Part shown: positions 1 to 64,000 of the stretch, piece by piece | Position numbering within the stretch: the first letter of the stretch is position 1 | Layout of the letters: the number at the start of each line of letters is the position of its first letter | Assembly: GCA_038064495.1 (NCBI GenBank) | Contig: JBBTSZ010000002.1 | Location: forward strand, 152,934 to 216,933 | Direction: 5' to 3' | Source of the DNA: Patescibacteria group bacterium | GTDB lineage: Bacteria > Patescibacteriota > Minisyncoccia > Phycocordibacterales > Phycocordibacteraceae | DNA: 64,000 nucleotides | Notes under the pieces: model-generated | Told to the model about the DNA's origin: nothing | The model's database searches: none | The model's input: only the letters and a program-made list of their open reading frames with translations | Position numbers and translations under genes: made by a program

Positions 1-822
1 GTTTCTGAGGGGAAGATTTTCGCTGTTCTGGTCGGACAAAAGGAATACACGGCAAACTCGTATATCTTTGCGACCGGTGGTGTGTCTCATCCAGAAACGG
101 GTTCTACGGGAGATGGATTCCCGTGGCTCACGAAGCTCGGCCATAGCGTACAGAAACCAACACCCGGCATTGTGCCACTTTCGGTGCCTGATGCATGGGT
201 TCGCTCACTTTCAGGAATCTCCCTTGAAAAAGTGCGGATTACGTTTTTTACGAATGGAACGAAGTCCCTCACTAAGACGGGAAAAATACTCTGTACGCAC
301 TTCGGCCTTTCGGGTCCGCTCATTATGAATAGTGCAAGCGCGGTAGGGGACCTTCTTCACGCGGGTATTGTCACCGCCGAGATTGACCTCTTTCCTACGC
401 TTGATCAAGGTATTCTTGAACAACACATTCTCTCGCTTTTTGATGCAAACAAAAACAAAATGCTTAAGAATGTACTCAAGGAGCTACTCCCTCCCGGCAC
501 AAGTCAAAGCATCCTCACACTTCTTACTAGAGAACTCACTCCCGAGCGCACGACTAACAGCATTACGAAGGAGGAGCGCAAAGAGTTATCAAGACTTTTG
601 AAATCACTTCCACTTACGATCTCAGGGCTTATGGGCTTTGATCGCGCCGTTGTTGCTGACGGGGGAGTGACCCTTACTGAAGTGGATACCAAGACGATGC
701 GTTCCCGCATTGTGCCGAACCTGTTTATTATTGGTGATCTCCTTTCCATCTCACGTCCCTCAGGGGGCTACTCACTCCAGCTGTGTTGGACCACCGGATT
801 TGTGGCGGGAAGCTCAGCGTAG
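1..822 (+). CDS. HI0933-family FAD-dependent flavoprotein (5' truncated at window edge)
   Basis: Frame 1 is open from nt 1 (VSEGKIFAVLVGQKEY...ATGGVSHPETGSTGDGFPWL..LGHSV..PGIVPL), typical of HI0933-like NAD(FAD)-utilising dehydrogenases; stop at 820-822. Confidence 0.6.
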   Translation, partial: VSEGKIFAVLVGQKEYTANSYIFATGGVSHPETGSTGDGFPWLTKLGHSVQKPTPGIVPLSVPDAWVRSLSGISLEKVRITFFTNGTKSLTKTGKILCTHFGLSGPLIMNSASAVGDLLHAGIVTAEIDLFPTLDQGILEQHILSLFDANKNKMLKNVLKELLPPGTSQSILTLLTRELTPERTTNSITKEERKELSRLLKSLPLTISGLMGFDRAVVADGGVTLTEVDTKTMRSRIVPNLFIIGDLLSISRPSGGYSLQLCWTTGFVAGSSA

Positions 823-826
823 CGCT

Positions 827-1099
827 ATGGAGACTTCCTACGTTGTATACATTCTCACCTGCGCTGACGGGACTCTGTATACGGGAGTCACTACCGACAT
901 AGTACGCAGACTCAAAGAACATAATGAATCTGACAAAGGTGCCAAATATACTAAGACTCGTCGCCCGGTACTGCTCGGCTATACCGAAGTCTGTGCATCG
1001 CGGAGCGCTGCTCAGAAACGCGAATATATCGTGCGGAATTTGTCGCGAGCTGAGAAGATATCTTTAATCTCATCGGAGCGGAACGTAAAGCCACTTTGA
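827..1099 (+). CDS. GIY-YIG nuclease superfamily protein (UPF0213/YhbQ-like)
   Basis: METSYVVYILTCADGTLYTGVTTDIVRRLKEHN...YTK..RPVLLGYTE matches the GIY-YIG signature; ATG lies 5 nt after the upstream stop. Confidence 0.65.
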   Translation: METSYVVYILTCADGTLYTGVTTDIVRRLKEHNESDKGAKYTKTRRPVLLGYTEVCASRSAAQKREYIVRNLSRAEKISLISSERNVKPL

Positions 1100-1130
1100 C
1101 ATTGCTACAGCCAGAGCATACCTTAGTACA

Positions 1131-1340
1131 ATGACCGAGGGCATTAAAAATAGAGTACATATTGAGCGCATGGAGCGTGGTCTTACCCAAGAAGAATTGG
1201 CCCTTCGTCTCGGGGTCAGTCGTCAGACGGTTATTTCAATTGAAAAAGGAAATTACGCTCCATCAGTCATACTTGCTCTCAAAATAGCTAAGGTATTTAA
1301 ACTACCTGTCGAACGTATCTTTCGTATTTATGAAACATAA
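1131..1340 (+). CDS. XRE-family helix-turn-helix transcriptional regulator
   Basis: 69 aa; LTQEELALRLGVSRQTVISIEKGNYAPSV is a Cro/C1-type HTH. Confidence 0.75.
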   Translation: MTEGIKNRVHIERMERGLTQEELALRLGVSRQTVISIEKGNYAPSVILALKIAKVFKLPVERIFRIYET

Positions 1341-1689
1341 TATTCAGATTCTACTTGCCGTTGTTCTCATAGTATTGCTTATACTTTTGACGAACCCTTT
1401 TATGTTCTATATGCCAAGCGCGACTGGAATGCTCGTTCTGCTTGCTGCAACAGTACTTGGTGTAGTATGGGCAACATTTGTTATTGCTGAACAAGCAGGT
1501 GATGAGCGAGAAGAACAGCACCGCACGTATTCAGGTCGTGTTGCGTATATTGCTGGAGTACTCATGCTCACATTCGCACTTCTTTCACAGGGGCTTGTTC
1601 ATCATATCGATCCATGGATAGGAGCAGCGCTAGCCGTAATGGTAGTCGCGAAGCTCGCCAGCCGACTCTACGCTGATCACTGGAAATAG
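1330..1689 (+). CDS. small multi-pass membrane protein (partner of the XRE regulator)
   Basis: 119 aa, 3-4 hydrophobic helices, overlaps the HTH gene by 11 nt (operon pair). Confidence 0.5.
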   Translation: MKHNIQILLAVVLIVLLILLTNPFMFYMPSATGMLVLLAATVLGVVWATFVIAEQAGDEREEQHRTYSGRVAYIAGVLMLTFALLSQGLVHHIDPWIGAALAVMVVAKLASRLYADHWK

Positions 1690-1695
1690 GTGTGT

Positions 1696-1730
1696 AAAGG
1701 TGGCTTTACATTGATGTAAAGCCACCTATA
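1696..1730. promoter_or_regulatory. perfect inverted repeat AGGTGGCTTTACAT-TG-ATGTAAAGCCACCT between the XRE/membrane pair and the dipZ-like gene
   Basis: 14-bp perfect arms seen directly; no T-run follows, so it looks more like an operator or RNA hairpin than an intrinsic terminator. Confidence 0.4.
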
Positions 1731-1740
1731 CTAGAGCAAT

Positions 1741-3513
1741 ATGACATTTACATTCTTGTTCCTCGGAATTGCCTTTATTGCTGGAATCCTCACGGTACTT
1801 GCTCCCTGTATTCTTCCACTGCTACCAGTTGTGATTGGAGGGTCGGTAACAGGAGACACCAGTTTCAAACGAGCTTTTACGGTTGTGGCGGCGCTTGGGT
1901 TTTCCGTTGTTGCGTTTACGCTTCTCCTAAAAGTAAGTACGGCCTTTATTACAGTTCCGCCACTCTTCTGGCAGTTGCTTTCAGGAGGACTTCTCATTCT
2001 CTTTGGTATTCTCACGACGTTTCCAAATCTGTGGGAGAGTCTCGGTATCACCGCTCTCTTGAACATTAAGGGAAACCGACTCATGGCAACTGGTGACAAG
2101 AAACAGGGCTTCGTTGGTGATTTGCTCGTCGGCATTGCACTTGGTCCCGTGTTTACTTCGTGTAGTCCTACGTACTTCATCGTGCTTGCAACAATTCTTC
2201 CTGCAAACCCGGTCATTGGTTTTATTTATCTTCTGGCCTACACGTTTGGGCTCTCACTCTCTCTACTTCTTATTGCTGTTGTGGGACAACGCATCGTAGA
2301 CCGACTTGATCTAGCAGCAAACCCGCATGGCTGGTTTAAGCGAGGACTTGGCATTCTTTTCATCGTGATTGGTCTTGCGGTAACGTTTGGCATAGACAAA
2401 ATACTTGCCACCTCACTTCCACAGCAAGCCTACGGAATAACGGGTATTGAACAGAATCTCCTTAAGCTAACAAATGGAAAGAATGGGGATGCAACCTCAA
2501 CGCCAACGTTCGTTCCGCTAGGCACGTCAGCTACACCGCTTACGCAAATAGAAAAATCAACTCGATACGAAAAAGCACCAGAATTAGCTTCACCGAATGC
2601 GTATCTCAATACGGGAGGTGCACCGATTACGATCGGAGAGAATCGAGGAAAGAACGTCGTGCTTATAGATTTTTGGACCTACAGTTGTATCAACTGTCAG
2701 CGAACACTTCCGTACCTCAAAGCTTGGAATGAGAAATACAAGGACCAAGGATTGGTTATTATCGGTGTTCATACTCCCGAGTTCTCATTTGAACAAGTAC
2801 AGCAAAACGTAGCTGACGCGCTCAAACGTTTTGGCATAACCTATCCCGTGGTACTCGATAACCAATACAAAACCTGGAATGCATTTGGTAATCAGTATTG
2901 GCCACGCAAATACCTTATTGATATTGATGGGTATATTGTGTACGACCATGCTGGTGAGGGTAACTACGAGGAAACCGAGAAAGCGATCCAGCGAGCACTC
3001 AAAGAGAGGGCAGAACGTCTCGGACAGGACGGAAGCGGTATTCAGGGCACCGCTTCGGTATCGGCTACCGCGCCTACTTCCGCTTCGAGTCCAGAAACGT
3101 ACTTCGGTGCTTCACGAAATGAGTTCTTAGGAAACGGTAAGCCGGCATCGCCAACCAAGCAATCGCTTACGCTCCCGAGTAGTTTTCCCAAGAACAAACT
3201 ATTTCTTGGAGGTGAATGGGATATTCAATTTGAGCACGCCATAGGATCGTCTGGAGCAGATGTGGTCTATACCTATACTGCAAAAGAGGTCTACCTCGTT
3301 GCCAGTAGTGATGCGGGGGCCGAGATAGAAGTCATGCAGGATGGGAAACCACTCGGAACTATTTCTGGAGCAGACGTGAACGCATCGGGCATCGTTCCAG
3401 TAAAGGAAAGTCGTTTATACAAACTCATTAAGAATGATGCTTCAGGAACGCACACACTCAAACTCCACATGAAGAGTGGTAGCGTACGCTTCTATACCTT
3501 CACGTTTGGTTAG
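1741..3513 (+). CDS. DipZ-like fusion protein: CcdA/DsbD-type transmembrane electron transporter + thioredoxin-like domain (CINC) + C-terminal extracytoplasmic domain
   Basis: N-terminal ~230 aa polytopic with paired Cys (CILPLLP.. / TSCSPTYF); redoxin domain FWTYSCINCQRTLPYL; architecture resembles mycobacterial DipZ. Confidence 0.75.
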   Translation: MTFTFLFLGIAFIAGILTVLAPCILPLLPVVIGGSVTGDTSFKRAFTVVAALGFSVVAFTLLLKVSTAFITVPPLFWQLLSGGLLILFGILTTFPNLWESLGITALLNIKGNRLMATGDKKQGFVGDLLVGIALGPVFTSCSPTYFIVLATILPANPVIGFIYLLAYTFGLSLSLLLIAVVGQRIVDRLDLAANPHGWFKRGLGILFIVIGLAVTFGIDKILATSLPQQAYGITGIEQNLLKLTNGKNGDATSTPTFVPLGTSATPLTQIEKSTRYEKAPELASPNAYLNTGGAPITIGENRGKNVVLIDFWTYSCINCQRTLPYLKAWNEKYKDQGLVIIGVHTPEFSFEQVQQNVADALKRFGITYPVVLDNQYKTWNAFGNQYWPRKYLIDIDGYIVYDHAGEGNYEETEKAIQRALKERAERLGQDGSGIQGTASVSATAPTSASSPETYFGASRNEFLGNGKPASPTKQSLTLPSSFPKNKLFLGGEWDIQFEHAIGSSGADVVYTYTAKEVYLVASSDAGAEIEVMQDGKPLGTISGADVNASGIVPVKESRLYKLIKNDASGTHTLKLHMKSGSVRFYTFTFG

Positions 3514-4841
3514 CTCACTTCTCCGAGGTAGGGAAGGGGGAATATCTTCTCACGCTCCTTTCCGGTAAAAAGTGCATCACTTCGTTTCTTGGACATGCTT
3601 CCCATACCGCGACCTCCTGCTGCCGCTTTACCCGCTTCTATCGCCTTCATAGAGGAGCCCAAGTAAACCGAGTGTCGGCCGTAGCGTTCGTTTAGGGTAT
3701 CAACATTTTCAAAGATGCGTGCCGTACCTTCTACCTTACCCGGGTCACTAAATAAATCGAGCTGCACCTCACGCGCCTCGTGGAGTCCGGTAAGGGTTAT
3801 TCCCGTTGCTCTGTACGTGGTGCCTTTACGAAAGACTTTGAGAAAAGAAGGTTTGAGTGCCTCAATAAGTTCGTGAGGGTTACTAGTGGGGTGGGCGAGT
3901 GTAAGCTGTGCTGCGCGGTAGCGGAAGCTTGAAGATTTTAGAAAAAACGAAAACCCCGTGGCGGAGAGTCCATAACGACGAGCCTTTACGCACGCGCCCT
4001 CCATGTTCTTGGAGAGTTGTGAATACAAAAAAGCAGGGTCGCCCGAAGCAGGTGAGAAGGAGCGAGTCTTTTGTATGGAGTGGTAATTGTCCTTAGTTTC
4101 AGTGACAAGTTCTAGTACGGAAACACCGGAAAGCTCCTGCCAGATTTCAAGAGCGGGTTTAGTTACGTGAGCACGCACCCACACCTCATTTTTCTGTACG
4201 AAATCAAAGGCTGTCTTAATACCGAGCTTATTCAAATGCTCGGTTGTGTTTGGACCAATACCCCAAATCTTTCCAATCAGGGTATTTTTGAGGAACGTAT
4301 CTTTCTCCACCAGACGAATTGGTGTGAAGCCATTTGGCTTTGCGTATTTAGAACCCACCTTAGCGAGTACCTTGGTTGGAGCGATTCCTACCGAAAAAGT
4401 TATATCCAGTTCGTTTTGTAGGTCGTTCTTAATCTTCAGAGCAATCTCCTCATAGCCCATATGGTGGAGACGTCTGAGTCCCGTGATGTCTCCAAAGCAT
4501 TCATCAATGCCGTATTCTTCTACTTGAGGAGTGTAGCGTCGCATGATTTCATACATGCGCAGTGAGTAGAGGGTATAGAGCTCGTAGTCAGACGAGAGAA
4601 TAATCGCGTCCGGACAAATCTTGTGCACGTCAGCCAGACGGATACCACGCGAGACGCCACGAGCTTTCGCCTCGTACGTTGCTGCCGACACTATCCCGCG
4701 CTCCGCTCCCGTGACAACTGGCTTTCCGCGGAGCGCCGGGTTACGAGCAACTTCGCACGCGGCGAAGAAACTGTCACCGTCGACGTGTACTATCGCTTTT
4801 GGATAATAATATGAGCGCCCCCAACCCACCTCAGCTACCAT
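3510..4841 (-). CDS. Y-family translesion DNA polymerase (DinB/UmuC type)
   Basis: VHVDGDSFFAACE...GIDECFGDITG...SVGIAPTKVLAKVGS are Y-family palm/finger motifs; lies immediately downstream of lexA on the same strand. Confidence 0.8.
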   Translation of the reverse strand: MVAEVGWGRSYYYPKAIVHVDGDSFFAACEVARNPALRGKPVVTGAERGIVSAATYEAKARGVSRGIRLADVHKICPDAIILSSDYELYTLYSLRMYEIMRRYTPQVEEYGIDECFGDITGLRRLHHMGYEEIALKIKNDLQNELDITFSVGIAPTKVLAKVGSKYAKPNGFTPIRLVEKDTFLKNTLIGKIWGIGPNTTEHLNKLGIKTAFDFVQKNEVWVRAHVTKPALEIWQELSGVSVLELVTETKDNYHSIQKTRSFSPASGDPAFLYSQLSKNMEGACVKARRYGLSATGFSFFLKSSSFRYRAAQLTLAHPTSNPHELIEALKPSFLKVFRKGTTYRATGITLTGLHEAREVQLDLFSDPGKVEGTARIFENVDTLNERYGRHSVYLGSSMKAIEAGKAAAGGRGMGSMSKKRSDALFTGKEREKIFPLPYLGEVS

Positions 4842-4992
4842 AGGCGCTTTGCTCGTTCGGCATATTTCTCGAAAGGACCGGAATGATTCTCTGCTGAGAA
4901 TCTTCCTCCTGCTCGGCTCGTCAGCCTGCGCAGAGCCCTTTCTCGTAACATCCCTTCACTCGCATGGAATGTGCCAATCATATGCGTTCCCA

Positions 4993-5559
4993 CTAGTATT
5001 TGCGGACAACGCCAGTAACCACCGCCTCAATCGTCAGATTTCCTTTTGGATACATAGGCTTGAAGGCAGCGTTCGCGGGTTCAAGGTAATAATGTTCACC
5101 TGATTTGCGGAGATACTTCATCGTGTATTCGCCTTCAACAGACGCGATAACAATTTGTCCGGGCTTATAGGTAGAGCGACGCTCAACGATAACGAGGTCT
5201 CCGGGACAGATGCCGGCATCAATCATGCTTTCCCCTTTTACTTTGAGAATGTAACTACTCTCTTTGTTTGGCGTGAGGTATTCGTCAAAGTCCATGACAT
5301 CAAGCAGCTCTTCTTCAGCAGCGGAAGGGAAGCCGGCCTCAACCAGACCAAGAAGGGGAACACCAGAAAGGGCACGCCCCGGCGCAAGTCGTCCGAGCTT
5401 ATCTTTAATGAGAATGCCGTCTTCAACGAGTTTGTTAATAAGTTTGTAGACCGAGTTTTTAGAAGCAAGACCAGTCGCTGACATGATTTCCTTATAGCCC
5501 GGCATTCGCTTATGGCGCTCGTAGAAGCCAATAATCTTTCGTTTGTAGGAGTCGTACAT
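4993..5559 (-). CDS. lexA: LexA repressor (winged-helix + S24 peptidase)
   Basis: N-terminal wHTH; C-terminal S24 domain with GESM (Ser) and K dyad, VIVERR...GQIVIA motif. Confidence 0.85.
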   Translation of the reverse strand: MYDSYKRKIIGFYERHKRMPGYKEIMSATGLASKNSVYKLINKLVEDGILIKDKLGRLAPGRALSGVPLLGLVEAGFPSAAEEELLDVMDFDEYLTPNKESSYILKVKGESMIDAGICPGDLVIVERRSTYKPGQIVIASVEGEYTMKYLRKSGEHYYLEPANAAFKPMYPKGNLTIEAVVTGVVRKY

Positions 5560-5565
5560 TCCTAC

Positions 5566-5595
5566 AGCATAGGTGAACTATGGTTCACCCGTCAA
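5566..5595 (-). promoter_or_regulatory. lexA promoter (-35 TTGACG, -10 TATGCT) with the SOS box in the spacer; near-leaderless
   Basis: On the minus strand: TTGACG-N18-TATGCT, then ATG 6 nt later; the spacer is the palindrome GGTGAACTATGGTTCACC. Confidence 0.5.
5572..5589. promoter_or_regulatory. LexA operator (GAAC-N4-GTTC Cheo-box type), perfect 18-bp palindrome GGTGAACTATGGTTCACC
   Basis: Seen directly, 13 nt upstream of the lexA start codon; matches the Gram-positive-type SOS box consensus GAAC-N4-GTTC. Confidence 0.65.
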
Positions 5596-5671
5596 GCCTT
5601 ACCGAAGAACAACCACGATCATCTTTTTGATGCTATACATAAAAGCGGAATCTTGGGACAAGGAGAATGCA

Positions 5672-6025
5672 ATGCACATTGTTGAAAGCGGAGAACCAGA
5701 CCTTACGGCTGTAGCTCAGGAAATTATGAAGCCTTTACTCGGTTGGCTGGAAAGCATCAACTGTACTCCAGCCAGGTTTAACGAAGTCATGCGCAGTGAA
5801 GAGTATTCTCATGACTCACGATTGACCTCACTCGGCATCACTCAGACGCAATTCGAAGAGGGTATAGAGACTATCCAGTCTCTCCATCTTTATGCCTTGA
5901 TACTCGGCATAAAGAAAGAAGAACTCTGGGCTGGTTTTGAAACCCACCAGTATTTTGCGCCTCGATGGCTCATCGAGAATGTCGAGAACGCTATGCGAGA
6001 TAATTTTGCTGGCAGTTGCGGCTGA
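5672..6025 (+). CDS. hypothetical protein, divergent from lexA and sharing the SOS-box region
   Basis: ATG at 5672 preceded by AGGAG (5661-5665); 117 aa with no recognisable motif; the longer ORF from 5573 would overlap the operator. Confidence 0.5.
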   Translation: MHIVESGEPDLTAVAQEIMKPLLGWLESINCTPARFNEVMRSEEYSHDSRLTSLGITQTQFEEGIETIQSLHLYALILGIKKEELWAGFETHQYFAPRWLIENVENAMRDNFAGSCG

Positions 6026-6047
6026 TATCCACGACAAGTCTTGGTTA

Positions 6048-6085
6048 AAAAGAATCGCCCCGGCACAAAGACGGGGCGATTTTCT
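6048..6085. terminator. bidirectional intrinsic terminator AATCGCCCCG...CGGGGCGATTTT between convergent genes
   Basis: GC hairpin with an A-tract before and a T-tract after. Confidence 0.6.
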
Positions 6086-6096
6086 TGGACGAACGG

Positions 6097-7587
6097 TTAC
6101 GTGTCCAAGAAGTGGTTGAAGATAGATGTTTCCTGCTGGAGCAAATGGGAAGGCCTGAATAGGTTATTCCACTCGTTCATGACCGATTCATCCTTGAAGA
6201 GATCCTTCAACAAAAGATTCCAGGGAATGATGTCATCCACCGACGCCTGAAGCGAATCAACAGGATACAACAAGCCAGAGCTGATAATATCCCGAAGGTT
6301 TGTGCTCGTAGGCACAGTTGGAACGAGCTCAAAGGACGTCAGGAACGCATCAGCCTTTTCAAGACTCTCTGCGCGTGCTTCCCGAAGTTCTTGCCGAGCA
6401 GGTCCCGGTTCAAACGCGCAGAAGCTTGCCAGCTGAACGATTCGATAGGCTTCGTTTGCAGGCAGAGCGCGCTCGGCGAGCTTTCCCGCAAGGAAGTTTT
6501 TCGCTTCGTCCGATGCATAGGTGCAACGGCTTGCTTGGATTTCTTCCAGCATATTGTCCGGATAGACCACCAACTTGGTGAGAACTTCGGTCATCACGTT
6601 GAGCATGCGCAGAGTGATATGGAACAGGTCAGGCCAGTCTACACGCTCCACACAGGATTGCTCAATCGCGCGAGCTTCCCATGTTTGAATCCCCGCAACA
6701 ATGGAAGCGACACGTCCACGCGCAAGGAGCACCATACCTCTCATCTGTTCCGTACGGATGGTGTTTTTCTTGTGTGGCATTGCAGAGGAACCTTTTTGGA
6801 GTTTTCCAAAGGGTTCATGCCATAACGGTTGTCCGCTTCTCGCTCCGAGCCGAATATCCAGTGCTATTTTGCCAAGAGTCTCGCACAGTACCTGAAGGCT
6901 CTGCGCGAGCGGAGCGTAGATGCTCCGCGGCATGATCTGTGTTGCGCCGACATACGCAGAGAGACCGAGGATGTTGAGTGCCTCTTTTTCAATTCTCGGG
7001 GTGAGACCACCGCCATAATTGCCGATCGCGCCTGAAAGTCGTGATTGCATACAATAGCCGACGCCGACTTTCAGTTGGTCACGAGCGAGCTGTAAGTCGG
7101 CAACGTAGGTGAGCAGGCGTCCACCAAAGGTGCGTAACTTTGCAGCTTGTCCGTGTGTGCGCTCAAGGAATATCGTGTATCGATAGTCTTTCGCCATCTT
7201 TTCAAGACTCTCGAGAAGTGCCGAAAGTTCATTATCGACATATTCGTGCGATTCACGTAGCGCAATGGCGAATGCCGCTTCTTCCGTGTCGTAGCTCGTC
7301 ATATCCTTATGAAACTCCGACTGGAGCTCGTTTGGAATGAAGCGTTGACGCTCTTCAAGGAAGGCGTTCAGGTCATGGTGGAGAACGCGATCGCGTTCGA
7401 GCCACCAGGCAACGTCTGGCGCATTGTTTGCGAGCGCCAGCTCAATCTGGTTGTAGACCGACGCGTCGGTAAGTTTCAGATTGACGCGTGCCTTGATAAC
7501 AGCAAGTTCAACCCGTTCCCAACGAAGGAGCTTTTCAGCATCGCTCCAGAGATAATCGATTTCCGGGTTTGAATACCGAGGAATCAT
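6097..7587 (-). CDS. purB: adenylosuccinate lyase, with a ~50 aa C-terminal extension
   Basis: Fumarate-lyase signature GSSAMPHKKNTIRTE; overall PurB-like. Confidence 0.85.
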   Translation of the reverse strand: MIPRYSNPEIDYLWSDAEKLLRWERVELAVIKARVNLKLTDASVYNQIELALANNAPDVAWWLERDRVLHHDLNAFLEERQRFIPNELQSEFHKDMTSYDTEEAAFAIALRESHEYVDNELSALLESLEKMAKDYRYTIFLERTHGQAAKLRTFGGRLLTYVADLQLARDQLKVGVGYCMQSRLSGAIGNYGGGLTPRIEKEALNILGLSAYVGATQIMPRSIYAPLAQSLQVLCETLGKIALDIRLGARSGQPLWHEPFGKLQKGSSAMPHKKNTIRTEQMRGMVLLARGRVASIVAGIQTWEARAIEQSCVERVDWPDLFHITLRMLNVMTEVLTKLVVYPDNMLEEIQASRCTYASDEAKNFLAGKLAERALPANEAYRIVQLASFCAFEPGPARQELREARAESLEKADAFLTSFELVPTVPTSTNLRDIISSGLLYPVDSLQASVDDIIPWNLLLKDLFKDESVMNEWNNLFRPSHLLQQETSIFNHFLDT

Positions 7588-7605
7588 GTTTCTTCTCCTG
7601 TAATG

Positions 7606-7630
7606 TGCAAAAACCGCCTTCTGGCGGTTC
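7606..7630 (-). terminator. intrinsic terminator downstream of the RND gene
   Basis: Minus strand reads GGAACCGCC-AGAA-GGCGGTTTTTGCAC. Confidence 0.55.
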
Positions 7631-7663
7631 CACGCTACTTATAGCACTATCCGCCCACAACTT

Positions 7664-10600
7664 CTATAGAGCGGTTTCCTTGTGTGCGTATAGTTCACGA
7701 ATCTTCTTTCCTGGCCAGCGGTAGTACAAAACAGGAATGAGCACGAGGGTAAGAAGGAGCGAGAAGGCGAGGCCCGCCATGATGGAGAAGGCGAGTGGTG
7801 CCCAGAATGGTGAGGCGAACACAAGTGGAATCATACCAATCACCGTCACCACCGTGGTGAGCAAAATAGGACGAAGACGTGTGGACGCCGCTTCAATAAC
7901 CACTTCTTCAAGGTTCATCTCCGGATGCTCGCGGTGAATACGCGCGATAGAGTCCATGAGAATAATGGCGTGGTTGATGATGACGCCAGCAAGCGCAATC
8001 ACCCCGAGCATAGACGTAAGTGAGAGCGGCTGACCGACAAGGGTGAGGCCAACGAACACACCTACGAGAGAAAGAGGAATGATGGAAAGAAGATAGAAGG
8101 ACTGGCGGAATGAATTGAACTCAAGTACGAGAATGGAAAGCATGAGTGCTGCGCCTGCGATAAGTGCGAGGAAGAGTTCGGTAAACGATTTACCAACATC
8201 CTCAGACTCACCACCAAGCTTTACGGTCACTCCTTTACCAATGAGGTTCGACGTCAGTTTTTTCTGGAATTGGTTGGTTAACTCAATAGCATTTGCTTTA
8301 GGGCCCACGTCCGCTGTAACGGTGGCAATGCGGTGGCCTGCCTCGTGATGAATAGCAGTCTGCGAAGGTTCATACGTAACAGTAGCAATGGTTGAAAGTA
8401 CTACCGGGCCCTTACTACCCGGGATGAGAAGATCACGAACGGCATCAATAGAGGTGTGCGTCGTTTCAGAAGGATCTCGGTAGTTCGGGTTGAGCGCAAG
8501 TTTGGTACGCACCTCAATGTCGTTCTTTCCGGTCTTAATAGTTGTCGCCTTGGCACTGAAAAGCGCAGTGCGGAGTGTGTCTGCAACCGTGAGTGGAGAA
8601 ACACCGAGCTCAGCCGCCTTACTGCTATCAAGAGAAACGACAAACTCGGCACTCGCTTCTTTGGAAGAAGCAGTAATATTCACGACGCCGGGCATATCCG
8701 AAAGAATGTGCGCAGCATTGTCTGCGGTTGTAGAAAGCTCGCCGAGATCATCTCCACTCAAAGTAATGGTGATAGGTGACGCTGCTGGAGGTCCGCCTGC
8801 TGGTTCACCAACGGTGACAGCGGCTGAGGTGACGGTTGCAAATTGTGTACGAAGCTCCGTGACGAAGTCGGCACTAGACTGTTTATGACCTTTCGGCAGA
8901 TTCACCGTGATGTTACCGATATTGGTTCCTGAAGAAGGTCCACCACCGAGAGCGCTTGCAAAGGAACTACCCGCACCCACCTCCGTTACGAAGGAAGCGA
9001 CATGTTTGTTGCCGTAGAGCTGTTCTTCTATCTCACGAACGGCGAGGTCTGTTTCGGTTAGTTCAGTGCCTTGTGGCTTTTCTATTTGCACATAAATAGT
9101 GTCAGCATCTTCTCCCGGGAAGAATTCAGATTTTAGAAGGCCGGTTACGGGAAGCAAAAGAGAGAGAATAAAGAGACCAACCATCACTTGGAGGAAACGG
9201 TTCTGGTCATGTTTACTCCGAAGCATCTTGTACAAGAAGTTCTGATACCACTGCCTCGCCACACGGTTGTATTTTTCCTGACGCTCAGTGAGTGCATCAT
9301 GAGACGTTTTGACGTAGAACATGGCGAGAAGTGGTACGAAGCCAAGTGCCACAAAGATTGACGCAAGGAGTACGAAAATAACCGTAAATGGTATGGAGGC
9401 AAGGAACTTTCCGACGATACCGGAAAGGAAGAAGAGAGGAATGAACACCACGATGGTGGTGAAGGTTCCTGCAATAAGGGGCCAGGCATACTCACGAATG
9501 GCAGAGACTGCCGCTGCGTGTTTATCACCGTGTTTACGTACGTGCGTATGGAAAGCCTCCACCACCACAATGCCGGAGTCCACCAAGATACCGATGGCAA
9601 GAATGAGTGAGAATAACGAGACGTTGTTGAGGGTGTTGCCGGACGCAAGGAGTCCAATGAAGGCAACCAGGAAAGAAAGCGGAATGGAAGCCGCTGCAAC
9701 AAGAGACTCACGCCAGCCGAGCGTGACGAGAAGCACGAGCATCACCAGAATAACGGTTTCAACACCAGCACGCGTAAGCTCGGTGAGACTTTTGTTCACT
9801 TCCTCAGCTGCGTTGTAAGAAATGACAATATCGGTACCGGTGAGGAGTCCCTCTTTCTTCAAATCTTCAAGACGCTTTTCTACCGCGTGACCGGTGGCAA
9901 CAATGTTCCCACCACGACTCTTGTGAATGGTGAGGGTGAGGGAAGGCTCTGCTGGCTTCCCTTGAACGGATACGCGAGAGAAGGTCGTCGGGTCTTCAAG
10001 ACCATCCACCACCTCTGCCACGTCTCGCACATGGAGGGTTGCGCCACCGGGGCCGAGCAGTGCCACGTTACCAACTTGATCGGTAGAGGGAACGCCCGAT
10101 TCAAAACGAACGGCGTAGTTCACACCGTCTACCGTGATAGAACCCGCAGGCGAAGCGACACCTGCAGAGCGAATCGCGTTTGTGACATCACTGAGTGAAA
10201 GATTGTACTGGCGAAGTCGCTCTGCTTTCACAATCACCTGAACCTCACGTGCACGTACGCCCGAAACACCTACCTTTGAGACTCCAGAAACACGCTTCAA
10301 TTCGTCCGAGACATTCTCACCAAGCGCGGTGAGTTCTGCAGGTGCGAGATTTCCCGATATGGAAACGATAAGAATCGGTTGGTCCGCAAAGTTGGTATCA
10401 GAAACAGTCGGGTCAAGTGCCTCAGCAGGCAAGTCAGGACGTACTTTGTCCACGGCGTCCTTCAACAGTTGAATGGACTTATCAATATTGGCTGAAGAAT
10501 CAAATTCAACAGACACGATAGAAATGCCAGCTCCTGAGGTGGAAGTGACTTTTGACACGTGTTCAACGCCAAGAACCCCATTTTCAATCTTGTCGGTAAT

Positions 10601-10789
10601 GAGTCGTTCAACGTCAGCAGAACTCGCTCCGGGAAGTACGGTGGAAACAACACCGAGTGGGATTTCAATATCAGGCGTTGCTTCTTTTGGAATGGCGAGC
10701 ACGGCGTAGAAACCACTCCCGAGAAGGACAATCATCAAAAAGACCGTAAAGGTACTTTTTTTAAGAAAGAAGCTCCAGAAGTTTGTCAT
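7664..10789 (-). CDS. RND efflux transporter permease (AcrB/MMPL superfamily)
   Basis: 1041 aa with 12-TM/two-large-loop RND topology and typical RND TM4 and TM10 motifs. Confidence 0.9.
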   Translation of the reverse strand: MTNFWSFFLKKSTFTVFLMIVLLGSGFYAVLAIPKEATPDIEIPLGVVSTVLPGASSADVERLITDKIENGVLGVEHVSKVTSTSGAGISIVSVEFDSSANIDKSIQLLKDAVDKVRPDLPAEALDPTVSDTNFADQPILIVSISGNLAPAELTALGENVSDELKRVSGVSKVGVSGVRAREVQVIVKAERLRQYNLSLSDVTNAIRSAGVASPAGSITVDGVNYAVRFESGVPSTDQVGNVALLGPGGATLHVRDVAEVVDGLEDPTTFSRVSVQGKPAEPSLTLTIHKSRGGNIVATGHAVEKRLEDLKKEGLLTGTDIVISYNAAEEVNKSLTELTRAGVETVILVMLVLLVTLGWRESLVAAASIPLSFLVAFIGLLASGNTLNNVSLFSLILAIGILVDSGIVVVEAFHTHVRKHGDKHAAAVSAIREYAWPLIAGTFTTIVVFIPLFFLSGIVGKFLASIPFTVIFVLLASIFVALGFVPLLAMFYVKTSHDALTERQEKYNRVARQWYQNFLYKMLRSKHDQNRFLQVMVGLFILSLLLPVTGLLKSEFFPGEDADTIYVQIEKPQGTELTETDLAVREIEEQLYGNKHVASFVTEVGAGSSFASALGGGPSSGTNIGNITVNLPKGHKQSSADFVTELRTQFATVTSAAVTVGEPAGGPPAASPITITLSGDDLGELSTTADNAAHILSDMPGVVNITASSKEASAEFVVSLDSSKAAELGVSPLTVADTLRTALFSAKATTIKTGKNDIEVRTKLALNPNYRDPSETTHTSIDAVRDLLIPGSKGPVVLSTIATVTYEPSQTAIHHEAGHRIATVTADVGPKANAIELTNQFQKKLTSNLIGKGVTVKLGGESEDVGKSFTELFLALIAGAALMLSILVLEFNSFRQSFYLLSIIPLSLVGVFVGLTLVGQPLSLTSMLGVIALAGVIINHAIILMDSIARIHREHPEMNLEEVVIEAASTRLRPILLTTVVTVIGMIPLVFASPFWAPLAFSIMAGLAFSLLLTLVLIPVLYYRWPGKKIRELYAHKETAL

Positions 10790-10827
10790 GTCTCTATCGT
10801 GCCATTCAAATACGACTGGCTCCTCAG

Positions 10828-12378
10828 CTACGGTGTGGTTGCAACCTGGACTTTCTGTCCATCGGAGAGTCCGCGTGCGTCGGTGACAATGCGAAGATCA
10901 CCCGGAAGTTCAGATCGGATTTCAATCTTGTTGCCACGTACGTCCCCAATCTCAACGGCATGTGAGACCAGGCGACCATTTTCTCCGATAGAGAACACCA
11001 CGCGGGCTGATGGTGTGAGTTTAAGTGCGGTGAGCGGAAGCAAAGTCGGGCCAGACGCTCCGGGCGTGGTTGGTGCAATACCCGTTGTCGGAAGAGCAAC
11101 ACGAACGGATTGACCATTCACAAGTCCACTACCTGAACTCACTGCCATGTGCACTTCTACCTGCTTCGTGACGGGATCAAGGGCTGGTGAAATGGAGGTA
11201 ATCGTTGCGTCATGTTTGTCTTCTATCTTTACTTTGCTTCCAACCGCAAGGAGTGTGCGGTTATCTTCAGAAACAAACGTCACAATTTCAAGTGCGCCAT
11301 TTTGTGCAACGGTTGCTACGTGCTGAAGTGGAGTCACGTAGTCACCAACACGTATTGGAAGGAAATTTACAGAGCCGCCAATTGGTGCGCGGATGAGTGT
11401 CTTCTCAAGTTGCGCCTGCGCAGCACGAAGTGCACCGAGCGCAATCTTCACACTCGCATTTGCTCCTGCACTCGCTGACGTCCCTTGGCTTTGATATGTC
11501 TGTTTGGCTGTGGTGATGCCGGACTGGATAGAGGCCACACTTGAACGTGCTGACGCGAGCGCGGTCAACTGACTTGCCGAGGCGTCGGTGTTGTAACGAG
11601 TTGCTGCTGTCGCGATGTCGGTAATGAGCGCATTTGCCTGACGAGTAACGACCTCCGCCTCAGTAAGTAATGTCAAAGGGTCGGAAGTTCCACTGGTCGC
11701 AAGGTGTGCACGCCATGCGTCCATAGAACTTTTAAGTTCTACTCGCTTGTTGGGGAAGTAGGAAAGGTCAAATGGATTCGGGGCAATCAGAAACAGTGGA
11801 CCTTGTGCACCAGGAGCTCCATAGAACGTATCTACATACGTATTCAGAGTTGAATCAAGAGAATTAAAAGACGAAGTGTAGGTATTACGAGCTGATGTGT
11901 TGATGTCACCAGGAGCCGTTCCTGAGCGTGCCGCGATAGCGGCATCATAGCTACCTTCAGCTTGAAGTACACTAGCTCGTTGAGATGCATTCTCAAGTTC
12001 AGCGAGCACATAGCCAGCTGGAATGCTTCCGCCAAGCGAAGTGCGAACGCTCGTCACCGTTCCGCCACTTTGCGCAATAATGCTCGCCTCAGTGATGGAA
12101 CGAACTGAACCAATAACCCCAACTGAAGAAGTGCCTCCGGAAAGTTCTGATACGGCAGCAACCGTAACGGTTGGAAGCTGAGTGAGGGCATCAACTTTTG
12201 GACTAAACAATCCCGTAATCAAGAAACCAAGACCAACAACAAGGGCTACCAGAATAGCCCCTACGATGATTTGCATGCGACGAGAGAGCGCACGGTAGCG
12301 CTTATACAGAGAAACTGCAGTCGTCTGCACCTTCGTCAGATAGGCTCTGACGGGTATGCGTGAAAGAAAACGCTTCAT
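10828..12378 (-). CDS. efflux RND periplasmic adaptor (membrane fusion protein, HlyD family), extended coiled-coil
   Basis: N-terminal TM anchor, long Ala/Thr/Ser coiled-coil, C-terminal beta-barrel/lipoyl-like segments; directly upstream of the RND permease. Confidence 0.75.
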   Translation of the reverse strand: MKRFLSRIPVRAYLTKVQTTAVSLYKRYRALSRRMQIIVGAILVALVVGLGFLITGLFSPKVDALTQLPTVTVAAVSELSGGTSSVGVIGSVRSITEASIIAQSGGTVTSVRTSLGGSIPAGYVLAELENASQRASVLQAEGSYDAAIAARSGTAPGDINTSARNTYTSSFNSLDSTLNTYVDTFYGAPGAQGPLFLIAPNPFDLSYFPNKRVELKSSMDAWRAHLATSGTSDPLTLLTEAEVVTRQANALITDIATAATRYNTDASASQLTALASARSSVASIQSGITTAKQTYQSQGTSASAGANASVKIALGALRAAQAQLEKTLIRAPIGGSVNFLPIRVGDYVTPLQHVATVAQNGALEIVTFVSEDNRTLLAVGSKVKIEDKHDATITSISPALDPVTKQVEVHMAVSSGSGLVNGQSVRVALPTTGIAPTTPGASGPTLLPLTALKLTPSARVVFSIGENGRLVSHAVEIGDVRGNKIEIRSELPGDLRIVTDARGLSDGQKVQVATTP

Positions 12379-12473
12379 AGTGAACTATAATATAAGCCTT
12401 TTTCGTATTTTTGTCAACTTTCACTCGGTTACGCACCGCGTAATCCATCTGTCATGAAATCACGAGTGGTAGT

Positions 12474-14162
12474 ATGAAATGTATGACGCAGAGCGAAGCC
12501 TTGGATATTTTAAAAACAGGTGCGAACGTGTTTCTCACGGGGGAGCCGGGGAGTGGCAAGACGCATACGCTTACCGCCTACGTCGCATGGCTTCGCAGTC
12601 ACGGCATTGAACCAGCCATCACCGCTTCAACGGGTATTGCTGCAACCCACGTAGGAGGCATGACTATTCATTCGTGGAGCGGTATCGGCATTTTGGAGCG
12701 CATGGATGCGGAGGATTTGGATCGCATTGCGTCAAAAGAGCATGTGGCAAAGCGCATCATGAAAACAAAAGTACTCATCATTGATGAGATTTCCATGCTG
12801 TCGGGTGCTGCACTCACGATGATTGATAGAGTTGCCAAAGAAGTTCGAGGCGACACCCGTGCCTTCGGTGGTATGCAGGTCGTGTTCTCGGGCGATTTTT
12901 TCCAGCTGCCACCGATTACCCGTGGCGGAGCAGTCGCTGAATTTGCATTCGCCTCACGCGCGTGGCGGGACGCAGTACCGCTGGTGTGTTATCTCACCGA
13001 ACAGCACCGTCAGGACGACCCACATTTCCTCTCACTCCTTGCAGCTATTCGTGATGGTTCCTTTGATCACACGCACGCTTCAGAAATCCTTTCTCGTGAA
13101 AGTGACGGGGAAGAGTTAGACACTGAAGTCCCACGTTTATTTACGCACAACACGGATGTGGACCGAATCAATAACGACCATCTTGCAAAACTTCCGGGTG
13201 CTTCGCACGTATTCACCATGCAAGACACTGGTCCGTCGGTTTTGACCGAAGCCCTGAAGCGTGGCTGCCTGTCACCGGAACGACTCGTTTTAAAAGAAGG
13301 CGCAATTGTGATGTGCACCAAGAATAATCCGATAGGTGGCTATGTAAACGGCACCCTCGGAAAAGTAATTGGATTTGTGCGTGGTTCGGGCGAACCAATT
13401 ATTGAAACGCATGAAGGGAAAGAACTCATCATTACTCCTTTGGAGTGGGCGCTTGAAGAATCAGGAAAGATACGCGCAAAAGTAAGTCAGCTTCCGCTCC
13501 GTCTTGCGTGGGCGATTACCATCCATAAGAGTCAGGGTATGAGTATGGACGCTGCTGCCATGGACTTGTCTCGCACCTTTGAATTTGGTCAGGGGTATGT
13601 GGCACTTTCCCGCGTTCGCTCGCTTTCTGGACTCACTCTGCTTGGCTGGAGCGAGCAGGCCTCCATGGTGCATCCGGAAGTTGCGCGCCTGGATGAGCGT
13701 CTCCGGGAAGAATCCATGGCAGCGATTGAGGCCTTTGAAACACTTCGTGAAGAAGGCGACCTCAAAACCATGCATCTGAATTTTATCCGCGCTTCTGGCG
13801 GTGTGCTTGAAGCAAGCGAAGATGGCGAGCGCCCTATGAAGCGCACCACGTACGACGAAACCCTCTCCTTAATCATGGAGGGAATGCCCCTTATTGATAT
13901 AGCAAAGGAACGAAAACTCACGATTGGTACGATTGCGGACCACGCCGAGAAACTTATTTTGAAAGACAGGCTGGATGTTCCCATGCTGCTTTCCCTGATT
14001 CCCGCACGCTTGATTACAGCACTTCCTGACATTCACGAGGTCTTTGAAACGGTGGGTGTGGAAAAGCTTGCTCCTGCGCACGCAAAGCTACGGGCTAAAT
14101 TTACCTACGACGAATTAAAGCTTGCACGTATCCTGTACGTAAAAGAGGCCGAGGTACAATAG
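12474..14162 (+). CDS. Pif1/RecD-like ATP-dependent DNA helicase
   Basis: Walker A GEPGSGKTHTL; VLIIDEISM (Walker B); IHKSQGMS and YVALSRVRS helicase motifs. Confidence 0.75.
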   Translation: MKCMTQSEALDILKTGANVFLTGEPGSGKTHTLTAYVAWLRSHGIEPAITASTGIAATHVGGMTIHSWSGIGILERMDAEDLDRIASKEHVAKRIMKTKVLIIDEISMLSGAALTMIDRVAKEVRGDTRAFGGMQVVFSGDFFQLPPITRGGAVAEFAFASRAWRDAVPLVCYLTEQHRQDDPHFLSLLAAIRDGSFDHTHASEILSRESDGEELDTEVPRLFTHNTDVDRINNDHLAKLPGASHVFTMQDTGPSVLTEALKRGCLSPERLVLKEGAIVMCTKNNPIGGYVNGTLGKVIGFVRGSGEPIIETHEGKELIITPLEWALEESGKIRAKVSQLPLRLAWAITIHKSQGMSMDAAAMDLSRTFEFGQGYVALSRVRSLSGLTLLGWSEQASMVHPEVARLDERLREESMAAIEAFETLREEGDLKTMHLNFIRASGGVLEASEDGERPMKRTTYDETLSLIMEGMPLIDIAKERKLTIGTIADHAEKLILKDRLDVPMLLSLIPARLITALPDIHEVFETVGVEKLAPAHAKLRAKFTYDELKLARILYVKEAEVQ

Positions 14163-14167
14163 AGGAA

Positions 14168-15178
14168 ATGAAGACACTCGACGTAAAAAGACCGCCGAGC
14201 GCAGGTGTCGTGACGCTGAGAATTGTTATCGGGTTTGTTGCCGTGGTCATTGTGCTTGCACTTGGGTACGCGAGTGCGTTCGGGCCCATGTGGAAGGAAG
14301 CGGAAAAAGAACAGTTCGTCATTACACCAGACAAGAGTGTTTCAGACGTAGCAACAGACCTCTACGAAAAAGGATTTATTCATAGTCCGTGGATATTCCA
14401 GATTGCATTTCTGAAAGCAACGGATGGAAAGGGAATTCGTCCCGGAGGCTACGAGATTAGTAAGGTTATGGATGCATGGTCCATTGCAGATGCGCTGGTC
14501 GCGCCACCGTACTACGCATGGGTGAAGATTCCGGTCGGTGTTAGAAAGGAGCAAATTGCAAACATTCTCTCGAGCGCACTGGCGTGGACACCCGAACAAA
14601 AACAAGAGTGGCTCACGATTACCGACTCCTACGGTAAGGACTACATAGAGGGCGTGTATTTCCCAGATACGTATCTCATTCCGAACGACCAACCACCCGC
14701 GCTCGTCGCTGCACGTCTGAAGGGTCGTTTCCAGGAAGCCTTTGCTCCGTATGCTGAAGAAGCAGTGAAAAAGAAACTATCGTGGCCGACGGTCCTCACG
14801 ATTGCGAGCATCATTCAGAGAGAGGCGGGAAGTGTTGAGGACATGTCCATCATCTCGGGTGTTATTCAAAAACGCCTCGCGCTTGGGATGCCGCTTGCGA
14901 TGGACGCAACACTCCAATACATGACTGGCTCAGATGAGCGTGGTTGGTGGGTGGCGCCTTCGTCAGCATCTACCTATCCCGACGGACCCTTTAATACCTA
15001 TAAAAGGAAGGGACTTCCACCCCACGCTATCGCAAATCCAGGACTTGCGGCAATTGAAGCTGCCCTGAATCCTACTGCAACGAATTGTCTCTTTTATCTG
15101 CACGACAACAACGGAAAGATTCATTGTTCCAAAACTTATAAAGGACAACTTTATAACGTAAACAAATACCTCAAATAA
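14168..15178 (+). CDS. mltG: endolytic murein transglycosylase MltG (YceG family)
   Basis: N-terminal TM, YceG-like domain (SIISGVIQKRLALGMPLAMDATLQY). Confidence 0.85.
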   Translation: MKTLDVKRPPSAGVVTLRIVIGFVAVVIVLALGYASAFGPMWKEAEKEQFVITPDKSVSDVATDLYEKGFIHSPWIFQIAFLKATDGKGIRPGGYEISKVMDAWSIADALVAPPYYAWVKIPVGVRKEQIANILSSALAWTPEQKQEWLTITDSYGKDYIEGVYFPDTYLIPNDQPPALVAARLKGRFQEAFAPYAEEAVKKKLSWPTVLTIASIIQREAGSVEDMSIISGVIQKRLALGMPLAMDATLQYMTGSDERGWWVAPSSASTYPDGPFNTYKRKGLPPHAIANPGLAAIEAALNPTATNCLFYLHDNNGKIHCSKTYKGQLYNVNKYLK

Positions 15179-15240
15179 TTGACGAGTCTGTATTTTAAGG
15201 TTATTCTGCTATCAATTGGCCACAGGGCCTCTTTATTTTT

Positions 15241-17025
15241 ATGGAAATCCGAAACATAGCGATTATCGCGCACGTGGACCACGGCAAGACCACGCTTACT
15301 GACGCCCTTATGCGCCAGACGGGCGCGGTGGCAGAGGGTGTTTCCATGGATTCCAACAAGCTCGAGCAGGAGCGTGGCATCACGATTTACTCCAAGAACA
15401 CCTCTATTGAGTACAAAGGAACGAAGATTAACATCGTAGACACTCCTGGACACGCGGACTTCGGTTCAGAAGTTGAGCGCGTGCTTCGCTCCATTGACTC
15501 CGTACTCCTCGTCGTAGACGCGCAGGAGGGTCCGATGCCACAGACGCGTTTCGTATTAAAGAAATCACTTGAGCTCGGTCTGAAGCCTATCGTTGTGTTG
15601 AACAAGATTGATAAGCCTGCAGCAAATCCGGCTCACGCAGAAGAAGCGGTACTTGAGCTTTTTCTTGAACTCGGCGCGAGCGACGCACAGTCTGACTTCA
15701 CCACGGTCTACGCTATTGGTCGTGAGGGTGTCGCGATGCGTAATCTTACCGACGAACGCAAAGACCTCACTCCACTGCTTGATGTGGTGCTTGAACAAGT
15801 ACCACCAGCTTCAACTCCTGAAGCCGTTACGAAGCCTGCAAAGCTCCAGGCATTTAACCTTGCCTACGACAATTTCCTTGGTCGTCTCGCTATCTGCCGT
15901 ATCTATGACGGTGTGATTAAGGCGGGAGACGCGGTGACCGTGAAGAAGCCAGATGGTACGGCTCGTACCGGGAAAATCACCAAACTCTTTACCTTTAAGG
16001 GTATTGAGCGTGTTGATGTGCCTGAGGCACAAGCAGGAGACATTGCTATCGTTGCGGGACTTCCCGACATTTTCATCGGAGAAACTATTTCCGTTGATGC
16101 GAACGTTGAACCACTTCCCGCGATTGCTATTGATGAGCCAACGATTACCGTGAACTTCCTCGTGAACAACTCACCGTTTGCTGGAAAGGAAGGGAAGTAT
16201 GTTACCAGCCGTCAGTTGCGCGAATACCTTGAGCGTGAGCTTGAAGTAAACGTGGGACTGAAAGTGGACTTCGTCTCACCAGATGCGTTTAAAGTTTCTG
16301 GACGCGGTGAACTTCACATCGCGATTCTTCTTGAGAACATGCGTCGTGCGGGTTACGAAATGCAGGTGTCTCAGCCACAGGTCATCATCCGCGAGGAAGA
16401 AGGCAAGAAGCTTGAGCCATTTGAAGAAGTCATTATTGATACGCCGAGCGAGTTCCAGGGAGCTATTATTGAGCGACTCGGTACGCGCGCATTCGTACTT
16501 CAGAATCTGGTACAACATGAAAATCAGGTTCGCCTTACCTTTGAAGGACCAACACGAGGCCTCCTCGGGTACCGTAACCAGTTTGTTGTGGACACGAAGG
16601 GTGAGGGTATCCTCTCGTCTCGCGTGCTTGGCTTCAAGCCATTTGCGGGCGACATCAAGAAGCGTCAGGTGGGTTCTATGATTTCCATGGCGACCGGAAA
16701 GGCTCTTGGCTACGCTCTCTGGAGCATGCAGGAGCGCGGTGTGCTCTACATTATTCCTGCAACTGAGGTGTATGAGGGTATGGTTGTTGGAAACACAAGT
16801 AAGGGTGAAGAAATGGTAGTGAACCCAACGAAAGGAAAGAACCAATCAAACGTACGCTCTTCTGGTATGGATGAGGCTATTAACCTCGTACCAGCTTTCA
16901 CACTCACCATTGAACGCGGTCTTGAAGTTATGGCTGAAGACGAATACTTGGAAATCACTCCACTTTCAGTGCGACTGCGCAAGCAGGGACTTACAGAGAC
17001 TGAACGCGCAAAAGCCCGCCGATAG
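15241..17025 (+). CDS. typA: translational GTPase TypA/BipA
   Basis: [36 protein letters not shown]-motifs; full-length BipA-like. Confidence 0.9.
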
Positions 17026-17026
17026 A

Positions 17027-17088
17027 GCTTGCTGAAAAGCACCCATCTGCGTTGTTGCTCGTTTCGCTCAAAGCCTCACTGTACTAGC
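17027..17088 (+). repeat. palindromic intergenic repeat, copy A (3' truncated)
   Basis: CTGCGTTGTTGCTCGTTTCGCTCAAAGCCTCACTGTACTAGCATGTACACCTCGGCTTTTC; same family as 35282-35356 (reverse), 39501-39572 and 47031-47106. Confidence 0.7.
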
Positions 17089-17497
17089 ATGTACACCTCG
17101 GCTTTTCTCTAAATTCCCTGAATCAGTTCCCCGAACTATTTCAGAGCGCCTAGCATCTGAACACTTTTCAACAACCTCTCGATAGGTAGTTCCGATTTCT
17201 GTAGTAATGAAATATCTGTATAACGTAGCGCGTATTAGAATAGGGAGGATGCTTAGAAGATAGGGTGCAGTGCAGGTCTCAGCGAGCGGGACCCGCACTG
17301 CAGCGTGTTCTGACGCACCTTGCGTAACAGCATTCTCCATGCTATAGTCAACATACAACTGGGCTCTATAGTTTTTCTGTCTTGAGGTTTCTAAAGAAAC
17401 GGCTCGAGACGAGGGATGACACTTCACCCTCTAAACTCTCGAGAACCGTTGTGCATTATTCCAATACGCATTTTTGCGTATTTAGAAACCAACATAC

Positions 17498-18892
17498 ATG
17501 AATCCAACCAACAGTAGGGGAGGTGCGCGCCCAAGGTCCTCTGGACCTCGAGGCCGCCGCCCCGACACCAGTAATGCCTACGAAGCAGGCATGAAGTTCG
17601 CCCAAATGGCGCCCATGGCACCAACTAATAATTACGTCCCTCGTCGCGAGCCAGCTCGTGCACGTTTCGCACGCCCTATGCGTGGCGGAAGCTCTTCCGC
17701 TCGTGGAGGCTTTTCAGGTGGCAGTCGAGGAGGTGGAAGCTTTTCTCGTCCAGCCTCTGGCAAACGCAACATGCAGGAAATGGCCGTGGACCTTTCAAAA
17801 CTCGTTAATAAGGCAACCCCGTCAGCAGACGTAGAAGTCTTTACCCCAAAACACGCTTTTGCAGACTTTGCGATTGATGAGCGCTTGAAAGTAAACATCA
17901 CGGCAAAGGGATATTTGAACCCAACGCCTATTCAGGACGAGGCTATTCCACACGTACTCAAGGGAGAGGATATCGTCGGCCTCGCTAACACCGGAACCGG
18001 TAAGACAGCAGCCTTCCTCATCCCGCTTATTGATAAAGTGCTCAAGTTCCGTACCCTCGGAAAGAATGAGCGGGTACTTATCATGGTGCCGACGCGTGAG
18101 CTTGCTCTTCAGATTGAAGCTGAATTCTTTGGCTTCACGAAGGGTCTTCAGCTTGCGTCCGTTACCTGTGTCGGTGGAGCAAACATTGTTCCGCAGATCC
18201 GCGTGCTTCGTCGTAACCCTGCTTTCGTTGTGGGTACACCAGGCCGTCTCAAGGACCTGATGGAGCGTAAAGACCTTGATTTGAAGGACTTTGCGACCGT
18301 CGTGCTGGACGAGGCTGACCGCATGCTTGATATGGGCTTCATTAACGATATGAAGTTTATTTTGAGCCACATGCAGGCAAAGCGTCACACGCTTTTCTTT
18401 TCAGCTACGCTTGACCGCGAAATTGAAAAGTTGATTGGTGATTTCTTGTCATCTCCTGCACGCGTCTCGGTAAAAACTCGCGACACTGCCGCAACGATTG
18501 ATCAGGACGTGGTCTACGTAAAGAAGGAAACCAAGTTCGACACGCTCGTTGAAATGCTTTCGTCTCCTGATATGGACAAAGTTCTTGTCTTTGGACGAAC
18601 GAAGCATGGGGTAGAGCGACTTGCTCGAGACCTTTCGCATCGTGGCATCAAAGCAGACTCTATTCACGGGGATAAAACTCACGGCAAGCGCCAGAAAGCA
18701 CTTGGTCTCTTCAAACAGGACCATGTGCAGGTACTCGTTGCGACCGACGTGGCAGCTCGAGGCCTTGATATTTCAGGTGTCTCACACGTGATTAACTACG
18801 ACCTTCCAGCAACGTACGAGGATTACACCCATCGCATCGGCCGAACGGGACGAGCGGGGAAGACAGGTAAAGCCCTAACGTTCATCAGTTAA
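17498..18892 (+). CDS. DEAD-box ATP-dependent RNA helicase with an N-terminal Arg/Gly-rich tail
   Basis: Q-motif, AxTGTGKT, VLDEADRMLDMGF (DEAD) and HRIGRTGRAG; the first ~100 aa are RGG/low complexity. Confidence 0.85.
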   Translation: MNPTNSRGGARPRSSGPRGRRPDTSNAYEAGMKFAQMAPMAPTNNYVPRREPARARFARPMRGGSSSARGGFSGGSRGGGSFSRPASGKRNMQEMAVDLSKLVNKATPSADVEVFTPKHAFADFAIDERLKVNITAKGYLNPTPIQDEAIPHVLKGEDIVGLANTGTGKTAAFLIPLIDKVLKFRTLGKNERVLIMVPTRELALQIEAEFFGFTKGLQLASVTCVGGANIVPQIRVLRRNPAFVVGTPGRLKDLMERKDLDLKDFATVVLDEADRMLDMGFINDMKFILSHMQAKRHTLFFSATLDREIEKLIGDFLSSPARVSVKTRDTAATIDQDVVYVKKETKFDTLVEMLSSPDMDKVLVFGRTKHGVERLARDLSHRGIKADSIHGDKTHGKRQKALGLFKQDHVQVLVATDVAARGLDISGVSHVINYDLPATYEDYTHRIGRTGRAGKTGKALTFIS

Positions 18893-18913
18893 AACTGAGC
18901 CCCCGAAGCCCAG

Positions 18914-18945
18914 AAACCCCGCAGTCGTTGACTGCGGGGTTTCTG
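18914..18945 (+). terminator. intrinsic terminator AAACCCCGCAGT-cgttg-ACTGCGGGGTTT
   Basis: Perfect 12-bp stem followed by a T-tract. Confidence 0.7.
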
Positions 18946-18989
18946 CTATACTAATTTTATTGGCAAATAAGGGCACATAATCATTACGT

Positions 18990-19703
18990 ATGGACACGGA
19001 TAAGACAGCGGGCGGCACAATTATTGAGAAATACCTCACTCCGATTGCGGTAGTGGTCGGTGCACTCATTATTGCTGGTGCGTTTGCGTTTGGAAATAGT
19101 GGCACAACCGCGAACCCTCAGCAGGGTCAGCAGGCGGTGAAGGTAAACATTAAGGATGTAAAAACAGAGGGCTCACCGTTCATTGGAGATGCGAACGCTC
19201 CGGTAACGATAGCTATTTGGTTTGATTACCAATGTCCTTACTGCAAAAAGTTTGAAGAGACGGTTACCAATAAACTCATTGAGAACTACGTGAAGACCGG
19301 CAAACTCAAGATTGTCTTCAAGGATTTCCAGTTCCTCGGTGAAGATTCTATGGTAGACGCAGAATTCGCTCGCGCTATGTGGGAGGCATATCCTGACCAC
19401 TACTACGAGTGGTACATGGCTATGTTCGCTGCACAGGATGATGAAGGTGACAAAGGCTTTGGTGATCTTGAGTCAGTGAAGACACTCACCGCAAAGATTC
19501 CGGGTGTAGACGTCGCGAAGGTGGTCAAACTCATGACGGACAAGAAATCAGAGTATGACACCGCGATTACTGCCGACCGTACCGAAGGTCAGGCTCTTGG
19601 TATCAAGGGTACTCCAAACGTTATTATCGGCACCAGCCTCCTTTCAGGAGCCCAGCCCTACGAGTCTGTCGCACCACTCATTGATGCACAGCTGAAGAAG
19701 TAG
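18990..19703 (+). CDS. DsbA-family thiol:disulfide oxidoreductase (membrane-anchored, CPYC)
   Basis: N-terminal TM, thioredoxin fold with WFDYQCPYCKKF. Confidence 0.8.
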   Translation: MDTDKTAGGTIIEKYLTPIAVVVGALIIAGAFAFGNSGTTANPQQGQQAVKVNIKDVKTEGSPFIGDANAPVTIAIWFDYQCPYCKKFEETVTNKLIENYVKTGKLKIVFKDFQFLGEDSMVDAEFARAMWEAYPDHYYEWYMAMFAAQDDEGDKGFGDLESVKTLTAKIPGVDVAKVVKLMTDKKSEYDTAITADRTEGQALGIKGTPNVIIGTSLLSGAQPYESVAPLIDAQLKK

Positions 19704-19743
19704 TCTCTCCTCACTCGTTTGAAAGAGAAAACAGCCCCTTCGG

Positions 19744-19775
19744 GCTGTTTTCTCTAATCTCACAAAGGGCTTTTC
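19744..19775 (+). terminator. intrinsic terminator CAGCCC-cttc-GGGCTG + TTTTCTCT
   Basis: Hairpin plus T-tract directly after the DsbA-family stop. Confidence 0.6.
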
Positions 19776-19806
19776 AGTCCTGCTAAGCCTGGTACACTAG
19801 CTTCTA

Positions 19807-20310
19807 ATGGCAAATGGCTATAACGAATGGAAGGTGGATATGACGAGCGGGAAGGATATCCCGCACTATTACGGGGATTATGTCCGCACGCTTTTTATTG
19901 TTATGGCAGTGGTCTCCTTTATCGCGACTCCGCTCTGGGGAGATTTACTCCCGTTTGGGGTGATTGCACAGACGGTGGCACCGCTTCTTCTCGTCTTGCT
20001 TGCAGGACTCACGAGTGCAAAAAACCACTACATCATGCTTATCAATGCGACCATTTCCGGCGTATCTGTCCTCTTACTTGAGTCGTATGCCATTATCATG
20101 CACCATACACAGTCCTCCGAACTTTTCTTTGCTCGAGAAGCCGGCGTACTTCTTATGCTCGGTTCTCTCTACTTCAGTATCAAAACATTTCGCGCCATGA
20201 TGAGCGGCAAGATGGGTCACTTTGATTCACTCTTTGAATTTGATGGCGCGACACCTCCACCAGTAGCAGACGATTCGATACACGCCGATATCAGTTCCTA
20301 TAATGAATAA
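19807..20310 (+). CDS. hypothetical membrane protein
   Basis: 167 aa with 4 predicted TM helices; no known motif. Confidence 0.45.
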   Translation: MANGYNEWKVDMTSGKDIPHYYGDYVRTLFIVMAVVSFIATPLWGDLLPFGVIAQTVAPLLLVLLAGLTSAKNHYIMLINATISGVSVLLLESYAIIMHHTQSSELFFAREAGVLLMLGSLYFSIKTFRAMMSGKMGHFDSLFEFDGATPPPVADDSIHADISSYNE

Positions 20311-20319
20311 GGTAGACTG

Positions 20320-20766
20320 ATGAGTATGAACCTCATCACCAAAATTAAATCGGTAGACTGGAATCACGTTACGAAATATTCTCAAATACTCGCCGTTGTA
20401 CTCTTTGTTGGTGTCTTCGGACTTGGTTTCTGGCTCGGAAAAACCTACGAGTATCGGGCTTTCACTAATTCTCTTAAGGAAGCTCATAGTAAGGCTGCTC
20501 CCGACAGTGGAAAATCAATTGCAGATGTTACCTACAGCTGCAATGCAGACAAATTCCTCCACGCACTCTATTTTGGTGACCACGTCAGTATCGCTGCATC
20601 TGACGGACGTAATCTCTATCTTCCGCTGACACCTTCCGCATCAGGAGCTCACTATACCAACCAGGACGAGTCGGTGGTTTTCTGGAACGAGGGGAATACA
20701 GCCTTTATTACCGAGGGTAAGAAAACCACTTTCGAAAATTGCATAGCCAAGCCCATCCCAGAATAA
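20320..20766 (+). CDS. MliC-family (membrane-bound lysozyme inhibitor of C-type lysozyme)-like protein, TM-anchored
   Basis: YSCNADK..., SASGAHYT (SxSGAxY core), VFWNEGNTAFI and a closing Cys (FENC) fit the MliC/PliC fold pattern. Confidence 0.55.
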   Translation: MSMNLITKIKSVDWNHVTKYSQILAVVLFVGVFGLGFWLGKTYEYRAFTNSLKEAHSKAAPDSGKSIADVTYSCNADKFLHALYFGDHVSIAASDGRNLYLPLTPSASGAHYTNQDESVVFWNEGNTAFITEGKKTTFENCIAKPIPE

Positions 20767-20828
20767 AGGACGGTGTGGATTCACACAGCTGTAAGATGAC
20801 GTCCTGTAGGGCGTCATATACTGTACCT

Positions 20829-21374
20829 ATGAAACATTCATTGCTTTCGGTGCTGTTTGCATTCGTACTCTTTACTCCCGTCACGCAAGCAGCGAGCGAT
20901 GTCTGTACCACCGACTATAGTCCAGTCTGTGGCGCACACCCAGTACAGTGCATTAAGGCTCCGTGCTATCCGGTGTATCAAACGTATTCAAATGCTTGCA
21001 TGATGGAGCGAGAATCAGCAAGTTTCATCCACTCCGGCACCTGCACATCTGAGGAGAATGGACCAGTATTGCCGGTTGAAGCATACACACCACCCAAGAA
21101 TTGCACCGCATGGTTTGATGGTTGTAATTCATGTAGTCGAGGTCCGAAAGGCACTGCCATGTGTACCTTGCGTGCGTGCCAAATAGGCTCGGAGAAACCC
21201 GGGTACTGTACCGCCTATGAAGAGCCTGCTCCCGTCGTAACCCCACCAAAGGGAGGTACGGGAGTGGTACATCCGACACCGCCTGTTACTGAGGCAACTA
21301 CAACAACGGAATCAACCCCACCACCTGGATTCCTCGAGAGGTTATGGAATTGGTTTTTGCACTGGTTTCGGTAA
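20829..21374 (+). CDS. secreted cysteine-rich protein with a Kazal-like protease-inhibitor domain and Pro/Thr-rich tail
   Basis: Signal peptide MKHSLLSVLFAFVLFTPVTQA; YSPVCG...TYSNAC matches the Kazal PVCG/TY-N-C core; a second Cys-rich module; ends with hydrophobic WNWFLHWF. Confidence 0.5.
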   Translation: MKHSLLSVLFAFVLFTPVTQAASDVCTTDYSPVCGAHPVQCIKAPCYPVYQTYSNACMMERESASFIHSGTCTSEENGPVLPVEAYTPPKNCTAWFDGCNSCSRGPKGTAMCTLRACQIGSEKPGYCTAYEEPAPVVTPPKGGTGVVHPTPPVTEATTTTESTPPPGFLERLWNWFLHWFR

Positions 21375-21479
21375 AATAGGACTATCCCCAGAGGCTCAAA
21401 AAGTAGCTTTCACTGTTTTAGAAAGATTTATACTTAAGGGGTAAGATCATAACGATCATTAAATAAATTACAAAACGCT

Positions 21480-21872
21480 ATGGCTAAAACGCTTGCGATT
21501 GTGTTCGGTATCGTGTTTGTGCTCGTCGGTGTGCTCGGCTTCATTCCAAACGGAATAGTAGGCGCAATGGGAATCTTTGAGACCAATACGTTGCATGACC
21601 TCGTGCACTTGCTCGTTGGTATCATTCTCCTTGCTGTTGCTTTCACGGCACCAATGAAGTCCGCTCTATGGCTTAAAATCCTCGGCGCGGTCTACCTCGT
21701 ACTTGCGGTACTTGGTTTCCTCATGATTCCTTCAGGAGGAATGCTTCTTGGTCTCGTGCAGATGAATGCTACTGATCACCTCCTTCACGCTGTGCTTGGT
21801 ATCGTGCTTATTGCTGCTGGCGCCATGGGTGGCGGTAGCAAACCAGCAATGATGCCTGGTTCTGCGATGTAA
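21480..21872 (+). CDS. DUF4383-family small membrane protein
   Basis: MAKTLAIVFGIVFVLVGVLGFIP... is the typical DUF4383 N-terminus with 4 TM. Confidence 0.65.
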   Translation: MAKTLAIVFGIVFVLVGVLGFIPNGIVGAMGIFETNTLHDLVHLLVGIILLAVAFTAPMKSALWLKILGAVYLVLAVLGFLMIPSGGMLLGLVQMNATDHLLHAVLGIVLIAAGAMGGGSKPAMMPGSAM

Positions 21873-21914
21873 GACAGACGCTACGCGTTGTCTTGCTGAC
21901 TGCGCTCGCTCAGA

Positions 21915-21942
21915 AAAAAGACCTCCACAAGAGGTCTTTTTT
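21915..21942. terminator. intrinsic terminator AAAAGACCTC-cacaa-GAGGTCTTTTTT
   Basis: Perfect stem flanked by A- and T-tracts. Confidence 0.75.
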
Positions 21943-21980
21943 CATTCACTCGCTTGTCAGTAAGCCTCGCTGTTTGTTTG

Positions 21981-22013
21981 TATATAAAAACCACCATGCC
22001 GAGACGATGGTGG
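21981..22013 (-). terminator. intrinsic terminator CCACCATCGTCTCGGCATGGTGG + TTTTTATATA (minus strand)
   Basis: Hairpin then a T-run when read on the minus strand, just downstream of the 22029 stop. Confidence 0.6.
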
Positions 22014-22028
22014 TGTGGTTGAAGGGAA

Positions 22029-22250
22029 TTAGGGAAGAATAGGACGTGCTTGAGGAAGTGGAAAGGGTGGTTGGCTTGGAGTACCGAGAGCTGCGGACTT
22101 TGCGGCATATCCAGAGGCAACGTTGGCTGACACTTCAGCTCCATGCAAGAACGAGACCATGGTGCTAATTCCTTGGGTGAGAACAGCGGGGGCGAGAAAT
22201 CGTAGAACAATAATCAAGATACCAAGACCAATAGCATTCCGTATACCCAT
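22029..22250 (-). CDS. small hypothetical membrane protein
   Basis: 73 aa with an N-terminal TM; supported mainly by its own downstream terminator; no clear SD. Confidence 0.35.
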   Translation of the reverse strand: MGIRNAIGLGILIIVLRFLAPAVLTQGISTMVSFLHGAEVSANVASGYAAKSAALGTPSQPPFPLPQARPILP

Positions 22251-22367
22251 ACAGATGTGGTGATGAGTAAATTGCAGTTCGTAACTGCAACGAGACAGGC
22301 AGGGTCTCTTGACTATATCTATGAACGGCTCCCTCTACCCTTAGAAACCAACGCTACCGATGAAAGG

Positions 22368-22916
22368 TTACGTAGTTGATGTGGTTGCAAGTAGGTCGGC
22401 AAATTCCTTCTGCACTTTCTGAAGTTTAGGAGCAATAATCACCTGGCAGTAACCCTGATTCTTGTTGTTGGCGTAGTAGTTCTTGTGATAATCCTCAGCA
22501 GGATAAAAGGTCGCGTTTTCTTCCACCGTTGTCACGATAGGGTCGCCTCCTTCGGCGGAGTGTTCCAATTCTGCAATAAAGGCTTTTGCCTCCTCAGCTT
22601 GTAGAGGGGTGGTAGGGAAGACCGCGGAACGGTACTGCGTACCGACGTCGTTTCCTTGTTGGTTCAACTGTGTGGCGTCGTGACTACCGAAAAAGACCGT
22701 CATGAGAGAACGGTAAGAAACGAGGGAGGGATCGTATTCAATACGGATGACTTCTGCGTGTCCGGTGGTTCCGGTAGAGACGTCTTGGTACGAAGGGTTT
22801 GGATTTTTTCCTCCGGCGTAGCCTGGCTCAACCTTTGAAACACCCTTCAGCATTTGGAATACTGCTTCGGTGCACCAGAAACAACCCCCACCGAATATTG
22901 CAACTTCAGTGTTCAT
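22368..22916 (-). CDS. msrA: peptide-methionine (S)-S-oxide reductase MsrA
   Basis: AIFGGGCFWCTEAVF active site. Confidence 0.9.
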   Translation of the reverse strand: MNTEVAIFGGGCFWCTEAVFQMLKGVSKVEPGYAGGKNPNPSYQDVSTGTTGHAEVIRIEYDPSLVSYRSLMTVFFGSHDATQLNQQGNDVGTQYRSAVFPTTPLQAEEAKAFIAELEHSAEGGDPIVTTVEENATFYPAEDYHKNYYANNKNQGYCQVIIAPKLQKVQKEFADLLATTSTT

Positions 22917-23332
22917 TTTGCTCCTTCCTCGAAGTCGAGGCAGACGGAATTAATGCAGTATCTCTTTCCGCCTGCTTCAGCAGGTCCGTCTTCAAACACG
23001 TGTCCGAGGTGTCCGTTGCACTGCTTACAGTAGACTTCGGTACGGTGCATACCGTGACTGTCATCTGAACGTGTCCCGACATTTTCCGCGACCGCAGGGT
23101 CAGTGAAAGAAGGCCAGCCCGTACCTGAGTCAAACTTCTGGTCACTCGTAAAAAGGACGTTTCCGCAGGCCTTGCACTTGTACATGCCGGCCTCGTGATT
23201 ATCTACATATTTCCCAGTAAACGGAGCTTCGGTCTCTCCTTTCCTGAGCACCGCATATTCCTCAGGGGAAAGTTTGTTGCGCCACTCTTCATCTGTTTTT
23301 TGCATGGGTTCCATATACTCCCATTCTATCAT
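22913..23332 (-). CDS. msrB: peptide-methionine (R)-S-oxide reductase MsrB (Zn type)
   Basis: CKACGNVLF...CKQCNGHLGHVFEDGP; overlaps msrA by 4 nt. Confidence 0.9.
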   Translation of the reverse strand: MIEWEYMEPMQKTDEEWRNKLSPEEYAVLRKGETEAPFTGKYVDNHEAGMYKCKACGNVLFTSDQKFDSGTGWPSFTDPAVAENVGTRSDDSHGMHRTEVYCKQCNGHLGHVFEDGPAEAGGKRYCINSVCLDFEEGAK

Positions 23333-23357
23333 TTTTGCTTATGCTAGTATTGAGGTC

Positions 23358-23798
23358 ATGACGCGCAAGAACCTCCTCTACACGATAGGTTTTTTTGCTT
23401 TTATAGGCCTTCTGGATGCCTGGTACTTGGCTGATATGGCACTTACCGGTGGAAGCCTTACCTGCACACTAGAAGGTCTTGATGGATGTAACGTGGTTGC
23501 ACAAAGTAGCTATTCACGGTTATTCGGTCAGCCGCTCGCGCTCTACGGCGTCTTTTTCTATGTGTTCTTCCTCATCACGGCCTCACTCGCGTTTTACAAA
23601 CCGACCCGTACCGTTGATCACCTCATCATTCTCCTTGGTATCGGTGGTTTTGCGTCCTCGCTCTACTTCCTCTATGTGCAGTTTGTCCTCATTCAAGCTC
23701 TCTGTGTGTATTGTCTCGGTTCAGCCATTGCATCCACGTGTTTACTTGCTCTGGCTATTCTCCTAAAACGTCGCGGACACAGCTTGACTATCCCTTAG
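23358..23798 (+). CDS. vitamin K epoxide reductase (VKOR)-family protein (DsbB analogue)
   Basis: 4-TM VKOR core with Cys pairs (CTLEGLDGC and the CVYC active-site motif). Confidence 0.75.
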   Translation: MTRKNLLYTIGFFAFIGLLDAWYLADMALTGGSLTCTLEGLDGCNVVAQSSYSRLFGQPLALYGVFFYVFFLITASLAFYKPTRTVDHLIILLGIGGFASSLYFLYVQFVLIQALCVYCLGSAIASTCLLALAILLKRRGHSLTIP

Positions 23799-23824
23799 CT
23801 CCACTCGTGGTATTATCGGGCCAT

Positions 23825-24979
23825 ATGGCAAGACGACTCGCCTTGGCCCTCATTCTCACGGTTCTCCCGTGGTCGGCTCATGCGGCAACCCTTGAATCTG
23901 GCCGGACCATTGTATTGTCTGAAGCTTCCTCTACAAACGCGTACCTTGCTGGTACGGATGTCACGGTCGTCGCACCACTTGCCGGTGACTTGCTAGCTGC
24001 AGGTGCAACTATTCACGCAAATGCTCCTATCGCAGGAGACCTTATGCTTGCAGGCGGAACGATACTCGTTGAAAAGCCCGTAGCGGGCGATGTGCGTGTG
24101 TTTGGTGGTGAAGTAACCCTTTCCGCCCCAATTGGTGGAGATTTGCTTGCAGCGGGTAATACCGTTATCGCGTCCACGAGTGCACGTGATACGCGTATTG
24201 CAGGCGCTACCGTAAAGCTCCTCGCAGGCGCCAGCGGCCCCGTACACGTGGTTGGTTCTGACATCACCCTTACGGGAGACTTTAGTGGGGACGTCACGAT
24301 TGAAGCCTCAAACAGCATCACGATTACGGACGGTACGCACATACACGGCGGTCTAAAGTACAACGCACCGGAACAGATTGTGATTCCAGCGACCGCTCTC
24401 GTTGACGGAGGAATCACCTATATTGGCAGTTCTGCATATCTTCCAACCAACAGCGAAGCACACACCTTTGCACTTGCCGGTGCCACCATTCTCTTCCTGG
24501 TAGGCATGATTGCGCTCAGCATTCTTGCCGGACTCTTTGCCGGACTCTTCCCGGAGTTTACTCACCAGATTGCTGAGAAAACGTTGTCAGCCCGACCGCA
24601 ACGGTTCGTCCTCCTCACCCTTCTTGGATTCGGCGTTCTCGTTGCAACACCGGTTCTTATTTTGATACTCGGCCTTTCGTTCGTGGGTATTGGGGTCGCG
24701 ATCGCCCTTACCGGCGTCTATGCACTCTTCATCATGTCTGCCTACGTCTATGCAGGAATTCTTGCAGGAGCTGCACTCTCACGGCGCTTCCTCAAGCGTA
24801 ACGTTATCACCTGGAGGGAAGCGGTGATTGGTACCTTCATCTTGTATTTCATCGGACTCATACCGTTCCTCGGCGGACTCATTAAATTTATTCTCATGAT
24901 GTCAGCTGGTGGAGCGATTGTCTCTATCGTCTACCACTTCACATTCAAGCGGGAGGAACAGCTCGTAGCTGAGGTCTAA
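23825..24979 (+). CDS. membrane protein: secreted bactofilin-like beta-helical repeat domain + C-terminal polytopic domain
   Basis: Signal peptide; ~10 tandem AGDLLAAGATI/VAGDVRVFGGEV-type repeats; then 5-6 TM helices. Confidence 0.55.
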   Translation: MARRLALALILTVLPWSAHAATLESGRTIVLSEASSTNAYLAGTDVTVVAPLAGDLLAAGATIHANAPIAGDLMLAGGTILVEKPVAGDVRVFGGEVTLSAPIGGDLLAAGNTVIASTSARDTRIAGATVKLLAGASGPVHVVGSDITLTGDFSGDVTIEASNSITITDGTHIHGGLKYNAPEQIVIPATALVDGGITYIGSSAYLPTNSEAHTFALAGATILFLVGMIALSILAGLFAGLFPEFTHQIAEKTLSARPQRFVLLTLLGFGVLVATPVLILILGLSFVGIGVAIALTGVYALFIMSAYVYAGILAGAALSRRFLKRNVITWREAVIGTFILYFIGLIPFLGGLIKFILMMSAGGAIVSIVYHFTFKREEQLVAEV

Positions 24980-24980
24980 T

Positions 24981-25451
24981 ATGGCGTTTCCAGCCGTACA
25001 TACTAAAGCACCGGACTTTACGCTCCCTGACCAAGATGGAAAGATGCATACCTTGAGCGCACTCAAAGGCTCATGGGTGCTCATCTATTTTTATCCGAAA
25101 GACGATACGCCAGGATGCACGAAGCAGGCGTGCATGCTTCGCGATGCTGAGCCGGATTTTTCAAAACTAAACGCCGTCGTACTCGGTGTGTCAGCGGACT
25201 CGATCGCAAAACACAAAAAGTTTGTGGACAAATATGGCCTCCCATTTCCGCTTCTTGCAGACGAAGATAAGAAGGTGGTGAAAGCCTACGATGTGTGGCA
25301 GTTGAAAAAGATGATGGGTAGAGAATACGAAGGCATTGTCCGGACCTCATTTCTGATTAATCCAAAGGGAGAGATTGAAAAGATTTACGAAAAAGTGAAG
25401 CCGGAAATGCATGCAGAAATGGTACTTGCCGACCTAAAGGAGTACGCCTAA
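24981..25451 (+). CDS. bcp: thiol peroxidase Bcp (peroxiredoxin Q family)
   Basis: FYPKDDTPGCTKQAC peroxidatic Cys motif. Confidence 0.85.
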   Translation: MAFPAVHTKAPDFTLPDQDGKMHTLSALKGSWVLIYFYPKDDTPGCTKQACMLRDAEPDFSKLNAVVLGVSADSIAKHKKFVDKYGLPFPLLADEDKKVVKAYDVWQLKKMMGREYEGIVRTSFLINPKGEIEKIYEKVKPEMHAEMVLADLKEYA

Positions 25452-25569
25452 AAAGCTCATATGCTTTGTTACGGGTCCCAACTGGCTCGTCCGCCGTATA
25501 GCACATACGTCTCCCTCGCCAGTTTTCCCGTGCCTCGCCTCTGAAGCTTTTTAAACGTACTCTAAGCCC

Positions 25570-26253
25570 ATGTCCCAACTTGTCATGAACCAGAAGAAGT
25601 TTGATGAGCGCAGAAAGCGTGCGGCAAAGATAGTCTCGTATTTAAAAAAGACCTATCCTGTCCCCAAGACGGAACTTGTCTACGATACTGACTTCCAGCT
25701 TTTGTCCGCAGTCATTTTGTCAGCGCAGTGCACCGATAAGAAAGTAAACGCGGTCGCAGACAAACTCTGGAAGAAATACAAAACAGTTGCCGATTTCGCC
25801 AGGATGGATAGGGAAGTGTTTGAGCGTGAGATTTCCGGCATTACCTACTATCGCAGTAAGGCGCGTTACATACAGGAGTCCGCGCAGCTTGTCGTAGCGA
25901 ATTTTGACGGTAAGGTGCCAAAGACTGAGAAGGAACTCATTACGCTTCCGGGCGTGGCGTACAAGACCGCGCACGTCGTTCTGAACGAACTCTTTAATAT
26001 CTCAGAAGGTATTCCAACCGATACGCATGTACGGCGCTTCGCGCTCCGATTTGATTTAGTAGACAATACGGTACTCTCAAAGATTTCCAAGGAGCTGGAA
26101 GCACTTATTCCGAAGAAAGACTGGAAGTATGTAAACAATGGCCTCGTACTCTACGGACGGTATGTCTGTAACGCCATTCCACATGATTGTTCAAAGCATC
26201 CACTCACCAAACTGTGGCCGAAGGCTGGTATGATATGGCCGAAGGCTAAGTAA
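25570..26253 (+). CDS. nth: endonuclease III-family HhH-GPD DNA glycosylase
   Basis: LLSAVILSAQCTDKKVN, LPGVAYKTAHVVL (HhH) and catalytic D; the C-terminal Cys cluster is incomplete. Confidence 0.75.
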   Translation: MSQLVMNQKKFDERRKRAAKIVSYLKKTYPVPKTELVYDTDFQLLSAVILSAQCTDKKVNAVADKLWKKYKTVADFARMDREVFEREISGITYYRSKARYIQESAQLVVANFDGKVPKTEKELITLPGVAYKTAHVVLNELFNISEGIPTDTHVRRFALRFDLVDNTVLSKISKELEALIPKKDWKYVNNGLVLYGRYVCNAIPHDCSKHPLTKLWPKAGMIWPKAK

Positions 26254-26255
26254 CT

Positions 26256-26858
26256 ATGAGTCCCCACGAAATTATTGGTATCACTGCGGGGGTGCTCGCG
26301 TTCGGTTCTGCTATTCCGTACATATGGGACATCATCGGTGGCATCACAAAGCCAAACACCGTTACGTATTTTGTCTGGACTCTTCTGCAAGGGATTGCTA
26401 TTGCGGCTCAGCTTGAGTTAGGAGCTTCATGGTCCATATTCCTGCTTGTAGGAACAACGCTGAACACCGGAATCATTTTCCTCCTCTCGTTGACTAAGTA
26501 TGGGTATAAAAAATACAGTAACGTTGATACCGTCGCACTTATTCTTGCGGGTATCGCCATTCTCATCCTTATTTTCACGGAACACCCGGTGCTCGCCATT
26601 TTGCTTCCGATTGTGGCGGACGCGATTGGTGCGGTTCCAACTGTTGTAAAAACCCGAAAATATCCGCATACGGAAGAACGCTTTGCGTGGTTCCTCATGA
26701 TTATTGCGTCAGCACTCGGTATTGTGGCAACTGAAAAGCTGGATTTTGCGAACCTCGCGTACCCATCGTTCCTCTTGTTTGAAGCTATTGTTATCTTCTC
26801 CCTCGCTTTCTTCACAAAACGAACGCTCGTTTGTCGCTGGGGCAGAGGCTGTATTTAA
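26256..26858 (+). CDS. hypothetical polytopic membrane protein
   Basis: 200 aa, 6 TM, no motif recognised; starts 3 nt after nth. Confidence 0.5.
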   Translation: MSPHEIIGITAGVLAFGSAIPYIWDIIGGITKPNTVTYFVWTLLQGIAIAAQLELGASWSIFLLVGTTLNTGIIFLLSLTKYGYKKYSNVDTVALILAGIAILILIFTEHPVLAILLPIVADAIGAVPTVVKTRKYPHTEERFAWFLMIIASALGIVATEKLDFANLAYPSFLLFEAIVIFSLAFFTKRTLVCRWGRGCI

Positions 26859-26924
26859 AGGACATATTGACAAACAGGACTAAATGACCTATAATATTAG
26901 GTAGACCAGTTGGAGGTATTTCAA

Positions 26925-27302
26925 ATGGATTTATTCACGAAATTTATTTTCGGGGCAATAATTCTCATCTTGTGTGCGTGTGTGGCGGGACTCGGCTTTG
27001 TCATTGGAGATGTGGTGTATTTGCCGATTCACCAAAGCCTTGGTCAGATTATGGTAAAGGATTATAGTCCAGCCTACACGACCATGATGCCCATGGTGGT
27101 TGGTAAGAATGTAATCCTCATGCCCCAGTCGCGTTCCGAGTCTTACTCAGTATGCATCTACGTGTTTGATATATCTCAAACAGACTGCCGGGATGTGTCA
27201 CATGATGCGTGGGAACGCGCTGGCGAGGGTACGCAAGTAACGGTTGCCTACACTAAGGGCCGATTCTCGCACAAGCCGACCATAACAGATGTTGCATTTT
27301 GA
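26925..27302 (+). CDS. small membrane-anchored hypothetical protein
   Basis: GGAGG 8 nt upstream of ATG 26925; TATAAT at 26891-26896; single N-terminal TM. Confidence 0.45.
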   Translation: MDLFTKFIFGAIILILCACVAGLGFVIGDVVYLPIHQSLGQIMVKDYSPAYTTMMPMVVGKNVILMPQSRSESYSVCIYVFDISQTDCRDVSHDAWERAGEGTQVTVAYTKGRFSHKPTITDVAF

Positions 27303-27342
27303 CCCACCAAGCGGAAAACTCGCTTCGGTGGGTTTTCTGTTT
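27303..27342 (+). terminator. intrinsic terminator CCCACCAAGCG...CGCTTCGGTGGGTTTTCTGTTT
   Basis: 11-bp stem and T-tract immediately after the stop. Confidence 0.7.
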
Positions 27343-27425
27343 ACTCAAGCTCGAGCAGGTTGCGTTTTTCCTGGAAATCAGGATAGTAGGGAGGGTTATA
27401 GATTTTTTAAACGTAGGAGGTGAAT

Positions 27426-27974
27426 ATGACGGAAGTTCTTGAGAAAACAGTGTTTCCAATCGACTACAGGGCTGTGTGTGCCTTGAACCAAGTCTCAGCC
27501 GCCACAGTAAAATCTTGCAAACAAAGCATCAAGGCTCTTGAAACACGTCGTTACCAGATGGATGGTATTGTCGGAATTACCTATGCACTACTCACGCATT
27601 GGAGCCAGAACGACCCAGGCAAGTACGGTCTGAGCATCTCGTTTCTTGGGCAAAACGAACATCGCGTTTTGGTTGAAGAATATCTACCTCCCGACATCAA
27701 ACGTTTTACAAAAGAGGAATGGGAAGCCGCTCCTCTGAGTGAGCGGCAACATGGATTTGATCCCAGACGCAAGGTCATATCACTCGCTGACGTACTTTGT
27801 GCCGAGTGTCCGGAATGTCATGAATCGCACCCAGTACTTGAATGGTACCGACAGACCTATGACGGCCCGGGTGGCGATGAGTGGTTAAAGCGACACATCC
27901 TGCTTTGTTGTGCCGACGTTGATTCGCCAAAGCAAATTGAACTTGACCGTAAGGTCTCTGCTGACCGATTCTAA
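27426..27974 (+). CDS. hypothetical cytoplasmic protein with a CAECPEC...CC cysteine cluster
   Basis: AGGAGG 7 nt upstream; 182 aa; Cys cluster suggests metal binding. Confidence 0.5.
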   Translation: MTEVLEKTVFPIDYRAVCALNQVSAATVKSCKQSIKALETRRYQMDGIVGITYALLTHWSQNDPGKYGLSISFLGQNEHRVLVEEYLPPDIKRFTKEEWEAAPLSERQHGFDPRRKVISLADVLCAECPECHESHPVLEWYRQTYDGPGGDEWLKRHILLCCADVDSPKQIELDRKVSADRF

Positions 27975-27988
27975 CAGCACATTCTACT

Positions 27989-28022
27989 AGCGCTCCGGCT
28001 CTGCTGGAGCGCTTCTGTTTTC
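27989..28022 (+). terminator. intrinsic terminator AGCGCTCC...GGAGCGCT + TCTGTTTT
   Basis: Hairpin plus T-tract. Confidence 0.6.
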
Positions 28023-28078
28023 TAGAAGCTAATGGGAATCTATGATACGGTCTGACTGGGATAGAAGGAGCTTTAGAA

Positions 28079-28381
28079 ATGGCATATGACGACCACTTGG
28101 AAGCAGAGTTTCAGAGCAATGATCGCCGGAAACGGGAGGCTCGAGAGGCTGCCGAAGCAGCAAAGAAAATAAAGGTCAAAATCGTCCGAGTGCGGGCAAT
28201 GATTGACCCGCAACACGATCTTTTCAATGTTGAGATAGTGAGCACGACGGGTGAATGGCGCGAAACCGTGGGTTCGGAAGCCGATCTCCGGTTGCTTCTG
28301 AAAGGTATTGAAGCTGGTGCCGCCATGGTCGGCGGTCACGCCACTATTGGTGACATTCCTACCGAACCCTTGCTTCTCTGA
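28079..28381 (+). CDS. small hypothetical protein (charged N-terminal helix)
   Basis: 100 aa, bounded by terminators on both sides. Confidence 0.4.
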   Translation: MAYDDHLEAEFQSNDRRKREAREAAEAAKKIKVKIVRVRAMIDPQHDLFNVEIVSTTGEWRETVGSEADLRLLLKGIEAGAAMVGGHATIGDIPTEPLLL

Positions 28382-28383
28382 AC

Positions 28384-28426
28384 AAAAGGCCGTCCGACAT
28401 ATCAGTTGGATGGCCTTTTTCTTTTT
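28384..28426 (+). terminator. intrinsic terminator GGCCGTCC...GGATGGCC + TTTTTCTTTTT
   Basis: 8-bp stem (one G-U) and a long T-tract. Confidence 0.6.
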
Positions 28427-28452
28427 ATATCTATCAGGAGTACGATAGGGGC

Positions 28453-29145
28453 ATGGAACGGAAACAGCCAGTCGCAGTCTTTGATATAGACGGAACCATC
28501 TTCCGCTCATCACTCTTAATTGAGCTTGTGGAGGAGCTGGTAAAGCGCGAGATTTTCCCGCAGTCAGCGAGCAAACTCTACGAGAATGCCTACGAAGACT
28601 GGCTCAATCGGAAGGGCGAGTACGGACCGTTCATTCAAAAAGTCGTGCTTGCGTTTGGCAACTATGCGAAAGGCATTCCATACGGCGACGTCGCAGACGT
28701 CGCCGGAGAAATCATTGAAGCGAAGCGCGACCGGTTGTATCGCTACACCCGTGACCTCATAGATGACCTTCGCAAGAAAGATTATTTTCTCCTCGCCATC
28801 TCACACTCACCAAAGTTTATTGTGGACGGATTTGCGTACGAGCTCGGCTTCAATAAATCCTACGGAACGTTCTATGATACCGGTGCAAGCAACCGCTTCA
28901 CCGGAGAAATCATTGATGAGCACATCATTATGAATAAGGCTGCCATCCTTGCGCGCGCGATGGAGAAGGAAAACCTGAGCGTCACGGGCTCTGTTGGTGT
29001 GGGGGACACCGAGAGTGATATTTCTATGCTCACCATGGTGGAGACACCGATAGCGTTTAACCCGAACCGGCTCCTGTACCGTCACGCCAAGAAGAACGAT
29101 TGGAAGATAATCGTTGAGCGTAAGGACGTGATTTATGAGATATGA
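28453..29145 (+). CDS. HAD-superfamily hydrolase, subfamily IB (phosphoserine-phosphatase-like)
   Basis: VAVFDIDGTI (motif I), ISHSP (motif II), GVGDTESD (motif IV). Confidence 0.75.
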   Translation: MERKQPVAVFDIDGTIFRSSLLIELVEELVKREIFPQSASKLYENAYEDWLNRKGEYGPFIQKVVLAFGNYAKGIPYGDVADVAGEIIEAKRDRLYRYTRDLIDDLRKKDYFLLAISHSPKFIVDGFAYELGFNKSYGTFYDTGASNRFTGEIIDEHIIMNKAAILARAMEKENLSVTGSVGVGDTESDISMLTMVETPIAFNPNRLLYRHAKKNDWKIIVERKDVIYEI

Positions 29146-29822
29146 GTGACCAAGAAGTGCAAGTGCACTCAGAAGAGACTAAAACCAGATTAAGTAATAA
29201 TAGGACTTTAATAATCCTAACCGTTTCCTTCATATGTCTAGCCATACTCTGTTGGCCGATTATTTCTTTGTTTCTATCACCTGGCATTAAATTTGATCTC
29301 CAACTCTTTGCATTGACAGTTATACTAGTCTCACTCTTCGTTTTCATCTTAGTAAGAACGATCAAGCGAAATCTACCAGAAGAACTACTCTTTGTCATAT
29401 TAGGTGTGCTTCTAAGCATCTTGTTCTTTCTGTCAGATGTTTCTAAAGATGATTTGAGTACCATACAGGATCTCGCGGCTTCCCATTCCTATAACTGCTT
29501 AGTTGCTGAGGGTATATTGAATGATAATAAAGTCATCAATTCGATTTCGTACAGCCAGTATGAACCGAGTATTCTTTTTAACGATTTGGGTTTTATCTTT
29601 GAAAAGTATGGTACATCCACTCAAGCGAGAGTCGGTATTGCAACTTACCAAATGAATTATTCCAATAAACTCTTAATTGGAACTACAAATCTGGACACGC
29701 CAGCTTTCTCAACAAGTACCTTAGCGGCAATTACATCTCACAAAACTCAATTAAGTGCACTTGCTACGGAGATAAGTAACGCACTCAATTGTTCAGCTAC
29801 ACGAACAGAGAAGAAACCTTAA
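29142..29822 (+). CDS. hypothetical membrane protein, visibly AT-richer than its neighbours
   Basis: 226 aa, 3 TM then a Ser/Thr/Asn-rich domain; overlaps the HAD gene by 4 nt. Confidence 0.5.
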   Translation: MSDQEVQVHSEETKTRLSNNRTLIILTVSFICLAILCWPIISLFLSPGIKFDLQLFALTVILVSLFVFILVRTIKRNLPEELLFVILGVLLSILFFLSDVSKDDLSTIQDLAASHSYNCLVAEGILNDNKVINSISYSQYEPSILFNDLGFIFEKYGTSTQARVGIATYQMNYSNKLLIGTTNLDTPAFSTSTLAAITSHKTQLSALATEISNALNCSATRTEKKP

Positions 29823-29848
29823 AGCTCTATCTTTGATATACTCCCAGC

Positions 29849-30085
29849 ATGACAAAACGCTTATATCGTAGCCGGACCAATAAAGTGCTCGCAGGCATTT
29901 GTGGAGGAATAGGGGAATATTTTGAAGTTGACCCAGTGCTTATCCGTCTTCTCTACCTCCTCGCCACTGTCTTCACGGGTGTGGTTCCCGGACTTCTTGC
30001 GTATGTGATTGCTATCGCGGTAGTGCCAGAAGCCCCGTTCATCACTCCATCCAAACCAGTCGCGGATGAACCGACAAAAGTTTAG
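29849..30085 (+). CDS. PspC-domain protein
   Basis: LYRSRTNKVLAGICGGIGEYFEVDPVLIRL is the PspC signature. Confidence 0.75.
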   Translation: MTKRLYRSRTNKVLAGICGGIGEYFEVDPVLIRLLYLLATVFTGVVPGLLAYVIAIAVVPEAPFITPSKPVADEPTKV

Positions 30086-30875
30086 GAATCTCGTTTGGAG
30101 TTATTACGAGGAGCACGGAAGAAACTCACTTCCGTGGAGAAAAACTAAAGACCCATACAAGATACTTGTTTCCGAGATGATGCTCCAACAAACCCAGGTG
30201 GAGCGGGTTATTCCGTACTATAAAAAATTTGTTCAAACATATCCGACCATACAAGCACTTGCTCGCGCACCACTGGCAGACGTACTGAAGATATGGCAAG
30301 GACTAGGATACAACCGCAGAGCCAAATTTCTGCATAAGGCCGCTCAACAAATTGTTTCTACATATAATGGGAAGATTCCTACGGATGCGGCTGAGTTGGA
30401 ATCAGTTTGGGGTATAGGTCCATACACTGCACATGCAGTTATGACATTTGCATTCAACCACGATGCTGTATTTATTGAGACCAATATACGTACAGTCATC
30501 ATCCATCACTTCTACAAAGATGACGAATCAATTTCTGAAGAAGATATTGCAAACGTATTAAAGAAAATGCTTCCACATGGAGAGGCACGGGCATGGTATT
30601 CAGCACTGATGGACTACGGTGCGTACTTAAAACGCTCAGGGGTGCGTATCAACACAAAAGCAAAAGGCTACACTAAACAATCAACCTTTATCGGCTCAGA
30701 CCGACAGGCACGAGGCGCAATTCTGAAAGAACTTTCAATAAGACCAGCAAGCGCGAAGCGCCTCTCGGGACTTCTTGGTGACGACCGAAAACCACAACTT
30801 TCACTGCAACTCGGAAAACTCTTAAAGGAAGGAATGATTCAGAAAAAAGGAACACGCTACCAACTCCCGGCCTAG
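30066..30875 (+). CDS. MutY/Nth-like HhH-GPD adenine glycosylase (no Fe-S cluster loop)
   Basis: LPWRKTKDPYKILVSEMMLQQTQVERV and GIGPYTAHAVMTFAF (HhH-GPD). Confidence 0.7.
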   Translation: MNRQKFRNLVWSYYEEHGRNSLPWRKTKDPYKILVSEMMLQQTQVERVIPYYKKFVQTYPTIQALARAPLADVLKIWQGLGYNRRAKFLHKAAQQIVSTYNGKIPTDAAELESVWGIGPYTAHAVMTFAFNHDAVFIETNIRTVIIHHFYKDDESISEEDIANVLKKMLPHGEARAWYSALMDYGAYLKRSGVRINTKAKGYTKQSTFIGSDRQARGAILKELSIRPASAKRLSGLLGDDRKPQLSLQLGKLLKEGMIQKKGTRYQLPA

Positions 30876-30876
30876 A

Positions 30877-32055
30877 TTATTTTATATCCGTAATGTGTAG
30901 CGCACTCGTCACACCAATTACCCCGATAATAAAGGCTGTGGCAACAAACAGAAGTTGGTAGCCAGAAACCGACAGAATAATACTTCCGACAATCGGTGCG
31001 ACGAGGGCTGCAACCGGGCGGGTCATGCGAAAAAGACCAACGGTTGAGGCATCTGCCTCAGAGACCCGGCGAAAGAAATGACCCTCAGACATTGCTTCCA
31101 CAAGGGACGCACCGATACGGCTAAAGATGAGAATAATTACAATCACCATGATGGTGGTTTGATTGGTGACGAGTGCGAGCGCCGCAAAGCCCGAAGCCAT
31201 CATCACAAAGCCGCCAATAAGGAGCTCTTGGTCACCCCACTTCTGGTCGGCAATCCAACCTGCAGGGTATTCAAGGAGCACAAAGGGCAGAAGCATGATG
31301 GCAAATATCCAGCCGAGCTGTTCCCACGGGAGTTCGAGTACGTGATGCAGATAGAGCGGGATGTAGAGTGGAGCCAAGTGATAAAAGAATTGAAGAGTGC
31401 CGTGAGCGAGTGTGACGGCACGAAGGTCCTTATCACGCAGAATGGCAACCCATGCGTCCACAATATTTATAAAATTTGGGTGTGAACCTTGAGGAAGACG
31501 CTTCATGGAAATGAGCGCGATAAATGGGAAGAGACTCGCAGCTGCTACCGCAAAGACACGCCAATACGCTTCACTTGAATCCATGAGTATACCGACGGCG
31601 AGTGGGGAAAGCACGAGTGCAACATTTCCTGCAGTGAGAAACATAGTGCGGATGCGTCCAGTCGTGCCTTCTTTTGCAATGGTGGCTTCAAGAAGCAAAT
31701 CAAGTTGGTACTGAATGAGTGGTGTCGTGGCGCAGGCAAGTGCAACGAGGAGAATCGCAGGAAGTGGCGTGGGACCGACTGCAAGCCAAGCAAGTGCTCC
31801 CGCTTCAACGGTCGCAAAGAAGACCGCAAGACGACGCGGACCGTACTTACGGACTAAATGTGGCATGAGTGGAAACGCAAACAGGGTGATGATGGCACCA
31901 AGCGAGACCACGAGACCAGTCGCCGAGTCCGGCATGAACGTCGCCAAGTACGGCGTAATGACGTAGATGATGAGAAAGAAATGCGCTGAGGCAAAGAAAT
32001 TGCCCAAACTCAAAATAGAACGCGTCTTCATTTGAGGTGATTGTAACATTGGCAC
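30877..32055 (-). CDS. MFS transporter
   Basis: 392 aa, 12 TM, MFS-type loop motifs. Confidence 0.8.
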   Translation of the reverse strand: MPMLQSPQMKTRSILSLGNFFASAHFFLIIYVITPYLATFMPDSATGLVVSLGAIITLFAFPLMPHLVRKYGPRRLAVFFATVEAGALAWLAVGPTPLPAILLVALACATTPLIQYQLDLLLEATIAKEGTTGRIRTMFLTAGNVALVLSPLAVGILMDSSEAYWRVFAVAAASLFPFIALISMKRLPQGSHPNFINIVDAWVAILRDKDLRAVTLAHGTLQFFYHLAPLYIPLYLHHVLELPWEQLGWIFAIMLLPFVLLEYPAGWIADQKWGDQELLIGGFVMMASGFAALALVTNQTTIMVIVIILIFSRIGASLVEAMSEGHFFRRVSEADASTVGLFRMTRPVAALVAPIVGSIILSVSGYQLLFVATAFIIGVIGVTSALHITDIK

Positions 32056-32059
32056 CGTA

Positions 32060-32347
32060 GTGGTATTGATGGAGTTAGAAGAGAGAAAAGTTATGCTGTT
32101 CTCAAAAGAAATGAACGACCTCCGTCGAGAAGTTGAAAAGGAGGCAGGAATGCAGGCGGGTCATGCGGGCAGCTACAAAGAAGCTGGTCACATGTGTGAC
32201 TCATATTCCTGCTCTTGCGGATGGAAGAGCACGGGGTATTTTGACGGGTATGAGTATGCATACGATGATTGGGTCAAACATCTCATTCAAAATGGCGTTG
32301 AGCTAAACTATCCGGAGGTTACCGAGGAGTTACGATTTAAGGGCTGA
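32060..32347 (+). CDS. small hypothetical protein (Cys/aromatic-rich)
   Basis: 95 aa; followed by a perfect terminator. Confidence 0.4.
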   Translation: MVLMELEERKVMLFSKEMNDLRREVEKEAGMQAGHAGSYKEAGHMCDSYSCSCGWKSTGYFDGYEYAYDDWVKHLIQNGVELNYPEVTEELRFKG

Positions 32348-32361
32348 GTCTGAGAAACAAA

Positions 32362-32386
32362 GGCGCCGCATATGCGGCGCCTTTTC
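32362..32386 (+). terminator. intrinsic terminator GGCGCCGCATATGCGGCGCCTTTT
   Basis: Perfect palindrome plus T-tract. Confidence 0.75.
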
Positions 32387-32393
32387 AATAGGA

Positions 32394-32428
32394 AAGCCCG
32401 CCAGAGGTCCAAAGACATGGCGGGCTTT
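32394..32428 (-). terminator. hairpin AAAGCCCGCC...GGCGGGCTTT downstream of the minus-strand gene 32436-33179
   Basis: 10-bp stem; only a weak T-tract on the minus strand. Confidence 0.45.
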
Positions 32429-32435
32429 GTGCAGG

Positions 32436-33179
32436 TTATGCAACTGCGAGGTGCTGCGTCCGGGAAAAGAATGTTCCGAACGAGCCTTTCCACAGGCCGA
32501 GCGACGTGAAGTTATCATAGTCAGAAGACATCTCGCGATGGAGCTCCTTCGCTCGGTCGATGAACGTCCCCGAAGGCATGATTGCTTTTTCGTGCGCGTG
32601 AGCAGCCATATCTTCCAAGGCTGCAATAGCGTCCGCAGTCTTCTCGAGTGTGAACGCTGCCTTTTTGAAAGCTACGTTCACATCCATCTGCAGAAGTTCG
32701 TCAAACGACACATTGAGGACCTTGCAGACAGCGGCAACGTCTTCAACAAACTCATGAAGCTTGTCTGCATAGTTGGCAGGAATATCTCCCTGCATCAAAT
32801 GCCGATACAATATCTTCATGAATCTCCCACAGACAGTGTCGGTCCGGATTGCTTCCGCTGGTTCCTGTGTGGTAAACACGAACGGAGCCAGCAGAACACC
32901 GAAGAGAAGCGTCCAGTAGAAACGAATGCCGAAGTATTCAGAGGCAGCGAGGTAAAACAGAAGCACGAGCGAGACATACAGCAAAGCACTGCAAATGGTC
33001 GCCCAGATTTTCGCGGCATGTGCCGCTCGCTTCCGTTCTTGTGGATACAGGAGCAAAGCAATCTGCTCCAGAGTAAAACCCTCGGTATCGCTCCATACCT
33101 GGGTGTATTTTTTCATATCCCCGCGTGCGACCGCAGAGACGACACGTTCAAAGAAACGCTCAGTAGACATGTCACGCAC
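32436..33179 (-). CDS. hypothetical membrane protein
   Basis: AAGGAG 8 nt upstream of ATG (33179); 2 TM; preferred over the overlapping antisense ORF 32427-33266. Confidence 0.5.
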   Translation of the reverse strand: MRDMSTERFFERVVSAVARGDMKKYTQVWSDTEGFTLEQIALLLYPQERKRAAHAAKIWATICSALLYVSLVLLFYLAASEYFGIRFYWTLLFGVLLAPFVFTTQEPAEAIRTDTVCGRFMKILYRHLMQGDIPANYADKLHEFVEDVAAVCKVLNVSFDELLQMDVNVAFKKAAFTLEKTADAIAALEDMAAHAHEKAIMPSGTFIDRAKELHREMSSDYDNFTSLGLWKGSFGTFFSRTQHLAVA

Positions 33180-33262
33180 TCCTTTTGGGTTGAATACCTT
33201 CGGTTCCTAGCAAGGAACCAGACCGGGTGTGACTATGCACTATTTAATATGAAGTGTCAATT

Positions 33263-35158
33263 TTAGACGCCAATAAGTACCGGAATCACCATCGGTGCTT
33301 TGTTGGTGCGAGCAAAGAGGTATCCGGATACCGTGTCGGACAACGTGTTCTTCACATAGTCCAAATCAACGGGATTCATGCCGTGCGTAGAGTCTTCCAC
33401 CGTCTTTTTGATAAGCAGACGTGCTTGATTCAAAAGGTCTTGGCTTTCACGAAGGTAAATGAATCCACGGCTGATGATGTCTGGAGACTTACGGAGCTTT
33501 CCGGTCTTCAGGTTCACGGTAGCAATGATGACGAACATACCATCCTTCGCGAGCATCTGGCGGTCACGAATCACCACTTCCTGCATGTCCCCAATAGAGA
33601 AGCCATCCACCACGAGTGGAGCAGACGGGACTTTTTGCTTGTGGAATTCAAGGCGCTCACCATCAATGATATCGATTACGGAACCATTGTCCGCAAGAAT
33701 GATGCTCTCCTTCGGTCGTCCTGCTTGCTCCACTGCTTTGGCATGACTCTTCGTCATGGAGTAGTAGCCGTAGGCAGGCATGAAGAAGGTTGCGTTCACC
33801 TGCTTGTTAATCCAAATGAGCTCACCGGTGTTTCCATGACCGGTTGAGTGCACATCGCTCGTGCGGTAGTGGATGAGGGTAACGCCATTTCGGTAGAGAT
33901 TGTCCTTCAACTTTTGTACATTGATTTCGTTTCCGGGAATAACCGAAGACGAAAGCACGACGGTATCGCGTTCGTTCAAGACAATGTTCTTGTGCTGCTT
34001 CGTCGCAACACGCATAAGGGCAGCGAACTCTTCACCCTGAGCTCCGGTTGCGAGGATGACGATTTTGTCTGGTGAGTAGTCGCCAATTTCTTGTGCCGGA
34101 ATAATGGTAGATGGGGCAAGCTTCACAAGTCCAAGCTTTTGACCTATTTCAAGGTTGGTCTTGATGGAACGTCCTTCAATCACAATCTTCTTCCCCATAC
34201 GCTCGGCAATCTCAATGATGTGAATCATGCGATCAAATTGCGAGGCAAAGGTACCAATAACGAGACGACCGGGAACGGTCTTAATAATTTCTTCAAGCGT
34301 TTCATACACCTTTCGCTCAGGGATGGAGAAACCGTCCTTCTCAGCGTTGGTGGAGTCGGCAATAAAGAGGAGATTCTTTTGCTTTCCGAGCGCTCCCCAC
34401 TTCTTCTGCTCGGCTTCGGTTGGAATACCGTTCTCATGGTCAAGCTTCAAGTCTCCCGTTGCAATCACGTTTCCATAGGGCGTCTCTACTGCAATACCCA
34501 TCGAGTCTGGGATAGAGTGCGTAACGGGGAAGAAGTGCACTTTGGTAGAGCCGATGGTGTGGGTTGAACCAGCCTCAACGACGATGAGGTTCGGCTTTGG
34601 CATATCCGGATATTCTTCCTGACGCTTGGCAATCATCGTAGCTGAAAGTTGCAGCGTGTAGATAGGCGGGTTACCAAAACGGTTCATCAAGAACGGGATA
34701 CCACCAATGTGATCCAGGTGGCCATGCGTAATAAAGACGGCGCGAACGCGGTCCATGTTTTTCTCAAGGTACTTCGTGTTTGGAAGGACGTAGTCAACAC
34801 CAGGTGAGGTGTCTTCTGAAACGAACTGGAATCCAACGTCAAAGACAAAGATGTCACCATTTGCTTCAATCGTGAACATGTTGCGTCCGACTTCCTCAAC
34901 GCCACCAAGTGGAACGACGCGAACGACGTTCAGGTCCGGCTTTTCAGGGAAGTAATCGGCAGTTTTCTTTGCGGCAGACGGAGACGGTCCCATTGGTCGG
35001 CGAAGCTGACGGCGAATGCCACGTGCGGCTTTGCCGGGACGACTTCCACCACCTGAGCGTGGTCGAGGAGCGCCGGTTGTAGGACGTGGTCCACGAGGCC
35101 TCTCACCGTCTGGACGGGGTCCGCGCGGTGCGGGTGCGGGAGCTGGTGCAGTACTCAT
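33263..35158 (-). CDS. rnj: ribonuclease J with an N-terminal Pro/Arg/Gly-rich disordered tail
   Basis: Metallo-beta-lactamase HGHLDHIG, beta-CASP and C-terminal domain; ~75 aa PAPAPRGPRP... extension. Confidence 0.9.
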   Translation of the reverse strand: MSTAPAPAPAPRGPRPDGERPRGPRPTTGAPRPRSGGGSRPGKAARGIRRQLRRPMGPSPSAAKKTADYFPEKPDLNVVRVVPLGGVEEVGRNMFTIEANGDIFVFDVGFQFVSEDTSPGVDYVLPNTKYLEKNMDRVRAVFITHGHLDHIGGIPFLMNRFGNPPIYTLQLSATMIAKRQEEYPDMPKPNLIVVEAGSTHTIGSTKVHFFPVTHSIPDSMGIAVETPYGNVIATGDLKLDHENGIPTEAEQKKWGALGKQKNLLFIADSTNAEKDGFSIPERKVYETLEEIIKTVPGRLVIGTFASQFDRMIHIIEIAERMGKKIVIEGRSIKTNLEIGQKLGLVKLAPSTIIPAQEIGDYSPDKIVILATGAQGEEFAALMRVATKQHKNIVLNERDTVVLSSSVIPGNEINVQKLKDNLYRNGVTLIHYRTSDVHSTGHGNTGELIWINKQVNATFFMPAYGYYSMTKSHAKAVEQAGRPKESIILADNGSVIDIIDGERLEFHKQKVPSAPLVVDGFSIGDMQEVVIRDRQMLAKDGMFVIIATVNLKTGKLRKSPDIISRGFIYLRESQDLLNQARLLIKKTVEDSTHGMNPVDLDYVKNTLSDTVSGYLFARTNKAPMVIPVLIGV

Positions 35159-35281
35159 AACAGTTGTGTTACTGATTTTATAAATTGATTTGCCTAGTTA
35201 GGTCACTAGTTTTTGAGCGGACGTTTGTCTGCACAAAAACTAAGTACGTAATCTGAGTTCTTTAAAAATGCTTAGATGCTA

Positions 35282-35356
35282 GGCACTCGCGAGCGAAAAG
35301 CTGAGGTGTACTCATAGTACAGTGAGGCTTTGAGTGATGCGAGTAACAACGCAGAT
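35282..35356 (-). repeat. palindromic intergenic repeat, copy D (reverse orientation)
   Basis: Reverse complement reads ATCTGCGTTGTTACTCGCATCACTCAAAGCCTCACTGTACTATGAGTACACCTCAGCTTTTCGCTCGCGAGTGCC. Confidence 0.7.
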
Positions 35357-35374
35357 AAGTATTTTTCAAGAAAC

Positions 35375-37090
35375 TTAGCGGGCGAAGAAGGGAAGCACCC
35401 ATTCTGTCCGTCTATGCCATGACGAAACAGTTGCAAAGCGGTCTGCAGGCGACGTGATTTGTGGAAGTACCACACCACCCAGGTCTTGAGGCACAGCATA
35501 CACGAAGTCTGGGGCGTGTGTGAAGAGTGCACCGTAGTCACTGGTAATCTCATCACTTATCTTTTGGAGACTCGCTAGACGCTTTGTTTCGTCACTTTCC
35601 TGACGATTCTTTTCAAGAAGCTGGTCCACGCTGCGGTTTGCGTAGAGTGCAATATTGAGGCCCGGGTCCTGACGCTGTGAGGAATCCCAGAAAGCAAAGA
35701 GGTCCTGATTGCGACCAATCACCATGCCAAAGAAGAGTGCCTCGTATTTCCGTGGACGGATGACTTCGTTTGGGAGCGCACTTGGTTCATGGAACTCAAG
35801 TGAGGTAGCTACACCTAGGGCCTGCCAGTCATCCTGCACACTTGCGGCAAGTGTCTTCAGCTCAGGCACGTTTGAGGTGGTGATAACCAAAGGTCCAAGC
35901 GTGAGCTTTTGCTTTGCATTTTTCCATACACCCGCCACTTCGTCGTATGCCCAGCCGTTATCGGTGAGCACTTTCTTTGCAGCGGCAACATTGTCGCCGT
36001 CTAGTGGAACTGGCTCACTGACACCTGCACCTGGAGGCACCGGCCCAGCTAGTGGTGTGGCGTACCCGCCGAGCAAATCCTTCGTGATGTGCGTGCGGTT
36101 GATGGCAAGCGAGAGGGCCTTGCGAACCTCAATTCGAGCAAAGAGTTTGTTCTGTTCAGGGTTCAAGAAGATGCCAAACACACGGGAGTAGGGCGCGGTG
36201 ATGCTGGTGTCCGAAGGAACCCCATATGCACTCTCCACCTTTCCATGCGCATACGCATTTTCTAGTTCGTCCGTAGTAACAAAGAACACAAAGTGCATGG
36301 AATTGAGATACGGCTTTCCGAGCGCGTACTGCTTGAAAGCTTTCACCTCAAAGTCGGTAATCATGTTGTCGCTGTCTTTGGTGATCTTCGTCACTTGAAA
36401 CGGCCCAGCGCCAACCGGATTCGTCATCAACTCAGAAAACGGAAACTGTTCATTTGGAATATTCTTCCAGAGATGTGACGGCAAAATACCGAGCGTCGTG
36501 TCTTCAAGAAACGGTGCATAGGCCTTCGGCAGGGTAAACACAACCGTTCGCGAATCAACTGCTTCTGCTCGGATGTTCGCCCAGTTTGCGAGTTCTGGCG
36601 ACTTGAGTGAAGGATCCTGCGCCTTGGTGACTGTAAAGACGACGTCTTGTGCGGTTACCGGAGTTCCGTCTGAGAACTTCAAACCTTCCTTCAGGACAAA
36701 GGTATATTCCTTACCGTCTTCTGAAATCGTGTAGCTCTCCGCAAGCACCGGGTGAAGACCACCCGGCCCCACACCCATGAGTCCTGCGTAGGTGAGTGCT
36801 ACCAAGTCGCGGTCTGAGTCCGTGAGTGCAAGCAGTGGGTTGATGAAGCGGGGAGGCCCGACGACACCTTCCGTCAAACTTCCACCATGACGAGGTACCT
36901 CTACCAAGAACGTACGCTCAAGAGCAATGATACCCACAAGACACGAAACAATGAGAACACCTCCAAGTACGAGTGTTAGAAGCTTGTCACTTGGAGAAAG
37001 ACTACGAAAGAAGCTGGAAAGTCTTTCCAGAACGAGAACCTGTCGACGGCGCGACAGGGTAGCAAGAATCCCAGAGAACCGACTATCCAT
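35375..37090 (-). CDS. ABC transporter substrate-binding protein, family 5 (peptide/nickel type), N-terminally TM-anchored
   Basis: SBP_bac_5-like sequence; the ORF extends to 37132 but that start would overlap secG by 35 nt, so ATG 37090 is preferred. Confidence 0.75.
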   Translation of the reverse strand: MDSRFSGILATLSRRRQVLVLERLSSFFRSLSPSDKLLTLVLGGVLIVSCLVGIIALERTFLVEVPRHGGSLTEGVVGPPRFINPLLALTDSDRDLVALTYAGLMGVGPGGLHPVLAESYTISEDGKEYTFVLKEGLKFSDGTPVTAQDVVFTVTKAQDPSLKSPELANWANIRAEAVDSRTVVFTLPKAYAPFLEDTTLGILPSHLWKNIPNEQFPFSELMTNPVGAGPFQVTKITKDSDNMITDFEVKAFKQYALGKPYLNSMHFVFFVTTDELENAYAHGKVESAYGVPSDTSITAPYSRVFGIFLNPEQNKLFARIEVRKALSLAINRTHITKDLLGGYATPLAGPVPPGAGVSEPVPLDGDNVAAAKKVLTDNGWAYDEVAGVWKNAKQKLTLGPLVITTSNVPELKTLAASVQDDWQALGVATSLEFHEPSALPNEVIRPRKYEALFFGMVIGRNQDLFAFWDSSQRQDPGLNIALYANRSVDQLLEKNRQESDETKRLASLQKISDEITSDYGALFTHAPDFVYAVPQDLGGVVLPQITSPADRFATVSSWHRRTEWVLPFFAR

Positions 37091-37097
37091 GGTGTAT

Positions 37098-37328
37098 TCA
37101 GATGAGGAACCCGAGGACTGCTGATGCGACAAATAAAATAGCCACGACTATTGTTGCGTTGAATAGAAATTTCTCCGCGCCGCGCCGCTTGTAGAATGTC
37201 GATGCGAAGTTATCGCCTCCGAATGCTCCTCCTAAGTTGGCCCCGCGCTGTTGAAGCACAATGCCGAGGATAAGGAGAAGGGAGAGGGTGATTTCCGCGT
37301 ATGGCAGTATTGCCTTAAGTAGCTCCAT
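37098..37328 (-). CDS. secG: preprotein translocase subunit SecG
   Basis: LSLLLILGIVLQQRGANLGGAFGG...FLFNATIVVAILFVASAVLGFL is the SecG signature. Confidence 0.8.
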   Translation of the reverse strand: MELLKAILPYAEITLSLLLILGIVLQQRGANLGGAFGGDNFASTFYKRRGAEKFLFNATIVVAILFVASAVLGFLI

Positions 37329-37399
37329 CTGTACCCCGAAGGGTACCACTTGCCCATGGGATGAGCAAGTGGAGCCGCTGGGGGCAAGATGCCGGAATC

Positions 37400-37427
37400 T
37401 TGATTTACTGAGCGACGTCACTATACT
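37400..37427 (+). promoter_or_regulatory. candidate sigma-70 promoter for groES-groEL (TTGATT-N16-TATACT)
   Basis: Seen directly ~90 nt upstream of the groES ATG; no CIRCE element recognisable in the leader. Confidence 0.4.
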
Positions 37428-37517
37428 GAGGACACGTCGGTTGTACCTACGATAGGTTCACCGAAAGGCACAAAATAGTGCTTTATTTATAAGCTCATCT
37501 AAGCTGTCTCATTTTCT

Positions 37518-39472
<1,955 letters not shown>

Positions 39473-39500
39473 AAAGGAGCACAAATAAAACTTCTAACTT

Positions 39501-39572
39501 CTTTGTTGCTCGCTTCGCTCAAAGCCTCACTGTACTATTGAGTACACCTCGGCTTTTCGCTCGCGAGCGCCT
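39501..39572 (+). repeat. palindromic intergenic repeat, copy B (full length)
   Basis: CTTTGTTGCTCGCTTCGCTCAAAGCCTCACTGTACTATTGAGTACACCTCGGCTTTTCGCTCGCGAGCGCC; flanked by imperfect IR CAAATAAAAC / GTTTTGTTTG. Confidence 0.75.
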
Positions 39573-39618
39573 CGAATTTAATCGTTTTGTTTGCACTCTG
39601 ACAAATGGTAAATGAAAT

Positions 39619-39645
39619 GGGCCGCGGAGTAACCTCCGCGGCCCT
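39619..39645 (-). terminator. intrinsic terminator GGGCCGCGGAG-taacc-TCCGCGGCCC (minus-strand gene)
   Basis: Perfect stem; the minus strand continues ATTTCATTT. Confidence 0.55.
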
Positions 39646-39651
39646 GATGGT

Positions 39652-39801
39652 TCAGGCGCCTGCCTGATTTTCCGAACGATCGTTCGCCTTGTTTGCTGCG
39701 CGCTTCTTGCTGGCAGCGACGGCGAGGCCACCGATGGCCACCGCGCCGATAAGTGCGACACCGACCGTCTTCTTGCTTGGCATGTGAGGCTTAACCATCA
39801 T
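39652..39801 (-). CDS. small single-TM protein (49 aa)
   Basis: AAGGGAG 9 nt upstream of ATGATG (39801); own terminator; hydrophobic core followed by KKR. Confidence 0.35.
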   Translation of the reverse strand: MMVKPHMPSKKTVGVALIGAVAIGGLAVAASKKRAANKANDRSENQAGA

Positions 39802-39893
39802 CTCTTTCTCCCTTACCTTGGATTGCTGGAACAACGAATTAACCGCCCATTCCTCATTTACTATACCATACCTAAAATGTTGTGCAACACTTG

Positions 39894-39920
39894 TTGACTT
39901 TTGGCAAATAAGACTATAAT
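39894..39920 (+). promoter_or_regulatory. candidate promoter for lemA-htpX (TTGACT-N15-TATAAT)
   Basis: Perfect -10 hexamer 20 nt upstream of the lemA ATG; GGAGG at 39921. Confidence 0.4.
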
Positions 39921-39940
39921 GGAGGTATAACCTTCTACCT

Positions 39941-40501
39941 ATGATTACTCTCTACATTCTTATCGGTGTTCTCGTTCTTGTTGTGCTCTTCATTATTGGT
40001 GCCTTTAACGGTTTTGTCTCAAAGGTTAACCGCACCAAAGAGGCTTGGGCAGATATTGATGTGCAGTTGAAGCGACGTTATGACCTTATACCTAATTTGG
40101 TTGAAGCCGTAAAAGGCTACGCTACCCACGAATCTCAAGCATTCCAGAATGTCACTGAAGCGCGTACCGCTGCCATGAGTGCAACGGGTGCGGTAGGAAA
40201 AGCGGAAGCAGAAAACACGCTTTCAGGGACTCTCAAATCACTCTTTGCAGTTGCTGAGGCCTACCCAGACCTAAAAGCAAACCAGAACTTCCTTCAACTT
40301 CAGAAGGAGCTCGGTGATACCGAAGACAAGATTCAGTCAGCCCGTCGTTTCTACAACAGCAACGTGCAGGACTTGAACACCGCAGTGCAGTCCTTCCCGG
40401 GTAATCTCATTGCCTCATCCTTTGGCTTTAAGGCTATGGATTTGTTTGAACTTGGTGCGGGCGAGGAGGCTGCTCGCGAAGCAGTAAAGGTATCCTTCTA
40501 A
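39941..40501 (+). CDS. lemA: LemA-family protein
   Basis: N-terminal TM plus LemA domain (RRYDLIPNLVE...RRFYNSNV). Confidence 0.85.
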   Translation: MITLYILIGVLVLVVLFIIGAFNGFVSKVNRTKEAWADIDVQLKRRYDLIPNLVEAVKGYATHESQAFQNVTEARTAAMSATGAVGKAEAENTLSGTLKSLFAVAEAYPDLKANQNFLQLQKELGDTEDKIQSARRFYNSNVQDLNTAVQSFPGNLIASSFGFKAMDLFELGAGEEAAREAVKVSF

Positions 40502-40530
40502 ACCGGAGCGCTATCAGCGCTTAACCACAT

Positions 40531-41433
40531 ATGAATCTCTACCAAGAACGGTCTAAGAATGTCTGGAGAACTGCTTTTTTGATGGCGGGCTTCTTGGCCT
40601 TTGTGCTTGGTATTGGGTACGTGGTTGCGTGGTACTACCAGTCACCAGTCATTCTCTACGGTGCAATTGTGTTTGCAATTGGAATGAACTTCTATAGCTA
40701 CTGGTTTTCCGGTAACCAGGTGCTCTCTATGACGAATGCACGTCCTGCGAGTCGCGAAGAATTCTTTGACTTCTACACGGTTACGGAGAACCTCGCTATT
40801 ACAGCCGGTATGCCCGTGCCAAAGCTCTACGTAATAGAGGACCCGGCACCTAATGCGTTTGCAACGGGCAGGGATGAAAAGCACGCGGTAGTGTGCGCTA
40901 CGACGGGACTTCTCGCTATCATGACGCGCGCAGAGCTTGAAGGCGTCATTGCGCACGAACTTTCACACGTTAAAAACCGCGACATCCTCCTCATGACGGT
41001 GGCCGTAACGCTCGCGGGTTTTCTTGCCATCATTGCGGACATGTTTCTCCGCATGTCGTTTATGGGTGGGGGACGAGACAGCGACAGCAAAGGAAACGCA
41101 TTATTCATGGTCCTAGCGGTTATTGGCATCATTCTTGCTCCCATCGCAGCACAACTCATTCAGCTTGCTATATCGCGCAGACGCGAGTTTCTCGCAGACG
41201 CTTCAGGAGCACTTCTGACGCGCTATCCAGAAGGCCTTGCTTCAGCACTCCGAAAACTGGACCAACACAACATGCCAATGTTACAGACGAGTCACGCCAC
41301 GGCGCACCTCTTCATTGATGACCCGTTTGGCGAGCGTAAGAGCGACTGGTTGAATAGTATTTTCTCTACGCACCCGCCAACTGCAGACCGCATTAAGGCA
41401 CTTCTTGGTGTTCGTCCTCAAGCAGACGCGTAG
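40531..41433 (+). CDS. htpX: zinc metalloprotease HtpX (M48)
   Basis: HELSHVKNRD zinc motif; 4 TM; conserved lemA-htpX pairing. Confidence 0.85.
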   Translation: MNLYQERSKNVWRTAFLMAGFLAFVLGIGYVVAWYYQSPVILYGAIVFAIGMNFYSYWFSGNQVLSMTNARPASREEFFDFYTVTENLAITAGMPVPKLYVIEDPAPNAFATGRDEKHAVVCATTGLLAIMTRAELEGVIAHELSHVKNRDILLMTVAVTLAGFLAIIADMFLRMSFMGGGRDSDSKGNALFMVLAVIGIILAPIAAQLIQLAISRRREFLADASGALLTRYPEGLASALRKLDQHNMPMLQTSHATAHLFIDDPFGERKSDWLNSIFSTHPPTADRIKALLGVRPQADA

Positions 41434-41470
41434 TTTTGCGGAAGGGTTTCGTGCTATAACAGATCGACAC

Positions 41471-41555
41471 GGAGGCGTCGCATAGCGGTCTAGTGCGCAC
41501 GCTTGGAAAGCGTGTGTGGGGCAACCCACCGAGAGTTCGAATCTCTCCGCCTCCG
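41471..41555 (+). tRNA. tRNA-Ser (anticodon GGA), class II with long variable arm
   Basis: Acceptor GGAGGCG/CGCCTCC, anticodon loop TTGGAAA, T-arm GAGAG-TTCGAAT-CTCTC, discriminator G; CCA not encoded. Confidence 0.85.
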
Positions 41556-41569
41556 CAAAATGAGAAAAT

Positions 41570-41592
41570 GACGCGCAAGCGTCTTTTTCTTT
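41570..41592 (+). terminator. short hairpin GACGC-GCAA-GCGTC + TTTTTCTTT after tRNA-Ser
   Basis: 5-bp GC stem with T-tract. Confidence 0.5.
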
Positions 41593-41606
41593 AATTTTGC
41601 GAGAGA

Positions 41607-41654
41607 AGCGGAGAGATTCGAACGCCGGAGCGGGTACCAGCTCAGCAGAGCTGG
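41607..41654 (-). repeat. inverted partial copy of the tRNA-Ser T-loop/acceptor block (GCGGAGAGATTCGAAC) followed by an 8-bp hairpin ACCAGCTC-AGCA-GAGCTGGT
   Basis: 16/16 nt identical to the reverse complement of tRNA-Ser 41535-41550; does not fold as a tRNA. Confidence 0.6.
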
Positions 41655-41707
41655 TCGCGAGGCGGTGGCTAGACCAAAGATGAGCGACGGCGAATCTTTG
41701 AGTTGAA

Positions 41708-41741
41708 GCCGAAAGCGTACTCGCGTTCTCTCCGCCTCCGC
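41708..41741 (+). repeat. 20-nt motif CCGAAAGCGTACTCGCGTTC + direct repeat of the tRNA-Ser 3' end (TCTCTCCGCCTCCGCA)
   Basis: 16-nt direct repeat of 41542-41557; the same 20-nt motif abuts the tRNA-Val 3'-end repeat at 58782-58801. Confidence 0.65.
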
Positions 41742-41766
41742 ACTCAAATGCAGTATCATATACCGC

Positions 41767-42246
41767 ATGAAGCAGCAGATTCTAAAGAGCGTACTCTTAC
41801 TACTCGTGTGTCTGTCCGTACTCGGTATCCTCATCCTGATAGGGAATAGCGTGCTGTCCTATAGAGGTGGCGTAAAGGACATTGCGTCGGTTATTGATGG
41901 ATTTCAGTACGAAATAGCTAAAACCGATAGTGAAAAAGAACGAGGTCTCAGTGGTCGTCCCTATATACAAGATAACTACGGCATGCTGTTTGTATTTGAT
42001 ACCCCGGGCAACTACGGATTCTGGATGAAGGACATGCTGGTTTCTATAGATATTATTTGGTTATCGGACAACGGAACGATTCTTGGCATCAATCCATCCG
42101 TTACTCCGGCTACGTATCCGAACGTCTTTTACCCGCCGTCACCCGTTCGGTATGTGCTTGAGACACGAACGGACTATGCGCACGACGCCGGATGGGTTGT
42201 TGGCTCTCGCGTCACATTACCTCCGCAGTACGCGCGAACACCGTAA
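41767..42246 (+). CDS. DUF192-domain protein (secreted/anchored)
   Basis: YGMLFVFDTPGNYGFWMKDMLVSIDIIWL fits the DUF192/COG1430 core. Confidence 0.7.
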   Translation: MKQQILKSVLLLLVCLSVLGILILIGNSVLSYRGGVKDIASVIDGFQYEIAKTDSEKERGLSGRPYIQDNYGMLFVFDTPGNYGFWMKDMLVSIDIIWLSDNGTILGINPSVTPATYPNVFYPPSPVRYVLETRTDYAHDAGWVVGSRVTLPPQYARTP

Positions 42247-42279
42247 CGAGACAAAATTGTTTTCTATAGTATAATTACT

Positions 42280-42710
42280 CCGGACTGGCCCAGACGATCG
42301 CTCGGGTGAAAACCCGGGAGGAAAGTCCGAACACAGGCAGATTTCACAATTTGCAGAAAGGTAGCGGGTAACGCCCGTCCGCCGTAAGGCGCGAGGTGCG
42401 AACAGTGACGGTTCAGGGCGAAAGACCTGAACCGTCTGATCTAGCCGAAAGGACAGGTCAGACGAGCTCCTATGGTGACATAGGAGGTGAAACGGCTAAA
42501 TCCTTACCCCTGTGCAAGGCCGTGCCACCACACCAACTTCTTTGTTAGTTATTTGCTTACTAGACATACAGTAAGTTGATTTCTAGTGAGAAAGTTGGTG
42601 TGGTGGAGAGCCGCTCGAGGCCATCGGTAACGATGGTCCCAGATAGATGGTCGTCCGCCTCAAAAGCTCGCTTTTGAGGCGACAGAATTCGGCTTATCGG
42701 ACCAGTCCAA
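42280..42710 (+). ncRNA. rnpB: RNase P RNA (bacterial type A) with a ~80-nt AT-rich extended helix insertion
   Basis: P4 GGAAAGTCCG; GGTAACGCC; AGGTGAAACGG; 3' GACAGAATTCGGCTTATCGG; P1 GGACTGG/CCAGTCC; inserted perfect 17-bp stem CCACCACACCAACTTCT...AGAAGTTGGTGTGGTGG (42527-42603). Confidence 0.85.
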
Positions 42711-42717
42711 TTACATG

Positions 42718-42746
42718 CAAAAACCCGCCTTTTCGGCGGGTTTTTG
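42718..42746. terminator. intrinsic terminator AAAAACCCGCC-ttttc-GGCGGGTTTTT after rnpB
   Basis: Perfect stem flanked by A- and T-tracts. Confidence 0.75.
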
Positions 42747-42861
42747 CCATTTCTACTGTCCCCACCGATTCTGCTACTCATTGCTATTTTCGCCCGTATA
42801 CTTAAAGGGCATTATTAGCGTGCTTAGGGTTAATCCCGTGATTACGGAGTAACAAAACAAT

Positions 42862-45324
42862 ATGCAAGATACAGAAACCCCTGTATCAACGACAGCGTCT
42901 AACCCTCGACGTTTCTCGTTTGATACAGCAGCGATATGGACTTTGATCGCCAGTGGCGCTCTTTCCACCATCGCATTTATTCCTTCACAAGCCGTTCCGT
43001 TCATCTATACGAAGATTTCAATCCTCGCTATTGGTGGACTCATCGCACTTGTGTTTTTTATTCTTGCGCGTCTGCGCAGGGGTAACGTCATTGTTCCACC
43101 ACTTCCGCTTCTTGGAGCATTGTGGTTGGTACCACTTGCGTACGCACTCTCAGCACTTTTCTCTGGAGTGAATCCGCAGGCCGCGTTCTTTGGCACTGAT
43201 CTCGAATCCGATACCCTCGGATTCGTCATCTTGCTATCGGCAATGGCAACACTGACCGCACTCGCATTCCGTCGTGGACCGCACTACCGTGCGTTCTTCA
43301 AGTGGGGTGCGATTACGCTCGGTGTCGTGCTCGTCGCCCAGTTGGGCTTCATCGTGGTTGGTAAAATCGCGCCGAAGCTTGTAACACCAACCGTTAACCT
43401 TGTCGGTACGTTTGGTGATATGGGTATGCTCGTTGGTCTTGGTCTAACATTAACCATGCTTGCACTACGCTTCCTTACGATTACCGGACGACCTCGTCTG
43501 GCGCTCTATATAGGGGGTGGCATTGCGCTCGCACTTCTCGCCGTGGTGAACTCTCAGATTGTGTGGGGCATGGTAGCGCTCGTTGCACTTGGTCTCTTTA
43601 TTGAGGCGATTATGCGCAAGCGTCCAACGGACGACGATGCTGAGTTTGATGGCGTGTCTATGGTTTCCGGTGAGCGTGATATGGATGCACCTGAGCCAGA
43701 TGGTTCAGCGCTTGGTGCACCACTCGTTACGCTTCTCATTGCGTTGTTCTTCCTTATTGGAGGTTCAACCATTGGGAATGCGCTCGTGACCGCACTGAAC
43801 GCGAGTGTGATTGATGTCCGACCATCGTGGCAGTCCACGTTTGATGTTGGAAGCCATACGTACGCATCTTCGCCAATTTTTGGTTCCGGACCAAACACGT
43901 TCGGTGCACAGTGGCTTAAGTTCCGTGACCGCTCACTCAACGACACCATCTTCTGGAACGTTGACTTCAATTCAGGTATTGGATTTATCCCAACCTCGTT
44001 TGTAACGACCGGAGTCGTTGGCGTGCTCGCCTGGCTCGCATTCCTCGGACTCTTCCTGTTCTTCGGTATCCGTGCACTTCTGTTCCGCACGCCAAGTGAT
44101 CCATTCATGCGATTTGTTTCGCTCGCATCTTTTACGGGTGTGCTGTATGTCTTCGTGTTGTCGGTACTCACCGTTCCGGGTCCGATTGTGCTGATGACGG
44201 GTTTTCTGATGCTTGGTATCTTCATTTCATCACTTCGCTACGGACGTGAGCGCAGGGAGTGGGGAGTTATCTTCGCCAAGAGTCCACGTGTTGGATTCGT
44301 GATTGTGTTCGGCCTCACACTCCTGCTCCTCGCTTCCGTTGTGGCAGCGTATGTGGTGGTGGAGCGCTACCTGGGTGACCTTGCGTACGCGCAAGCAACC
44401 TCAGCGTATGCAGCAAATGACCTTGGTGCAGCGACGAACGCGGTAAACCGTTCAATACTGTTTGCACCGAGCGAGCGTGCCTACCAGCTTGCCGCTGCTA
44501 TCGGTATTGGTCGTATGCGACAAATTGTCGCCGACACGACGCTTACACCAGCAAATGCTCAGCAACAGTTCCAAGCAGCACTCACCGGTGGTATCCAAGC
44601 AGGAGCAACGGCAACCCGTCTCTGGCCAAACAACTACCAAAACTGGGTAATGCTCGGCAACGTGTATGAGACGGTGGTACCACTCAACATCTCTGGTGCC
44701 TACGAAAATGCAAAAGCTGCATTTGAGCAGGCTCAGAAGTTGTCACCAACCAACCCAACCTTACCGTTCATTCTTGCTCAGCTTGAGATAGCAAAGGGTA
44801 ATGGTCCTGCTGCTGAAGCTGCTCTCGTTAGTGCCATCACCTTGAAGCATGACTACACGCAGGCCATCTTCCTTCTTTCTCAACTACAGGCTCAGCAAGG
44901 AAAGGCTAAAGAAGCGCTTGCTGCTGCTGAAGCTGCTGCTTACTTTGCACCGAACGACCCTACGATACTCTTCCAAGTAGGTATCCTTCGCTCTGCAAAC
45001 GGCAACACGGATGGCGCTATTGAGGCTTTGTCACGAGCGGTGCAAGTAAATCCACAGTACGCAAATGCGCACTACTTCCTCGGCGTAATGTACGCCTTGA
45101 AGGGTCAACTTGATAAGTCGCTCGCTGAATTGAACACCGTTGCTGGCTTCTCTGATGACAACGCCAAAGCAGTTGCCGCGGATGTTGCTACACTCACGGC
45201 AGGTAAGAATCCATTCCCACCATCCCGTCTTGGTGCGCTTGGTATTCCACAGCCAACCGTAGCAGAACCAGCTCCGAAAAAGGCTGAAGCTACGCCTCCT
45301 CCAGCAGGAACGACGACGCAGTAA
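42862..45324 (+). CDS. O-antigen ligase/polymerase (Wzy_C)-like polytopic membrane protein with C-terminal TPR repeats
   Basis: ~12 TM plus a large loop; C-terminal 300 aa TPR-like (NPQYANAHYFLGVMYALKGQLDKS). Confidence 0.65.
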   Translation: MQDTETPVSTTASNPRRFSFDTAAIWTLIASGALSTIAFIPSQAVPFIYTKISILAIGGLIALVFFILARLRRGNVIVPPLPLLGALWLVPLAYALSALFSGVNPQAAFFGTDLESDTLGFVILLSAMATLTALAFRRGPHYRAFFKWGAITLGVVLVAQLGFIVVGKIAPKLVTPTVNLVGTFGDMGMLVGLGLTLTMLALRFLTITGRPRLALYIGGGIALALLAVVNSQIVWGMVALVALGLFIEAIMRKRPTDDDAEFDGVSMVSGERDMDAPEPDGSALGAPLVTLLIALFFLIGGSTIGNALVTALNASVIDVRPSWQSTFDVGSHTYASSPIFGSGPNTFGAQWLKFRDRSLNDTIFWNVDFNSGIGFIPTSFVTTGVVGVLAWLAFLGLFLFFGIRALLFRTPSDPFMRFVSLASFTGVLYVFVLSVLTVPGPIVLMTGFLMLGIFISSLRYGRERREWGVIFAKSPRVGFVIVFGLTLLLLASVVAAYVVVERYLGDLAYAQATSAYAANDLGAATNAVNRSILFAPSERAYQLAAAIGIGRMRQIVADTTLTPANAQQQFQAALTGGIQAGATATRLWPNNYQNWVMLGNVYETVVPLNISGAYENAKAAFEQAQKLSPTNPTLPFILAQLEIAKGNGPAAEAALVSAITLKHDYTQAIFLLSQLQAQQGKAKEALAAAEAAAYFAPNDPTILFQVGILRSANGNTDGAIEALSRAVQVNPQYANAHYFLGVMYALKGQLDKSLAELNTVAGFSDDNAKAVAADVATLTAGKNPFPPSRLGALGIPQPTVAEPAPKKAEATPPPAGTTTQ

Positions 45325-45330
45325 TAGACA

Positions 45331-47010
45331 ATGGTTCGCAGGATTCTAAAATCCTTATCAGCACCAGTACGCGGCCTTCATCAGGCCGCGTACTTGCTTG
45401 CAGCACTTACGCTCGCGTCGCAGGTGCTCGCGCTCTTGCGGGACCGACTCTTCGCGCATCAGTTTGGAGCAAGTAGTACGCTCGACTTGTACTACGCGGC
45501 GTTCAAAATCCCGGACGTAGTGTTCGCACTGGTAGCATCCCTCGTCTCTGCGTACGTACTGATTCCTCGGATTGCGAAAGCGGATACGGCGCATGCACGA
45601 AAACTGATTTCAGAGTGCGCCTCCTTCTTGATTATTGCAGGAGGCATCATCTGTGTGGTCATCGCCATCTTCGCTCCAGAGCTACTTCATCTGTTGTTCC
45701 CGACACTCTCAATGGGTAGTCATGAAGCTGACTTTGTTCTGCTGACGCGATTACTCTTGATTCAACCGATTCTACTCGGACTCTCAGGCATATTGACGAG
45801 TGTCACCCAGATTCATCGACGCTTCGTGCTGTTCGCGCTTTCACCGGTCTTGTACAACGTCGGTATTATCGCGGGAACGGTCTTCCTCTATCCACGGTAC
45901 GGCATTCCCGGTATTGGCATCGGTGTGGTGCTCGGAGCGATTGCGCACCTAGCTATCCATATTCCGATTGTGGTAGACGCTGGACTGTTTCCACGTCCGA
46001 GTGTACCGACGCCGAAGCTGATGTGGTCCGTGATTAAGGACTCCGTACCGCGCTCACTCGCGCTCGGGATGAGCTCCGTGATTACGCTCTTGCTCATCTC
46101 ACTTGCCTCAAGGGTGTCAGAAGGTTCAGTCGCGGTGTACACGCTTGCGAGTAATCTGGAAGCCGTACCCCTCTCCTTGATAGGAGCGTCGTACGCAACC
46201 GCGGCGTTCCCCGTGATGACGCAAATGATGAGCGAGAATCGGCTTGAGGCTTACAAGACAACGCTTACCGCTGCTGCTCGTCACATCATCTTCTGGTCGG
46301 CAGTTATCACGGTGCTCACGATTGTGCTACGAGCGTACATTGTTCGCGTGATTTACGGTACCGGCGCGTTTGATTGGAACGACACGCGTCTGACGGCTGC
46401 GGTACTCGCCATCCTTGTTGTCGGTCTGATGGCACAGGGACTCATCCTGCTCTCAGCCCGTGCCTTCTATGCGGCACAGCGTTCTTGGAATCCACTTCTG
46501 GTGCAGCTTGCTGATTGTGGTATCTCAGTGCTCGCGGCCTGGGGCATGCTGAACCTCGCTACAAACGTTCCGATGGTGCGGTACTTCGTGGAATCGCTCT
46601 TTCGTGTTGGGGACGTGCCGGGCACGAGTGTACTCTTTATCGCGCTTGGCGCGACGGTAGGGCAGGTGATTATGGGTACGGTTGCGCTCGGTACGCTTCG
46701 CACCGTAGCGAAGGGAGTCGCAGAGTCCCTCACTCGGCCAATGTTTGAAGGATTTGGAGCAGCCATTCTTGGCGGAGCTGCCAGCTATGGTGTCCTTTCC
46801 TTCATGGGAACACTCGCACCACTCACCACGCTCCCTTCGGTCTTTCTTGAAGGAGCAGTTGCTGGTATGGTGGGGCTAGCGGTGGCTGGTTGTGTGCTGT
46901 CACTTCTTGAAAATCAAGAGTTTCGGGATCTCTCAGAGTCACTCAGACGGCTCACCACTAAGGCGCTTTCGCCACATGGAGCTATCAACGACCACGCAGA
47001 CATCTCCTAG
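45331..47010 (+). CDS. murJ: lipid II flippase MurJ (MviN)
   Basis: 14-TM MOP-superfamily protein with MurJ-type N-terminus (LRDRLFAHQFGASSTLDLYYAAFKIPD). Confidence 0.8.
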   Translation: MVRRILKSLSAPVRGLHQAAYLLAALTLASQVLALLRDRLFAHQFGASSTLDLYYAAFKIPDVVFALVASLVSAYVLIPRIAKADTAHARKLISECASFLIIAGGIICVVIAIFAPELLHLLFPTLSMGSHEADFVLLTRLLLIQPILLGLSGILTSVTQIHRRFVLFALSPVLYNVGIIAGTVFLYPRYGIPGIGIGVVLGAIAHLAIHIPIVVDAGLFPRPSVPTPKLMWSVIKDSVPRSLALGMSSVITLLLISLASRVSEGSVAVYTLASNLEAVPLSLIGASYATAAFPVMTQMMSENRLEAYKTTLTAAARHIIFWSAVITVLTIVLRAYIVRVIYGTGAFDWNDTRLTAAVLAILVVGLMAQGLILLSARAFYAAQRSWNPLLVQLADCGISVLAAWGMLNLATNVPMVRYFVESLFRVGDVPGTSVLFIALGATVGQVIMGTVALGTLRTVAKGVAESLTRPMFEGFGAAILGGAASYGVLSFMGTLAPLTTLPSVFLEGAVAGMVGLAVAGCVLSLLENQEFRDLSESLRRLTTKALSPHGAINDHADIS

Positions 47011-47030
47011 ACAAGCCTGTTAAAACCACT

Positions 47031-47106
47031 CATCTGCGTTGTTACTCGCTTCGCTTAAAGCCTCACTGTACTATGAGTACACCTCAGCTTATCGCTCGCG
47101 AGCTCC
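47031..47106 (+). repeat. palindromic intergenic repeat, copy C, nested in a 14-bp perfect flanking IR
   Basis: CATCTGCGTTGTTACTCGCTTCGCTTAAAGCCTCACTGTACTATGAGTACACCTCAGCTTATCGCTCGCGAGCTCC; flanks CAAGCCTGTTAAAA (47012-47025) / TTTTAACAGGCTTG (47120-47133). Confidence 0.75.
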
Positions 47107-47197
47107 TGTCATATGAGGCTTTTAACAGGCTTGGTCCAAGTTACTTGCCATAAGTACTCCTTGTGGCAAGTATAGTTGGACTGACCAACGTTGTGTT

Positions 47198-48985
47198 ATG
47201 CATATCAGAAATTTCTCAATCATCGCTCACATTGATCACGGTAAGTCCACGTTGGCTGACCGTATGCTTGAGCGTACCGGTACGATTGAAGCTCGAAAGA
47301 TGCGTGATCAGGTGTTGGACAAAATGGATTTGGAACGTGAGCGCGGTATTACCATTAAAATGCAGCCGGCGCGGATGAAATATAAAGCGAATGATGGAAC
47401 CGACTACATTCTGAACCTCATTGATACTCCCGGACATATTGATTTCGCCTACGAGGTCTCGCGTGCATTGTCTGCAGTTGAAGGCGTGATTCTCTTGGTT
47501 GATTCCACGCAGGGCATTCAGGCGCAAACACTCACTACGCTCGGCATGGCGCGGAAAGCCGACTGCGTCATCATCCCCGTTATCTCAAAGATTGACTCAC
47601 CATACGCACGCTCTGAGGAAGTGAAGCTTGAACTTGCGGAGCTTCTTTCGGTTGAACCCGACACCATTCTTGCAGTGTCAGGTCGCACCGGAGACGGCGT
47701 TATCGAACTTCTTGAAGCAATCATTGAACGCGTGCCGGCGCCTCGAGAAGGGAGTGGAGAAGCACGCGCGCTTATTTTTGATTTCTCCTATTCAACACAC
47801 CGCGGTGTGGCCGTCTACGCGCGTGTGTTTGACGGAGCGGTTAAGAAAACCGATTTACTCCGATTTGGCGCAGCCGGTAAAAGATTCGCTGCCCTTGAAA
47901 CCGGTATCTTTATGCCGGACGAGCTTCCGACGGAAAAGCTTGAGGCGGGTGAGATTGGCTACATTGTGACCGGCATTAAGGAGGCGGGAGTGGTTGCCGT
48001 AGGAGACACTATCATGGCTGATAAGCCTGGTGTGATGCCCCTTTCCGGCTTTGAGCGCCCCCGTCCGGTGGTATGGGCCTCGGTGTATCCAGAAAGCCAG
48101 GACGACCTCGCAGACCTTCGCCAGTCACTTGAACGCCTCAGACTTTCCGACTCCTCGCTCTCCTTTGAAGAAGAATCATCCGGCGTACTTGGTCGGGGGT
48201 TCCGTTGTGGGTTCCTCGGTATGCTCCATCTTGAGATTATTACGGAGCGTTTGAAGCGAGAATTTAACCTCACGCTTATCGTCACTATTCCGACGATTGC
48301 ATACGTGGTCACGGATTCAAAAGGGAAGCGGGAAACCATTTACACCGCATCCAAGTTTCCTGCGTTCGGCGACATTCAGACGATTGAAGAGCCGTGGGTG
48401 AATGTCGTACTCATCACACCTCCTGAATCACTTTCCGGGCTTTTGCAGGCATTTCACGACCACGAAGGTGCGGTGAAAGATACTGAGACCCACTTGGACG
48501 GGCGTATTGAACTTGCCGCTGAGATGCCGCTTCGTGAACTCATGCGTGGCTTCTTTGATAAAGTAAAAAATATCTCGTCCGGCTACGCTTCACTTTCTTA
48601 CGAATTTCTGGATGAGCGAGTTGCGGATGTGGTGAAGCTTGAAATCTTTGTAGCAGAAGAACCGGTTCCAGCTTTTGCGCGTGTGGTAGCACGCAGACGT
48701 GTGGTGGAAGAGGGTGAACGTATGGTGGAGAAACTCCATGATATTCTTCCGCGCCAACAGTTTGTGCTTAAAATCCAAGCTCACGCACTCGGGCGCATCG
48801 TGTCGTCACGCTCCATTTCAGCCGTACGCAAAGACGTAACAGGCTATCTCTACGGAGGCGACATCACCCGAAAAATGAAACTCCTTGAAAAACAAAAGAA
48901 GGGAAAGAAGCGTCGTGGGGTGCATGCAAAGATGGAGATACCGCAGGAAGTTTTTATGAAAATGGTCCAAGATAGCGAACGATAA
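47198..48985 (+). CDS. lepA: elongation factor 4 (LepA)
   Basis: IRNFSIIAHIDHGKSTLADRML..., DTPGHIDF; full-length LepA including the C-terminal domain. Confidence 0.95.
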   Translation: MHIRNFSIIAHIDHGKSTLADRMLERTGTIEARKMRDQVLDKMDLERERGITIKMQPARMKYKANDGTDYILNLIDTPGHIDFAYEVSRALSAVEGVILLVDSTQGIQAQTLTTLGMARKADCVIIPVISKIDSPYARSEEVKLELAELLSVEPDTILAVSGRTGDGVIELLEAIIERVPAPREGSGEARALIFDFSYSTHRGVAVYARVFDGAVKKTDLLRFGAAGKRFAALETGIFMPDELPTEKLEAGEIGYIVTGIKEAGVVAVGDTIMADKPGVMPLSGFERPRPVVWASVYPESQDDLADLRQSLERLRLSDSSLSFEEESSGVLGRGFRCGFLGMLHLEIITERLKREFNLTLIVTIPTIAYVVTDSKGKRETIYTASKFPAFGDIQTIEEPWVNVVLITPPESLSGLLQAFHDHEGAVKDTETHLDGRIELAAEMPLRELMRGFFDKVKNISSGYASLSYEFLDERVADVVKLEIFVAEEPVPAFARVVARRRVVEEGERMVEKLHDILPRQQFVLKIQAHALGRIVSSRSISAVRKDVTGYLYGGDITRKMKLLEKQKKGKKRRGVHAKMEIPQEVFMKMVQDSER

Positions 48986-48995
48986 AAGAACTCCT

Positions 48996-49055
48996 TCTAC
49001 GTTGTTGTGGGCCCCGCTTGGCTCATCCGCCGTACTATGAGTACGTCTACTTCAC
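48996..49055 (+). repeat. degenerate copy E of the palindromic repeat family
   Basis: CTACGTTGTTGTGGGCCCCGCTTGGCTCATCCGCCGTACTATGAGTACGTCTAC shares the CGTTGTTG... and GTACTATGAGTAC blocks. Confidence 0.3.
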
Positions 49056-49122
49056 CAAACTGCCCACGCCTAGTATCTGGAATCCTTTTATCGTTCGCCG
49101 AGTGCGTTGGTATACTGAAGGC

Positions 49123-49479
49123 ATGCCACGCCGTATCAGTAGTAAGCGCGTCTCTGAATACGTCATTGCGGGACTCCTCGCACTCCTCGTTCTGTGGCTT
49201 TCCTGGCTTCTCTTTGGCATTGCACGGAAGGAAGAGATAGCGCGCCGCGCGGTTGCTGATACGAAAAGTGACTTGGCCTCACTTGAAGAGCGAAAAAACG
49301 TGCTGGAACAGAATATTAATGAGCTCAAGACTCCCCGAGGGGAGGAGGCAACACTCCGGCAGACCTTTGGAGTGGCAAAACCCGGTGAAAGCGTGATTAT
49401 TGTGGTGCCTCCGAAAGAAGCCACAAGTACGCCAATACTCCCATGGTGGCGTAAGGTTCTTGGTAGATTTGGTCTGTAA
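49123..49479 (+). CDS. FtsB/DivIC-like septum-formation initiator (TM + coiled coil)
   Basis: N-terminal TM then a heptad coiled coil (KSDLASLEERKNVLEQNINELK); function inferred from architecture only. Confidence 0.45.
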   Translation: MPRRISSKRVSEYVIAGLLALLVLWLSWLLFGIARKEEIARRAVADTKSDLASLEERKNVLEQNINELKTPRGEEATLRQTFGVAKPGESVIIVVPPKEATSTPILPWWRKVLGRFGL

Positions 49480-49528
49480 CGTTATCCACAATGCCTTGTG
49501 CTATACTCTCGAAACATAATTTACGTAT

Positions 49529-49798
49529 ATGGAACAGAAGCCCGTCACAATTTACACCACCCCAACCTGTCATTTTTGCCAGATGAGCAAGGAATTCTTC
49601 AAGGCAAATAATGTTGCCTACACCGAGTACAACGTTGCTGCCGACGCTGAGAAGCGCGCTGAGATGATTGAAAAGAGTGGTCAGCGCGGTGTACCGGTCA
49701 TCTACATTGGAGACGAGATGGTCATCGGTTTTGATAAAAAGCGTTTTGATGAACTGCTTGGTCTTGGAAGTGCACCCACTGCAACCGAAGTAGCATAG
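49529..49798 (+). CDS. glutaredoxin-like protein (NrdH/YruB type, CHFC)
   Basis: VTIYTTPTCHFCQMSKEFF...GQRGVPVIYIGDEMVIGF. Confidence 0.8.
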   Translation: MEQKPVTIYTTPTCHFCQMSKEFFKANNVAYTEYNVAADAEKRAEMIEKSGQRGVPVIYIGDEMVIGFDKKRFDELLGLGSAPTATEVA

Positions 49799-49811
49799 CG
49801 AACGATGAAAC

Positions 49812-49843
49812 AAAACCCGCAAGCTTTCCGCTTGCGGGTTTTG
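49812..49843 (+). terminator. intrinsic terminator AAACCCGCAAGC-tttcc-GCTTGCGGGTTTT
   Basis: Perfect 12-bp stem with T-tract. Confidence 0.75.
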
Positions 49844-49957
49844 TGCTAGTTTGTCTGTACGCCCTTGTAAGCAGCTCCATAGGAACGGACTGCTTGCGAG
49901 TTCCGCGTTTGGCGCAAAAGGATAGCATGTGTACATACCATCCTTTTGACCTCATTT

Positions 49958-50032
49958 GTCCTCGTAGTTCAATGGATAGAACAAGGGTTTCCTAAACCCT
50001 AGATCCACGTTCGACTCGTGGCGAGGACACCA
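49958..50032 (+). tRNA. tRNA-Arg (anticodon CCT), CCA encoded
   Basis: Acceptor GTCCTCG/CGAGGAC, anticodon stem AGGGT/ACCCT with loop TTCCTAA, T-loop TTCGACT. Confidence 0.85.
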
Positions 50033-50062
50033 TAAAACAAAACCCCGCGCCGAAGCGCGGGG
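50031..50062 (-). terminator. intrinsic terminator CCCCGCGC-cgaa-GCGCGGGG + TTTTGTTTTAT (minus strand)
   Basis: Downstream of the minus-strand gene 50106-50471. Confidence 0.65.
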
Positions 50063-50105
50063 CACGAAAGTCTGGTTTGGCTCGGGCATAGATCCACAGA
50101 GCAAG

Positions 50106-50471
50106 TTATTCATCATCAGCGCCAAGTATATCTGATATCGATTCACCCCTCAGAACTGTCGTCATGAGGCTCCCGACCTGTGCGCTAGTAGGTAGCTGGT
50201 CGGCTGATATCATGAGGCCTTCTGAGGCTCTTACAGGATTTAGTGACGTCTCAGGCATCGGGAGAGCAAAGGCCGCCGGACATTTAGGACAGATTACAAA
50301 TCCGCCGATGTGCCGAATAATTAAATTCTGACTTTCCTTATCGTAATGGAGGCGTGCTCCACGATAGATGTCATGACTTCCGCACTTCGGACAGCCGTCC
50401 CGCATACCATCGGTTACAGATTCAAGCGAGAATTCAGAAAGAGCATTGTTAACAGGGAATAGATTGGACAT
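50106..50471 (-). CDS. zinc-ribbon protein (two CxxC pairs), hypothetical
   Basis: AAGGAGG 7 nt upstream of ATG 50471; CPKCGSHD...CPKCPAAF. Confidence 0.55.
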   Translation of the reverse strand: MSNLFPVNNALSEFSLESVTDGMRDGCPKCGSHDIYRGARLHYDKESQNLIIRHIGGFVICPKCPAAFALPMPETSLNPVRASEGLMISADQLPTSAQVGSLMTTVLRGESISDILGADDE

Positions 50472-50666
50472 ATCTTCCTCCTTGATCAGCAGACACCATA
50501 TTATCGTGTCCACAGTCTCAAGGATGAAGTGTGCAGTTCCGCACAGTCTGCTCCCGAACAGTACCGTCACAGGCATAATTGTCAAACGGAGGGCGTTCCT
50601 GCCGAGGGCACAAATTGACGATTTGACCCAGTGGTATAATAGCCACATACCAATTTAGCGATAGAT

Positions 50667-51119
50667 ATGAAGAAAATAGTGAACACGACCAGTCGTTTTT
50701 TTTATAATCCAAACTTTGGACTCCTCCTCATTCGTGTGGCAGCGGGTCTCATCTTCCTCACACACGGATGGATGAAGATTCAGAATATGGAGCAGACCGT
50801 CATGTTCCTTGGTCAGCTCGGCATTATCGCACCACTCGTGTACTTCATCTCATGGCTTGAAGTTATCGGAGGTCTCGCACTCATTCTCGGTATCGCGACC
50901 AGACTCTTCGGTTTCTTGTTCGGTGTGGAGATGCTTGTCGCGACCGTCATGGTTGGGCTTGGACGTGGTATCAACATTGAAATTGTCCTCTCGCTTATTT
51001 CGTTTGCAATTGCGCTTACGGGTAGCGGAAAGTATTCCGTATACAAGATGGAATGCGATCACTGTAGTGGTCTACTCTGTAATGGAGCTGCGGGCACGTG
51101 CACCGTCCTTCCTAAGTAA
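50667..51119 (+). CDS. DoxX-family membrane protein with a Cys-rich C-terminal tail
   Basis: LLLIRVAAGLIFLTHGWMKI...LEVIGGLALILGI is the DoxX pattern; tail CDHCSGLLCNGAAGTC. Confidence 0.75.
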   Translation: MKKIVNTTSRFFYNPNFGLLLIRVAAGLIFLTHGWMKIQNMEQTVMFLGQLGIIAPLVYFISWLEVIGGLALILGIATRLFGFLFGVEMLVATVMVGLGRGINIEIVLSLISFAIALTGSGKYSVYKMECDHCSGLLCNGAAGTCTVLPK

Positions 51120-51121
51120 GC

Positions 51122-51433
51122 ATGGAGACGCAGGGCCAGAGCGGGGTGCCCTACGGGCATCTAGAAGAACTACTCAAAAAGAATCTTGAGGTTGCGGAAG
51201 CGAACCATAAGATTTTAAGGCGCATGGAGCGCAATGCACTCATCGGTTTTGTTGCAAAGATAGTTATTTGGCTCCTCGTGCTTGGTGTACCTATCTTCTT
51301 CTTGAGCAGCTACCTCGCTCCGCTACTTTCTGCAGTCTCCGGTGGTGCTCCGGTAGAGCCGGCGGGCATCTTTGGACTCCCGTCTGCAGAACAACTCCGG
51401 CAGATATTTGAAGCCTACCGGGCCCAAAAATAG
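51122..51433 (+). CDS. small hypothetical membrane protein
   Basis: 103 aa, one TM, followed by a terminator. Confidence 0.45.
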   Translation: METQGQSGVPYGHLEELLKKNLEVAEANHKILRRMERNALIGFVAKIVIWLLVLGVPIFFLSSYLAPLLSAVSGGAPVEPAGIFGLPSAEQLRQIFEAYRAQK

Positions 51434-51450
51434 CAAGCAGCAGCATTCCT

Positions 51451-51479
51451 AAAACCGCCTTTTAAACAGGGCGGTTTTA
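51451..51479 (+). terminator. intrinsic terminator AAAACCGCC...GGCGGTTTT
   Basis: 9-bp stem with A- and T-tracts. Confidence 0.65.
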
Positions 51480-51508
51480 GGCTATTATGGCCAAGTTATA
51501 GCAATAAC

Positions 51509-51583
51509 GCTTGGATAGCTCAGTTGGTAGAGCATTCCCCTGAAGAGGGAAGGGTCGGCGGTTCGAGCCCGCCTCCAAGCACC
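51509..51583 (+). tRNA. tRNA-Phe (anticodon GAA)
   Basis: GCTTGGATAGCTCAGTTGGTAGAGC..., anticodon loop CTGAAGA, T-loop GGTTCGAGCCC, acceptor TCCAAGC, then A-CC. Confidence 0.85.
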
Positions 51584-51586
51584 TAC

Positions 51587-52672
51587 ATGGAATTCCTCCA
51601 GCGTACCCTCAAATGGGCGGAGCGAAACGAGCGACATCTCGGCGCCATTGTTTTTGTGGCAGGTTTCGTCACAGACCTCGTTACGTTCGGTGTGCTTTCT
51701 ATTGCACTCGTTAATATTGCGTTCCTTGCCTATCTCGTGGTCGCTATTATTTGTACGTTCGGAACACATCTTGTTTCGCATAGGAGCGAAACCCCGACGC
51801 TTACACGACGCATTTCTTCCGTTATGTTCCCGCTTGTTGCGCAATACTCCATCGGTAGCCTGCTTTCTGGTTGTCTTATTTTCTACACAAAGAGTGCAAA
51901 CGTGTTTGCTTCCTGGCCGTTCCTGTTGTTCCTCGTTCTCATCTTTTTTGGAAATGAATACTTCAGAACGTATTATAAGCACGTAGCATTTCAAGTGGTG
52001 CTTTTGTTCTTTGCTATGTACGCATATGCCATTTTCGCGCTGCCGCTCGTAGTCAATCAACTTGGTCCGTGGGTATTTGTTTGCTCAACGGTTCTTAGCT
52101 GTGTGTCGTTTGCTCTTTTCCTCTACCTCCTTAAGCGAACCCGGCCTGAAGAGTTTAGAAAAAGTTTTCAATATATTCTTCCGGGCTCACTTTCGGTGTT
52201 ATTTCTTATGAACGTGTTTTATTTTACAGGAATCATGCCACCCATCCCGCTGACTCTTCCAGAGTCCGGCGTGTATCACTCCTTCGCTCGGGAGGATGGA
52301 AACTATGTTGTTTCAGCAGAAGCAGAACAGCCGTGGTGGAACGTGAGCGAGCATGTGGTGCATCATGTGCCAGGCACACCGCTCTATGCCTATAGTTCGG
52401 TATCAGCACCGGTTCGTTTCTCTACTTATATCGTGCACGTGTGGGAACGCTATGATGCTCCAAAGCAGAAATGGGTGGAACGCAGTCGGGTGAGTTTTAA
52501 CATCACCGGTGGACGTGATGGCGGGTATCGCGGTTATTCAGAACTGGCGGATGCTGAGGAAGGAAAATGGCGGGTGCGTATTCAGACACCAGAAGGCCAA
52601 ACCATCGGAAGACTATCATTTACCGTTGTTACGGTGAGTGAGGAACCCTTGCTCCACCTCGAGCAAAAGTAA
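51587..52672 (+). CDS. hypothetical polytopic membrane protein with a C-terminal soluble domain (possibly DUF2914-like)
   Basis: ATG 4 nt after tRNA-Phe; 6-7 TM then a ~130 aa hydrophilic domain; the ORF 5' extension into the tRNA is rejected. Confidence 0.5.
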   Translation: MEFLQRTLKWAERNERHLGAIVFVAGFVTDLVTFGVLSIALVNIAFLAYLVVAIICTFGTHLVSHRSETPTLTRRISSVMFPLVAQYSIGSLLSGCLIFYTKSANVFASWPFLLFLVLIFFGNEYFRTYYKHVAFQVVLLFFAMYAYAIFALPLVVNQLGPWVFVCSTVLSCVSFALFLYLLKRTRPEEFRKSFQYILPGSLSVLFLMNVFYFTGIMPPIPLTLPESGVYHSFAREDGNYVVSAEAEQPWWNVSEHVVHHVPGTPLYAYSSVSAPVRFSTYIVHVWERYDAPKQKWVERSRVSFNITGGRDGGYRGYSELADAEEGKWRVRIQTPEGQTIGRLSFTVVTVSEEPLLHLEQK

Positions 52673-52707
52673 AACAGCCCCGGAGGACTGATTTCCTTTG
52701 TGCTGCA

Positions 52708-53208
52708 TTATCCAGCTTTGACTCGCAGTTTTGTCTGACGTGTCTTATCTAGTTTTGGAAGCACGAGCGTAAGAAGACCATCTTTTGAGGAGGCAGTAGC
52801 CGTATCAACATCAATCTCCTGGGGCAGGAGAATCGTGCGAGCGAAGGAACCCCAAAAGAGTTCACGGTTGAAGTAATCCGTATCGGTCACCTGGTCGCGC
52901 TCGTCACGAGAGCCGTCAATCTCAACCATGTCGCGACTTATTGAGACGTTCATCTCATCGGCTCGTACGCCTGCAACAAACGCACGAATCACAATTTCGT
53001 TTTGTGTTTGATAGACATCTACGGGAAGTTGTCCCTCTGCTTTTTCTTCTTCCTGATGATAGGAGTCGTGGATGGCAGGAGCTACTGCTTGTGGTCCACG
53101 CGAAGCGCGAGCAGGTGCTACAGTCATCTCGTCTTCAAACGCATCATAGTCATCCGCTGGAAGCGCGCCGGAGAGTTTATCAAAAAACGATCGTTTTTTT
53201 GGAGGCAT
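52708..53208 (-). CDS. Hsp20/alpha-crystallin small heat-shock protein
   Basis: Alpha-crystallin domain (PVDVYQTQNEIVIRAF...LLTLVLPK). Confidence 0.85.
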   Translation of the reverse strand: MPPKKRSFFDKLSGALPADDYDAFEDEMTVAPARASRGPQAVAPAIHDSYHQEEEKAEGQLPVDVYQTQNEIVIRAFVAGVRADEMNVSISRDMVEIDGSRDERDQVTDTDYFNRELFWGSFARTILLPQEIDVDTATASSKDGLLTLVLPKLDKTRQTKLRVKAG

Positions 53209-53214
53209 AGGATG

Positions 53215-53940
53215 CTAACAAGTGTTTGCTGGTAATGTGCGATACCGGAAGTATTTCAGTATCTCGAAAAGTGCTAGGAAGACGACTGCACCCGACCACA
53301 CAACCGAAAACGCAGTCAGTGTTTGGGAGCCATCTCGCTGAATTATAAGGAAATTAAAGGACGCGTGCAATGTAATAGCAAGGATAAGTCCAACGAGCAT
53401 GGCTGCCGTGCGTATCCTTCGGCGCATGCGATACGTAAAGGCAAGGGCAAAGCCAACAATGGATGAACAGACAACATGTACAAGCGTGGAGCCAATAAAG
53501 CGAAGATTCTCGGTGGCAATACCATCGGCAAGGTGGCCCATCGCAATTGGTTGGATGAGGAAGAGCATGTTTTCAATTGCTGCAAATCCGAGCGCAACCG
53601 TAATCATGTACACGACAAAATCAACTGACTCGTTTACCTCACGTCGCCAGAGCACGAGAGCAGCAGCAACCAAGTATTTCAAAACTTCCTCAATGAAGGC
53701 CCATGCAAGAATAACTGAGCCACCTGGTGGTGGAAGCTCCTTTGGAAGAGAGGTAACTGCAAAATGTTCAAGCGGAAGTGCGAGTGGTACGGCGAGCATA
53801 CCTGCGAGAACGGCAATGATAATCACGTGCCGAGGCTCTGGACAGCGCGCATCTTCTTTCAAAAGGAAGTAGAGCCAGACAAATGCAGGGAGAACGCCAC
53901 CAATAAAGGCGTAGCCAAGAGTGACAGGACTGAATACCAT
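53215..53940 (-). CDS. prsW: PrsW-family intramembrane metalloprotease
   Basis: FIEEVLKYL (EExxK), GFAAIEN, HASFNF motifs; 6-7 TM. Confidence 0.7.
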   Translation of the reverse strand: MVFSPVTLGYAFIGGVLPAFVWLYFLLKEDARCPEPRHVIIIAVLAGMLAVPLALPLEHFAVTSLPKELPPPGGSVILAWAFIEEVLKYLVAAALVLWRREVNESVDFVVYMITVALGFAAIENMLFLIQPIAMGHLADGIATENLRFIGSTLVHVVCSSIVGFALAFTYRMRRRIRTAAMLVGLILAITLHASFNFLIIQRDGSQTLTAFSVVWSGAVVFLALFEILKYFRYRTLPANTC

Positions 53941-53971
53941 TCCTATATACTACAACACACTTGATGATGCC

Positions 53972-56101
53972 TTACGATGGCCAGGAAGCGACCATGAGAA
54001 GGTCCTTCTCACCGGGTACGTGCTGCCAGATTTCTTCCGTCACAAACGGCATAAACGGGTGGAGGAGCTTGAGTGAGGTTGAAAGGAGTGAAATCAAAAC
54101 AACCTTTCTCATAGCTTTTGCTTCCTCGCTTCCCGTAGCAAAGATCACTTTAGATTCCTCCAGAATCTCTGCTGCAAGGCGGTCCCACACATAGTGATAG
54201 ATTTTGTCGGCCGCAAGATAGACGCGGAATGACTCAAGGTCTTTCGTTATGTCGGCTGAGATTTCCGCAAGCTCGTCTACGAGTTTGGCGTCTATCTCGT
54301 TTACATCTGCCCCCGCCTCACTTCCTTCAGTATTTTCAAAGATAAAACGCGAGATGTTCCACAGCTTATTTGCAAAGTGCTTGTAGCCCTTTACCTTGTC
54401 TTCGCTCATGGCAAGGTCCATACCAGGCGTGTTCCCGACGATAAGTGACATACGAAGTGCGTCAGTGCCGTATTTTTCCGTAAGCTCAAGCGGGTTGATC
54501 ACATTACCCTTGGATTTAGACATCTTCTTTCCTTTCGCATCGTTCACGAGTCCGTGCAAGTAGATATCTTTGAAAGGAACCTTTTTTCCAAGATAGAGTC
54601 CAAAGATAACCATGCGAGGAATCCATTTAAAAACCAAATCACGCCCGGTCTCCATAACGGAGGTGGGGTAGTAGGTGTCATAGTCCTTACCATCCGGATA
54701 TCCCGTTGTGAGAAGGGGCCATTGTCCGGAAGAAAACCAGGTATCAAAAGTGTCTGCATCCTTTTCCCAACCATCACCCTCCGGTTTCTCAAGACTTGCT
54801 CGCGCTTCGCCATCCTTAAACCAGGCCGGAATCGGAATACCCCATACGATTTGGCGTGAGATATTCCAATCAAGCGCGTTTTCCATCCAGTAGGTGAAGA
54901 CTTTTTCCTCGTGCGCTGGATAAAAGACCAGATCCTTTTTCTCCACTGCAGTAAGTGCGAGTTTCGCAAGGGGAGCCATTTTAACGAACCACTGGTCTTT
55001 GATTTGCGGCTCAATCAGAGTGTTGCACTTGTAGCAGCGCTTGACGACATTTTTGTAGCCTTCGTCAGTGCTCACGAGGAGTCCCTTTTCGCGTAGTTTC
55101 TCCACAATGAGTGGACGCGCTTCGGCAATCTTCTTTCCTTCAAATTCTCCTGAGATAGGAAGGAGTTTTCCACGCCAATCAATAATCTGCTCCATATCAA
55201 GGTTATGGCGCTCGGCAATCTCAAAGTCTATTTGCGAGTGCCATGGCGTAATCGTCATCACACCGGTACCAAACTCCATCTCAACTGCCTCGTCTTTGAT
55301 AATCGTTGCAGTAATCGGTCCGTTAATCCATTCCACATCAATGGTCTGACCATGCGTGTACTCGCTGTAGCGAGTATCCTTCGGATGCATCACTACGTAT
55401 TTATCTCCAAACTTCGTTTCAGGACGCACGGTACCAATAGAGAATGGCCCGTATTTGAAGGTATAAAAAGGTGTCTGCTCTTCAGTACTTTCTGTCTCAA
55501 CATCCGAAAGTGAGGTTTGATGCTTTGAACACCAATTAACCGTGCGCTTTCCACGATAGATAAGACCATCGTTAAACATCTTCACAAAAGTCTTTTGTAC
55601 CTCCTCTACCACATCAGTATCAAGCGTGAATTTCTCACGCGACCAATCACAGGAGGCTCCAAGTGAACGCACCTGGTTTTCCATGTGCGCTTTGTTTGCA
55701 AGCGTGAAATCCAGAATTTCCTTATAGAGTTCCTCCGGTTCCATGTTGAAACGGGAGCGACCCTCTTTTTCTAGTTTCTTCTCGTACACCACCTGGGTTT
55801 CAAATCCGGCATGGTCAGCTCCGGGAATCCAGAGCGCCTTGTATCCCTGCATACGCTTGAAGCGCGTCATGAGGTCCTCCATAGTTATCGCAAGCGCGTG
55901 CCCAACGTGCAGGGAACCGTTTGCGTTTGGCGGAGGCATGACAATGGTGAATGCCTCAGTACGGTCGCCCGGAAGATTGTCCGGATTAAAATACCCACTC
56001 TTCTCCCAGGCCTCATAGACGCGGGGTTCAGTCCCCACTGAGTCGTAGGGTTTTTTGAATTTCTCGTCCATTACTAACTGAATATAGCAAATAAAGCCCA
56101 A
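53972..56101 (-). CDS. valS: valine--tRNA ligase (compact form lacking the long C-terminal coiled coil)
   Basis: HIGH region PPPNANGSLHVGHA; GADHAGFETQ (ValRS type); KMSKSKGN. Confidence 0.8.
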   Translation of the reverse strand: MGFICYIQLVMDEKFKKPYDSVGTEPRVYEAWEKSGYFNPDNLPGDRTEAFTIVMPPPNANGSLHVGHALAITMEDLMTRFKRMQGYKALWIPGADHAGFETQVVYEKKLEKEGRSRFNMEPEELYKEILDFTLANKAHMENQVRSLGASCDWSREKFTLDTDVVEEVQKTFVKMFNDGLIYRGKRTVNWCSKHQTSLSDVETESTEEQTPFYTFKYGPFSIGTVRPETKFGDKYVVMHPKDTRYSEYTHGQTIDVEWINGPITATIIKDEAVEMEFGTGVMTITPWHSQIDFEIAERHNLDMEQIIDWRGKLLPISGEFEGKKIAEARPLIVEKLREKGLLVSTDEGYKNVVKRCYKCNTLIEPQIKDQWFVKMAPLAKLALTAVEKKDLVFYPAHEEKVFTYWMENALDWNISRQIVWGIPIPAWFKDGEARASLEKPEGDGWEKDADTFDTWFSSGQWPLLTTGYPDGKDYDTYYPTSVMETGRDLVFKWIPRMVIFGLYLGKKVPFKDIYLHGLVNDAKGKKMSKSKGNVINPLELTEKYGTDALRMSLIVGNTPGMDLAMSEDKVKGYKHFANKLWNISRFIFENTEGSEAGADVNEIDAKLVDELAEISADITKDLESFRVYLAADKIYHYVWDRLAAEILEESKVIFATGSEEAKAMRKVVLISLLSTSLKLLHPFMPFVTEEIWQHVPGEKDLLMVASWPS

Positions 56102-56110
56102 AACTGCTCC

Positions 56111-57298
56111 CTAACCTAGGTGCTGATTTCCTTCAGCCCGGAGGCCCTCTCGGTCAGCATATTCCTCGCGAAGCGCCTTATGGTAGCCTGCCATACCTAT
56201 CATGATGGCGTTGTCAGTGGTGAGTTCACTTTTCGGAAGTCGGAGCTGAACACCCCCTTGACTCCCTCCAAATGCCTTCTGAAAGTTCCGTTGGATATTT
56301 GTGTTCACAGAGACACCCCCGCCAAGCACGAGTGTACCTGCGTTAGTTTCTTCTATGGCACGGCATGTTTTTGCTAGAAGAACTTCACATACTGCGTCTT
56401 CAAACTCACGGGCAAGTTCGCCTCGCTCTATTTCAGAAAGCTCCGGATGGGCTTTGAGGTGATAGAGCACCGCGGTCTTGAGTCCACTAAAAGAGAAATC
56501 GCAATTTGGGTCGTGTAGCATGGGGCGCGGAAGCGTGGGTGTGTTCGCACTCATCTCATCAGCATGTGTGTGTCGCGTATGCTCAGCAAGTTGTGAGATT
56601 TCTGGTCCACCAGGGTAGGGAAGGTTAAGCATGCGCGCGACTTTGTCGTAGGCTTCACCTGCTGCGTCGTCCCTAGTTTCACCGATGCGTTCATAGACAC
56701 CCCACTTTTTCATCAGCAGAAGCTCGGTGTGTCCGCCAGAGATAAGGAGTGCAAGTACTGGGAAGGAGATATCGGTAATAGTAAATGAACCGTTTCCACC
56801 CTCGGCGAGCGCGGAGATAAGATGGCCTTCCATATGATTCACGGCAATAAGCGGTTTATTCCAGATAAGTGAAAGTGCTTTTGCAAAGTTAATACCCACC
56901 CACAGTGCTGGCTCAAGACCTGGGCCCGCAGTCACTGCTATCGCATCAATGTTCGGAGTTTCTATTTCAGAAAGTAATGCAAAAAAAGCTTGGTCGAGTT
57001 CAGGCTCACGTTCAAGAAGTGTACTCACTTCACTCTGAAGCCCGCCATCAAGTGCCTGCTTGTTCTCGACGAGAAGTCCAGCCTCTTCGAGTGCAGCTTC
57101 AAGAAGCGGTACCAGATTCTTTGCATGTTCGCGTTTCGCGACCGCCGGAAACACACCACCAAACTCGCGGTGGATATCTATTTGTGAAATCAGTGCGTTA
57201 CCAAGAACGCGGAAGGAGGCACTGTTCGCTTCGCCAGTACATTCAAGAATACTTACAGCGGTTTCGTCGCACGAGGTTTCAATTGCGAGTAGCTTCAT
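56111..57298 (-). CDS. tsaD: tRNA N6-adenosine threonylcarbamoyltransferase TsaD
   Basis: MKLLAIETSCDETAVSIL, Kae1/YgjD family His motif, GGVSVNT. Confidence 0.9.
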   Translation of the reverse strand: MKLLAIETSCDETAVSILECTGEANSASFRVLGNALISQIDIHREFGGVFPAVAKREHAKNLVPLLEAALEEAGLLVENKQALDGGLQSEVSTLLEREPELDQAFFALLSEIETPNIDAIAVTAGPGLEPALWVGINFAKALSLIWNKPLIAVNHMEGHLISALAEGGNGSFTITDISFPVLALLISGGHTELLLMKKWGVYERIGETRDDAAGEAYDKVARMLNLPYPGGPEISQLAEHTRHTHADEMSANTPTLPRPMLHDPNCDFSFSGLKTAVLYHLKAHPELSEIERGELAREFEDAVCEVLLAKTCRAIEETNAGTLVLGGGVSVNTNIQRNFQKAFGGSQGGVQLRLPKSELTTDNAIMIGMAGYHKALREEYADREGLRAEGNQHLG

Positions 57299-57415
57299 AT
57301 TCTTGAGAGCTGTGTAAAAGTCTTCAGATTCGAGGCGTTTTCGAGCGAAAACATGAGGCGTACAAGTCGTACGGCGAATGTTTGAGAGAAGGAAACAACA
57401 AAGAAGATGAGTCTT

Positions 57416-58273
57416 TTAGACATGCTCTCCGGTAACGGGAGTCCAGGGGAGAGGAGAACCCCACTCTACAAAAAAAGCAGCTGAGTCAGGATGACCGTTG
57501 CCACCATATTTCTGCGCAATCTTCGTGAGATCAATAGTGCCATCTCCTCGAAGTGAGACGGCAACACCGCCACTTTTGAGTTGCAACACGAGACCCATCG
57601 GACCCTGCTTCTTTGCGAGTGCGTTTCCATAGGCAGACACCATCGTCTTCATGGGGTGTACCTGGCCGACGAGCACCTCGTATCCTTCAAAGGATACGAG
57701 CTTTGCTCGGTCCACAGCTTGTTCTACGAGAAGATCAAAGTATTCACGGTAAGCGCTCGCTTTCGCAAGGAGTGCAGAAGAGCGCTCTGGGTCATCGAGG
57801 GTAGCAGCAAGTTCATCCCAGAACTCAAATGAAAATGGACTTACAGAAATGTACGAGAGAAGTGCCTTTGTTTCGGGGAGTTTGAAACGGAACAAGTCAT
57901 CGTCTTCTACATGAAGCAGAAGACGGGGAATCGGTGTCTCAGGATGGAAATAGCTCCAGGCAATAGTTGCACCAGAGTGGTCTGCGTCGTACACATGCTC
58001 CGGAATACTGGTTACGACGTCCTCAATGCCCTCATGGTGATCAAGGACGGTAAGTGTTGTTGCTTCACCAAGAATCTTTTCCATGACCTCTTTGGTGTAA
58101 CAGAAATCAATAAAGTAGACCATTGCGCCGGCAAACTCGTCTGGCACGGGTGCGCCATAGGAAACCGGTAGATATTCAGCGGAGGTACCGAATTTCTTCC
58201 AGGCAGCATAGGCACCCCCGAAGCCATCGGGGCAATTCGCGTGGTAACAGATAAGAGTTCGTGCGGTGTCCAT
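57416..58273 (-). CDS. DHH-family phosphoesterase (NrnA-like nanoRNase/pAp phosphatase)
   Basis: DHH motif (LDHHEG) and DHHA1 GGNGHPDSAA. Confidence 0.8.
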   Translation of the reverse strand: MDTARTLICYHANCPDGFGGAYAAWKKFGTSAEYLPVSYGAPVPDEFAGAMVYFIDFCYTKEVMEKILGEATTLTVLDHHEGIEDVVTSIPEHVYDADHSGATIAWSYFHPETPIPRLLLHVEDDDLFRFKLPETKALLSYISVSPFSFEFWDELAATLDDPERSSALLAKASAYREYFDLLVEQAVDRAKLVSFEGYEVLVGQVHPMKTMVSAYGNALAKKQGPMGLVLQLKSGGVAVSLRGDGTIDLTKIAQKYGGNGHPDSAAFFVEWGSPLPWTPVTGEHV

Positions 58274-58311
58274 AGAGCCACTCTAAAGCAAAGAATGGGT
58301 TCAGGGAAGCG

Positions 58312-58349
58312 TAATTAAAAAGATTCGGCCCCAGCACACGCTGGGGCCG
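58312..58349 (-). terminator. intrinsic terminator CGGCCCCAGC-gtgt-GCTGGGGCCG + AATCTTTTT (minus strand)
   Basis: Perfect 10-bp stem with T-tract on the minus strand. Confidence 0.7.
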
Positions 58350-58356
58350 AGAAAGC

Positions 58357-58647
58357 CTAGGGCTTCTTGAGCTCAATTTGAAAGTTGCGGGATTTGCCGT
58401 CTTCAGCAAGGCCCGTGTCGAAGAGCATGACGCCGGAAACGTCCGACATGAATTTCTTCGCCGCATCGTAGTCCGGGCAGATAAGGTCCAACCGCCTCGG
58501 ACCGTTTGTGCCCGGTACCTTGTTCACCACACGGCAGGAGTCCGAAGATTTCAAGGCCAGAACAACAAGCGGGTTGTCGCCAGCGAAAGCAGGAACGGAA
58601 AGAGTGCCTGCTGTTACCAAAAGAGTCAGTATCTTTAAGGTGCGCAT
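58357..58647 (-). CDS. small secreted hypothetical protein
   Basis: AAGGAGGGTG upstream of the ATG; signal peptide MRTLKILTLLVTAGTLSVPAFA; 96 aa. Confidence 0.55.
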   Translation of the reverse strand: MRTLKILTLLVTAGTLSVPAFAGDNPLVVLALKSSDSCRVVNKVPGTNGPRRLDLICPDYDAAKKFMSDVSGVMLFDTGLAEDGKSRNFQIELKKP

Positions 58648-58769
58648 GGCACCCTCCTTTCTAGTCTAATCTGGACGAACCATTCATCCGGGTATGGTAT
58701 ACACCCGGAGTGGAAGTGTGGCAATTGGGGGGATTCTTCCGCAACTCAAATCCTCGTCGCCACTCGGAT

Positions 58770-58801
58770 CTGCGCGGTGAGGGAACGCGAGTACGCTTTC
58801 G
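58770..58801 (-). repeat. 20-nt motif CCGAAAGCGTACTCGCGTTC + direct repeat of the tRNA-Val 3' end (TCCCTCACCGCGCA), read on the minus strand
   Basis: Plus strand TGCGCGGTGAGGGA (58770-58783) is identical to 58925-58938; motif at 58782-58801; same arrangement as 41708-41741. Confidence 0.65.
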
Positions 58802-58857
58802 GTCCCTACAGGACCTGTACACGTTGCGGATTTTGCTTCGCAACATGCTCGCAACAT

Positions 58858-58924
58858 CTTCGAATCCCTCACGCTCGTCTCCCAGACGAGCTACCGCGCA
58901 CAAAATCCCCTTACGGGTATTTTG
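58858..58924. repeat. inverted partial copy of the tRNA-Val T-loop/acceptor block, split by an 8-bp hairpin GCTCGTCT-ccc-AGACGAGC, forming an 18-bp stem with the tRNA 3' trailer
   Basis: Plus strand TTCGAATCCCTCAC[insert 58872-58891]ACCGCGCACAAAATCCCC-ttac-GGGTATTTTGTGCGCGGT. Confidence 0.6.
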
Positions 58925-58997
58925 TGCGCGGTGAGGGATTCGAACCCCCGACATCGTCAACGTCAATGACGCGCTCTACCAACTGAGCTAACCGCGC
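58925..58997 (-). tRNA. tRNA-Val (anticodon GAC)
   Basis: Minus strand GCGCGGT-TA-GCTCAGTTGGTAGAGC-G-CGTCA-TTGACGT-TGACG-ATGTC-GGGGGTTCGAATCCCTC-ACCGCGC-A. Confidence 0.85.
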
Positions 58998-59038
58998 ATA
59001 GCTCGCACAATACCGCGACTTGGCCTAGTATTCAATAT

Positions 59039-59662
59039 ATGAAAATCCTCCAGCTTCATGAGGTTGGTGTTGAAGCCGCGGCGAAAGAAGCCGCGCTTGT
59101 GTTACGTAAGGGAGGTATCGTCTTATATCCCACCGACACGCTCTATGGACTTGCCGTTGACGCAGGGAACATTCCTGCGCTTACTCGACTACGCGAACTC
59201 AAAGGGAGAGAAAAGAAGAAACCCATCTCCATCGTTGTTAAAAGTCACACGGTGCTTGAGGAATACGCTGAACTTACCGAGGAAGCGCACACTCTTGCTC
59301 AACGTTTTTTACCAGGACCACTTACGCTTGTCGTACCTGCTCGCCCGGCGGTTGCCGCAGAACTGCTTCTCAATGGTGCGGTCGGGCTCCGCATTCCAAA
59401 TCATCCGTTTACGACCGCTTTCTCAAGAATATTCGGTAAACCCTATACCGCGACTTCAGCAAACCGTTCTGGACTCATTTCTGCGACCTCGGTTGCTGAA
59501 GCAATTGAACAGTTTGGACCACGAGTTCAAGAAATAGATTTAGTTATTGATGCAGGAATTTGCGAGAACAATACGCCATCTACCGTTTTGATCTATCAAG
59601 ACGGGATTCTTCGTGTTCTTCGCGAGGGCAAAATGAGCAGGGAAGAACTCGGTCTTATCTAG
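59039..59662 (+). CDS. tsaC: L-threonylcarbamoyladenylate synthase (TsaC/YrdC/Sua5 family)
   Basis: YPTDTLYGLAVDA...KKPISI...PGPLTLVVP...GLRIPNHP. Confidence 0.85.
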   Translation: MKILQLHEVGVEAAAKEAALVLRKGGIVLYPTDTLYGLAVDAGNIPALTRLRELKGREKKKPISIVVKSHTVLEEYAELTEEAHTLAQRFLPGPLTLVVPARPAVAAELLLNGAVGLRIPNHPFTTAFSRIFGKPYTATSANRSGLISATSVAEAIEQFGPRVQEIDLVIDAGICENNTPSTVLIYQDGILRVLREGKMSREELGLI

Positions 59663-59754
59663 CCACCCGGGCCTCTTGCGCCCATAAGGTTCCGAGGTAT
59701 TGTATCGGTAGGCCAAAAACGTCGTGTTTGAGGCGTCCCAAAGAGGAGAGGATT

Positions 59755-60111
59755 ATGAAGCGTTTTATTGCTCTTTTTGCCACTATCGCCCTGTCTGTTT
59801 CGCCGGCCCTCGTGACCGCCGCGAAGTCTGCGCCGCAAAACGCTCGCGCACAATACGAGGCAGCTGAAGCAGCTGTCCTTGCTGCCTGCAAGGAAGCACG
59901 GATTACCAAATGCGACTTCGCCGCTCGTTACAAACTCGTGAAGTACGTTGAAATGGCTTCACGCAAGTTGCTGTTCACACCGGCTGGCAGTTACAAGAAT
60001 ACGACTGAGCAGAATCTGAAACTTGCGCGCAACATTCGCAAGAACAAGACTCGCTTCACGAACGGCGAATTCAACTTCACGCTTGCGCAAAGCTGGGAAG
60101 TGGTTGCATAA
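59755..60111 (+). CDS. small secreted hypothetical protein
   Basis: AAGAGGAGAGG upstream; signal peptide MKRFIALFATIALSVSPALVTAA; 118 aa. Confidence 0.55.
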   Translation: MKRFIALFATIALSVSPALVTAAKSAPQNARAQYEAAEAAVLAACKEARITKCDFAARYKLVKYVEMASRKLLFTPAGSYKNTTEQNLKLARNIRKNKTRFTNGEFNFTLAQSWEVVA

Positions 60112-60132
60112 CCACGTTTTTCCCACACGCAC

Positions 60133-60164
60133 AAAATACCCCGAGCTTGCTCGGGGTATTTTTT
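60133..60164 (+). terminator. intrinsic terminator AAAATACCCCGAGC-ttgc-TCGGGGTATTTTTT
   Basis: Perfect stem with T-tract. Confidence 0.75.
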
Positions 60165-60165
60165 C

Positions 60166-60194
60166 ATACAAAAGGCCGCCCCCGGAGGAGCGGC
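60166..60194 (-). terminator. intrinsic terminator GGCCGC-tcctccgggg-GCGGCC + TTTTGTATG (minus strand)
   Basis: Back-to-back with the plus-strand terminator between convergent genes. Confidence 0.55.
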
Positions 60195-60216
60195 CCTATG
60201 ATTTAACTGATACTGA

Positions 60217-60762
60217 CTATGCAGACACTGCCGTCAGGCGTGAGATATTTTCCATCGGATCGAATCTTGCTGGCAAAGTCTCAACTTCCTTGGTAAAGCG
60301 GCAAAGCATGTCGTTCATGAGTGGCATGAAAGCCAGGTCATGGACTAGGTTCAGTACACCGAGTCTGCCACCAACCTCAACTCCGATAAGTGCGTGCCGG
60401 GTAGACCAGCCGATGCACGAACTGAGATACTTGCCGGCTGTAAGTGTGAGAAGTACCTCAACTGAGCTCACCACAAATGGGCTCAGTTCGTCTGGCGACT
60501 TCGGCATTCGAGAAAGAAGTCGAAGTGTAGCAGTTTGGCAGCCGTGGCTGTCCATTTCATATGTCCGGTAGTGAAGGGCACCTTGCGGGTAATCTTTCGC
60601 GGGTGCATTTGGTTGGACTGACATAAGCGGTTGCACCCACTCGATTGCGCTTGCGCGGCGAATGTTCATCCGCTTACCTTGGTTGGTGGCGTAGTCGGCC
60701 AGTATCCCGTCGCGAACATTCTGCACCAGCGAAATGAGCTGGTTAATATCAACAGTGCTCAT
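60217..60762 (-). CDS. hypothetical protein
   Basis: AGGAGA 7 nt upstream of ATG 60762; 181 aa with no known motif; preferred over antisense ORF 60023-60571. Confidence 0.55.
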   Translation of the reverse strand: MSTVDINQLISLVQNVRDGILADYATNQGKRMNIRRASAIEWVQPLMSVQPNAPAKDYPQGALHYRTYEMDSHGCQTATLRLLSRMPKSPDELSPFVVSSVEVLLTLTAGKYLSSCIGWSTRHALIGVEVGGRLGVLNLVHDLAFMPLMNDMLCRFTKEVETLPARFDPMENISRLTAVSA

Positions 60763-60850
60763 CTGAATTCTCCTGTAGCAAGAAGACCAGTCTTCCTCGG
60801 TGAGTATAGGGCACTAAGCACCACAAGCAACTTTTCATAGCAGAGACCTT

Positions 60851-61573
60851 TCACAAAAGTTCACGCACCAGATTATGATATATGCCATCAATACTCCCCA
60901 TTATCCTTGCAAAATAAAGTCGCCCCGGGACACGCACGGCCATGGTTCCGTATGGAAGAGTAGTCCCTGGTCTAATTTTTTTGCTAGCTTTACTCACTGC
61001 ATTTGAATACCAGAATTTCTCTTTTGGAATGCCACTAATGTTTGACCAGTATCGCTTAGCCGTATTTGGGTCGATACCATCATATAAACGCAATTCACCG
61101 GACAATTTCTCTTCGGGTACATGTAGAGACTCTCGAATAAATCTCATAAAAACCTGAATCACTCTCGGATCAGAGTTTGTAAAAATCAAGCGAGGAGTTT
61201 TTCCAATTCCACCACTTTTCGTACCTTCACCCCAATAGAGTGTTGTTCCTATGAGAAAGATTTCACGTTGCGTAAGAGCTCCTACCAAATCCTTACCAGT
61301 AATATATGCCGTAGCATCGGCGTCACGTATCTTTCTTGACCTTTCATCATTAAATTTCTTAAATCCAGACCTCGCCGTTTTCTCGGTAGTATGTAGAAGT
61401 CTCTTTTTAGCATCAGCGGATAACGCAAGGTCCTTGAGCCAATGACTTAGTGTGCCACGAGAACTGACCTGGAGTTTTTCCTGAATTTCCCTATAGCTGA
61501 AACCTGAAAGACGTAGATTAATGGCCTTCTCCTTGGTTCCTGGAGGGACTCGTTGCCTATATTTTGAACCCAT
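60851..61573 (-). CDS. N-terminal HTH DNA-binding protein with a possible single-motif LAGLIDADG-like core (tentative)
   Basis: GFSYREIQEKLQVSSRGTLSHWLKDL looks like an HTH; FLIGTTLYWGEGTKS loosely resembles LAGLIDADG; adjacent to tRNA-Glu. Confidence 0.5.
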   Translation of the reverse strand: MGSKYRQRVPPGTKEKAINLRLSGFSYREIQEKLQVSSRGTLSHWLKDLALSADAKKRLLHTTEKTARSGFKKFNDERSRKIRDADATAYITGKDLVGALTQREIFLIGTTLYWGEGTKSGGIGKTPRLIFTNSDPRVIQVFMRFIRESLHVPEEKLSGELRLYDGIDPNTAKRYWSNISGIPKEKFWYSNAVSKASKKIRPGTTLPYGTMAVRVPGRLYFARIMGSIDGIYHNLVRELL

Positions 61574-61621
61574 ATATACATTTTAATAGGCACTCTAAGG
61601 AGTACCAATTATACTGTGTGG

Positions 61622-61693
61622 ACATAAATCATGACCCTACGGAGAATCGAACTCCGATTTCCTGCGTGAAAGGCGGGCGTCCTAACCGTTAGA
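61622..61693 (-). tRNA. tRNA-Glu (anticodon TTC)
   Basis: Minus strand GGCCCTA-TC-GTCTAACGGTTAGGAC-G-CCCGC-CTTTCAC-GCAGG-AAAT-CGGAGTTCGATTCTCCG-TAGGGTC-A; one C-A mismatch in the anticodon stem as I read it. Confidence 0.75.
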
Positions 61694-61757
61694 CGATAGG
61701 GCCACACTGCTATATCCTACATTTTTACAGCCTAAAATGCTAGGATTTGCGAACCCG

Positions 61758-61842
61758 GGAGAGGTGCGTGAGTGGTTGAAACGACCGGTTTCGAAAACCG
61801 GCATACCGCAAGGTATCGAGGGTTCAAATCCCTCCCTCTCCG
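61758..61842 (+). tRNA. tRNA-Ser (anticodon CGA), class II
   Basis: Acceptor GGAGAGG/CCTCTCC, anticodon stem CCGGT/ACCGG with loop TTCGAAA, long variable arm, T-loop TTCAAAT. Confidence 0.85.
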
Positions 61843-61845
61843 CTC

Positions 61846-61912
61846 TTGACAAAGAGTTATTGATATGTTTATATAATGTCAGATTTGGATTTTGAGCTAT
61901 TGTGGCTCAAAA
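61846..61912 (+). promoter_or_regulatory. strong candidate promoter TTGACA-N18-TATATAAT followed by 8-bp IR TTTTGAGC-N7-GCTCAAAA, driving the high-GC gene
   Basis: Perfect -35 starts 4 nt after the tRNA-Ser(CGA) 3' end; extended TATATAAT at 61870-61877; IR at 61890-61912; AGGAGG at 61935-61940. Confidence 0.5.
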
Positions 61913-61948
61913 CAAGCACATTCCCAAGCAAAACAGGAGGTACAGCAA

Positions 61949-62806
61949 ATGACACTTACCGAACTTCTGCAGATCGGCGACGAGGTCGTCTTTAAGGTCG
62001 ACCCCGAACGTCGCGCGTGGACGGACACCTACAAGGATGTTCCCGACGGCACCAAGGGTATCGTATGCGGCTTCTACGATGCCGTCATCTACGAATCTCG
62101 TGTGCCGGTTCTCGTGCATCAACCCGGCGTCTACCACCGCAAGGGCGCGGTGTCGGTCTGGCTTCGAGACGGCCGTGTCGTTCCCGGTGACTGGTCGATC
62201 GAGATGGTCGACAAGGACCAGGAGAAGCGTCGCGACGCCGCACTGCGTGGCGCCGACGGCGTGCTTCGCACCGAACAGGTACGCCTCGGCGACCTGCCGG
62301 AAACCAAGTTCTGGGAACAGGACAAGGTGCGTGTCCGCTTTCCGCATGACGGCAACGAGCACGAGATGGTCATCGGCCGTATCGACTACCATCACCTGCA
62401 CAAGTGTCGTGACGACGGCTCACCATGGCCTTTCTACGATGTGCGGCGGTACATGGAAGGTGGTCAGATCAGCGCCGAGGAGTCGTGGATTGAGCTCATC
62501 GAGCGCGGCAACGTCTGGAAGTATCACAACAACCAGCCGCTCTCGTTCGCCGATCTGAAGGAGGAAGCCAGCTTCTTCCAACTGGTCGGACAGACCGAGG
62601 AGATGCGCAATCCGGCGAACGGCTACTACAGCTGGACGAAGGATGAAGTGCTCGAGGCCATCAAGAATGGCACCGTGCACGGCTTCTCGGTCAGTAGCGG
62701 CTTCTTCGGCTCCGGTCCGCATATCAACGCTCAGCGCTTCAAGGACGAGGCGCTCGGCAAGCGAGTTGCGAAGGCTACGCTCGAAGGCTTTGACATCGCC
62801 GCCTGA
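61949..62806 (+). CDS. hypothetical protein encoded by a visibly high-GC gene (compositional island next to tRNA-Ser)
   Basis: AGGAGG 8 nt upstream; 285 aa with no recognisable motif; GC clearly above the flanks, giving rise to long overlapping frame-shadow ORFs. Confidence 0.55.
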   Translation: MTLTELLQIGDEVVFKVDPERRAWTDTYKDVPDGTKGIVCGFYDAVIYESRVPVLVHQPGVYHRKGAVSVWLRDGRVVPGDWSIEMVDKDQEKRRDAALRGADGVLRTEQVRLGDLPETKFWEQDKVRVRFPHDGNEHEMVIGRIDYHHLHKCRDDGSPWPFYDVRRYMEGGQISAEESWIELIERGNVWKYHNNQPLSFADLKEEASFFQLVGQTEEMRNPANGYYSWTKDEVLEAIKNGTVHGFSVSSGFFGSGPHINAQRFKDEALGKRVAKATLEGFDIAA

Positions 62807-62835
62807 ACAACCACTACGTGACTTCGGTCACATCA

Positions 62836-62878
62836 GGGCACCCATGGACTCTGTCCCTCTGGGTGCCCTTTCTTTTTT
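62836..62878 (+). terminator. intrinsic terminator GGGCACCCA...TGGGTGCCC + TTTCTTTTTT
   Basis: 9-bp stem with a long T-tract. Confidence 0.7.
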
Positions 62879-63007
62879 ATAATTTCTCTTCAAAACGGCG
62901 CGGATTTGCACACATCATTGGTCACCAGGGTTCAATTCAAAATACATTCGAACTTCGTTCAACACGCACCGCATCTATATTCAGAAATACTTGGTAAGAT
63001 ATCTGCA

Positions 63008-63490
63008 ATGATTAGTCTTTTGCGCAGTCTTTCGTACCTCCTCATATGTGTACTTGGATTGTTCGTGTGGTTTGGTATGTACCGCACCTGGCAACTGGAG
63101 CGAAGCCCCGACCAAGCCCGTTTTCTTGCAGGAACCATTCCCCAAGCATTCCCGGACGGTCTCTATACAGGAAGTGTTCCTGGTCACAAAGTCTCCTGGC
63201 TCGGTAAGAAATTTGATGCAATACATTGGTCAGGCATAAATCTTTTTGAAAACGGAAGCAGTACACCGAGCGAGAAATACCCGTTTGTCACGAGTGAGGA
63301 AAGGGGACTACGTGATACCTACACGAACGTTATTGTGATTGACTACGATATTGAAGAAAATCCCTTCTGGCTTCGTCCTATTCGCGACGAAATTGTCGAG
63401 ATTGGTCCGGGACACTTCCTTGGTAAGTTACAGGTGCGACTCATTCCGTGGTATCCCTTCACACTGGCTTTCTTTGAATTGAAGAAGTAG
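63008..63490 (+). CDS. hypothetical N-terminally anchored protein
   Basis: ATG 63008; TM (LLRSLSYLLICVLGLFVWFGMY); 160 aa. Confidence 0.45.
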   Translation: MISLLRSLSYLLICVLGLFVWFGMYRTWQLERSPDQARFLAGTIPQAFPDGLYTGSVPGHKVSWLGKKFDAIHWSGINLFENGSSTPSEKYPFVTSEERGLRDTYTNVIVIDYDIEENPFWLRPIRDEIVEIGPGHFLGKLQVRLIPWYPFTLAFFELKK

Positions 63491-63503
63491 GTAACATAAA
63501 CTC

Positions 63504-63812
63504 ATGAAAAAGAGCTTTACCGATAGGGTGTATGCGGTCGCAGCGACTATTCCGAAAGGGAAGGTGGCGACGTACGGACAACTCGCGAAGCTGGCAGGAA
63601 ACGCCAAAGCCGCACGAGCGGTCGGGAGCGCTATGCGGAACAATCCAAGCCGAAAGACGGTTCCGTGCCACCGCGTGGTGGGAAGCACGGGCGCTTTCAC
63701 GGGTTACGCATTTGGTAAAGGAATCCCAACAAAGAAAGCGTTACTCCTCAAAGAAGGAGTGAAGTTTACAGAGAATAAGGTGAATCTGAAGCTCTCACTC
63801 TGGAAGAAGTAA
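63504..63812 (+). CDS. MGMT-family protein (methylated-DNA-protein-cysteine methyltransferase DNA-binding/active-site domain only)
   Basis: IPKGKVATYGQLA...NPSRKTVPCHRVVGSTG (PCHRV active site). Confidence 0.8.
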   Translation: MKKSFTDRVYAVAATIPKGKVATYGQLAKLAGNAKAARAVGSAMRNNPSRKTVPCHRVVGSTGAFTGYAFGKGIPTKKALLLKEGVKFTENKVNLKLSLWKK

Positions 63813-63814
63813 TC

Positions 63815-64000
63815 ATGAATGTTCCGAAGGCTCCTCCGTGTGCCGAGTGCGGCAGCGACCCCGTGTTCCATCGAATGACGTATTACACGATACTCATTGA
63901 TGACACGATGCGTGGCATTCTTGACCCTGGATTTGTGGGTCGTTTTTTAAATCCGCTGGTTTTTAAGGTAGAAGAGGTGCTTAGTCCACTCTTCATCTCA
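63815..64000 (+). CDS. hypothetical protein, 3' truncated at window edge
   Basis: ATG 63815 three nt after the MGMT stop; open to the window end; contains a CAEC motif. Confidence 0.3.
   Translation, partial: MNVPKAPPCAECGSDPVFHRMTYYTILIDDTMRGILDPGFVGRFLNPLVFKVEEVLSPLFIS

Follow-up and report, generated by a model that had tools for sequence, protein, structure and literature searches.

The window analysed here, a 64-kb stretch of DNA from an uncultured groundwater bacterium of the Paceibacteria (Kaiserbacteria-like, CPR), contains what we consider, with a probability of roughly three in four, to be a self-repressed SOS cassette, in which a leaderless lexA and a gene for a DinB-like polymerase form one operon. 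This is an ordinary SOS system in a little-studied group. Autoregulation, the leaderless transcript and the lexA-polymerase operon are putative features that are each well supported by comparison with related loci. Sequence and comparison establish the protein identities, the catalytic residues, the conservation of the operator and promoter, and the synteny; we infer that LexA binds, where transcription starts, that the genes are co-transcribed and translationally coupled, and that damage induces them.

In the proposed mechanism, a single sigma-70-type promoter on the minus strand would serve both genes, and a LexA operator (GGTGAAC-N4-GTTCACC) would take up its entire 18-nt spacer. The transcript would start at or beside the lexA ATG, yielding a leaderless mRNA, and would run on through a structured 151-nt spacer, with a candidate micro-ORF that overlaps both neighbours, into the gene for the DinB-like Y-family polymerase. 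A LexA dimer bound to the promoter spacer would keep RNA polymerase out. Upon DNA damage, RecA-stimulated self-cleavage of LexA at Ala75-Gly76 by the Ser111/Lys148 dyad would free the promoter, LexA and the translesion polymerase would increase together, and LexA would then close the loop again. Lacking Shine-Dalgarno sequences, the downstream cistrons probably depend on translational coupling, by way of the TAGTG and ATGGTAG overlaps between neighbouring reading frames. The locus thus offers a comparison-backed, sequence-level view of how the DNA-damage response may be wired in a genome-reduced CPR bacterium. A wiring that consists of one self-repressed, leaderless lexA-polymerase operon would fit the view that control of an error-prone polymerase is the core of the SOS response (PMC7739468, PMC8565304).

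The first gene of the cassette, lexA (4993-5559, minus strand), encodes a LexA repressor of 188 aa, identified by TIGR00498, Pfam Peptidase_S24 and structure alignments, which an NJ tree places in the polymerase-linked clade of Paceibacteria LexA. The protein scores 118.4 bits against the NCBIfam equivalog TIGR00498 (cutoff 110.95), with residues 15-187 matching model positions 21-201, and its C-terminus matches Peptidase_S24 (PF00717, 1.5e-26). Residues 12-187 align with solved LexA structures; Ala75-Gly76 corresponds to A84-G85 of E. coli LexA, and the Ser111/Lys148 dyad to its S119 and K156. The N-terminal domain has no match to Pfam LexA_DNA_bind at E <= 0.01, which counts against the SOS-cassette reading. 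Residues 12-64 nonetheless align with the N-terminal domains of solved LexA proteins (3k2z, from residue 17; 7b5g) and with TIGR00498, and we regard this domain as probably homologous because of the full-length TIGR00498 match and the alignments to solved LexA structures. In total, 2996 homologues were found, the closest named ones being LexA proteins of Paceibacterota or Kaiserbacteria.

A promoter scan upstream of lexA identified a -35 hexamer TTGACG (5590-5595, minus strand) and a -10 hexamer TATGCT (5566-5571, minus strand) separated by 18 nt, with 9 of 12 matches. The spacer is filled exactly by the predicted LexA operator GGTGAAC-TATG-GTTCACC (GGTGAACTATGGTTCACC, 5572-5589). In relatives, TTGACn or TTGCAG is found directly upstream of the operator, and TATACT or TATAAT at the place of the -10; the -10 of the window (TATGCT) is weaker than that of relatives (TATACT), which also counts against the preferred reading. 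The -35, operator, -10, lexA, polymerase gene and divergent ORF all lie where the original prediction had placed them. Its description of the operator as a perfect palindrome applies to the two 7-nt inverted arms (GGTGAAC/GTTCACC), which are perfect, but not to the central TATG, which is not self-complementary.

An inverted repeat of operator size is, by itself, not rare in the window: there are 21 repeats of the 7-N4-7 type against 4.0 expected in shuffles, most of which resemble terminator hairpins, and of the bare core GAAC-N4-GTTC there are two copies where 1.36 would be expected. What goes beyond chance is the specific sequence of the operator and its position. On a weight matrix built solely from 49 operators of other genomes, with the window site left out, the operator scores 26.9 bits, compared with 6.7 bits for the second-ranking site in the 64 kb and a mean shuffle maximum of 10.1. 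Of 58 related loci, 49 have a GTGAAC- or TAGAAC-N4 operator in the 420 nt that precede lexA, its placement between the -35 and the -10 is conserved across the class, and the promoter-operator-ATG arrangement of the window is seen again in independent genomes. Taken together with a LexA protein that exceeds the NCBIfam cutoff and keeps its catalytic residues, this conserved position upholds the proposal that a LexA operator lies inside the lexA promoter, and an inverted repeat in lexA's own promoter represents a putative site of autoregulation. Scanning with the operator matrix revealed no second LexA box in the 64-kb window. The search for further GAAC-N4-GTTC boxes suggested in the original prediction was likewise run over these 64 kb; the sole other core match, at 39674 (CGAACGATCGTTCG), was rejected as chance, as it scores 2.4 bits and falls within a small ORF on the minus strand, near its 3' end, in the region downstream of groEL. 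The operator matrix, derived from other genomes, is usable for defining the regulon in complete Paceibacteria genomes.

Only six nucleotides, GTAGGA (5560-5565, minus strand), separate the -10 from the lexA ATG (5559). Among 16 loci, the distance from the end of the operator to the ATG is 13 nt in 13 (the window included) and 14 nt in three, so that the -10, like that of the window, precedes the ATG by 6-7 nt. This ATG is the true start, since the sequence coding for the N-terminus (M..YK.KII) is conserved, and the stretch ahead of it is too short to hold a Shine-Dalgarno sequence at a working distance. Transcription is predicted to start at or beside the A of the ATG, which would give a leaderless mRNA; the leaderless or near-leaderless transcript proposed originally is thus consistent both with the 6-nt distance and with the spacing across the 16 loci. 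Leaderless-type starts are a general habit of this genome, being found at 13 of 49 long ORFs compared with 5.7% of all ATGs (P about 3e-6), and Shine-Dalgarno sequences are no commoner in it than at random positions. Alternatively, an upstream or alternative promoter could provide a 5' leader, with the purine-rich sequence next to the ATG, which is AGGA in the window and GGAG in several relatives, acting as a short-spaced ribosome-binding site. GGAG or GAGG does occur 1-3 nt before the lexA ATG in four relatives (L001, L002, L007 and L010), and leaders of 20-45 nt are seen in L024, in L012 and at the promoters of the small-gene-linked lexA genes described below. However, a Shine-Dalgarno sequence could not function at a spacing of only 0-3 nt, relatives keep the -35, operator and -10 directly upstream at a fixed distance from the ATG, and the genome combines a lack of Shine-Dalgarno enrichment with many -10-adjacent starts, all of which makes a leadered transcript unlikely. 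A comparable case is lexA of Mycobacterium tuberculosis, which, to our knowledge, has no polymerase gene downstream. In that species a leaderless lexA, with coinciding translational and transcriptional starts and an SOS box at the promoter, has already been established experimentally (PMC2897130), whereas here the same layout is deduced because just 6 nt lie between the -10 and the ATG and because this distance is conserved.

The second main gene, polY (3510-4841, minus strand), encodes a Y-family translesion DNA polymerase of 443 aa, identified from its Pfam domains, Pol IV structures and synteny; it is DinB-like but has no subfamily assignment. It contains IMS (PF00817, 5.5e-44), IMS_C (PF11799, 1e-14) and IMS_HHH domains, and its nearest solved structures are DNA polymerase IV entries (7yll, 4.1e-35; 4ir1). 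Against the NCBIfam Pol IV models it reaches 213.3 bits at best (cutoff 371), with all ten models under cutoff. The catalytic residues D21/D23 (VHVDGDSFF) and D113-E114 (GIDE) align with the motifs of the Pol IV structure 7yll, and this retention of acidic residues separates a predicted active polymerase from ImuB. A C-terminal ...LPxLGEV motif is conserved in 22 relatives. Two known arrangements were rejected for this locus: a umuDC operon, because polY scores 158.7 bits on the UmuC model (cutoff 431), and an imuA-imuB-dnaE2 cassette, because the catalytic residues are kept and neither imuA nor dnaE2 is among the flanking genes (a DsbD/thioredoxin-like protein, the 117-aa ORF and purB).

In nearly all relatives with at least 62% identity, polY lies downstream of lexA, and in about 14 genomes the lexA stop and the polY start are 2-7 nt apart or overlap, which argues for the lexA-polymerase operon put forward in the original prediction. 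The pair might instead have come from a prophage or integrative element as a mobile mutagenesis cassette that is not part of the chromosomal core. Flanking genes do vary among relatives, and the lexA-polY spacer is a hot spot for insertions, which include GIY-YIG genes, a PemK/MazF-looking ORF (recognized by eye) and long palindromic elements. Yet no integrase, transposase or phage gene adjoins the pair in the window, its neighbours there are housekeeping genes (RND pump, purB and DsbD-like protein), and the pair is found throughout a bacterial class with protein identity tracking lineage. A mobile origin therefore appears most improbable.

The spacer between the two genes (4842-4992, minus strand) is 151 nt long and structured in the window, whereas many relatives have only 2-7 nt, and this difference counts against a simple SOS operon. 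RNA folding predicts a long, imperfect hairpin that lacks a U-tract and has GATTCTC-AGCA-GAGAATC at its tip, at -60.5 kcal/mol and z = -4.07 (0 of 200 shuffles were as good; a separate recomputation gave z = -3.55). Such a hairpin could attenuate or process the message, and polymerase expression may therefore not simply follow that of lexA. Rfam searches matched nothing in window positions 4700-5750 (E <= 1) and, at the gathering threshold, nothing in six related loci. With respect to a separate polymerase promoter or a terminator, the spacer was found to contain neither a promoter-like nor a terminator-like site on the minus strand, and the operator matrix detected no LexA box in it.

A candidate micro-ORF of 52 codons (4835-4993, minus strand), taken from the list of ORFs, has a GTG start that overlaps the lexA stop (TAGTG), an internal ATG at 4981 and a stop that overlaps the polY start (ATGGTAG). 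In the relatives whose polY is closest (L002-L006 and L091-L093), a micro-ORF of 35-73 aa, MTT..LYQLASFERVLRR.., is always present between lexA and polY; these versions differ from one another at third codon positions, and the micro-ORF overlaps the polY start in L003 and L005. Because the window version shares only M1 and ER.LRR with them and is too divergent, its homology to these micro-ORFs is tentative. The window micro-ORF has no Pfam match, and a metagenome scan for the micro-ORF added only three loci, in each of which it lies between lexA and polY.

At least two related genomes (L016 and L056) contain two LexA paralogues, with one lexA linked to polY and the other to a conserved gene of 63-70 aa. 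In the NJ tree, the polY-linked clade, which includes the window protein, lies apart from the small-gene-linked clade. The window LexA may therefore not be the global SOS regulator. It could represent a polymerase-dedicated paralogue that controls only its own lexA-polymerase operon, similar to UmuDAb of Acinetobacter or HdiR of streptococci, and the C-terminal S24 fragment released by cleavage might assist the polymerase in the way that UmuD' assists UmuC. Besides the paralogue pairs and the tree, several features would agree with such a role: the UmuD subfamily model gives the C-terminal domain 99 bits (cutoff 110), this domain also matches the PHROG 'UmuD-like' family (4.9e-30), the close coupling of lexA and polY resembles umuDC, the 64 kb hold no other LexA box, and minimal networks of an S24 repressor and a polymerase are known (PMC8565304, PMC11332147, PMC7273328). 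However, the protein passes the LexA equivalog cutoff and not that of UmuD, both paralogue promoters in L016 carry the same GTGAAC-type operator, so that the regulons would not be insulated, and the polymerase is nearer to DinB, which needs no UmuD', than to UmuC (213 versus 159 bits). The tree is furthermore a midpoint-rooted NJ tree of a short protein, and the paralogue pairs were read in relatives, the window's own genome being covered over 64 kb. On balance, we consider a dedicated paralogue possible but doubtful.

The Paceibacteria appear to have two LexA lineages with one promoter design, composed of a DnaA-box-like TTATCCACA, a -35, GTGAAC-N4-GTTCAC and a -10. One LexA is putatively co-transcribed with the conserved 63-70 aa protein; the other, to which the window LexA belongs, is putatively leaderless and translationally coupled to the DinB-like polymerase. 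In a broader reading, speculative and in our view unlikely, the polymerase-linked LexA would act both as a repressor and as a UmuD-like factor whose cleaved C-terminal fragment activates or escorts the polymerase. DnaA would co-regulate the SOS promoter, and the window genome would have lost the DnaA-like box. If true, DnaA at an SOS promoter would tie mutagenesis to replication status. The DnaA-box-like motif is observed upstream of the -35 at lexA promoters of relatives, L024 and L030 among them. As a general promoter element, a DnaA-like box was rejected, since TTWTCCACA (at most one mismatch) is not enriched in the window (25 versus 28 expected). This motif, the two LexA lineages, the conserved small partner gene and the micro-ORF chain between lexA and the polymerase gene are possibly worth a dedicated study; they are by-products that leave the window feature an ordinary SOS cassette.

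The SOS box of Gram-positive LexA (DinR) is of the Cheo type with a GAAC-N4-GTTC core. Window and Gram-positive LexA have in common a winged-HTH domain, which is putative in the window protein, the S24 domain, the Ala-Gly site, the Ser/Lys dyad, the 4-N4-4 inverted core and autoregulation by a box in the lexA promoter, which is putative here. The flanks of the core differ: most Paceibacteria have GT...AC (GTGAAC-N4-GTTCAC) and one subclade has TA...TA, compared with CGAAC...GTTCG in Gram-positive bacteria; in addition, the window protein is short (188 aa) and encoded by the first gene of a polymerase operon, with a presumably leaderless mRNA. Within the same superphylum, a LexA motif and regulon in Patescibacteria/CPR were reportedly described by Sanchez-Osuna, Barbe and Erill in 2017. 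A later paper from the same group, which reviews the LexA regulons of Firmicutes and Actinobacteria, lists that study, in the passage that cites it, among cases in which LexA shifted to a direct-repeat motif (PMC7739468). The Paceibacteria operator found here is a palindromic GTGAAC-N4-GTTCAC.

HdiR-umuC of Streptococcaceae and UmuDAb/DdrR of Acinetobacter also combine a self-cleaving S24 repressor with an error-prone Y-family polymerase that is encoded with it and repressed by it (PMC8565304; PMC11332147; PMC7273328; PMC4807011), as predicted for the window pair, and in Acinetobacter a divergent small gene, ddrR, lies beside the repressor gene, as the 117-aa gene does here. However, HdiR is phage-cI-like and UmuDAb is UmuD-derived, whereas the window protein is a true LexA by the NCBIfam cutoff; its polymerase is DinB-like and not UmuC, and, unlike ddrR, the divergent 117-aa gene is not a conserved companion of the cassette. 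The umuDC (Pol V) operon of E. coli resembles the window in that an S24 gene lies directly upstream of a Y-family polymerase gene, with translational coupling of the two and control by LexA; the coupling and the control are predicted features in the window. There, in contrast, UmuD has no DNA-binding domain and is not a repressor, and the window polymerase falls far below the UmuC model.

On the plus strand, the divergent neighbour of lexA (5672-6025) encodes an all-helical protein of 117 aa that belongs to a very rare family, as indicated by AlphaFold2 and cluster searches. The original prediction regarded it as a candidate SOS-regulated gene that shares the lexA operator. On this reading LexA would repress it as well, which would make it a new SOS gene analogous to yneA, chiZ and ddrR, which divergently adjoin lexA or umuDAb. 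The operator does lie between the two genes, in an intergenic region of 112 nt and at a distance of 83 nt from the ATG at 5672, the back-to-back promoters, only about 35 nt apart, could interfere, and a divergent small gene co-regulated with the repressor is known in Acinetobacter (ddrR; PMC7273328). The gene is, however, absent from all 80 related lexA loci, and its five homologue loci, which have unrelated contexts (SnoaL_5, Fic, a tRNA synthetase and DUF4012), contain no lexA neighbour and no GAAC-N4-GTTC (at most one mismatch) within 200 nt upstream. It also appears to have a promoter of its own, with a predicted extended -10 (TGCTATACA, 5631-5639, plus strand) that was recognized by comparing upstream sequences by eye: TGnTATAnn occurs 27-32 nt before the ATG in four family members, namely those of the window, L081 (TGCTATAAG), L084 (TGTTATAAA) and L087 (TGATATAAG). 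The consensus promoter scan missed this element because it has no -35. The centre of the operator is at about -66 of the predicted promoter, so that the LexA box does not overlap the core promoter and lies outside the usual positions of repression. Unlike division inhibitors of the YneA/ChiZ type, the protein has no transmembrane or LysM features. Repression of this gene from a shared operator is therefore quite unlikely; the gene is probably not part of the SOS cassette, and as an SOS gene it was a false lead that is now removed.

The 117-aa gene instead seems to be unrelated to the cassette and equipped with expression signals of its own. Six nucleotides before its ATG lies a Shine-Dalgarno sequence, AAGGAG (5660-5665, plus strand), and GGAG or GGAGG precedes the starts of homologues. 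A hairpin, AATCGCCCC-N11-GGGGCGATT, followed by a T-run (6053-6086) is likely a bidirectional terminator; it was identified by eye, coincides with a minus-strand terminator-like site (6073-6056) and lies between the 117-aa gene and the convergent purB (6097-7587), which was identified by TIGR00928 (2.3e-75; 254 bits, under the model's cutoff of 326.2). The distance from the end of the RND gene to lexA is 51 nt in L001, 372 nt in L004 and 355 nt in L005, and comparison of the loci points to the 117-aa gene and purB as a lineage-specific insertion between the RND transporter gene and lexA.

The 117-aa family has two matches among 5.8 billion proteins and five clusters among 1.84 billion representatives, and its alignment contains 18 invariant columns. 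In keeping with the original description of an ORF without motif, the protein has no Pfam, NCBIfam or PHROG match. The structure prediction proposed at the time has now been run: the AlphaFold2 model (pLDDT 83.8) consists of seven helices, and Foldseek found no significant fold match in the PDB and BFVD (best E 0.5-0.65). Sequence and profile searches against the PDB gave only matches at E >= 0.08, among them the N-terminal domain of lambda cI by profile (E 0.17). HTH proteins recur among these non-significant matches, which is only a hint of an XRE/Cro-like core.

Re-reading of the sequence confirmed all coordinates of the original prediction, which had placed a LexA operator inside the lexA promoter. 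On the minus strand, the -35 element TTGACG (5595-5590) is followed by the operator GGTGAACCATAGTTCACC (5589-5572), which fills the entire spacer up to the -10 element TATGCT (5571-5566). GTAGGA (5565-5560) then separates the -10 from the ATG at 5559 of lexA, which ends at 4993 and encodes a 188-aa protein. The description of the operator as a perfect palindrome needs correction: the 18-mer consists of two perfect 7-nt arms flanking a non-palindromic TATG. Inverted repeats of this 7-N4-7 type occur 21 times in the window versus 4.0 in shuffled sequences, and the core GAAC-N4-GTTC by itself is found twice (expected, 1.36). Such repeats are not rare, so the significance of the operator must rest on its sequence identity, position and conservation.

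The comparative set comprised 58 Paceibacteria-type lexA loci from a genome scan (L numbers denote related loci from other genomes). The layout of the window, with TTGACn, (G)GTGAAC-N4-GTTCAC(C), TATACT, 6-7 nt and ATG, recurs in L001-L018, L024 and L034, and a TAGAAC-/TAGTAC-type operator variant sits at the equivalent position in L019-L022 and L057. The operator end lies 13 nt from the ATG in 13 loci (window included) and 14 nt in three. In the more distant relatives L025-L056, a small gene stands between the same promoter-operator module and lexA. Overall, a GTGAAC-/TAGAAC-N4 operator is present in the 420 nt preceding lexA at 49 of the 58 loci. On a symmetrised weight matrix trained on 49 foreign sites only, with the window's own site left out, the window operator scores 26.9 bits (training median, 25.1), and the second-best site in the 64-kb window reaches 6.7 bits (mean maximum of shuffles, 10.1). 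This score difference, together with the conservation of the operator, is strong phylogenetic-footprint evidence for a predicted LexA operator at 5572-5589 and for autoregulation of lexA. A LexA dimer bound there would occupy the whole -35/-10 spacer and exclude RNA polymerase, and the mechanism is that of a classic autoregulated LexA promoter with the Gram-positive-type core GAAC-N4-GTTC. A Cheo-box-like palindrome elsewhere in the window (CGAACGATCGTTCG, 39672-39687) reaches only 2.4 bits with the Paceibacteria matrix and probably arose by chance; it falls within the 3'-terminal part of a short ORF (MMVKPHMPSKKTVGVALIGAVAIGGLAVAASKKRAANKANDRSENQAGA) on the minus strand, downstream of groEL.

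The -10 element ends 6 nt upstream of the lexA ATG, a spacing that is conserved, and the upstream sequence contains no Shine-Dalgarno motif at a workable distance, which is consistent with the predicted leaderless or near-leaderless transcript. Conservation of the coding N-terminus M..YK.KII at the protein level identifies this ATG as the true start. Of the 49 long ORFs in the window, 13 carry the hexamer TANNNT 5-9 nt ahead of the start codon (for example with starts at 1741, 12378, 14168, 19807, 41767, 53940, 59039 and 61573), compared with 5.7% of all ATG triplets (P ~3e-6). Shine-Dalgarno-like motifs are not enriched at ORF starts (11/52 versus 17.6% at random positions). With about one quarter of long ORFs preceded by TANNNT and Shine-Dalgarno motifs not enriched, leaderless translation seems to be common in this CPR genome. 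Since the lexA transcript of M. tuberculosis is leaderless by experiment (PMC2897130), a leaderless lexA is credible here, being neither unusual in this genome nor without precedent for lexA. In L009 (~3890-4000), ~90 extra nt intervene between the promoter, operator and what remains of the lexA start (ATGTAC) on one side and a GTG-started lexA on the other, which looks like an insertion or duplication separating the leaderless promoter from its gene.

At 118.4 bits, the 188-aa protein exceeds the curated cutoff of the NCBIfam LexA equivalog (110.95) and so belongs to the LexA family. It contains an S24 peptidase domain and aligns with solved LexA structures over nearly its full length, with Ala75-Gly76, Ser111 and Lys148 retained. 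The nearest relatives, at 70-91% identity, carry LexA annotations from Candidatus Paceibacterota or Kaiserbacteria, which assigns the window to a CPR/Patescibacteria bacterium; identical DNA is present in Hainich groundwater assemblies. An NJ tree splits LexA proteins into a clade linked to polY, a Y-family polymerase gene, and a small-gene-linked clade. L016 and L056 each represent a genome with two paralogues, one polY-linked and leaderless and one small-gene-linked (L016 4001-6723; L056 4001-4561 and 6570-8361). The two promoters differ in operator flanks in L056 (GTGAAC versus TAGAAC), and both have GTGAAC in L016. The window LexA falls on the polY-linked side, so it could conceivably act as a dedicated regulator, or even as a UmuD-like accessory, instead of the global one.

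The small partner gene is conserved and encodes 63-70 aa, with the pattern MSKQNLEKVLRRELEVLNDQIDEKIIRGLSY.REA.RHK..L... and a hydrophobic tail, ...SWF.RSFS..; it is co-located with lexA and placed behind the same type of LexA-operator promoter. It lies just upstream of lexA in L025, L028, L030, L033, L035-L039, L041-L046 and L048-L056, at 5957-6154 in L016, and downstream of lexA in L034 (4587-4745). The protein has no Pfam family, and the gene is not present in the 64-kb window; its product may be a candidate SOS effector.

The proposed lexA-polymerase operon also held up. Where LexA identity is at least 62%, nearly every relative has a counterpart of the polY gene (3510-4841, minus strand) after lexA; in ~14 of these, 2-7 nt separate the lexA stop from the polY start, or the two overlap, which is the signature expected of co-transcription and translational coupling. 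The 443-aa polymerase (4841-3510) contains IMS, IMS_C and HHH domains with intact catalytic residues D21/D23 and D113-E114. It is nearest to Pol IV/DinB and still further from UmuC, falls under every NCBIfam subfamily cutoff, and is an equivalog of neither. Its C-terminal ...LPxLGEV motif is kept in 22 relatives; we infer by analogy that this is a clamp-binding peptide, similar to QLVLGL at the C-terminus of DinB. The coupling of lexA to a translesion polymerase resembles umuDC as well as the minimal HdiR-umuC and UmuDAb networks, in which a repressor is likewise joined to such a polymerase (PMC8565304, PMC11332147). The cassette differs from imuA-imuB-dnaE2 and is not one of that type. The Patescibacteria SOS network has been the subject of a study of its own (PMID 28618189), which a later paper by the same group cites among direct-repeat LexA motifs (PMC7739468).

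In the subgroup that includes the window, the lexA-polY spacer is longer; that of the window (4842-4992, minus strand, 151 nt) is unusually structured (RNA fold z = -4.07; separate computation, -3.55). Long-hairpin spacers also occur in L014 (z -4.7) and L006 (z -2.6). In the closest polY relatives (L002-L006, L091-L093), the spacer always contains a 35-73 aa micro-ORF, MTT..LYQLASFERVLRR..., which differs between genomes at third codon positions (synonymous) and overlaps the polY start in L003 and L005. The micro-ORF at the matching position in the window (4835-4993, minus strand) has a GTG overlapping the lexA stop (TAGTG) and a stop overlapping the polY ATG (ATGGTAG); because it is very divergent, with M1 and ER.LRR alone in common with the relatives' versions, we treat it as a candidate. 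The window spacer contains no U-tract, promoter, LexA box or Rfam match, and the spacer hairpins of related loci likewise match no Rfam family. L004 and L006 have in common a ~125-nt hairpin whose tip reads CGTAC...GTACG and whose stem shows compensatory changes; it could have a regulatory role or represent a palindromic mobile element. Besides these long hairpins, spacer insertions include a GIY-YIG nuclease gene in L021 (~1100-1370, between lexA and polY), whose flanking inverted repeats GTAGTGAAATTTCAAC ... GTTGAAATTCTACTAC suggest a mobile element. The window carries a stand-alone small GIY-YIG nuclease gene at 830-1099 (plus strand, within ORF 710-1099); the Pfam matches are 2.8e-16 for this gene and 2.4e-18 for that of L021. 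The structure of the window spacer may serve to adjust polymerase expression or, alternatively, be left over from the palindromic insertions that are frequent at this site.

The observation of a lexA-polY cassette was confirmed, and its interpretation is partly supported; the part that fared poorly concerns the divergent 117-aa ORF (5672-6025, plus strand), proposed as an SOS gene sharing the lexA operator. In this ORF, AAGGAG lies 6 nt ahead of the ATG, and a hairpin with a T-run (6053-6086) comes after the ORF. It is a real gene: identity among six family members is 43-57%, with 18 columns invariant, and an AlphaFold2 model (pLDDT 83.8) has seven helices. The family is extremely rare, with two matches among 5.8 billion proteins and five clusters among 1.84 billion representatives. 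Domain and fold searches gave no significant match; HTH proteins recur among the non-significant ones (lambda cI N-terminal domain, E 0.17). None of the 80 related lexA loci contains the gene. The five homologue loci lie in unrelated contexts, and their upstream 200 nt contain no LexA box. In the upstream sequences of four family members, an extended -10 TGnTATAnn lies 27-32 nt before the ATG; its copy in the window (5631-5639) puts the operator centre at about -66, outside the core promoter. A shared operator that makes this an SOS gene is accordingly not supported, and we keep about one chance in ten for it because two divergent promoters at a distance of 35 nt could yet affect each other. 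Upstream of lexA, an RND-pump gene lies 51 nt away in L001 and ~360 nt away in L004 and L005, whereas in the window purB and the 117-aa gene stand between the two, an arrangement that marks this pair as a putative lineage-specific insertion. In L081 (500-833), two ~30-nt repeats, GTTCTAAC.T.GTCCCAC.C.GCCAGCA, each preceding a terminator-like hairpin, are found downstream of a 115-aa homologue.

A DnaA-box-like motif (TTATCCACA, TTTTCCACA or TTATCCCCA) is found 0-17 nt upstream of the lexA-promoter -35 within L002-L056. It occupies a fixed place in 15 of 25 operator-carrying polymerase-linked loci versus a 3% background (P ~6e-17, a value that treats related loci as independent), and is visible at varying spacing to the -35 in most small-gene-linked loci. 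The motif is absent from the window's lexA promoter and shows no general enrichment in the window (25 matches versus 28 expected). The promoter of an ORF starting at 49531, glutaredoxin-type and possibly NrdH-like, does hold a perfect copy (49482-49490), directly upstream of its TGCTATACT extended -10.

Follow-up and report, generated by a model that had tools for sequence, protein, structure and literature searches.

REPs, which have been proposed to act in mRNA stabilisation and in termination, are among the closest described counterparts of the repeat family reported here. ERIC/IRU elements (about 127 bp) and the Correia elements of Neisseria are imperfect palindromes found in mRNAs, where they form long RNA hairpins and have orientation-dependent effects, and strains differ in where they are inserted. 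Defined terminal repeats and a TA duplication characterise Correia elements; the copies of ERIC or Correia elements within a genome are similar in sequence, and their structure is not kept by compensatory change. The attC sites of integrons are imperfect palindromes at gene 3′ ends whose structure is conserved and of which one strand is functional when folded. REPs have a conserved GTAG or CGTC head (PMC3733652), and the subset of E. coli REPs that lies no more than 15 nt from a stop codon has been reported to stall ribosomes and to lower expression (PMC12306157). TIGR arrays, which are tandem 36-nt units beside Nop-domain genes, have been found in Patescibacteria too (PMC12045711).

The genomes of Patescibacteria are tiny, tightly packed and thought to be repeat-poor. 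Here we describe a structured repeat that stands at about one gene end in nine (seven copies) in a 64-kb stretch of DNA, hereafter the window, which lies on a 397-kb contig from the 0.1-µm filter fraction of Hainich groundwater (ENA ERZ1292619). A sequence-only reading of the window had noticed a family of intergenic repeats and had offered two options, a REP/MITE-like mobile element or a dedicated terminator or RNA-stability module. With moderate confidence, we favour a non-autonomous, REP/MITE-like mobile structured repeat of Patescibacteria (Paceibacteria/Parcubacteria).

Results

Seven copies of one repeat in the window

All five copies that the sequence-only reading had listed were recovered in place and are real. 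The covariance model built from the family (R1) recognised seven copies in total, at 48–111 bits (Table 1), and copy E, which had been set apart from four good copies as degenerate, is not merely that: its stems differ from those of the other copies by compensatory changes, GTGGGC/GCCCAC replacing GCTCGC/GCGAGC, and a perfect 14-bp inverted repeat makes up its outer stem. Structure is likewise kept via compensatory changes in the divergent new copy between the redoxin and HhH-GPD genes. Exactly four occurrences of the 17-mer AAAGCCTCACTGTACTA were counted in the window, where shuffles predict 0.07, and a repeat finder connected the copies with one another, D and C matching across 107 nt. Every copy is intergenic or overlaps only a stop codon. 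Copy A had been called 3′ truncated and turned out to be interrupted: 6 nt of one arm have given way to 36 nt, after which the unit continues from 17144 (GAGCGCCTAGCATCTGAAC...), the segment 17144-17175 matching the far arm of copy D in the repeat-finder output.

Copy A is followed by a 320-nt non-coding spacer (17179-17497) with a further inverted repeat at ~17265-17305 (GTGCAGTGC...GCACTGCAG). The 90-aa ORF that the gene caller placed over copy A and this spacer (17068-17340, minus strand) is probably spurious.

Table 1. Repeat copies and ordinary terminators in the window (positions count from the first letter of the window; scores are those of covariance model R1)
Feature	Position	Strand	R1 score	mRNA-sense / better-folding strand	Setting and remarks
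Copy A	17015..17186	+	51 bits at 17023-17146 (−)	+ / −	hairpin over typA stop TAG 17023-17025
Replacement segment in copy A	17108..17143	+			36 nt; substitutes the GCTCGC arm of one stem; own small hairpin
New divergent copy	25440..25562 (model span 25437-25565)	+	47.9 bits, E 4e-8		between redoxin gene (stop TAA 25449-25451, within the 5′ arm) and HhH-GPD gene (start 25570)
Copy D	35254..35377	−	111 bits	− / +	directly past the stop of SBP_bac_5 (− strand), upstream of rnj
Copy B	39477..39598	+	105 bits		begins 5 nt past groEL stop 39470-39472
Copy C	47006..47140	+	98 bits		murJ stop TAG 47008-47010 inside the basal stem; lepA start 47198
Copy E	48974..49099	+	78 bits		between lepA (stop TAA 48983-48985) and divIC
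New copy (57303)	57302..57432 (model span 57303-57430)	−	87.5 bits		between 285-aa gene (− strand; stop TAA 57416-57418 in the TAAAAG tract of the copy) and tsaD (start 57298)
Ordinary bidirectional terminator	39619..39644	.			GC-rich, GGGCCGCGGAG-taac-CTCCGCGGCCC; intact 3′ of copy B
Ordinary bidirectional terminators	19728-19752, 42717-42747, 49810-49844				A-tract, GC stem, T-tract

A long hairpin with nearly invariant internal loops

Each copy folds as one long irregular hairpin, as had been predicted from the letters. The unit had been put at ~75 nt; the full hairpin is larger, at 120-140 nt (122-135 nt in the window with copy A at 172 nt, and 119-141 nt for the hairpins in general). The conserved unit also spans CATCTGCGTTGTT on its left, GCCTAGCATCTGA on its right and the A-tract and T-tract, all of which are aligned in every copy and in other genomes. 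As for the distinct inverted repeats said to flank each copy, the copy-specific outer repeats are real, but the A and T tracts that had been counted with them are part of the conserved unit. The basal stem thus has a copy-specific outer part and an inner part with the TAAAA...TTTTA tract, and the core of ~90 nt has three further stems of free sequence with internal loops between them, three of which are nearly invariant across copies. On the purine-rich strand, the invariant parts read UUCGAGGCR / YAACRAAG near the base and CGAG-NN-GUAC...GUAC-NN-YGAR at the top, and both loop regions resemble tandem G·A loops. At the apex, the loop is free in sequence and in length (3 to 8 nt).

A query for the apical motif (CTCACTGTACTA-N2-5-GTACACCTC) in one genome per bacterial or archaeal species gave six sites in four MAGs, two of them Patescibacteria/Parcubacteria; metagenomes gave six more sites, one in a MAG already found by the species scan, and viral contigs gave 0 matches. 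These sites have the same architecture as the window copies, with identical apical and basal internal loops and different stems. With the covariance model, the architecture was found in at least eight other Patescibacteria/Parcubacteria genomes and metagenome contigs, and the loops are conserved across genomes of 33-50% GC. Exact motifs of 17-24 nt are common to the window copies and at least eight other genomes or contigs.

The model R1 was built from a plain MAFFT alignment of 15 copies, on which RNAalifold gave 27 pairs, 19 of them with compensatory double changes. Applied to other loci, R1 found 18 more copies, some of them divergent, with scores of up to 120 bits. An alignment of 25 copies, which was fitted to the model and with which the unfitted MAFFT result agrees, had double changes in 24 of the 27 pairs, with covariation in every stem. 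In that alignment, 91% of cells were paired compared with 30-48% when partners were slid, the covariation score was 0.63 compared with 0.09-0.15, and none of 500 shuffles reached the observed values. Orthologous copies in two further loci (L013 and L014) have identical loops and entirely different yet still complementary stems, with the flanking gene mostly conserved and a mean column identity of 78% over the whole alignment, which points to replacement by a paralogue or a concerted change of both arms.

At the gathering threshold, Rfam 15 matched only RNase P RNA, tRNAs and one rRNA fragment in the window and loci L003-L008, and copy C was without a match even at E ≤ 10. The tails 3′ of the hairpin, in which a second conserved module was sought, had no shared sequence above noise. 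The RNase P RNA of the window (bacterial class A, 42282-42712, plus strand) is itself unusual, scoring only 130 bits and measuring 431 nt against a model of 367 positions. Its segment 42525-42606 is an inverted repeat with 37-nt arms, probably an expanded helix, and a 12-mer of the left arm (AACTTCTTTGTT) also occurs in copy B, at about chance level.

The hairpin begins at the stop codon, in fixed orientation

Where a long ORF lies upstream (21 copies), the last base of its stop codon falls between −15 and +1 nt relative to the first position of the 128-nt model span; the hairpin thus starts at or on the stop codon. The other neighbouring gene is 5 to about 500 nt away, and several copies provide the stop codon as the TAA of their own TAAAA tract. 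Placement downstream of highly expressed genes, as first proposed, is better described as placement directly on the stop codon of any gene: the neighbours in the window (typA, redoxin, solute-binding protein, groEL, murJ, lepA and a hypothetical gene) have no common theme, and those elsewhere include rpsL, rpsG and ssb (ORF translations read by eye, without a database check) as well as an HSP20 gene.

For all 14 model-confirmed copies (E ≤ 1e-4) between co-directional genes, the purine-rich strand is antisense; the strand on which the consensus was first written is therefore the mRNA strand. The exceptions are one weak copy (L015 6913-7039, 20 bits), which is reversed, and two copies in divergent promoter regions without a nearby stop codon. 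Two window copies leave only 5 nt between the hairpin and the next start codon. Since such copies lie between genes that overlap or abut in relatives, sense transcription must cross them.

The purine-rich strand folds better

Folding energies separated the two strands of the repeat. The purine-rich strand was the more stable in 26 of 26 copies, at a mean of −54 kcal/mol versus −39 kcal/mol for the opposite strand; for copy D, the values were −48.3 kcal/mol on the better strand and −30.5 kcal/mol on the original consensus strand. Fold z-scores ran from −5 to −6.5 for the reverse complement of that consensus versus −1.2 to −4.9 for the consensus itself. The fold of the purine-rich strand had 131 G·U pairs and eight single A·C mismatches, and the outer stems, which are copy-specific and were counted as independent, had 71 G·U and eight A·C. 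On the mRNA strand, C exceeded G in 26 of 26 copies. Mutational biases linked to transcription and replication would enrich G and T on the sense strand. We rejected such a bias as the source of the G·U asymmetry because the expected direction is opposite to that observed and because the orientation of the repeat flips with gene direction within a few kb, and we take the asymmetry, therefore, to reflect selection for the fold of the purine-rich strand. Together, folds and base composition show what appears to be structural selection on the strand antisense to the mRNA.

Copy-specific outer stems and ordinary terminators

Past the conserved part, every window copy has 6-14 extra base pairs that are specific to it. 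In copy E, the left outer arm (GCGAACGATAAAAG) comprises the conserved coding end of lepA plus the stop codon, and a new inverted repeat of that stretch forms the right arm (CTTTTATCGTTCGC); short independent hairpins stand at this place in two relatives. Ordinary terminators of these genomes consist of outer pairs, TAAAAC, a GC stem, GTTTTA and outer pairs, like the basal stem of the repeat. Of 157 gene ends, 24 had a perfect hairpin (≥7 bp) that started −14 to +17 nt from the stop codon, compared with 4 of 157 mid-gene controls (~15% versus 2.5%; window plus L015-L018 and L020), and in some of these hairpins the last codons of the gene serve as one arm. On both strands, the inner stem of each of the seven window copies is followed by a T4-5 tract; the adjacent stem is not GC-rich, and a consensus terminator scan of the window did not call the repeat sites.

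The anatomy of the repeat thus fits the earlier description of a core nested in a terminator-like hairpin, but the idea that the core had entered pre-existing terminators is conjectural and, for some copies, contradicted. Copy B lies upstream of the intact groEL terminator, which is outside the repeat and orthologous to the groEL terminators of relatives. Copies C and 57303 stand where relatives have a 2-nt spacer or overlapping genes, and the left outer arm of copy E is conserved coding sequence. Copies B, C and 57303 argue against a general rule of a pre-existing terminator. The outer stems probably arose when one flank was copied onto the other, by template switching in the palindrome, or when the repeat inserted into small hairpins.

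Filled and empty sites in relatives

For comparison we used the syntenic loci of six genomes (L015-L020; about 98 kb in total), whose LepA is 85-92% identical to that of the window. The window LepA itself has a 100% identical match in a protein that NCBI assigns to a Patescibacteria group bacterium, and the LepA matches that come next bear the names Paceibacterota, Pacebacteria or Parcubacteria. Four sites, after murJ, lepA and groEL and upstream of tsaD, carry the repeat in the window but not in relatives. The murJ-lepA spacer, which holds copy C, measures 187 nt in the window, 2, 68, 2 and 21 nt in L015-L018, 2 nt in L020 and 76 nt in L019 (manual count), and its content in L016 and L019 is no more than a plain hairpin of 12-14 bp. 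Between lepA and divIC, the window has 137 nt (copy E) and L015-L018 have 17-33 nt, with unrelated inserts in L019 and L020. Downstream of groEL, relatives have the GC-rich terminator only, and the window has copy B followed by that terminator. Upstream of tsaD, the window has a 117-nt spacer with copy 57303, whereas in relatives the upstream gene overlaps tsaD; the window protein has acquired a new C-terminus, TGEHV, that ends in the TAA of the element.

R1 found one good copy in the ~98 kb of relatives, besides the weak reversed copy of L015, and both of their sites are empty in the window: the DUF2914-HSP20 site and the site after a TPR gene are filled in L015. At least four window sites that are empty in relatives, together with a single good copy per ~98 kb, support gain or mobility. 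One other genome has near-identical copies, and several copies in MAG GFS_12610 and related contigs even have their outer arms (TAGGACTTAC) in common, which suggests a recent burst. Overall, the comparison shows a family that appears to have been gained or to have spread within genomes, on stop codons and sometimes supplying the stop codon itself.

The exact insertion junctions could not be read from the relatives, since these are too diverged in their intergenic DNA. No direct repeats of a target-site duplication were present outside the outermost pairs of 26 copies, and no transposase or other candidate mobilising gene was annotated in the window, where a transposase search met only DinB, a LexA-like protein, a Pif1-type helicase and, at the window edge, a GIY-YIG fragment. 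The GIY-YIG domain fragment is at the start of the window, and the Pif1-type helicase, which has an HTH domain (12474-14162, plus strand), adjoins a 516-aa protein without a Pfam match (10828-12378, minus strand).

The closest relative by LepA (L019, 92%) has a different palindromic insert of ~145 nt after lepA (~1985-2135), with perfect 15-bp arms (GTTGCTGGGAAGGAG/CTCCTTCCCAGCAAC), that is not matched by R1. The spacer between lepA and divIC varies from 17 to 270 nt among the seven genomes and is an apparent hot spot for insertions.

Discussion

Of the two options first offered for the family, the mobile one gains from the filled and empty orthologous sites and from the near-identical copies in another genome, and loses from the lack of any duplication or transposase in view. 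The folded purine-rich strand, as single-stranded DNA or antisense RNA, may be recognised by a trans-acting enzyme, and such recognition would explain constant loops with covarying stems. The orientation tolerated in operons would be the one that puts the weaker, mismatch-rich hairpin in the mRNA. There the repeat might act like a stop-codon-proximal REP or a leaky terminator, as a 3′ stem-loop at the site where the ribosome terminates, and a stem-loop so placed could modulate termination, 3′-end stability or translation of the upstream gene. Against antisense transcription, the repeat would present a strong hairpin with a U-tract.

Further points weigh against a mobile element. A host function, too, would fit the long-term conservation of the loops; the only transcript certain to exist carries the strand opposite to the better-folding one; and we know of no mobilisation mechanism that explains an orientation tied to transcription. 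The weak reversed copy and the two copies in divergent promoter regions count against it as well. A mobile origin and a module with a host function are, moreover, not mutually exclusive.

The second option, a terminator or RNA-stability module, keeps some weight and is complicated by the antisense position of the better-folding strand. Its most developed form is a cis-acting, orientation-locked gene-end device of the host, whose copies would have spread by duplication and been kept by selection; we consider this unlikely and still a serious contender. At the gene border, the antisense RNA with its hairpin and U-tract would stop antisense or convergent transcription, and the weaker sense hairpin would allow read-through, possibly shielding the 3′ end or delaying the ribosome at termination. 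Such a device would cover stop-codon hugging, fixed orientation and strand asymmetry with a single idea. In the ordinary bidirectional terminators of the genome, too, A and T tracts border the stem; sense transcription has to cross copies that end 5 nt short of the next start codon and separate genes overlapping or abutting in relatives; and the stalling and lowered expression reported for E. coli REPs ≤15 nt from the stop (PMC12306157) would fit as well. However, the repeat is absent from the same gene ends in close relatives and is thus not required there, its sites are not called in the terminator scan, and a plain hairpin would be enough for termination, whereas three invariant loops suggest recognition by a specific factor.

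A bolder proposal, which we put forward as a rather improbable one, is that of a Patescibacteria-wide structured nucleic acid whose functional strand is antisense to the gene that it abuts, either a hairpin transposon or a gene-end insulator. The transposon could move as a single-stranded-DNA hairpin, choosing gene ends by a novel mechanism in an orientation set by transcription and leaving inverted rather than direct copies of the flank. The insulator could be a domesticated, one-way element that is read through its invariant tandem-G·A loops by a putative group-specific protein.

Independent small RNA genes on the purine-rich strand, convergent with the upstream gene, would account for the structure, the G·U pairs and the tandem G·A loops all being on that strand, and for covariation as strong as that of bona fide structured RNAs. 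Inspection by eye, inside the repeat and upstream of it, showed no conserved promoter or other conserved sequence upstream of the purine-rich strand, however. Two window copies have only 5 nt to the next start codon, the apical loops vary freely, and copies per genome vary widely between relatives. We regard small RNA genes as very unlikely. Ordinary intrinsic terminators that are alike by convergence or chance would share the location at gene ends with A-tract, hairpin and T-tract, but that reading is effectively refuted, with a negligible probability, by the exact common motifs, the R1 scores, the covariation and conserved internal loops, and by the true terminator intact beside copy B.

Conservation of one shape across genomes of very different base composition points to a factor that reads the repeat. 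Placement on the stop codon and fixed orientation tie it to the termination of transcription and translation, which is almost unstudied in these uncultured organisms, and the selection of the antisense strand, the hugging of stop codons and the copy-specific inverted flanks are unexplained features worth following. In practice, the covariance model can be used for annotation, and the repeat is a marker of recent genome change. It also disturbs gene prediction, through spurious ORFs in copies and in one nearby spacer, and can rewrite protein C-termini, as upstream of tsaD. Automatically called ORFs include one of 35 aa inside a copy (L015 13779-13886) and one of 52 aa in the unrelated lepA-divIC spacer of L020 (7915-8073), and ORFs called in such inserts likely inflate the counts of hypothetical proteins in these genomes.

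Comparison with known systems

Like REP/BIME elements, the repeat is an extragenic imperfect palindrome that is transcribed with the upstream gene and has many copies at 3′ ends and in operons. REPs, however, measure 20-40 nt compared with 120-140 nt here, and their GTAG/CGTC head is absent from the repeat, whose hairpin ends are copy-specific. Almost every copy of the repeat hugs a stop codon, compared with about 11% of E. coli REPs, and, unlike REPs, the repeat has a fixed orientation and internal loops that are conserved across distant genomes. REPINs, which RAYT transposases mobilise, are, like the repeat, non-autonomous long hairpins of inverted arms with a copy number that varies between relatives, and are likewise thought to be handled as single-stranded DNA hairpins. 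Unlike REPINs, the repeat has arms that are not two REP units around a spacer, is without GTAG and has an orientation tied to transcription. The gene calls for the window and for a few kb beside it (precomputed Pfam) included no RAYT (Y1/HUH) gene.

ERIC/IRU and Correia elements are similar in size, but belong to other phyla, and the repeat has no consistent duplication. Judged as a MITE, the repeat has inner arms (TAAAA.../...TTTTA and the adjacent bases) that are common to the copies; its outermost arms are common only within one subfamily (the TAGGACTTAC arms named above; L004, L005 and L012) and are unique in every window copy. Bidirectional intrinsic terminators resemble the basal stem of the repeat in having an A-tract and a T-tract around a hairpin directly after the stop codon. 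In the repeat, by contrast, a conserved core of ~90 nt replaces the loop of 4-5 nt, the stem by the T-tract is not rich in GC, and the copies, which are homologues of one another, also occur between overlapping or abutting operon genes.

Integron attC sites share with the repeat an imperfect palindrome at gene 3′ ends and the precedence of structure over sequence. We rejected them, as the hairpin ends are without GTTRRRY/RYYYAAC (by eye), there is no integrase or cassette array, and the flanks are syntenic housekeeping genes. TIGR-Tas guide arrays were likewise set aside, the copies being solitary and dispersed and the window having no Nop-domain gene, and hairpin and other ribozymes, SRP RNA and 6S RNA were dropped for want of their defining motifs or because the repeat is multi-copy.

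The repeat falls outside the closest kinds in being without a GTAG/CGTC head, a target-site duplication or a transposase in view, and the searchable literature on repeats, hairpins, terminators and MITEs of Patescibacteria/CPR has no description of it. The repeat is a previously undescribed family within a known kind, that of intergenic palindromic repeats, and the kinds closest to it are REP/BIME, REPIN, ERIC and Correia elements and MITEs.

Follow-up and report, generated by a model that had tools for sequence, protein, structure and literature searches.

CPR bacteria have minimal genomes and often live attached to other cells, and little is understood of how their exposed surface proteins survive. 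In one such organism, an ultra-small groundwater bacterium (CPR/Paceibacteria), two adjacent genes had been interpreted in a preliminary description as a paired, secreted anti-lysozyme/anti-protease module. This raises the question of what these genes, here called gene A and gene B, actually encode, and whether they form a pair at all. A conserved exported inhibitor that unites two classical animal-type folds would be a concrete, easily testable CPR surface-defence factor. Both open reading frames lie where they had been placed, and the locus contains the following features, with positions given within the window, i.e. the whole 64,000-nucleotide stretch of DNA that was analysed.

18990-19703, + strand: DsbA-like thiol-disulfide oxidoreductase (Pfam Thioredoxin_4/DSBA), which may catalyse oxidative folding of the 12-Cys gene B product
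20320-20766, + strand: gene A, 148 aa, membrane-anchored MliC/PliC-family protein
20767-20828, + strand: 62-nt spacer between gene A and gene B, with two stem-loops (~20773-20786 and ~20796-20817)
20829-21374, + strand: gene B, 181 aa, exported two-headed Kazal-like/pacifastin-like protein
23358-23798, + strand: VKOR-family protein (Pfam PF07884), the expected reoxidant of DsbA, with a presumed functional link

The MliC/PliC-fold protein of gene A

Gene A encodes a bona fide MliC/PliC-fold protein, of which the following parts are relevant.

20386-20439, + strand: N-terminal transmembrane anchor, residues ~23-40, ILAVVLFVGVFGLGFWLG, predicted topology
20521-20751, + strand: MliC beta-barrel, residues 68-144, containing the invariant pair C74 and C141
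20635-20655, + strand: SxSGAxY motif, here SASGAHY, residues 106-112
20689-20691, + strand: GAG codon of Glu124, at the position of the Lys in YxxxTKG

With the Pfam MliC profile (PF09864) the protein reaches 41.9 bits, the cutoff being 22 (E 1e-10), and this profile is matched by all of its homologues too (36/36). Its AF2 model (pLDDT 85) places eight strands within residues 68-144. When this model was searched against the PDB with Foldseek, the best nine matches were all of the PliC/MliC type with a probability of 1.0, including Salmonella PliC (3oe3, TM-score 0.76) and E. coli YdhA (2f09, TM-score 0.72). The SASGAHY core and the bracketing cysteines, from which the MliC assignment had originally been made, are thus accompanied by profile and fold, with C74 and C141 being invariant across 27-29 aligned sequences. 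The enterobacterial MliC equivalogs of NCBIfam score far under their cutoff (21.5 versus 127), so that gene A is not an equivalog of these.

As for its localisation, a lipobox Cys was not found in gene A. Instead there is an N-terminal hydrophobic helix that is conserved in CPR homologues (WNxVT...SQIxAIVLFVGVF), the hydrophobic stretch lying inside AF2 helix 19-58. By sequence and model, the protein is therefore of neither the lipoprotein (MliC) nor the soluble periplasmic (PliC) type, and the term 'secreted' does not apply to it, as this helix would keep it anchored in the membrane.

The SxSGAxY motif has been defined to include a lysozyme-contacting Ser, and a Ser and Lys double alanine mutant of SliC, the Lys being that of YxxxTKG, loses lysozyme inhibition (PMC6033465). 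Gene A reads VVFWNEG where its relatives read FWNKG, and so carries Glu124 in place of a Lys that is nearly invariant (at least 90%) in its homologues and that is also present in E. coli MliC. The same Glu is found in an independent 99% variant (P0070). Furthermore, H111 stands where homologues have a nearly invariant Arg (SASGARY). With the loss of the YxxxTKG Lys, which is implicated in inhibiting c-type lysozyme, anti-lysozyme activity of the gene A product must, judging from its sequence, be considered doubtful in this lineage. As such, gene A serves as a caution that family membership does not equal function.

Two Cys-rich heads on an exported protein

Gene B, for which 69 homologues were found, starts with the ATG at 20829, in agreement with homologue N-termini, and its product combines 12 Cys, a signal peptide, two Cys-rich heads, a stalk and a C-terminal helix (AF2 model, pLDDT 84).

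20829-20891, + strand: signal peptide, residues 1-21, MKHSLLSVLFAFVLFTPVTQA followed by ASD, as read from the sequence, with a predicted cleavage site
20898-21047, + strand: head 1, non-classical Kazal, residues 24-73, with Cys 26, 34, 41, 46, 57 and 72
20910-20912, + strand: P1 codon of head 1 (Thr28)
21084-21221, + strand: head 2, pacifastin-like, residues 86-131, with Cys 92, 99, 102, 112, 117 and 127 and a WFDGCNSC core
21168-21170, + strand: P1 codon of head 2 (Leu114)
21222-21323, + strand: Pro/Thr-rich low-complexity stalk, residues 132-165, pLDDT 56-57
21324-21371, + strand: amphipathic Trp/Phe helix at the C-terminus, PGFLERLWNWFLHWFR, AF2 helix 168-180, pLDDT ~93

Everything that had been read from this gene beforehand is indeed there: the signal peptide, the VC-TTDY-SPVCG...TYSNAC...GTC module, a second six-Cys module, the P/T-rich linker and the W/F-rich tail. 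The signal peptide, with its n-region Lys, hydrophobic core and T-Q-A before the predicted cut, has the same layout in all homologues.

The Kazal-like character of head 1 is carried by its family rather than by gene B itself, which scores 18.6 bits against Kazal_1 (PF00050), under the cutoff of 21. The relative L048 reaches 37.5 bits, and 23 of 45 homologues match this profile at E<0.01, the best at E 1.8e-7. Likewise, a single-sequence search of gene B against the PDB gave marginal matches only, and it took the family profile to retrieve GmSPI-2 (E 8.9e-6) and the Anemonia elastase inhibitor (7e-5). With Foldseek, GmSPI-2 (4hgu) is again the top match of head 1, at TM 0.79 and a probability of 1.0. 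The model of this head has the expected beta-hairpin and alpha-helix fold, with strands at 33-37, 49-53 and 65-69, a helix at 56-61 and a pLDDT of ~96. Its reactive loop reads C26-T27-T28(P1)-D29-Y30-S31-P32-V33-C34-G35 and is followed by the helix start T52-Y-S-N-A-C57, the family consensus being CTMQYxPVCG and TYGNSC. In 60 sequences, C26, Y30, P32, C34, T52 and C57 are invariant, while P1 has an entropy of 1.61 bits between invariant flanking columns. Of the classical Kazal disulfides (1-5, 2-4, 3-6), head 1 lacks Cys1 and Cys5; C26, C34, C57 and C72 correspond to Kazal Cys2, Cys3, Cys4 and Cys6, consistent with a two-disulfide, non-classical pattern as in GmSPI-2. The two additional cysteines, C41 and C46, sit within an insertion and are jointly present in 50/60 and jointly absent in 10/60 homologues.

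The second six-Cys module, to which no name had been given, turns out to be pacifastin-like. Here too gene B itself remains under the cutoff (21.3 bits against 27.9 for Pacifastin_I, PF05375), with 36 of 45 homologues matching at E<0.01 (best E 1.1e-7), and a profile of this domain only (A3) retrieves nothing but pacifastins from the PDB (best E 0.0067). Foldseek matches include SGTI (2f91_B, TM 0.65) and 2vu8_I (TM 0.70), with weak E-values as expected for 33-residue targets. The model (pLDDT ~94) has strands at 92-96, 101-104 and 110-112, which form the small three-stranded antiparallel sheet of the fold, and a further strand at 126-130. Pacifastins are characterised by C2-Asn-x-C3, a hinge Gly and a Cys5-x-P1-P1'-x-Cys6 loop, with bonds Cys1-4, Cys2-6 and Cys3-5 (PMC13388995). 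Head 2 has the C99-N100-S-C102 core, G108 (in 56/60) and, between invariant columns, the reactive site C112-T113-L114(P1)-R115(P1')-A116-C117, with entropies over 60 homologues of 1.82 bits at P1 and 1.68 bits at P1'. It departs from the six-Cys scaffold in that Cys4 is replaced (CNSCS-R versus CNTCR-C) and in that an extra Cys127 follows Cys6, which is invariant in 60 homologues. From the sequence, Cys127 probably pairs with Cys1 in a C92-C127 replacement disulfide. Because this second module is an inhibitor domain as well, the reading of gene B as a protease inhibitor is strengthened.

The stalk differs in both length and sequence between homologues. The tail helix, with a mean hydrophobicity of 0.18 and a hydrophobic moment of 0.64, does not have the length needed to cross a membrane. 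It is probably not a general sorting signal, as a tail HMM matched family members only among 7,915 ORFs (window and loci, covering 64 kb of this genome).

A second copy of gene B was not found within the 64-kb window, and NCBIfam gave no match to it. Kazal domains had been called rare in bacteria, but in this lineage they are not: from a library of genome and metagenome proteins, the gene B family profile retrieves 4,190 representatives of 50%-identity clusters at E<=1e-3, a part of which may be non-bacterial as the library carries no taxonomy. In larger CPR paralogues, the two head domains follow a PG_binding_1 wall anchor. Our literature search found nothing that links Kazal domains to CPR or Patescibacteria.

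The pairing of the two genes and possible roles of gene B

From sequence and model, we consider it reasonably likely that gene B is a cell-surface, two-headed serine-protease inhibitor of the standard-mechanism (canonical-loop) type, next to an MliC/PliC-fold protein of doubtful anti-lysozyme activity. Its product would be exported through Sec and cut after Ala21, and its 12 Cys would be oxidised outside the membrane, plausibly via the nearby DsbA/VKOR pair; the dsbA-like neighbour is syntenic in L007, L008, L014 and L091. The folded protein would then display two independent inhibitory loops. Head 1, its insertion closed by the extra disulfide, would present a P1 Thr as in the potent subtilisin/proteinase K inhibitor GmSPI-2, and head 2 a C-T-Leu-Arg-A-C loop resembling those of locust chymotrypsin inhibitors. 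The Pro/Thr stalk and the amphipathic Trp/Phe helix would probably keep both heads on the outside of membrane or wall, where their likely role would be to shield exposed envelope proteins from subtilisin-/chymotrypsin-like proteases of neighbouring organisms. A variable P1 within a fixed frame, as seen in both heads, is typical of canonical inhibitors.

Could gene A and gene B then be one co-selected cassette, acting jointly on the lysozyme and the proteases of a host or a predator? Their adjacency is kept in 4/4 loci of a single subclade (the window, L008/L026, L014 and L091), where MliC and inhibitor lie on the same strand with gaps of 31-62 nt despite protein identities of 45-55%, and the products of both genes act outside the membrane. 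Elsewhere, however, MliC is absent from at least 15 loci in which the gene B orthologue lies between rpsI and grpE-dnaK-dnaJ, and the relative L007 has an MliC without the inhibitor. Moreover, MliC is degenerate in 2/4 of the adjacency loci, having lost its key Lys to Glu in the window and its entire barrel in L014, while the inhibitor is intact in both. Because the surrounding block (DEAD helicase, DsbA, membrane protein, DUF4383, MsrA) is conserved as well, the adjacency itself may simply be inherited. We therefore regard a co-selected cassette as unlikely, and the two genes are not an obligate two-gene system; what stands of the paired module is adjacency within one Paceibacteria subclade, in which they are probably co-transcribed. 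A rationale of defence or episymbiosis for the gene pair is plausible.

At the RNA level, the spacer at 20767-20828 has a predicted fold of -22.9 kcal/mol (z -2.7), with an equally good fold in 1/200 shuffles, and the sequence of its stem-loops (20773-20817) is not conserved among relatives. A promoter/terminator scan of 18800-22400 gave counts no higher than in shuffles and so neither favours nor disfavours an operon.

A role in self-regulation, with gene B restraining a surface or secreted serine protease of the cell itself and the MliC-like protein restraining its own peptidoglycan glycosidases or lytic transglycosylases, also seems improbable to us. Gene B usually neighbours ribosomal-protein and chaperone operons, which does suggest constitutive housekeeping expression, and loss of the lysozyme-contact Lys could mean that gene A has a different target. 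A weak inhibition of lytic transglycosylases in vitro is reported for MliC and Ivy from E. coli (PMC10139938). However, no serine protease gene accompanies gene B in any of the annotation-inspected loci; the ~45 kb of context with annotation contain Peptidase_M48 and Peptidase_S24 as their only peptidases and no exported S1/S8 protease. The variable P1 likewise fits a range of foreign targets better than one conserved target of the cell's own.

Small Cys-rich domains, Kazal-like ones included, can also serve for binding without inhibition, as is often the case for the Kazal-like domains of eukaryotic matrix proteins. The two heads might be binding or adhesion domains on a surface stalk, for instance for host attachment, with the inhibitor loops as a legacy of the scaffold. 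The occurrence of gene B-type domains in multidomain surface proteins with PKD, Laminin_G_3 and PG_binding_1, and as arrays with as many as 23 matched stretches, would fit such a role. Against this, both canonical loops are exact (C-T-P1-x-Y-x-P-V-C-G and C-T-P1-P1'-A-C), variation is concentrated at P1 and P1', and every one of the nearest relatives with a solved structure is an active inhibitor, which makes a non-inhibitory function very unlikely. Eukaryotic contamination, or very recent transfer from an animal, could be suspected, both families being best known from animals and a sea-anemone inhibitor having exactly the family consensus loop. Synteny effectively refutes it: gene B lies amid bacterial genes on a 397 kb CPR contig, and its orthologues occupy conserved bacterial positions in over 20 MAG loci. 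There are also thousands of representative relatives, and GC and GC3 of the gene region match those of the window.

If gene B is indeed a surface-held protease inhibitor, the combination of Kazal and pacifastin domains may be part of an ancient prokaryotic toolkit, a modular 'protease shield' of ultra-small episymbionts and of organisms around them (CPR, Campylobacterota and possibly DPANN archaea). Its position between ribosomal-protein and grpE-dnaK operons in many Paceibacteria would then be near-housekeeping, and rewired pacifastin disulfides and a new amphipathic-helix surface tether would belong to its repertoire. This wider reading is tentative, and as a whole we think it unlikely to hold; the flanks of the DPANN-labelled MAG contigs L048 and L050 consist of transporters and hydrolases and are non-diagnostic of archaeal origin. 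If true, it would mean that animal pacifastins, long held to be an arthropod invention, derive from a prokaryotic inhibitor or have a common ancestor with one, and that protease resistance is a core need of the episymbiotic surface.

Comparison with known inhibitors

Gene A shares the Pfam family, the 8-stranded barrel, the bracketing Cys pair and SxSGAxY with the known MliC/PliC proteins, i.e. YdhA (2F09), P. aeruginosa MliC (3F6Z), Salmonella PliC (3OE3) and N. gonorrhoeae SliC. It differs from these in having a transmembrane anchor instead of a lipobox or free periplasmic form, a Glu for the YxxxTKG Lys and a His for the Arg in SASGARY, and in coming from a CPR bacterium. To our knowledge, CPR bacteria have no outer membrane.

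For head 1, the closest known system is GmSPI-2, its best match by profile as well as by fold. In this inhibitor P1 is a Thr, its loop Cys are separated by seven residues and there are two disulfides (PMC4169406). Neither GmSPI-2 nor head 1 has Kazal Cys1 or Cys5, and the two have in common the loop C-T-T-(E/D)-aromatic-x-P-V-C-G with Thr-Thr at P2-P1, the seven inter-Cys residues, TYSN-x-C and the helix. GmSPI-2, however, is a free 36-residue Galleria peptide with measured inhibition of subtilisin and proteinase K, whereas head 1 has a 12-residue insertion (VQCIKAPCYPV) with an additional Cys pair and is fused to a second inhibitor domain, stalk and tail. The Anemonia sulcata elastase inhibitor (1Y1B/1Y1C), also a non-classical Kazal, closely resembles the family consensus with its CTMQYDPVCG and TYGNAC. 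It has another disulfide arrangement and is a single domain without the insertion, and the P1 of gene B is Thr, not Met.

Head 2 has several features of the locust pacifastins (LCMI-II/PMP-C, SGPI-1/-2 and SGTI; 1PMC, 1GL1, 7SLT, 2F91 and 4DJZ), namely C-N-x-C, the conserved Gly and, spanning Cys5 to Cys6, the reactive site C-T-Leu-(Lys/Arg)-Ala-Cys. LCMI-II, for instance, reads FDRCNTC...G...CTLRAC against FDGCNSC...G...CTLRAC in head 2. Unlike the locust proteins, head 2 lacks Cys4 (CNSCS versus CNTCRC), gains an invariant Cys behind the reactive loop (GYC-TAY), carries the conserved motif PP-x-x-C-x-A-W-F-D-G on its N-terminal side, and is bacterial and fused to a Kazal-like domain.

Bacterial pacifastin-like domains have recently been reported (Sci Rep 2026), in a set of 24 accessions from Myxobacteria and CPR MAGs that required canonical six-Cys bonding, was predominantly structure-based in its bacterial matches and drew its CPR genomes mostly from Microgenomates, WS6 and WWE3 (PMC13388995). 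The flanks in that set include DnaK/DnaJ/GrpE and thus match the rpsI-grpE context of gene B orthologues. In comparison, the gene B family is partly sequence-detectable, lacks Cys4, fuses Kazal to pacifastin and ends in a C-terminal helix. To the claim that pacifastins are not arthropod-specific, it adds bacterial members that can be detected by sequence and have an altered disulfide scheme. As such, gene B is an interesting, though not unprecedented, variant of known inhibitor families.

Gene calls and setting of the putative inhibitor locus

The window stems from a 397 kb contig of the Hainich groundwater metagenome (well H41, 0.1 µm fraction), and the MAGs most closely related to it bear the labels Parcubacteria, Paceibacterota or Minisyncoccia. 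An MliC-like and a Kazal-like gene had been reported side by side in it, and both open reading frames were recovered, as were both domain families:

20320-20766, +, ORF of 148 aa, MliC/PliC-family protein (gene A)
20829-21374, +, ORF of 181 aa, exported Kazal-like and pacifastin-like protein (gene B)

The two ORFs share a strand and are 62 nt apart. A longer gene B ORF starting at TTG 20739 has no support: all homologues start with the signal peptide at ATG 20829. The GC and GC3 of genes A and B match those of the window, and thus show no sign of recent transfer. The spacer between them (20767-20828, 62 nt) contains two stem-loops (-22.9 kcal/mol, z -2.7), and its sequence differs in relatives.

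Both genes lie within a dense extracytoplasmic thiol-redox/oxidative-repair cluster, much of which is syntenic in relatives:

18990-25451, DsbA, MsrA, MsrB, VKOR, DUF8173 and a Redoxin/AhpC-TSA protein

Farther upstream, an AhpC-TSA/thioredoxin fusion of 590 aa is encoded at 1741-3513. The cluster may be an adaptation to oxic groundwater of this lineage of the CPR, the ultra-small bacteria that include Paceibacteria. In what is a reduced CPR genome, a Peptidase_S24 (LexA/UmuD-like) gene adjoins a Y-family polymerase (IMS) gene at 3510-5505 (-), and the two resemble an SOS or translesion pair. The window of this CPR bacterium also carries an ACR_tran (RND-type) transporter of 1041 aa at 7664-10789 (-); to our knowledge, CPR have no outer membrane.

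The MliC-family protein and its adjacency to the putative inhibitor gene

Gene A scores 41.9 bits against Pfam MliC (curated cutoff 22), and the domain is present in 36/36 of its database homologues. Its AlphaFold model (pLDDT 85) combines eight strands with a long helix at the N-terminus, and the best nine Foldseek matches of the model in the PDB are all PliC/MliC-type (probability 1.0). Matches include Brucella PliC, Salmonella PliC (TM 0.76) and E. coli YdhA (TM 0.72), as well as lysozyme-bound P. aeruginosa MliC and Brucella PhiA. The MliC assignment of 20320-20766 is thereby borne out. Across the homologue alignment, the bracketing cysteines C74 and C141 and the SASGA-Y motif do not vary. 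SxSGAxY and YxxxTKG are the two defining motifs of the MliC/PliC family, and a Ser and Lys double alanine mutant of gonococcal SliC is devoid of lysozyme inhibition (PMC6033465). At the site of the FWNKG found in nearly all homologues and in E. coli MliC, gene A has VVFWN-E-G, and a His takes the place of the nearly invariant Arg of SASGARY. Both changes are shared by an independent variant, homologue P0070 (99% identical), which rules out a sequencing error. Gene A is therefore a member of the MliC fold and family that misses one functional hallmark, the YxxxTKG Lys, so that inhibition of c-type lysozyme in the window genome is doubtful. The protein has no lipobox; its anchor is a predicted transmembrane helix, kept in CPR homologues. 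This MliC-like neighbour probably once shielded peptidoglycan from muramidases.

We compared the gene A/gene B neighbourhood over 91 loci. In the window subclade the genes run DEAD helicase, DsbA, membrane protein, (PAP2), MliC, inhibitor, (Zincin_1), DUF4383, MsrA, an arrangement found in the window, L008/L026, L014 and L091, i.e. all subclade loci with context; a neighbour-joining tree groups their inhibitor copies in a single clade. Because gaps in these paired loci are 31-62 nt, the two genes are probably co-transcribed there. In at least 15 other loci, the gene B orthologue sits between rplM-rpsI and grpE-dnaK-dnaJ, and MliC was not found nearby. Locus L007, with the same neighbourhood as the window subclade, has MliC and no inhibitor. 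In the sister genome L014 (CAYUQB010000001.1), an MliC stub (4718-4933, 71 residues, N-terminal transmembrane part only) has an intact Kazal-pacifastin gene immediately downstream and looks like gene decay; with the Lys-to-Glu change of the window included, two of the four paired loci have a degenerate MliC. Adjacency is thus lineage-specific and no proof of functional interdependence. The preliminary description had read the genes as one paired anti-lysozyme/anti-protease secreted module, of which the family calls and the adjacency within one subclade (4 loci) stand; a functional pairing is doubtful, and the unpaired and decayed loci speak against an obligate partnership.

The rplM-rpsI/grpE-dnaK-dnaJ slot is fixed for the inhibitor gene in most Paceibacteria that carry it (L001, L003, L005, L006, L009-L013, L017, L019, L021-L025, L027). 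This odd home for a secreted accessory protein hints at constitutive expression.

The two inhibitor-type heads of gene B

The gene B protein is laid out as follows:

Residues 1-21, signal peptide, ending ...TPVTQA and followed by ASD
Residues 24-73, head 1, Kazal-like
Residues 74-85, short linker
Residues 86-131, head 2, pacifastin-like
Residues 132-165, Pro/Thr-rich segment, low model confidence
Residues 166-181, tail PGFLERLWNWFLHWFR, confident predicted helix (pLDDT about 93)

The tail is amphipathic (mean hydrophobicity 0.18, hydrophobic moment 0.64). Gene B alone reaches 18.6 bits for Kazal_1, slightly below the Pfam cutoff of 21, and the model is matched by 23 of 45 aligned homologues (best E 1.8e-7). 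The family profile finds the solved Kazal inhibitors GmSPI-2 (E 8.9e-6), Anemonia elastase inhibitor (7e-5) and infestin (1e-3), and GmSPI-2 is also the top match of the structural model (TM 0.79), which upholds the Kazal-like assignment of the first module. The second six-Cys module, previously left unnamed, is pacifastin-like. Gene B scores 21.3 bits against PF05375 (cutoff 27.9), which is matched by 36/45 homologues (best E 1.1e-7). A head 2-only profile against the PDB returned seven sequences at E<1, all seven pacifastin-family inhibitors, and Foldseek returned 2vu8_I (TM 0.70) and SGTI (TM 0.65). Pacifastins are defined by six Cys in a 1-4, 2-6, 3-5 bond pattern, together with a C2-N-x-C3 core, a hinge Gly and a reactive site Cys5-x-P1-P1'-x-Cys6 (PMC13388995); head 2 has the core, the Gly and a reactive site C112-T-L114-R115-A-C117.

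Over 60 full-length homologues, head 1 keeps an invariant frame of C26, Y30, P32 and C34, as does head 2 with C112, T113 and C117. The residues predicted to make contact are variable. Entropy is 1.61 bits at the Kazal P1 (M, A, Q, E, D, T), 1.82 bits at the pacifastin P1 (L, M, E, K, Q) and 1.68 bits at its P1' (R, M, K). A rigid frame with a variable P1 is the classical hallmark of standard-mechanism inhibitors. Judged by its sequence, gene B is probably functional, more than a product of chance, and would inhibit proteases.

The domain identities and conserved loops are established. In the mechanism that we propose, gene B would be exported via Sec, cut by signal peptidase and folded oxidatively, plausibly by the adjacent DsbA and nearby VKOR. 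The Pro/Thr stalk would present two canonical loops, with the amphipathic tail holding the protein to membrane or wall. Head 1 (P1 Thr) may block subtilisin-like proteases, similar to GmSPI-2, and head 2 (P1 Leu, P1' Arg) chymotrypsin-like proteases, similar to locust chymotrypsin inhibitors. Gene B is open to direct test via recombinant expression.

The wider family and known inhibitors

The WFDGCNxC domain, often accompanied by Kazal-like domains, is found in MAGs that carry the labels of numerous CPR lineages, and also in ones labelled Campylobacterota, some Proteobacteria, Bdellovibrionales and DPANN archaea, some of these being short contigs with automatic bin labels. Of 1.84 billion representatives in a library without taxonomy, 4,190 match the family profile at E<=1e-3, 136 of them at E<=1e-30. 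The domain series PG_binding_1, PKD, Kazal, pacifastin, PKD and Kazal is present in larger CPR proteins. They are forms of the same inhibitor modules with several heads and a wall anchor, and support a surface location for such modules. Proteins of this kind, about 520-1300 aa with PG_binding_1, PKD and Kazal-like/pacifastin-like domains, and Laminin_G_3 in one, are encoded at:

L028, 4248-5846
L043, 2208-4130 and 4203-5879
L033, 1890-5810
L038, 4020-6050

Kazal and pacifastin-like proteins were also seen in MAGs labelled Nanoarchaeota, Woesearchaeota, Methanosarcinales or Methanofastidiosum (L046, L048, L049, L050, L058, L067, L084), where flanking genes are not diagnostic and an archaeal origin is putative; the L048 protein exceeds the Pfam cutoffs for both Kazal_1 and Kazal_2 and falls just short of that for Pacifastin_I (27.8 vs 27.9).

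A May 2026 paper describes pacifastin-like domains in Bacteria, from Myxobacteria and CPR MAGs, mostly via structural search and with DnaK/DnaJ/GrpE among the flanks, and reports none from Archaea (PMC13388995). Their presence in CPR is therefore not new. We found no account in the literature of the Kazal-pacifastin-helix family, its Cys4-less scaffold, or Kazal domains in CPR.

GmSPI-2 belongs to the non-classical Kazal inhibitors: it has just four Cys in two disulfides, a P1 Thr and seven residues separating the loop Cys, and strongly inhibits subtilisin and proteinase K (PMC4169406). The window loop C26-T-T-D-Y-S-P-V-C34-G resembles it in its equal Cys spacing and P2-P1 Thr-Thr, and CTMQYDPVCG of the Anemonia elastase inhibitor matches the family consensus CTMQYxPVCG. 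Unlike all solved Kazal relatives, head 1 has a 12-residue insertion with two Cys. C41 and C46 are both present in 50 of 60 homologues and both missing in the other 10, and this joint presence or absence argues for a local C41-C46 disulfide. In head 2, FDGCNSC..G....CTLRAC is a striking core match to FDRCNTC..G....CTLRAC of LCMI-II. In contrast to published pacifastins, it is without Cys4 and has a new invariant Cys127 after the loop, with which C92 (Cys1) would pair. Overall, gene B adds a new variant to the known inhibitor families.
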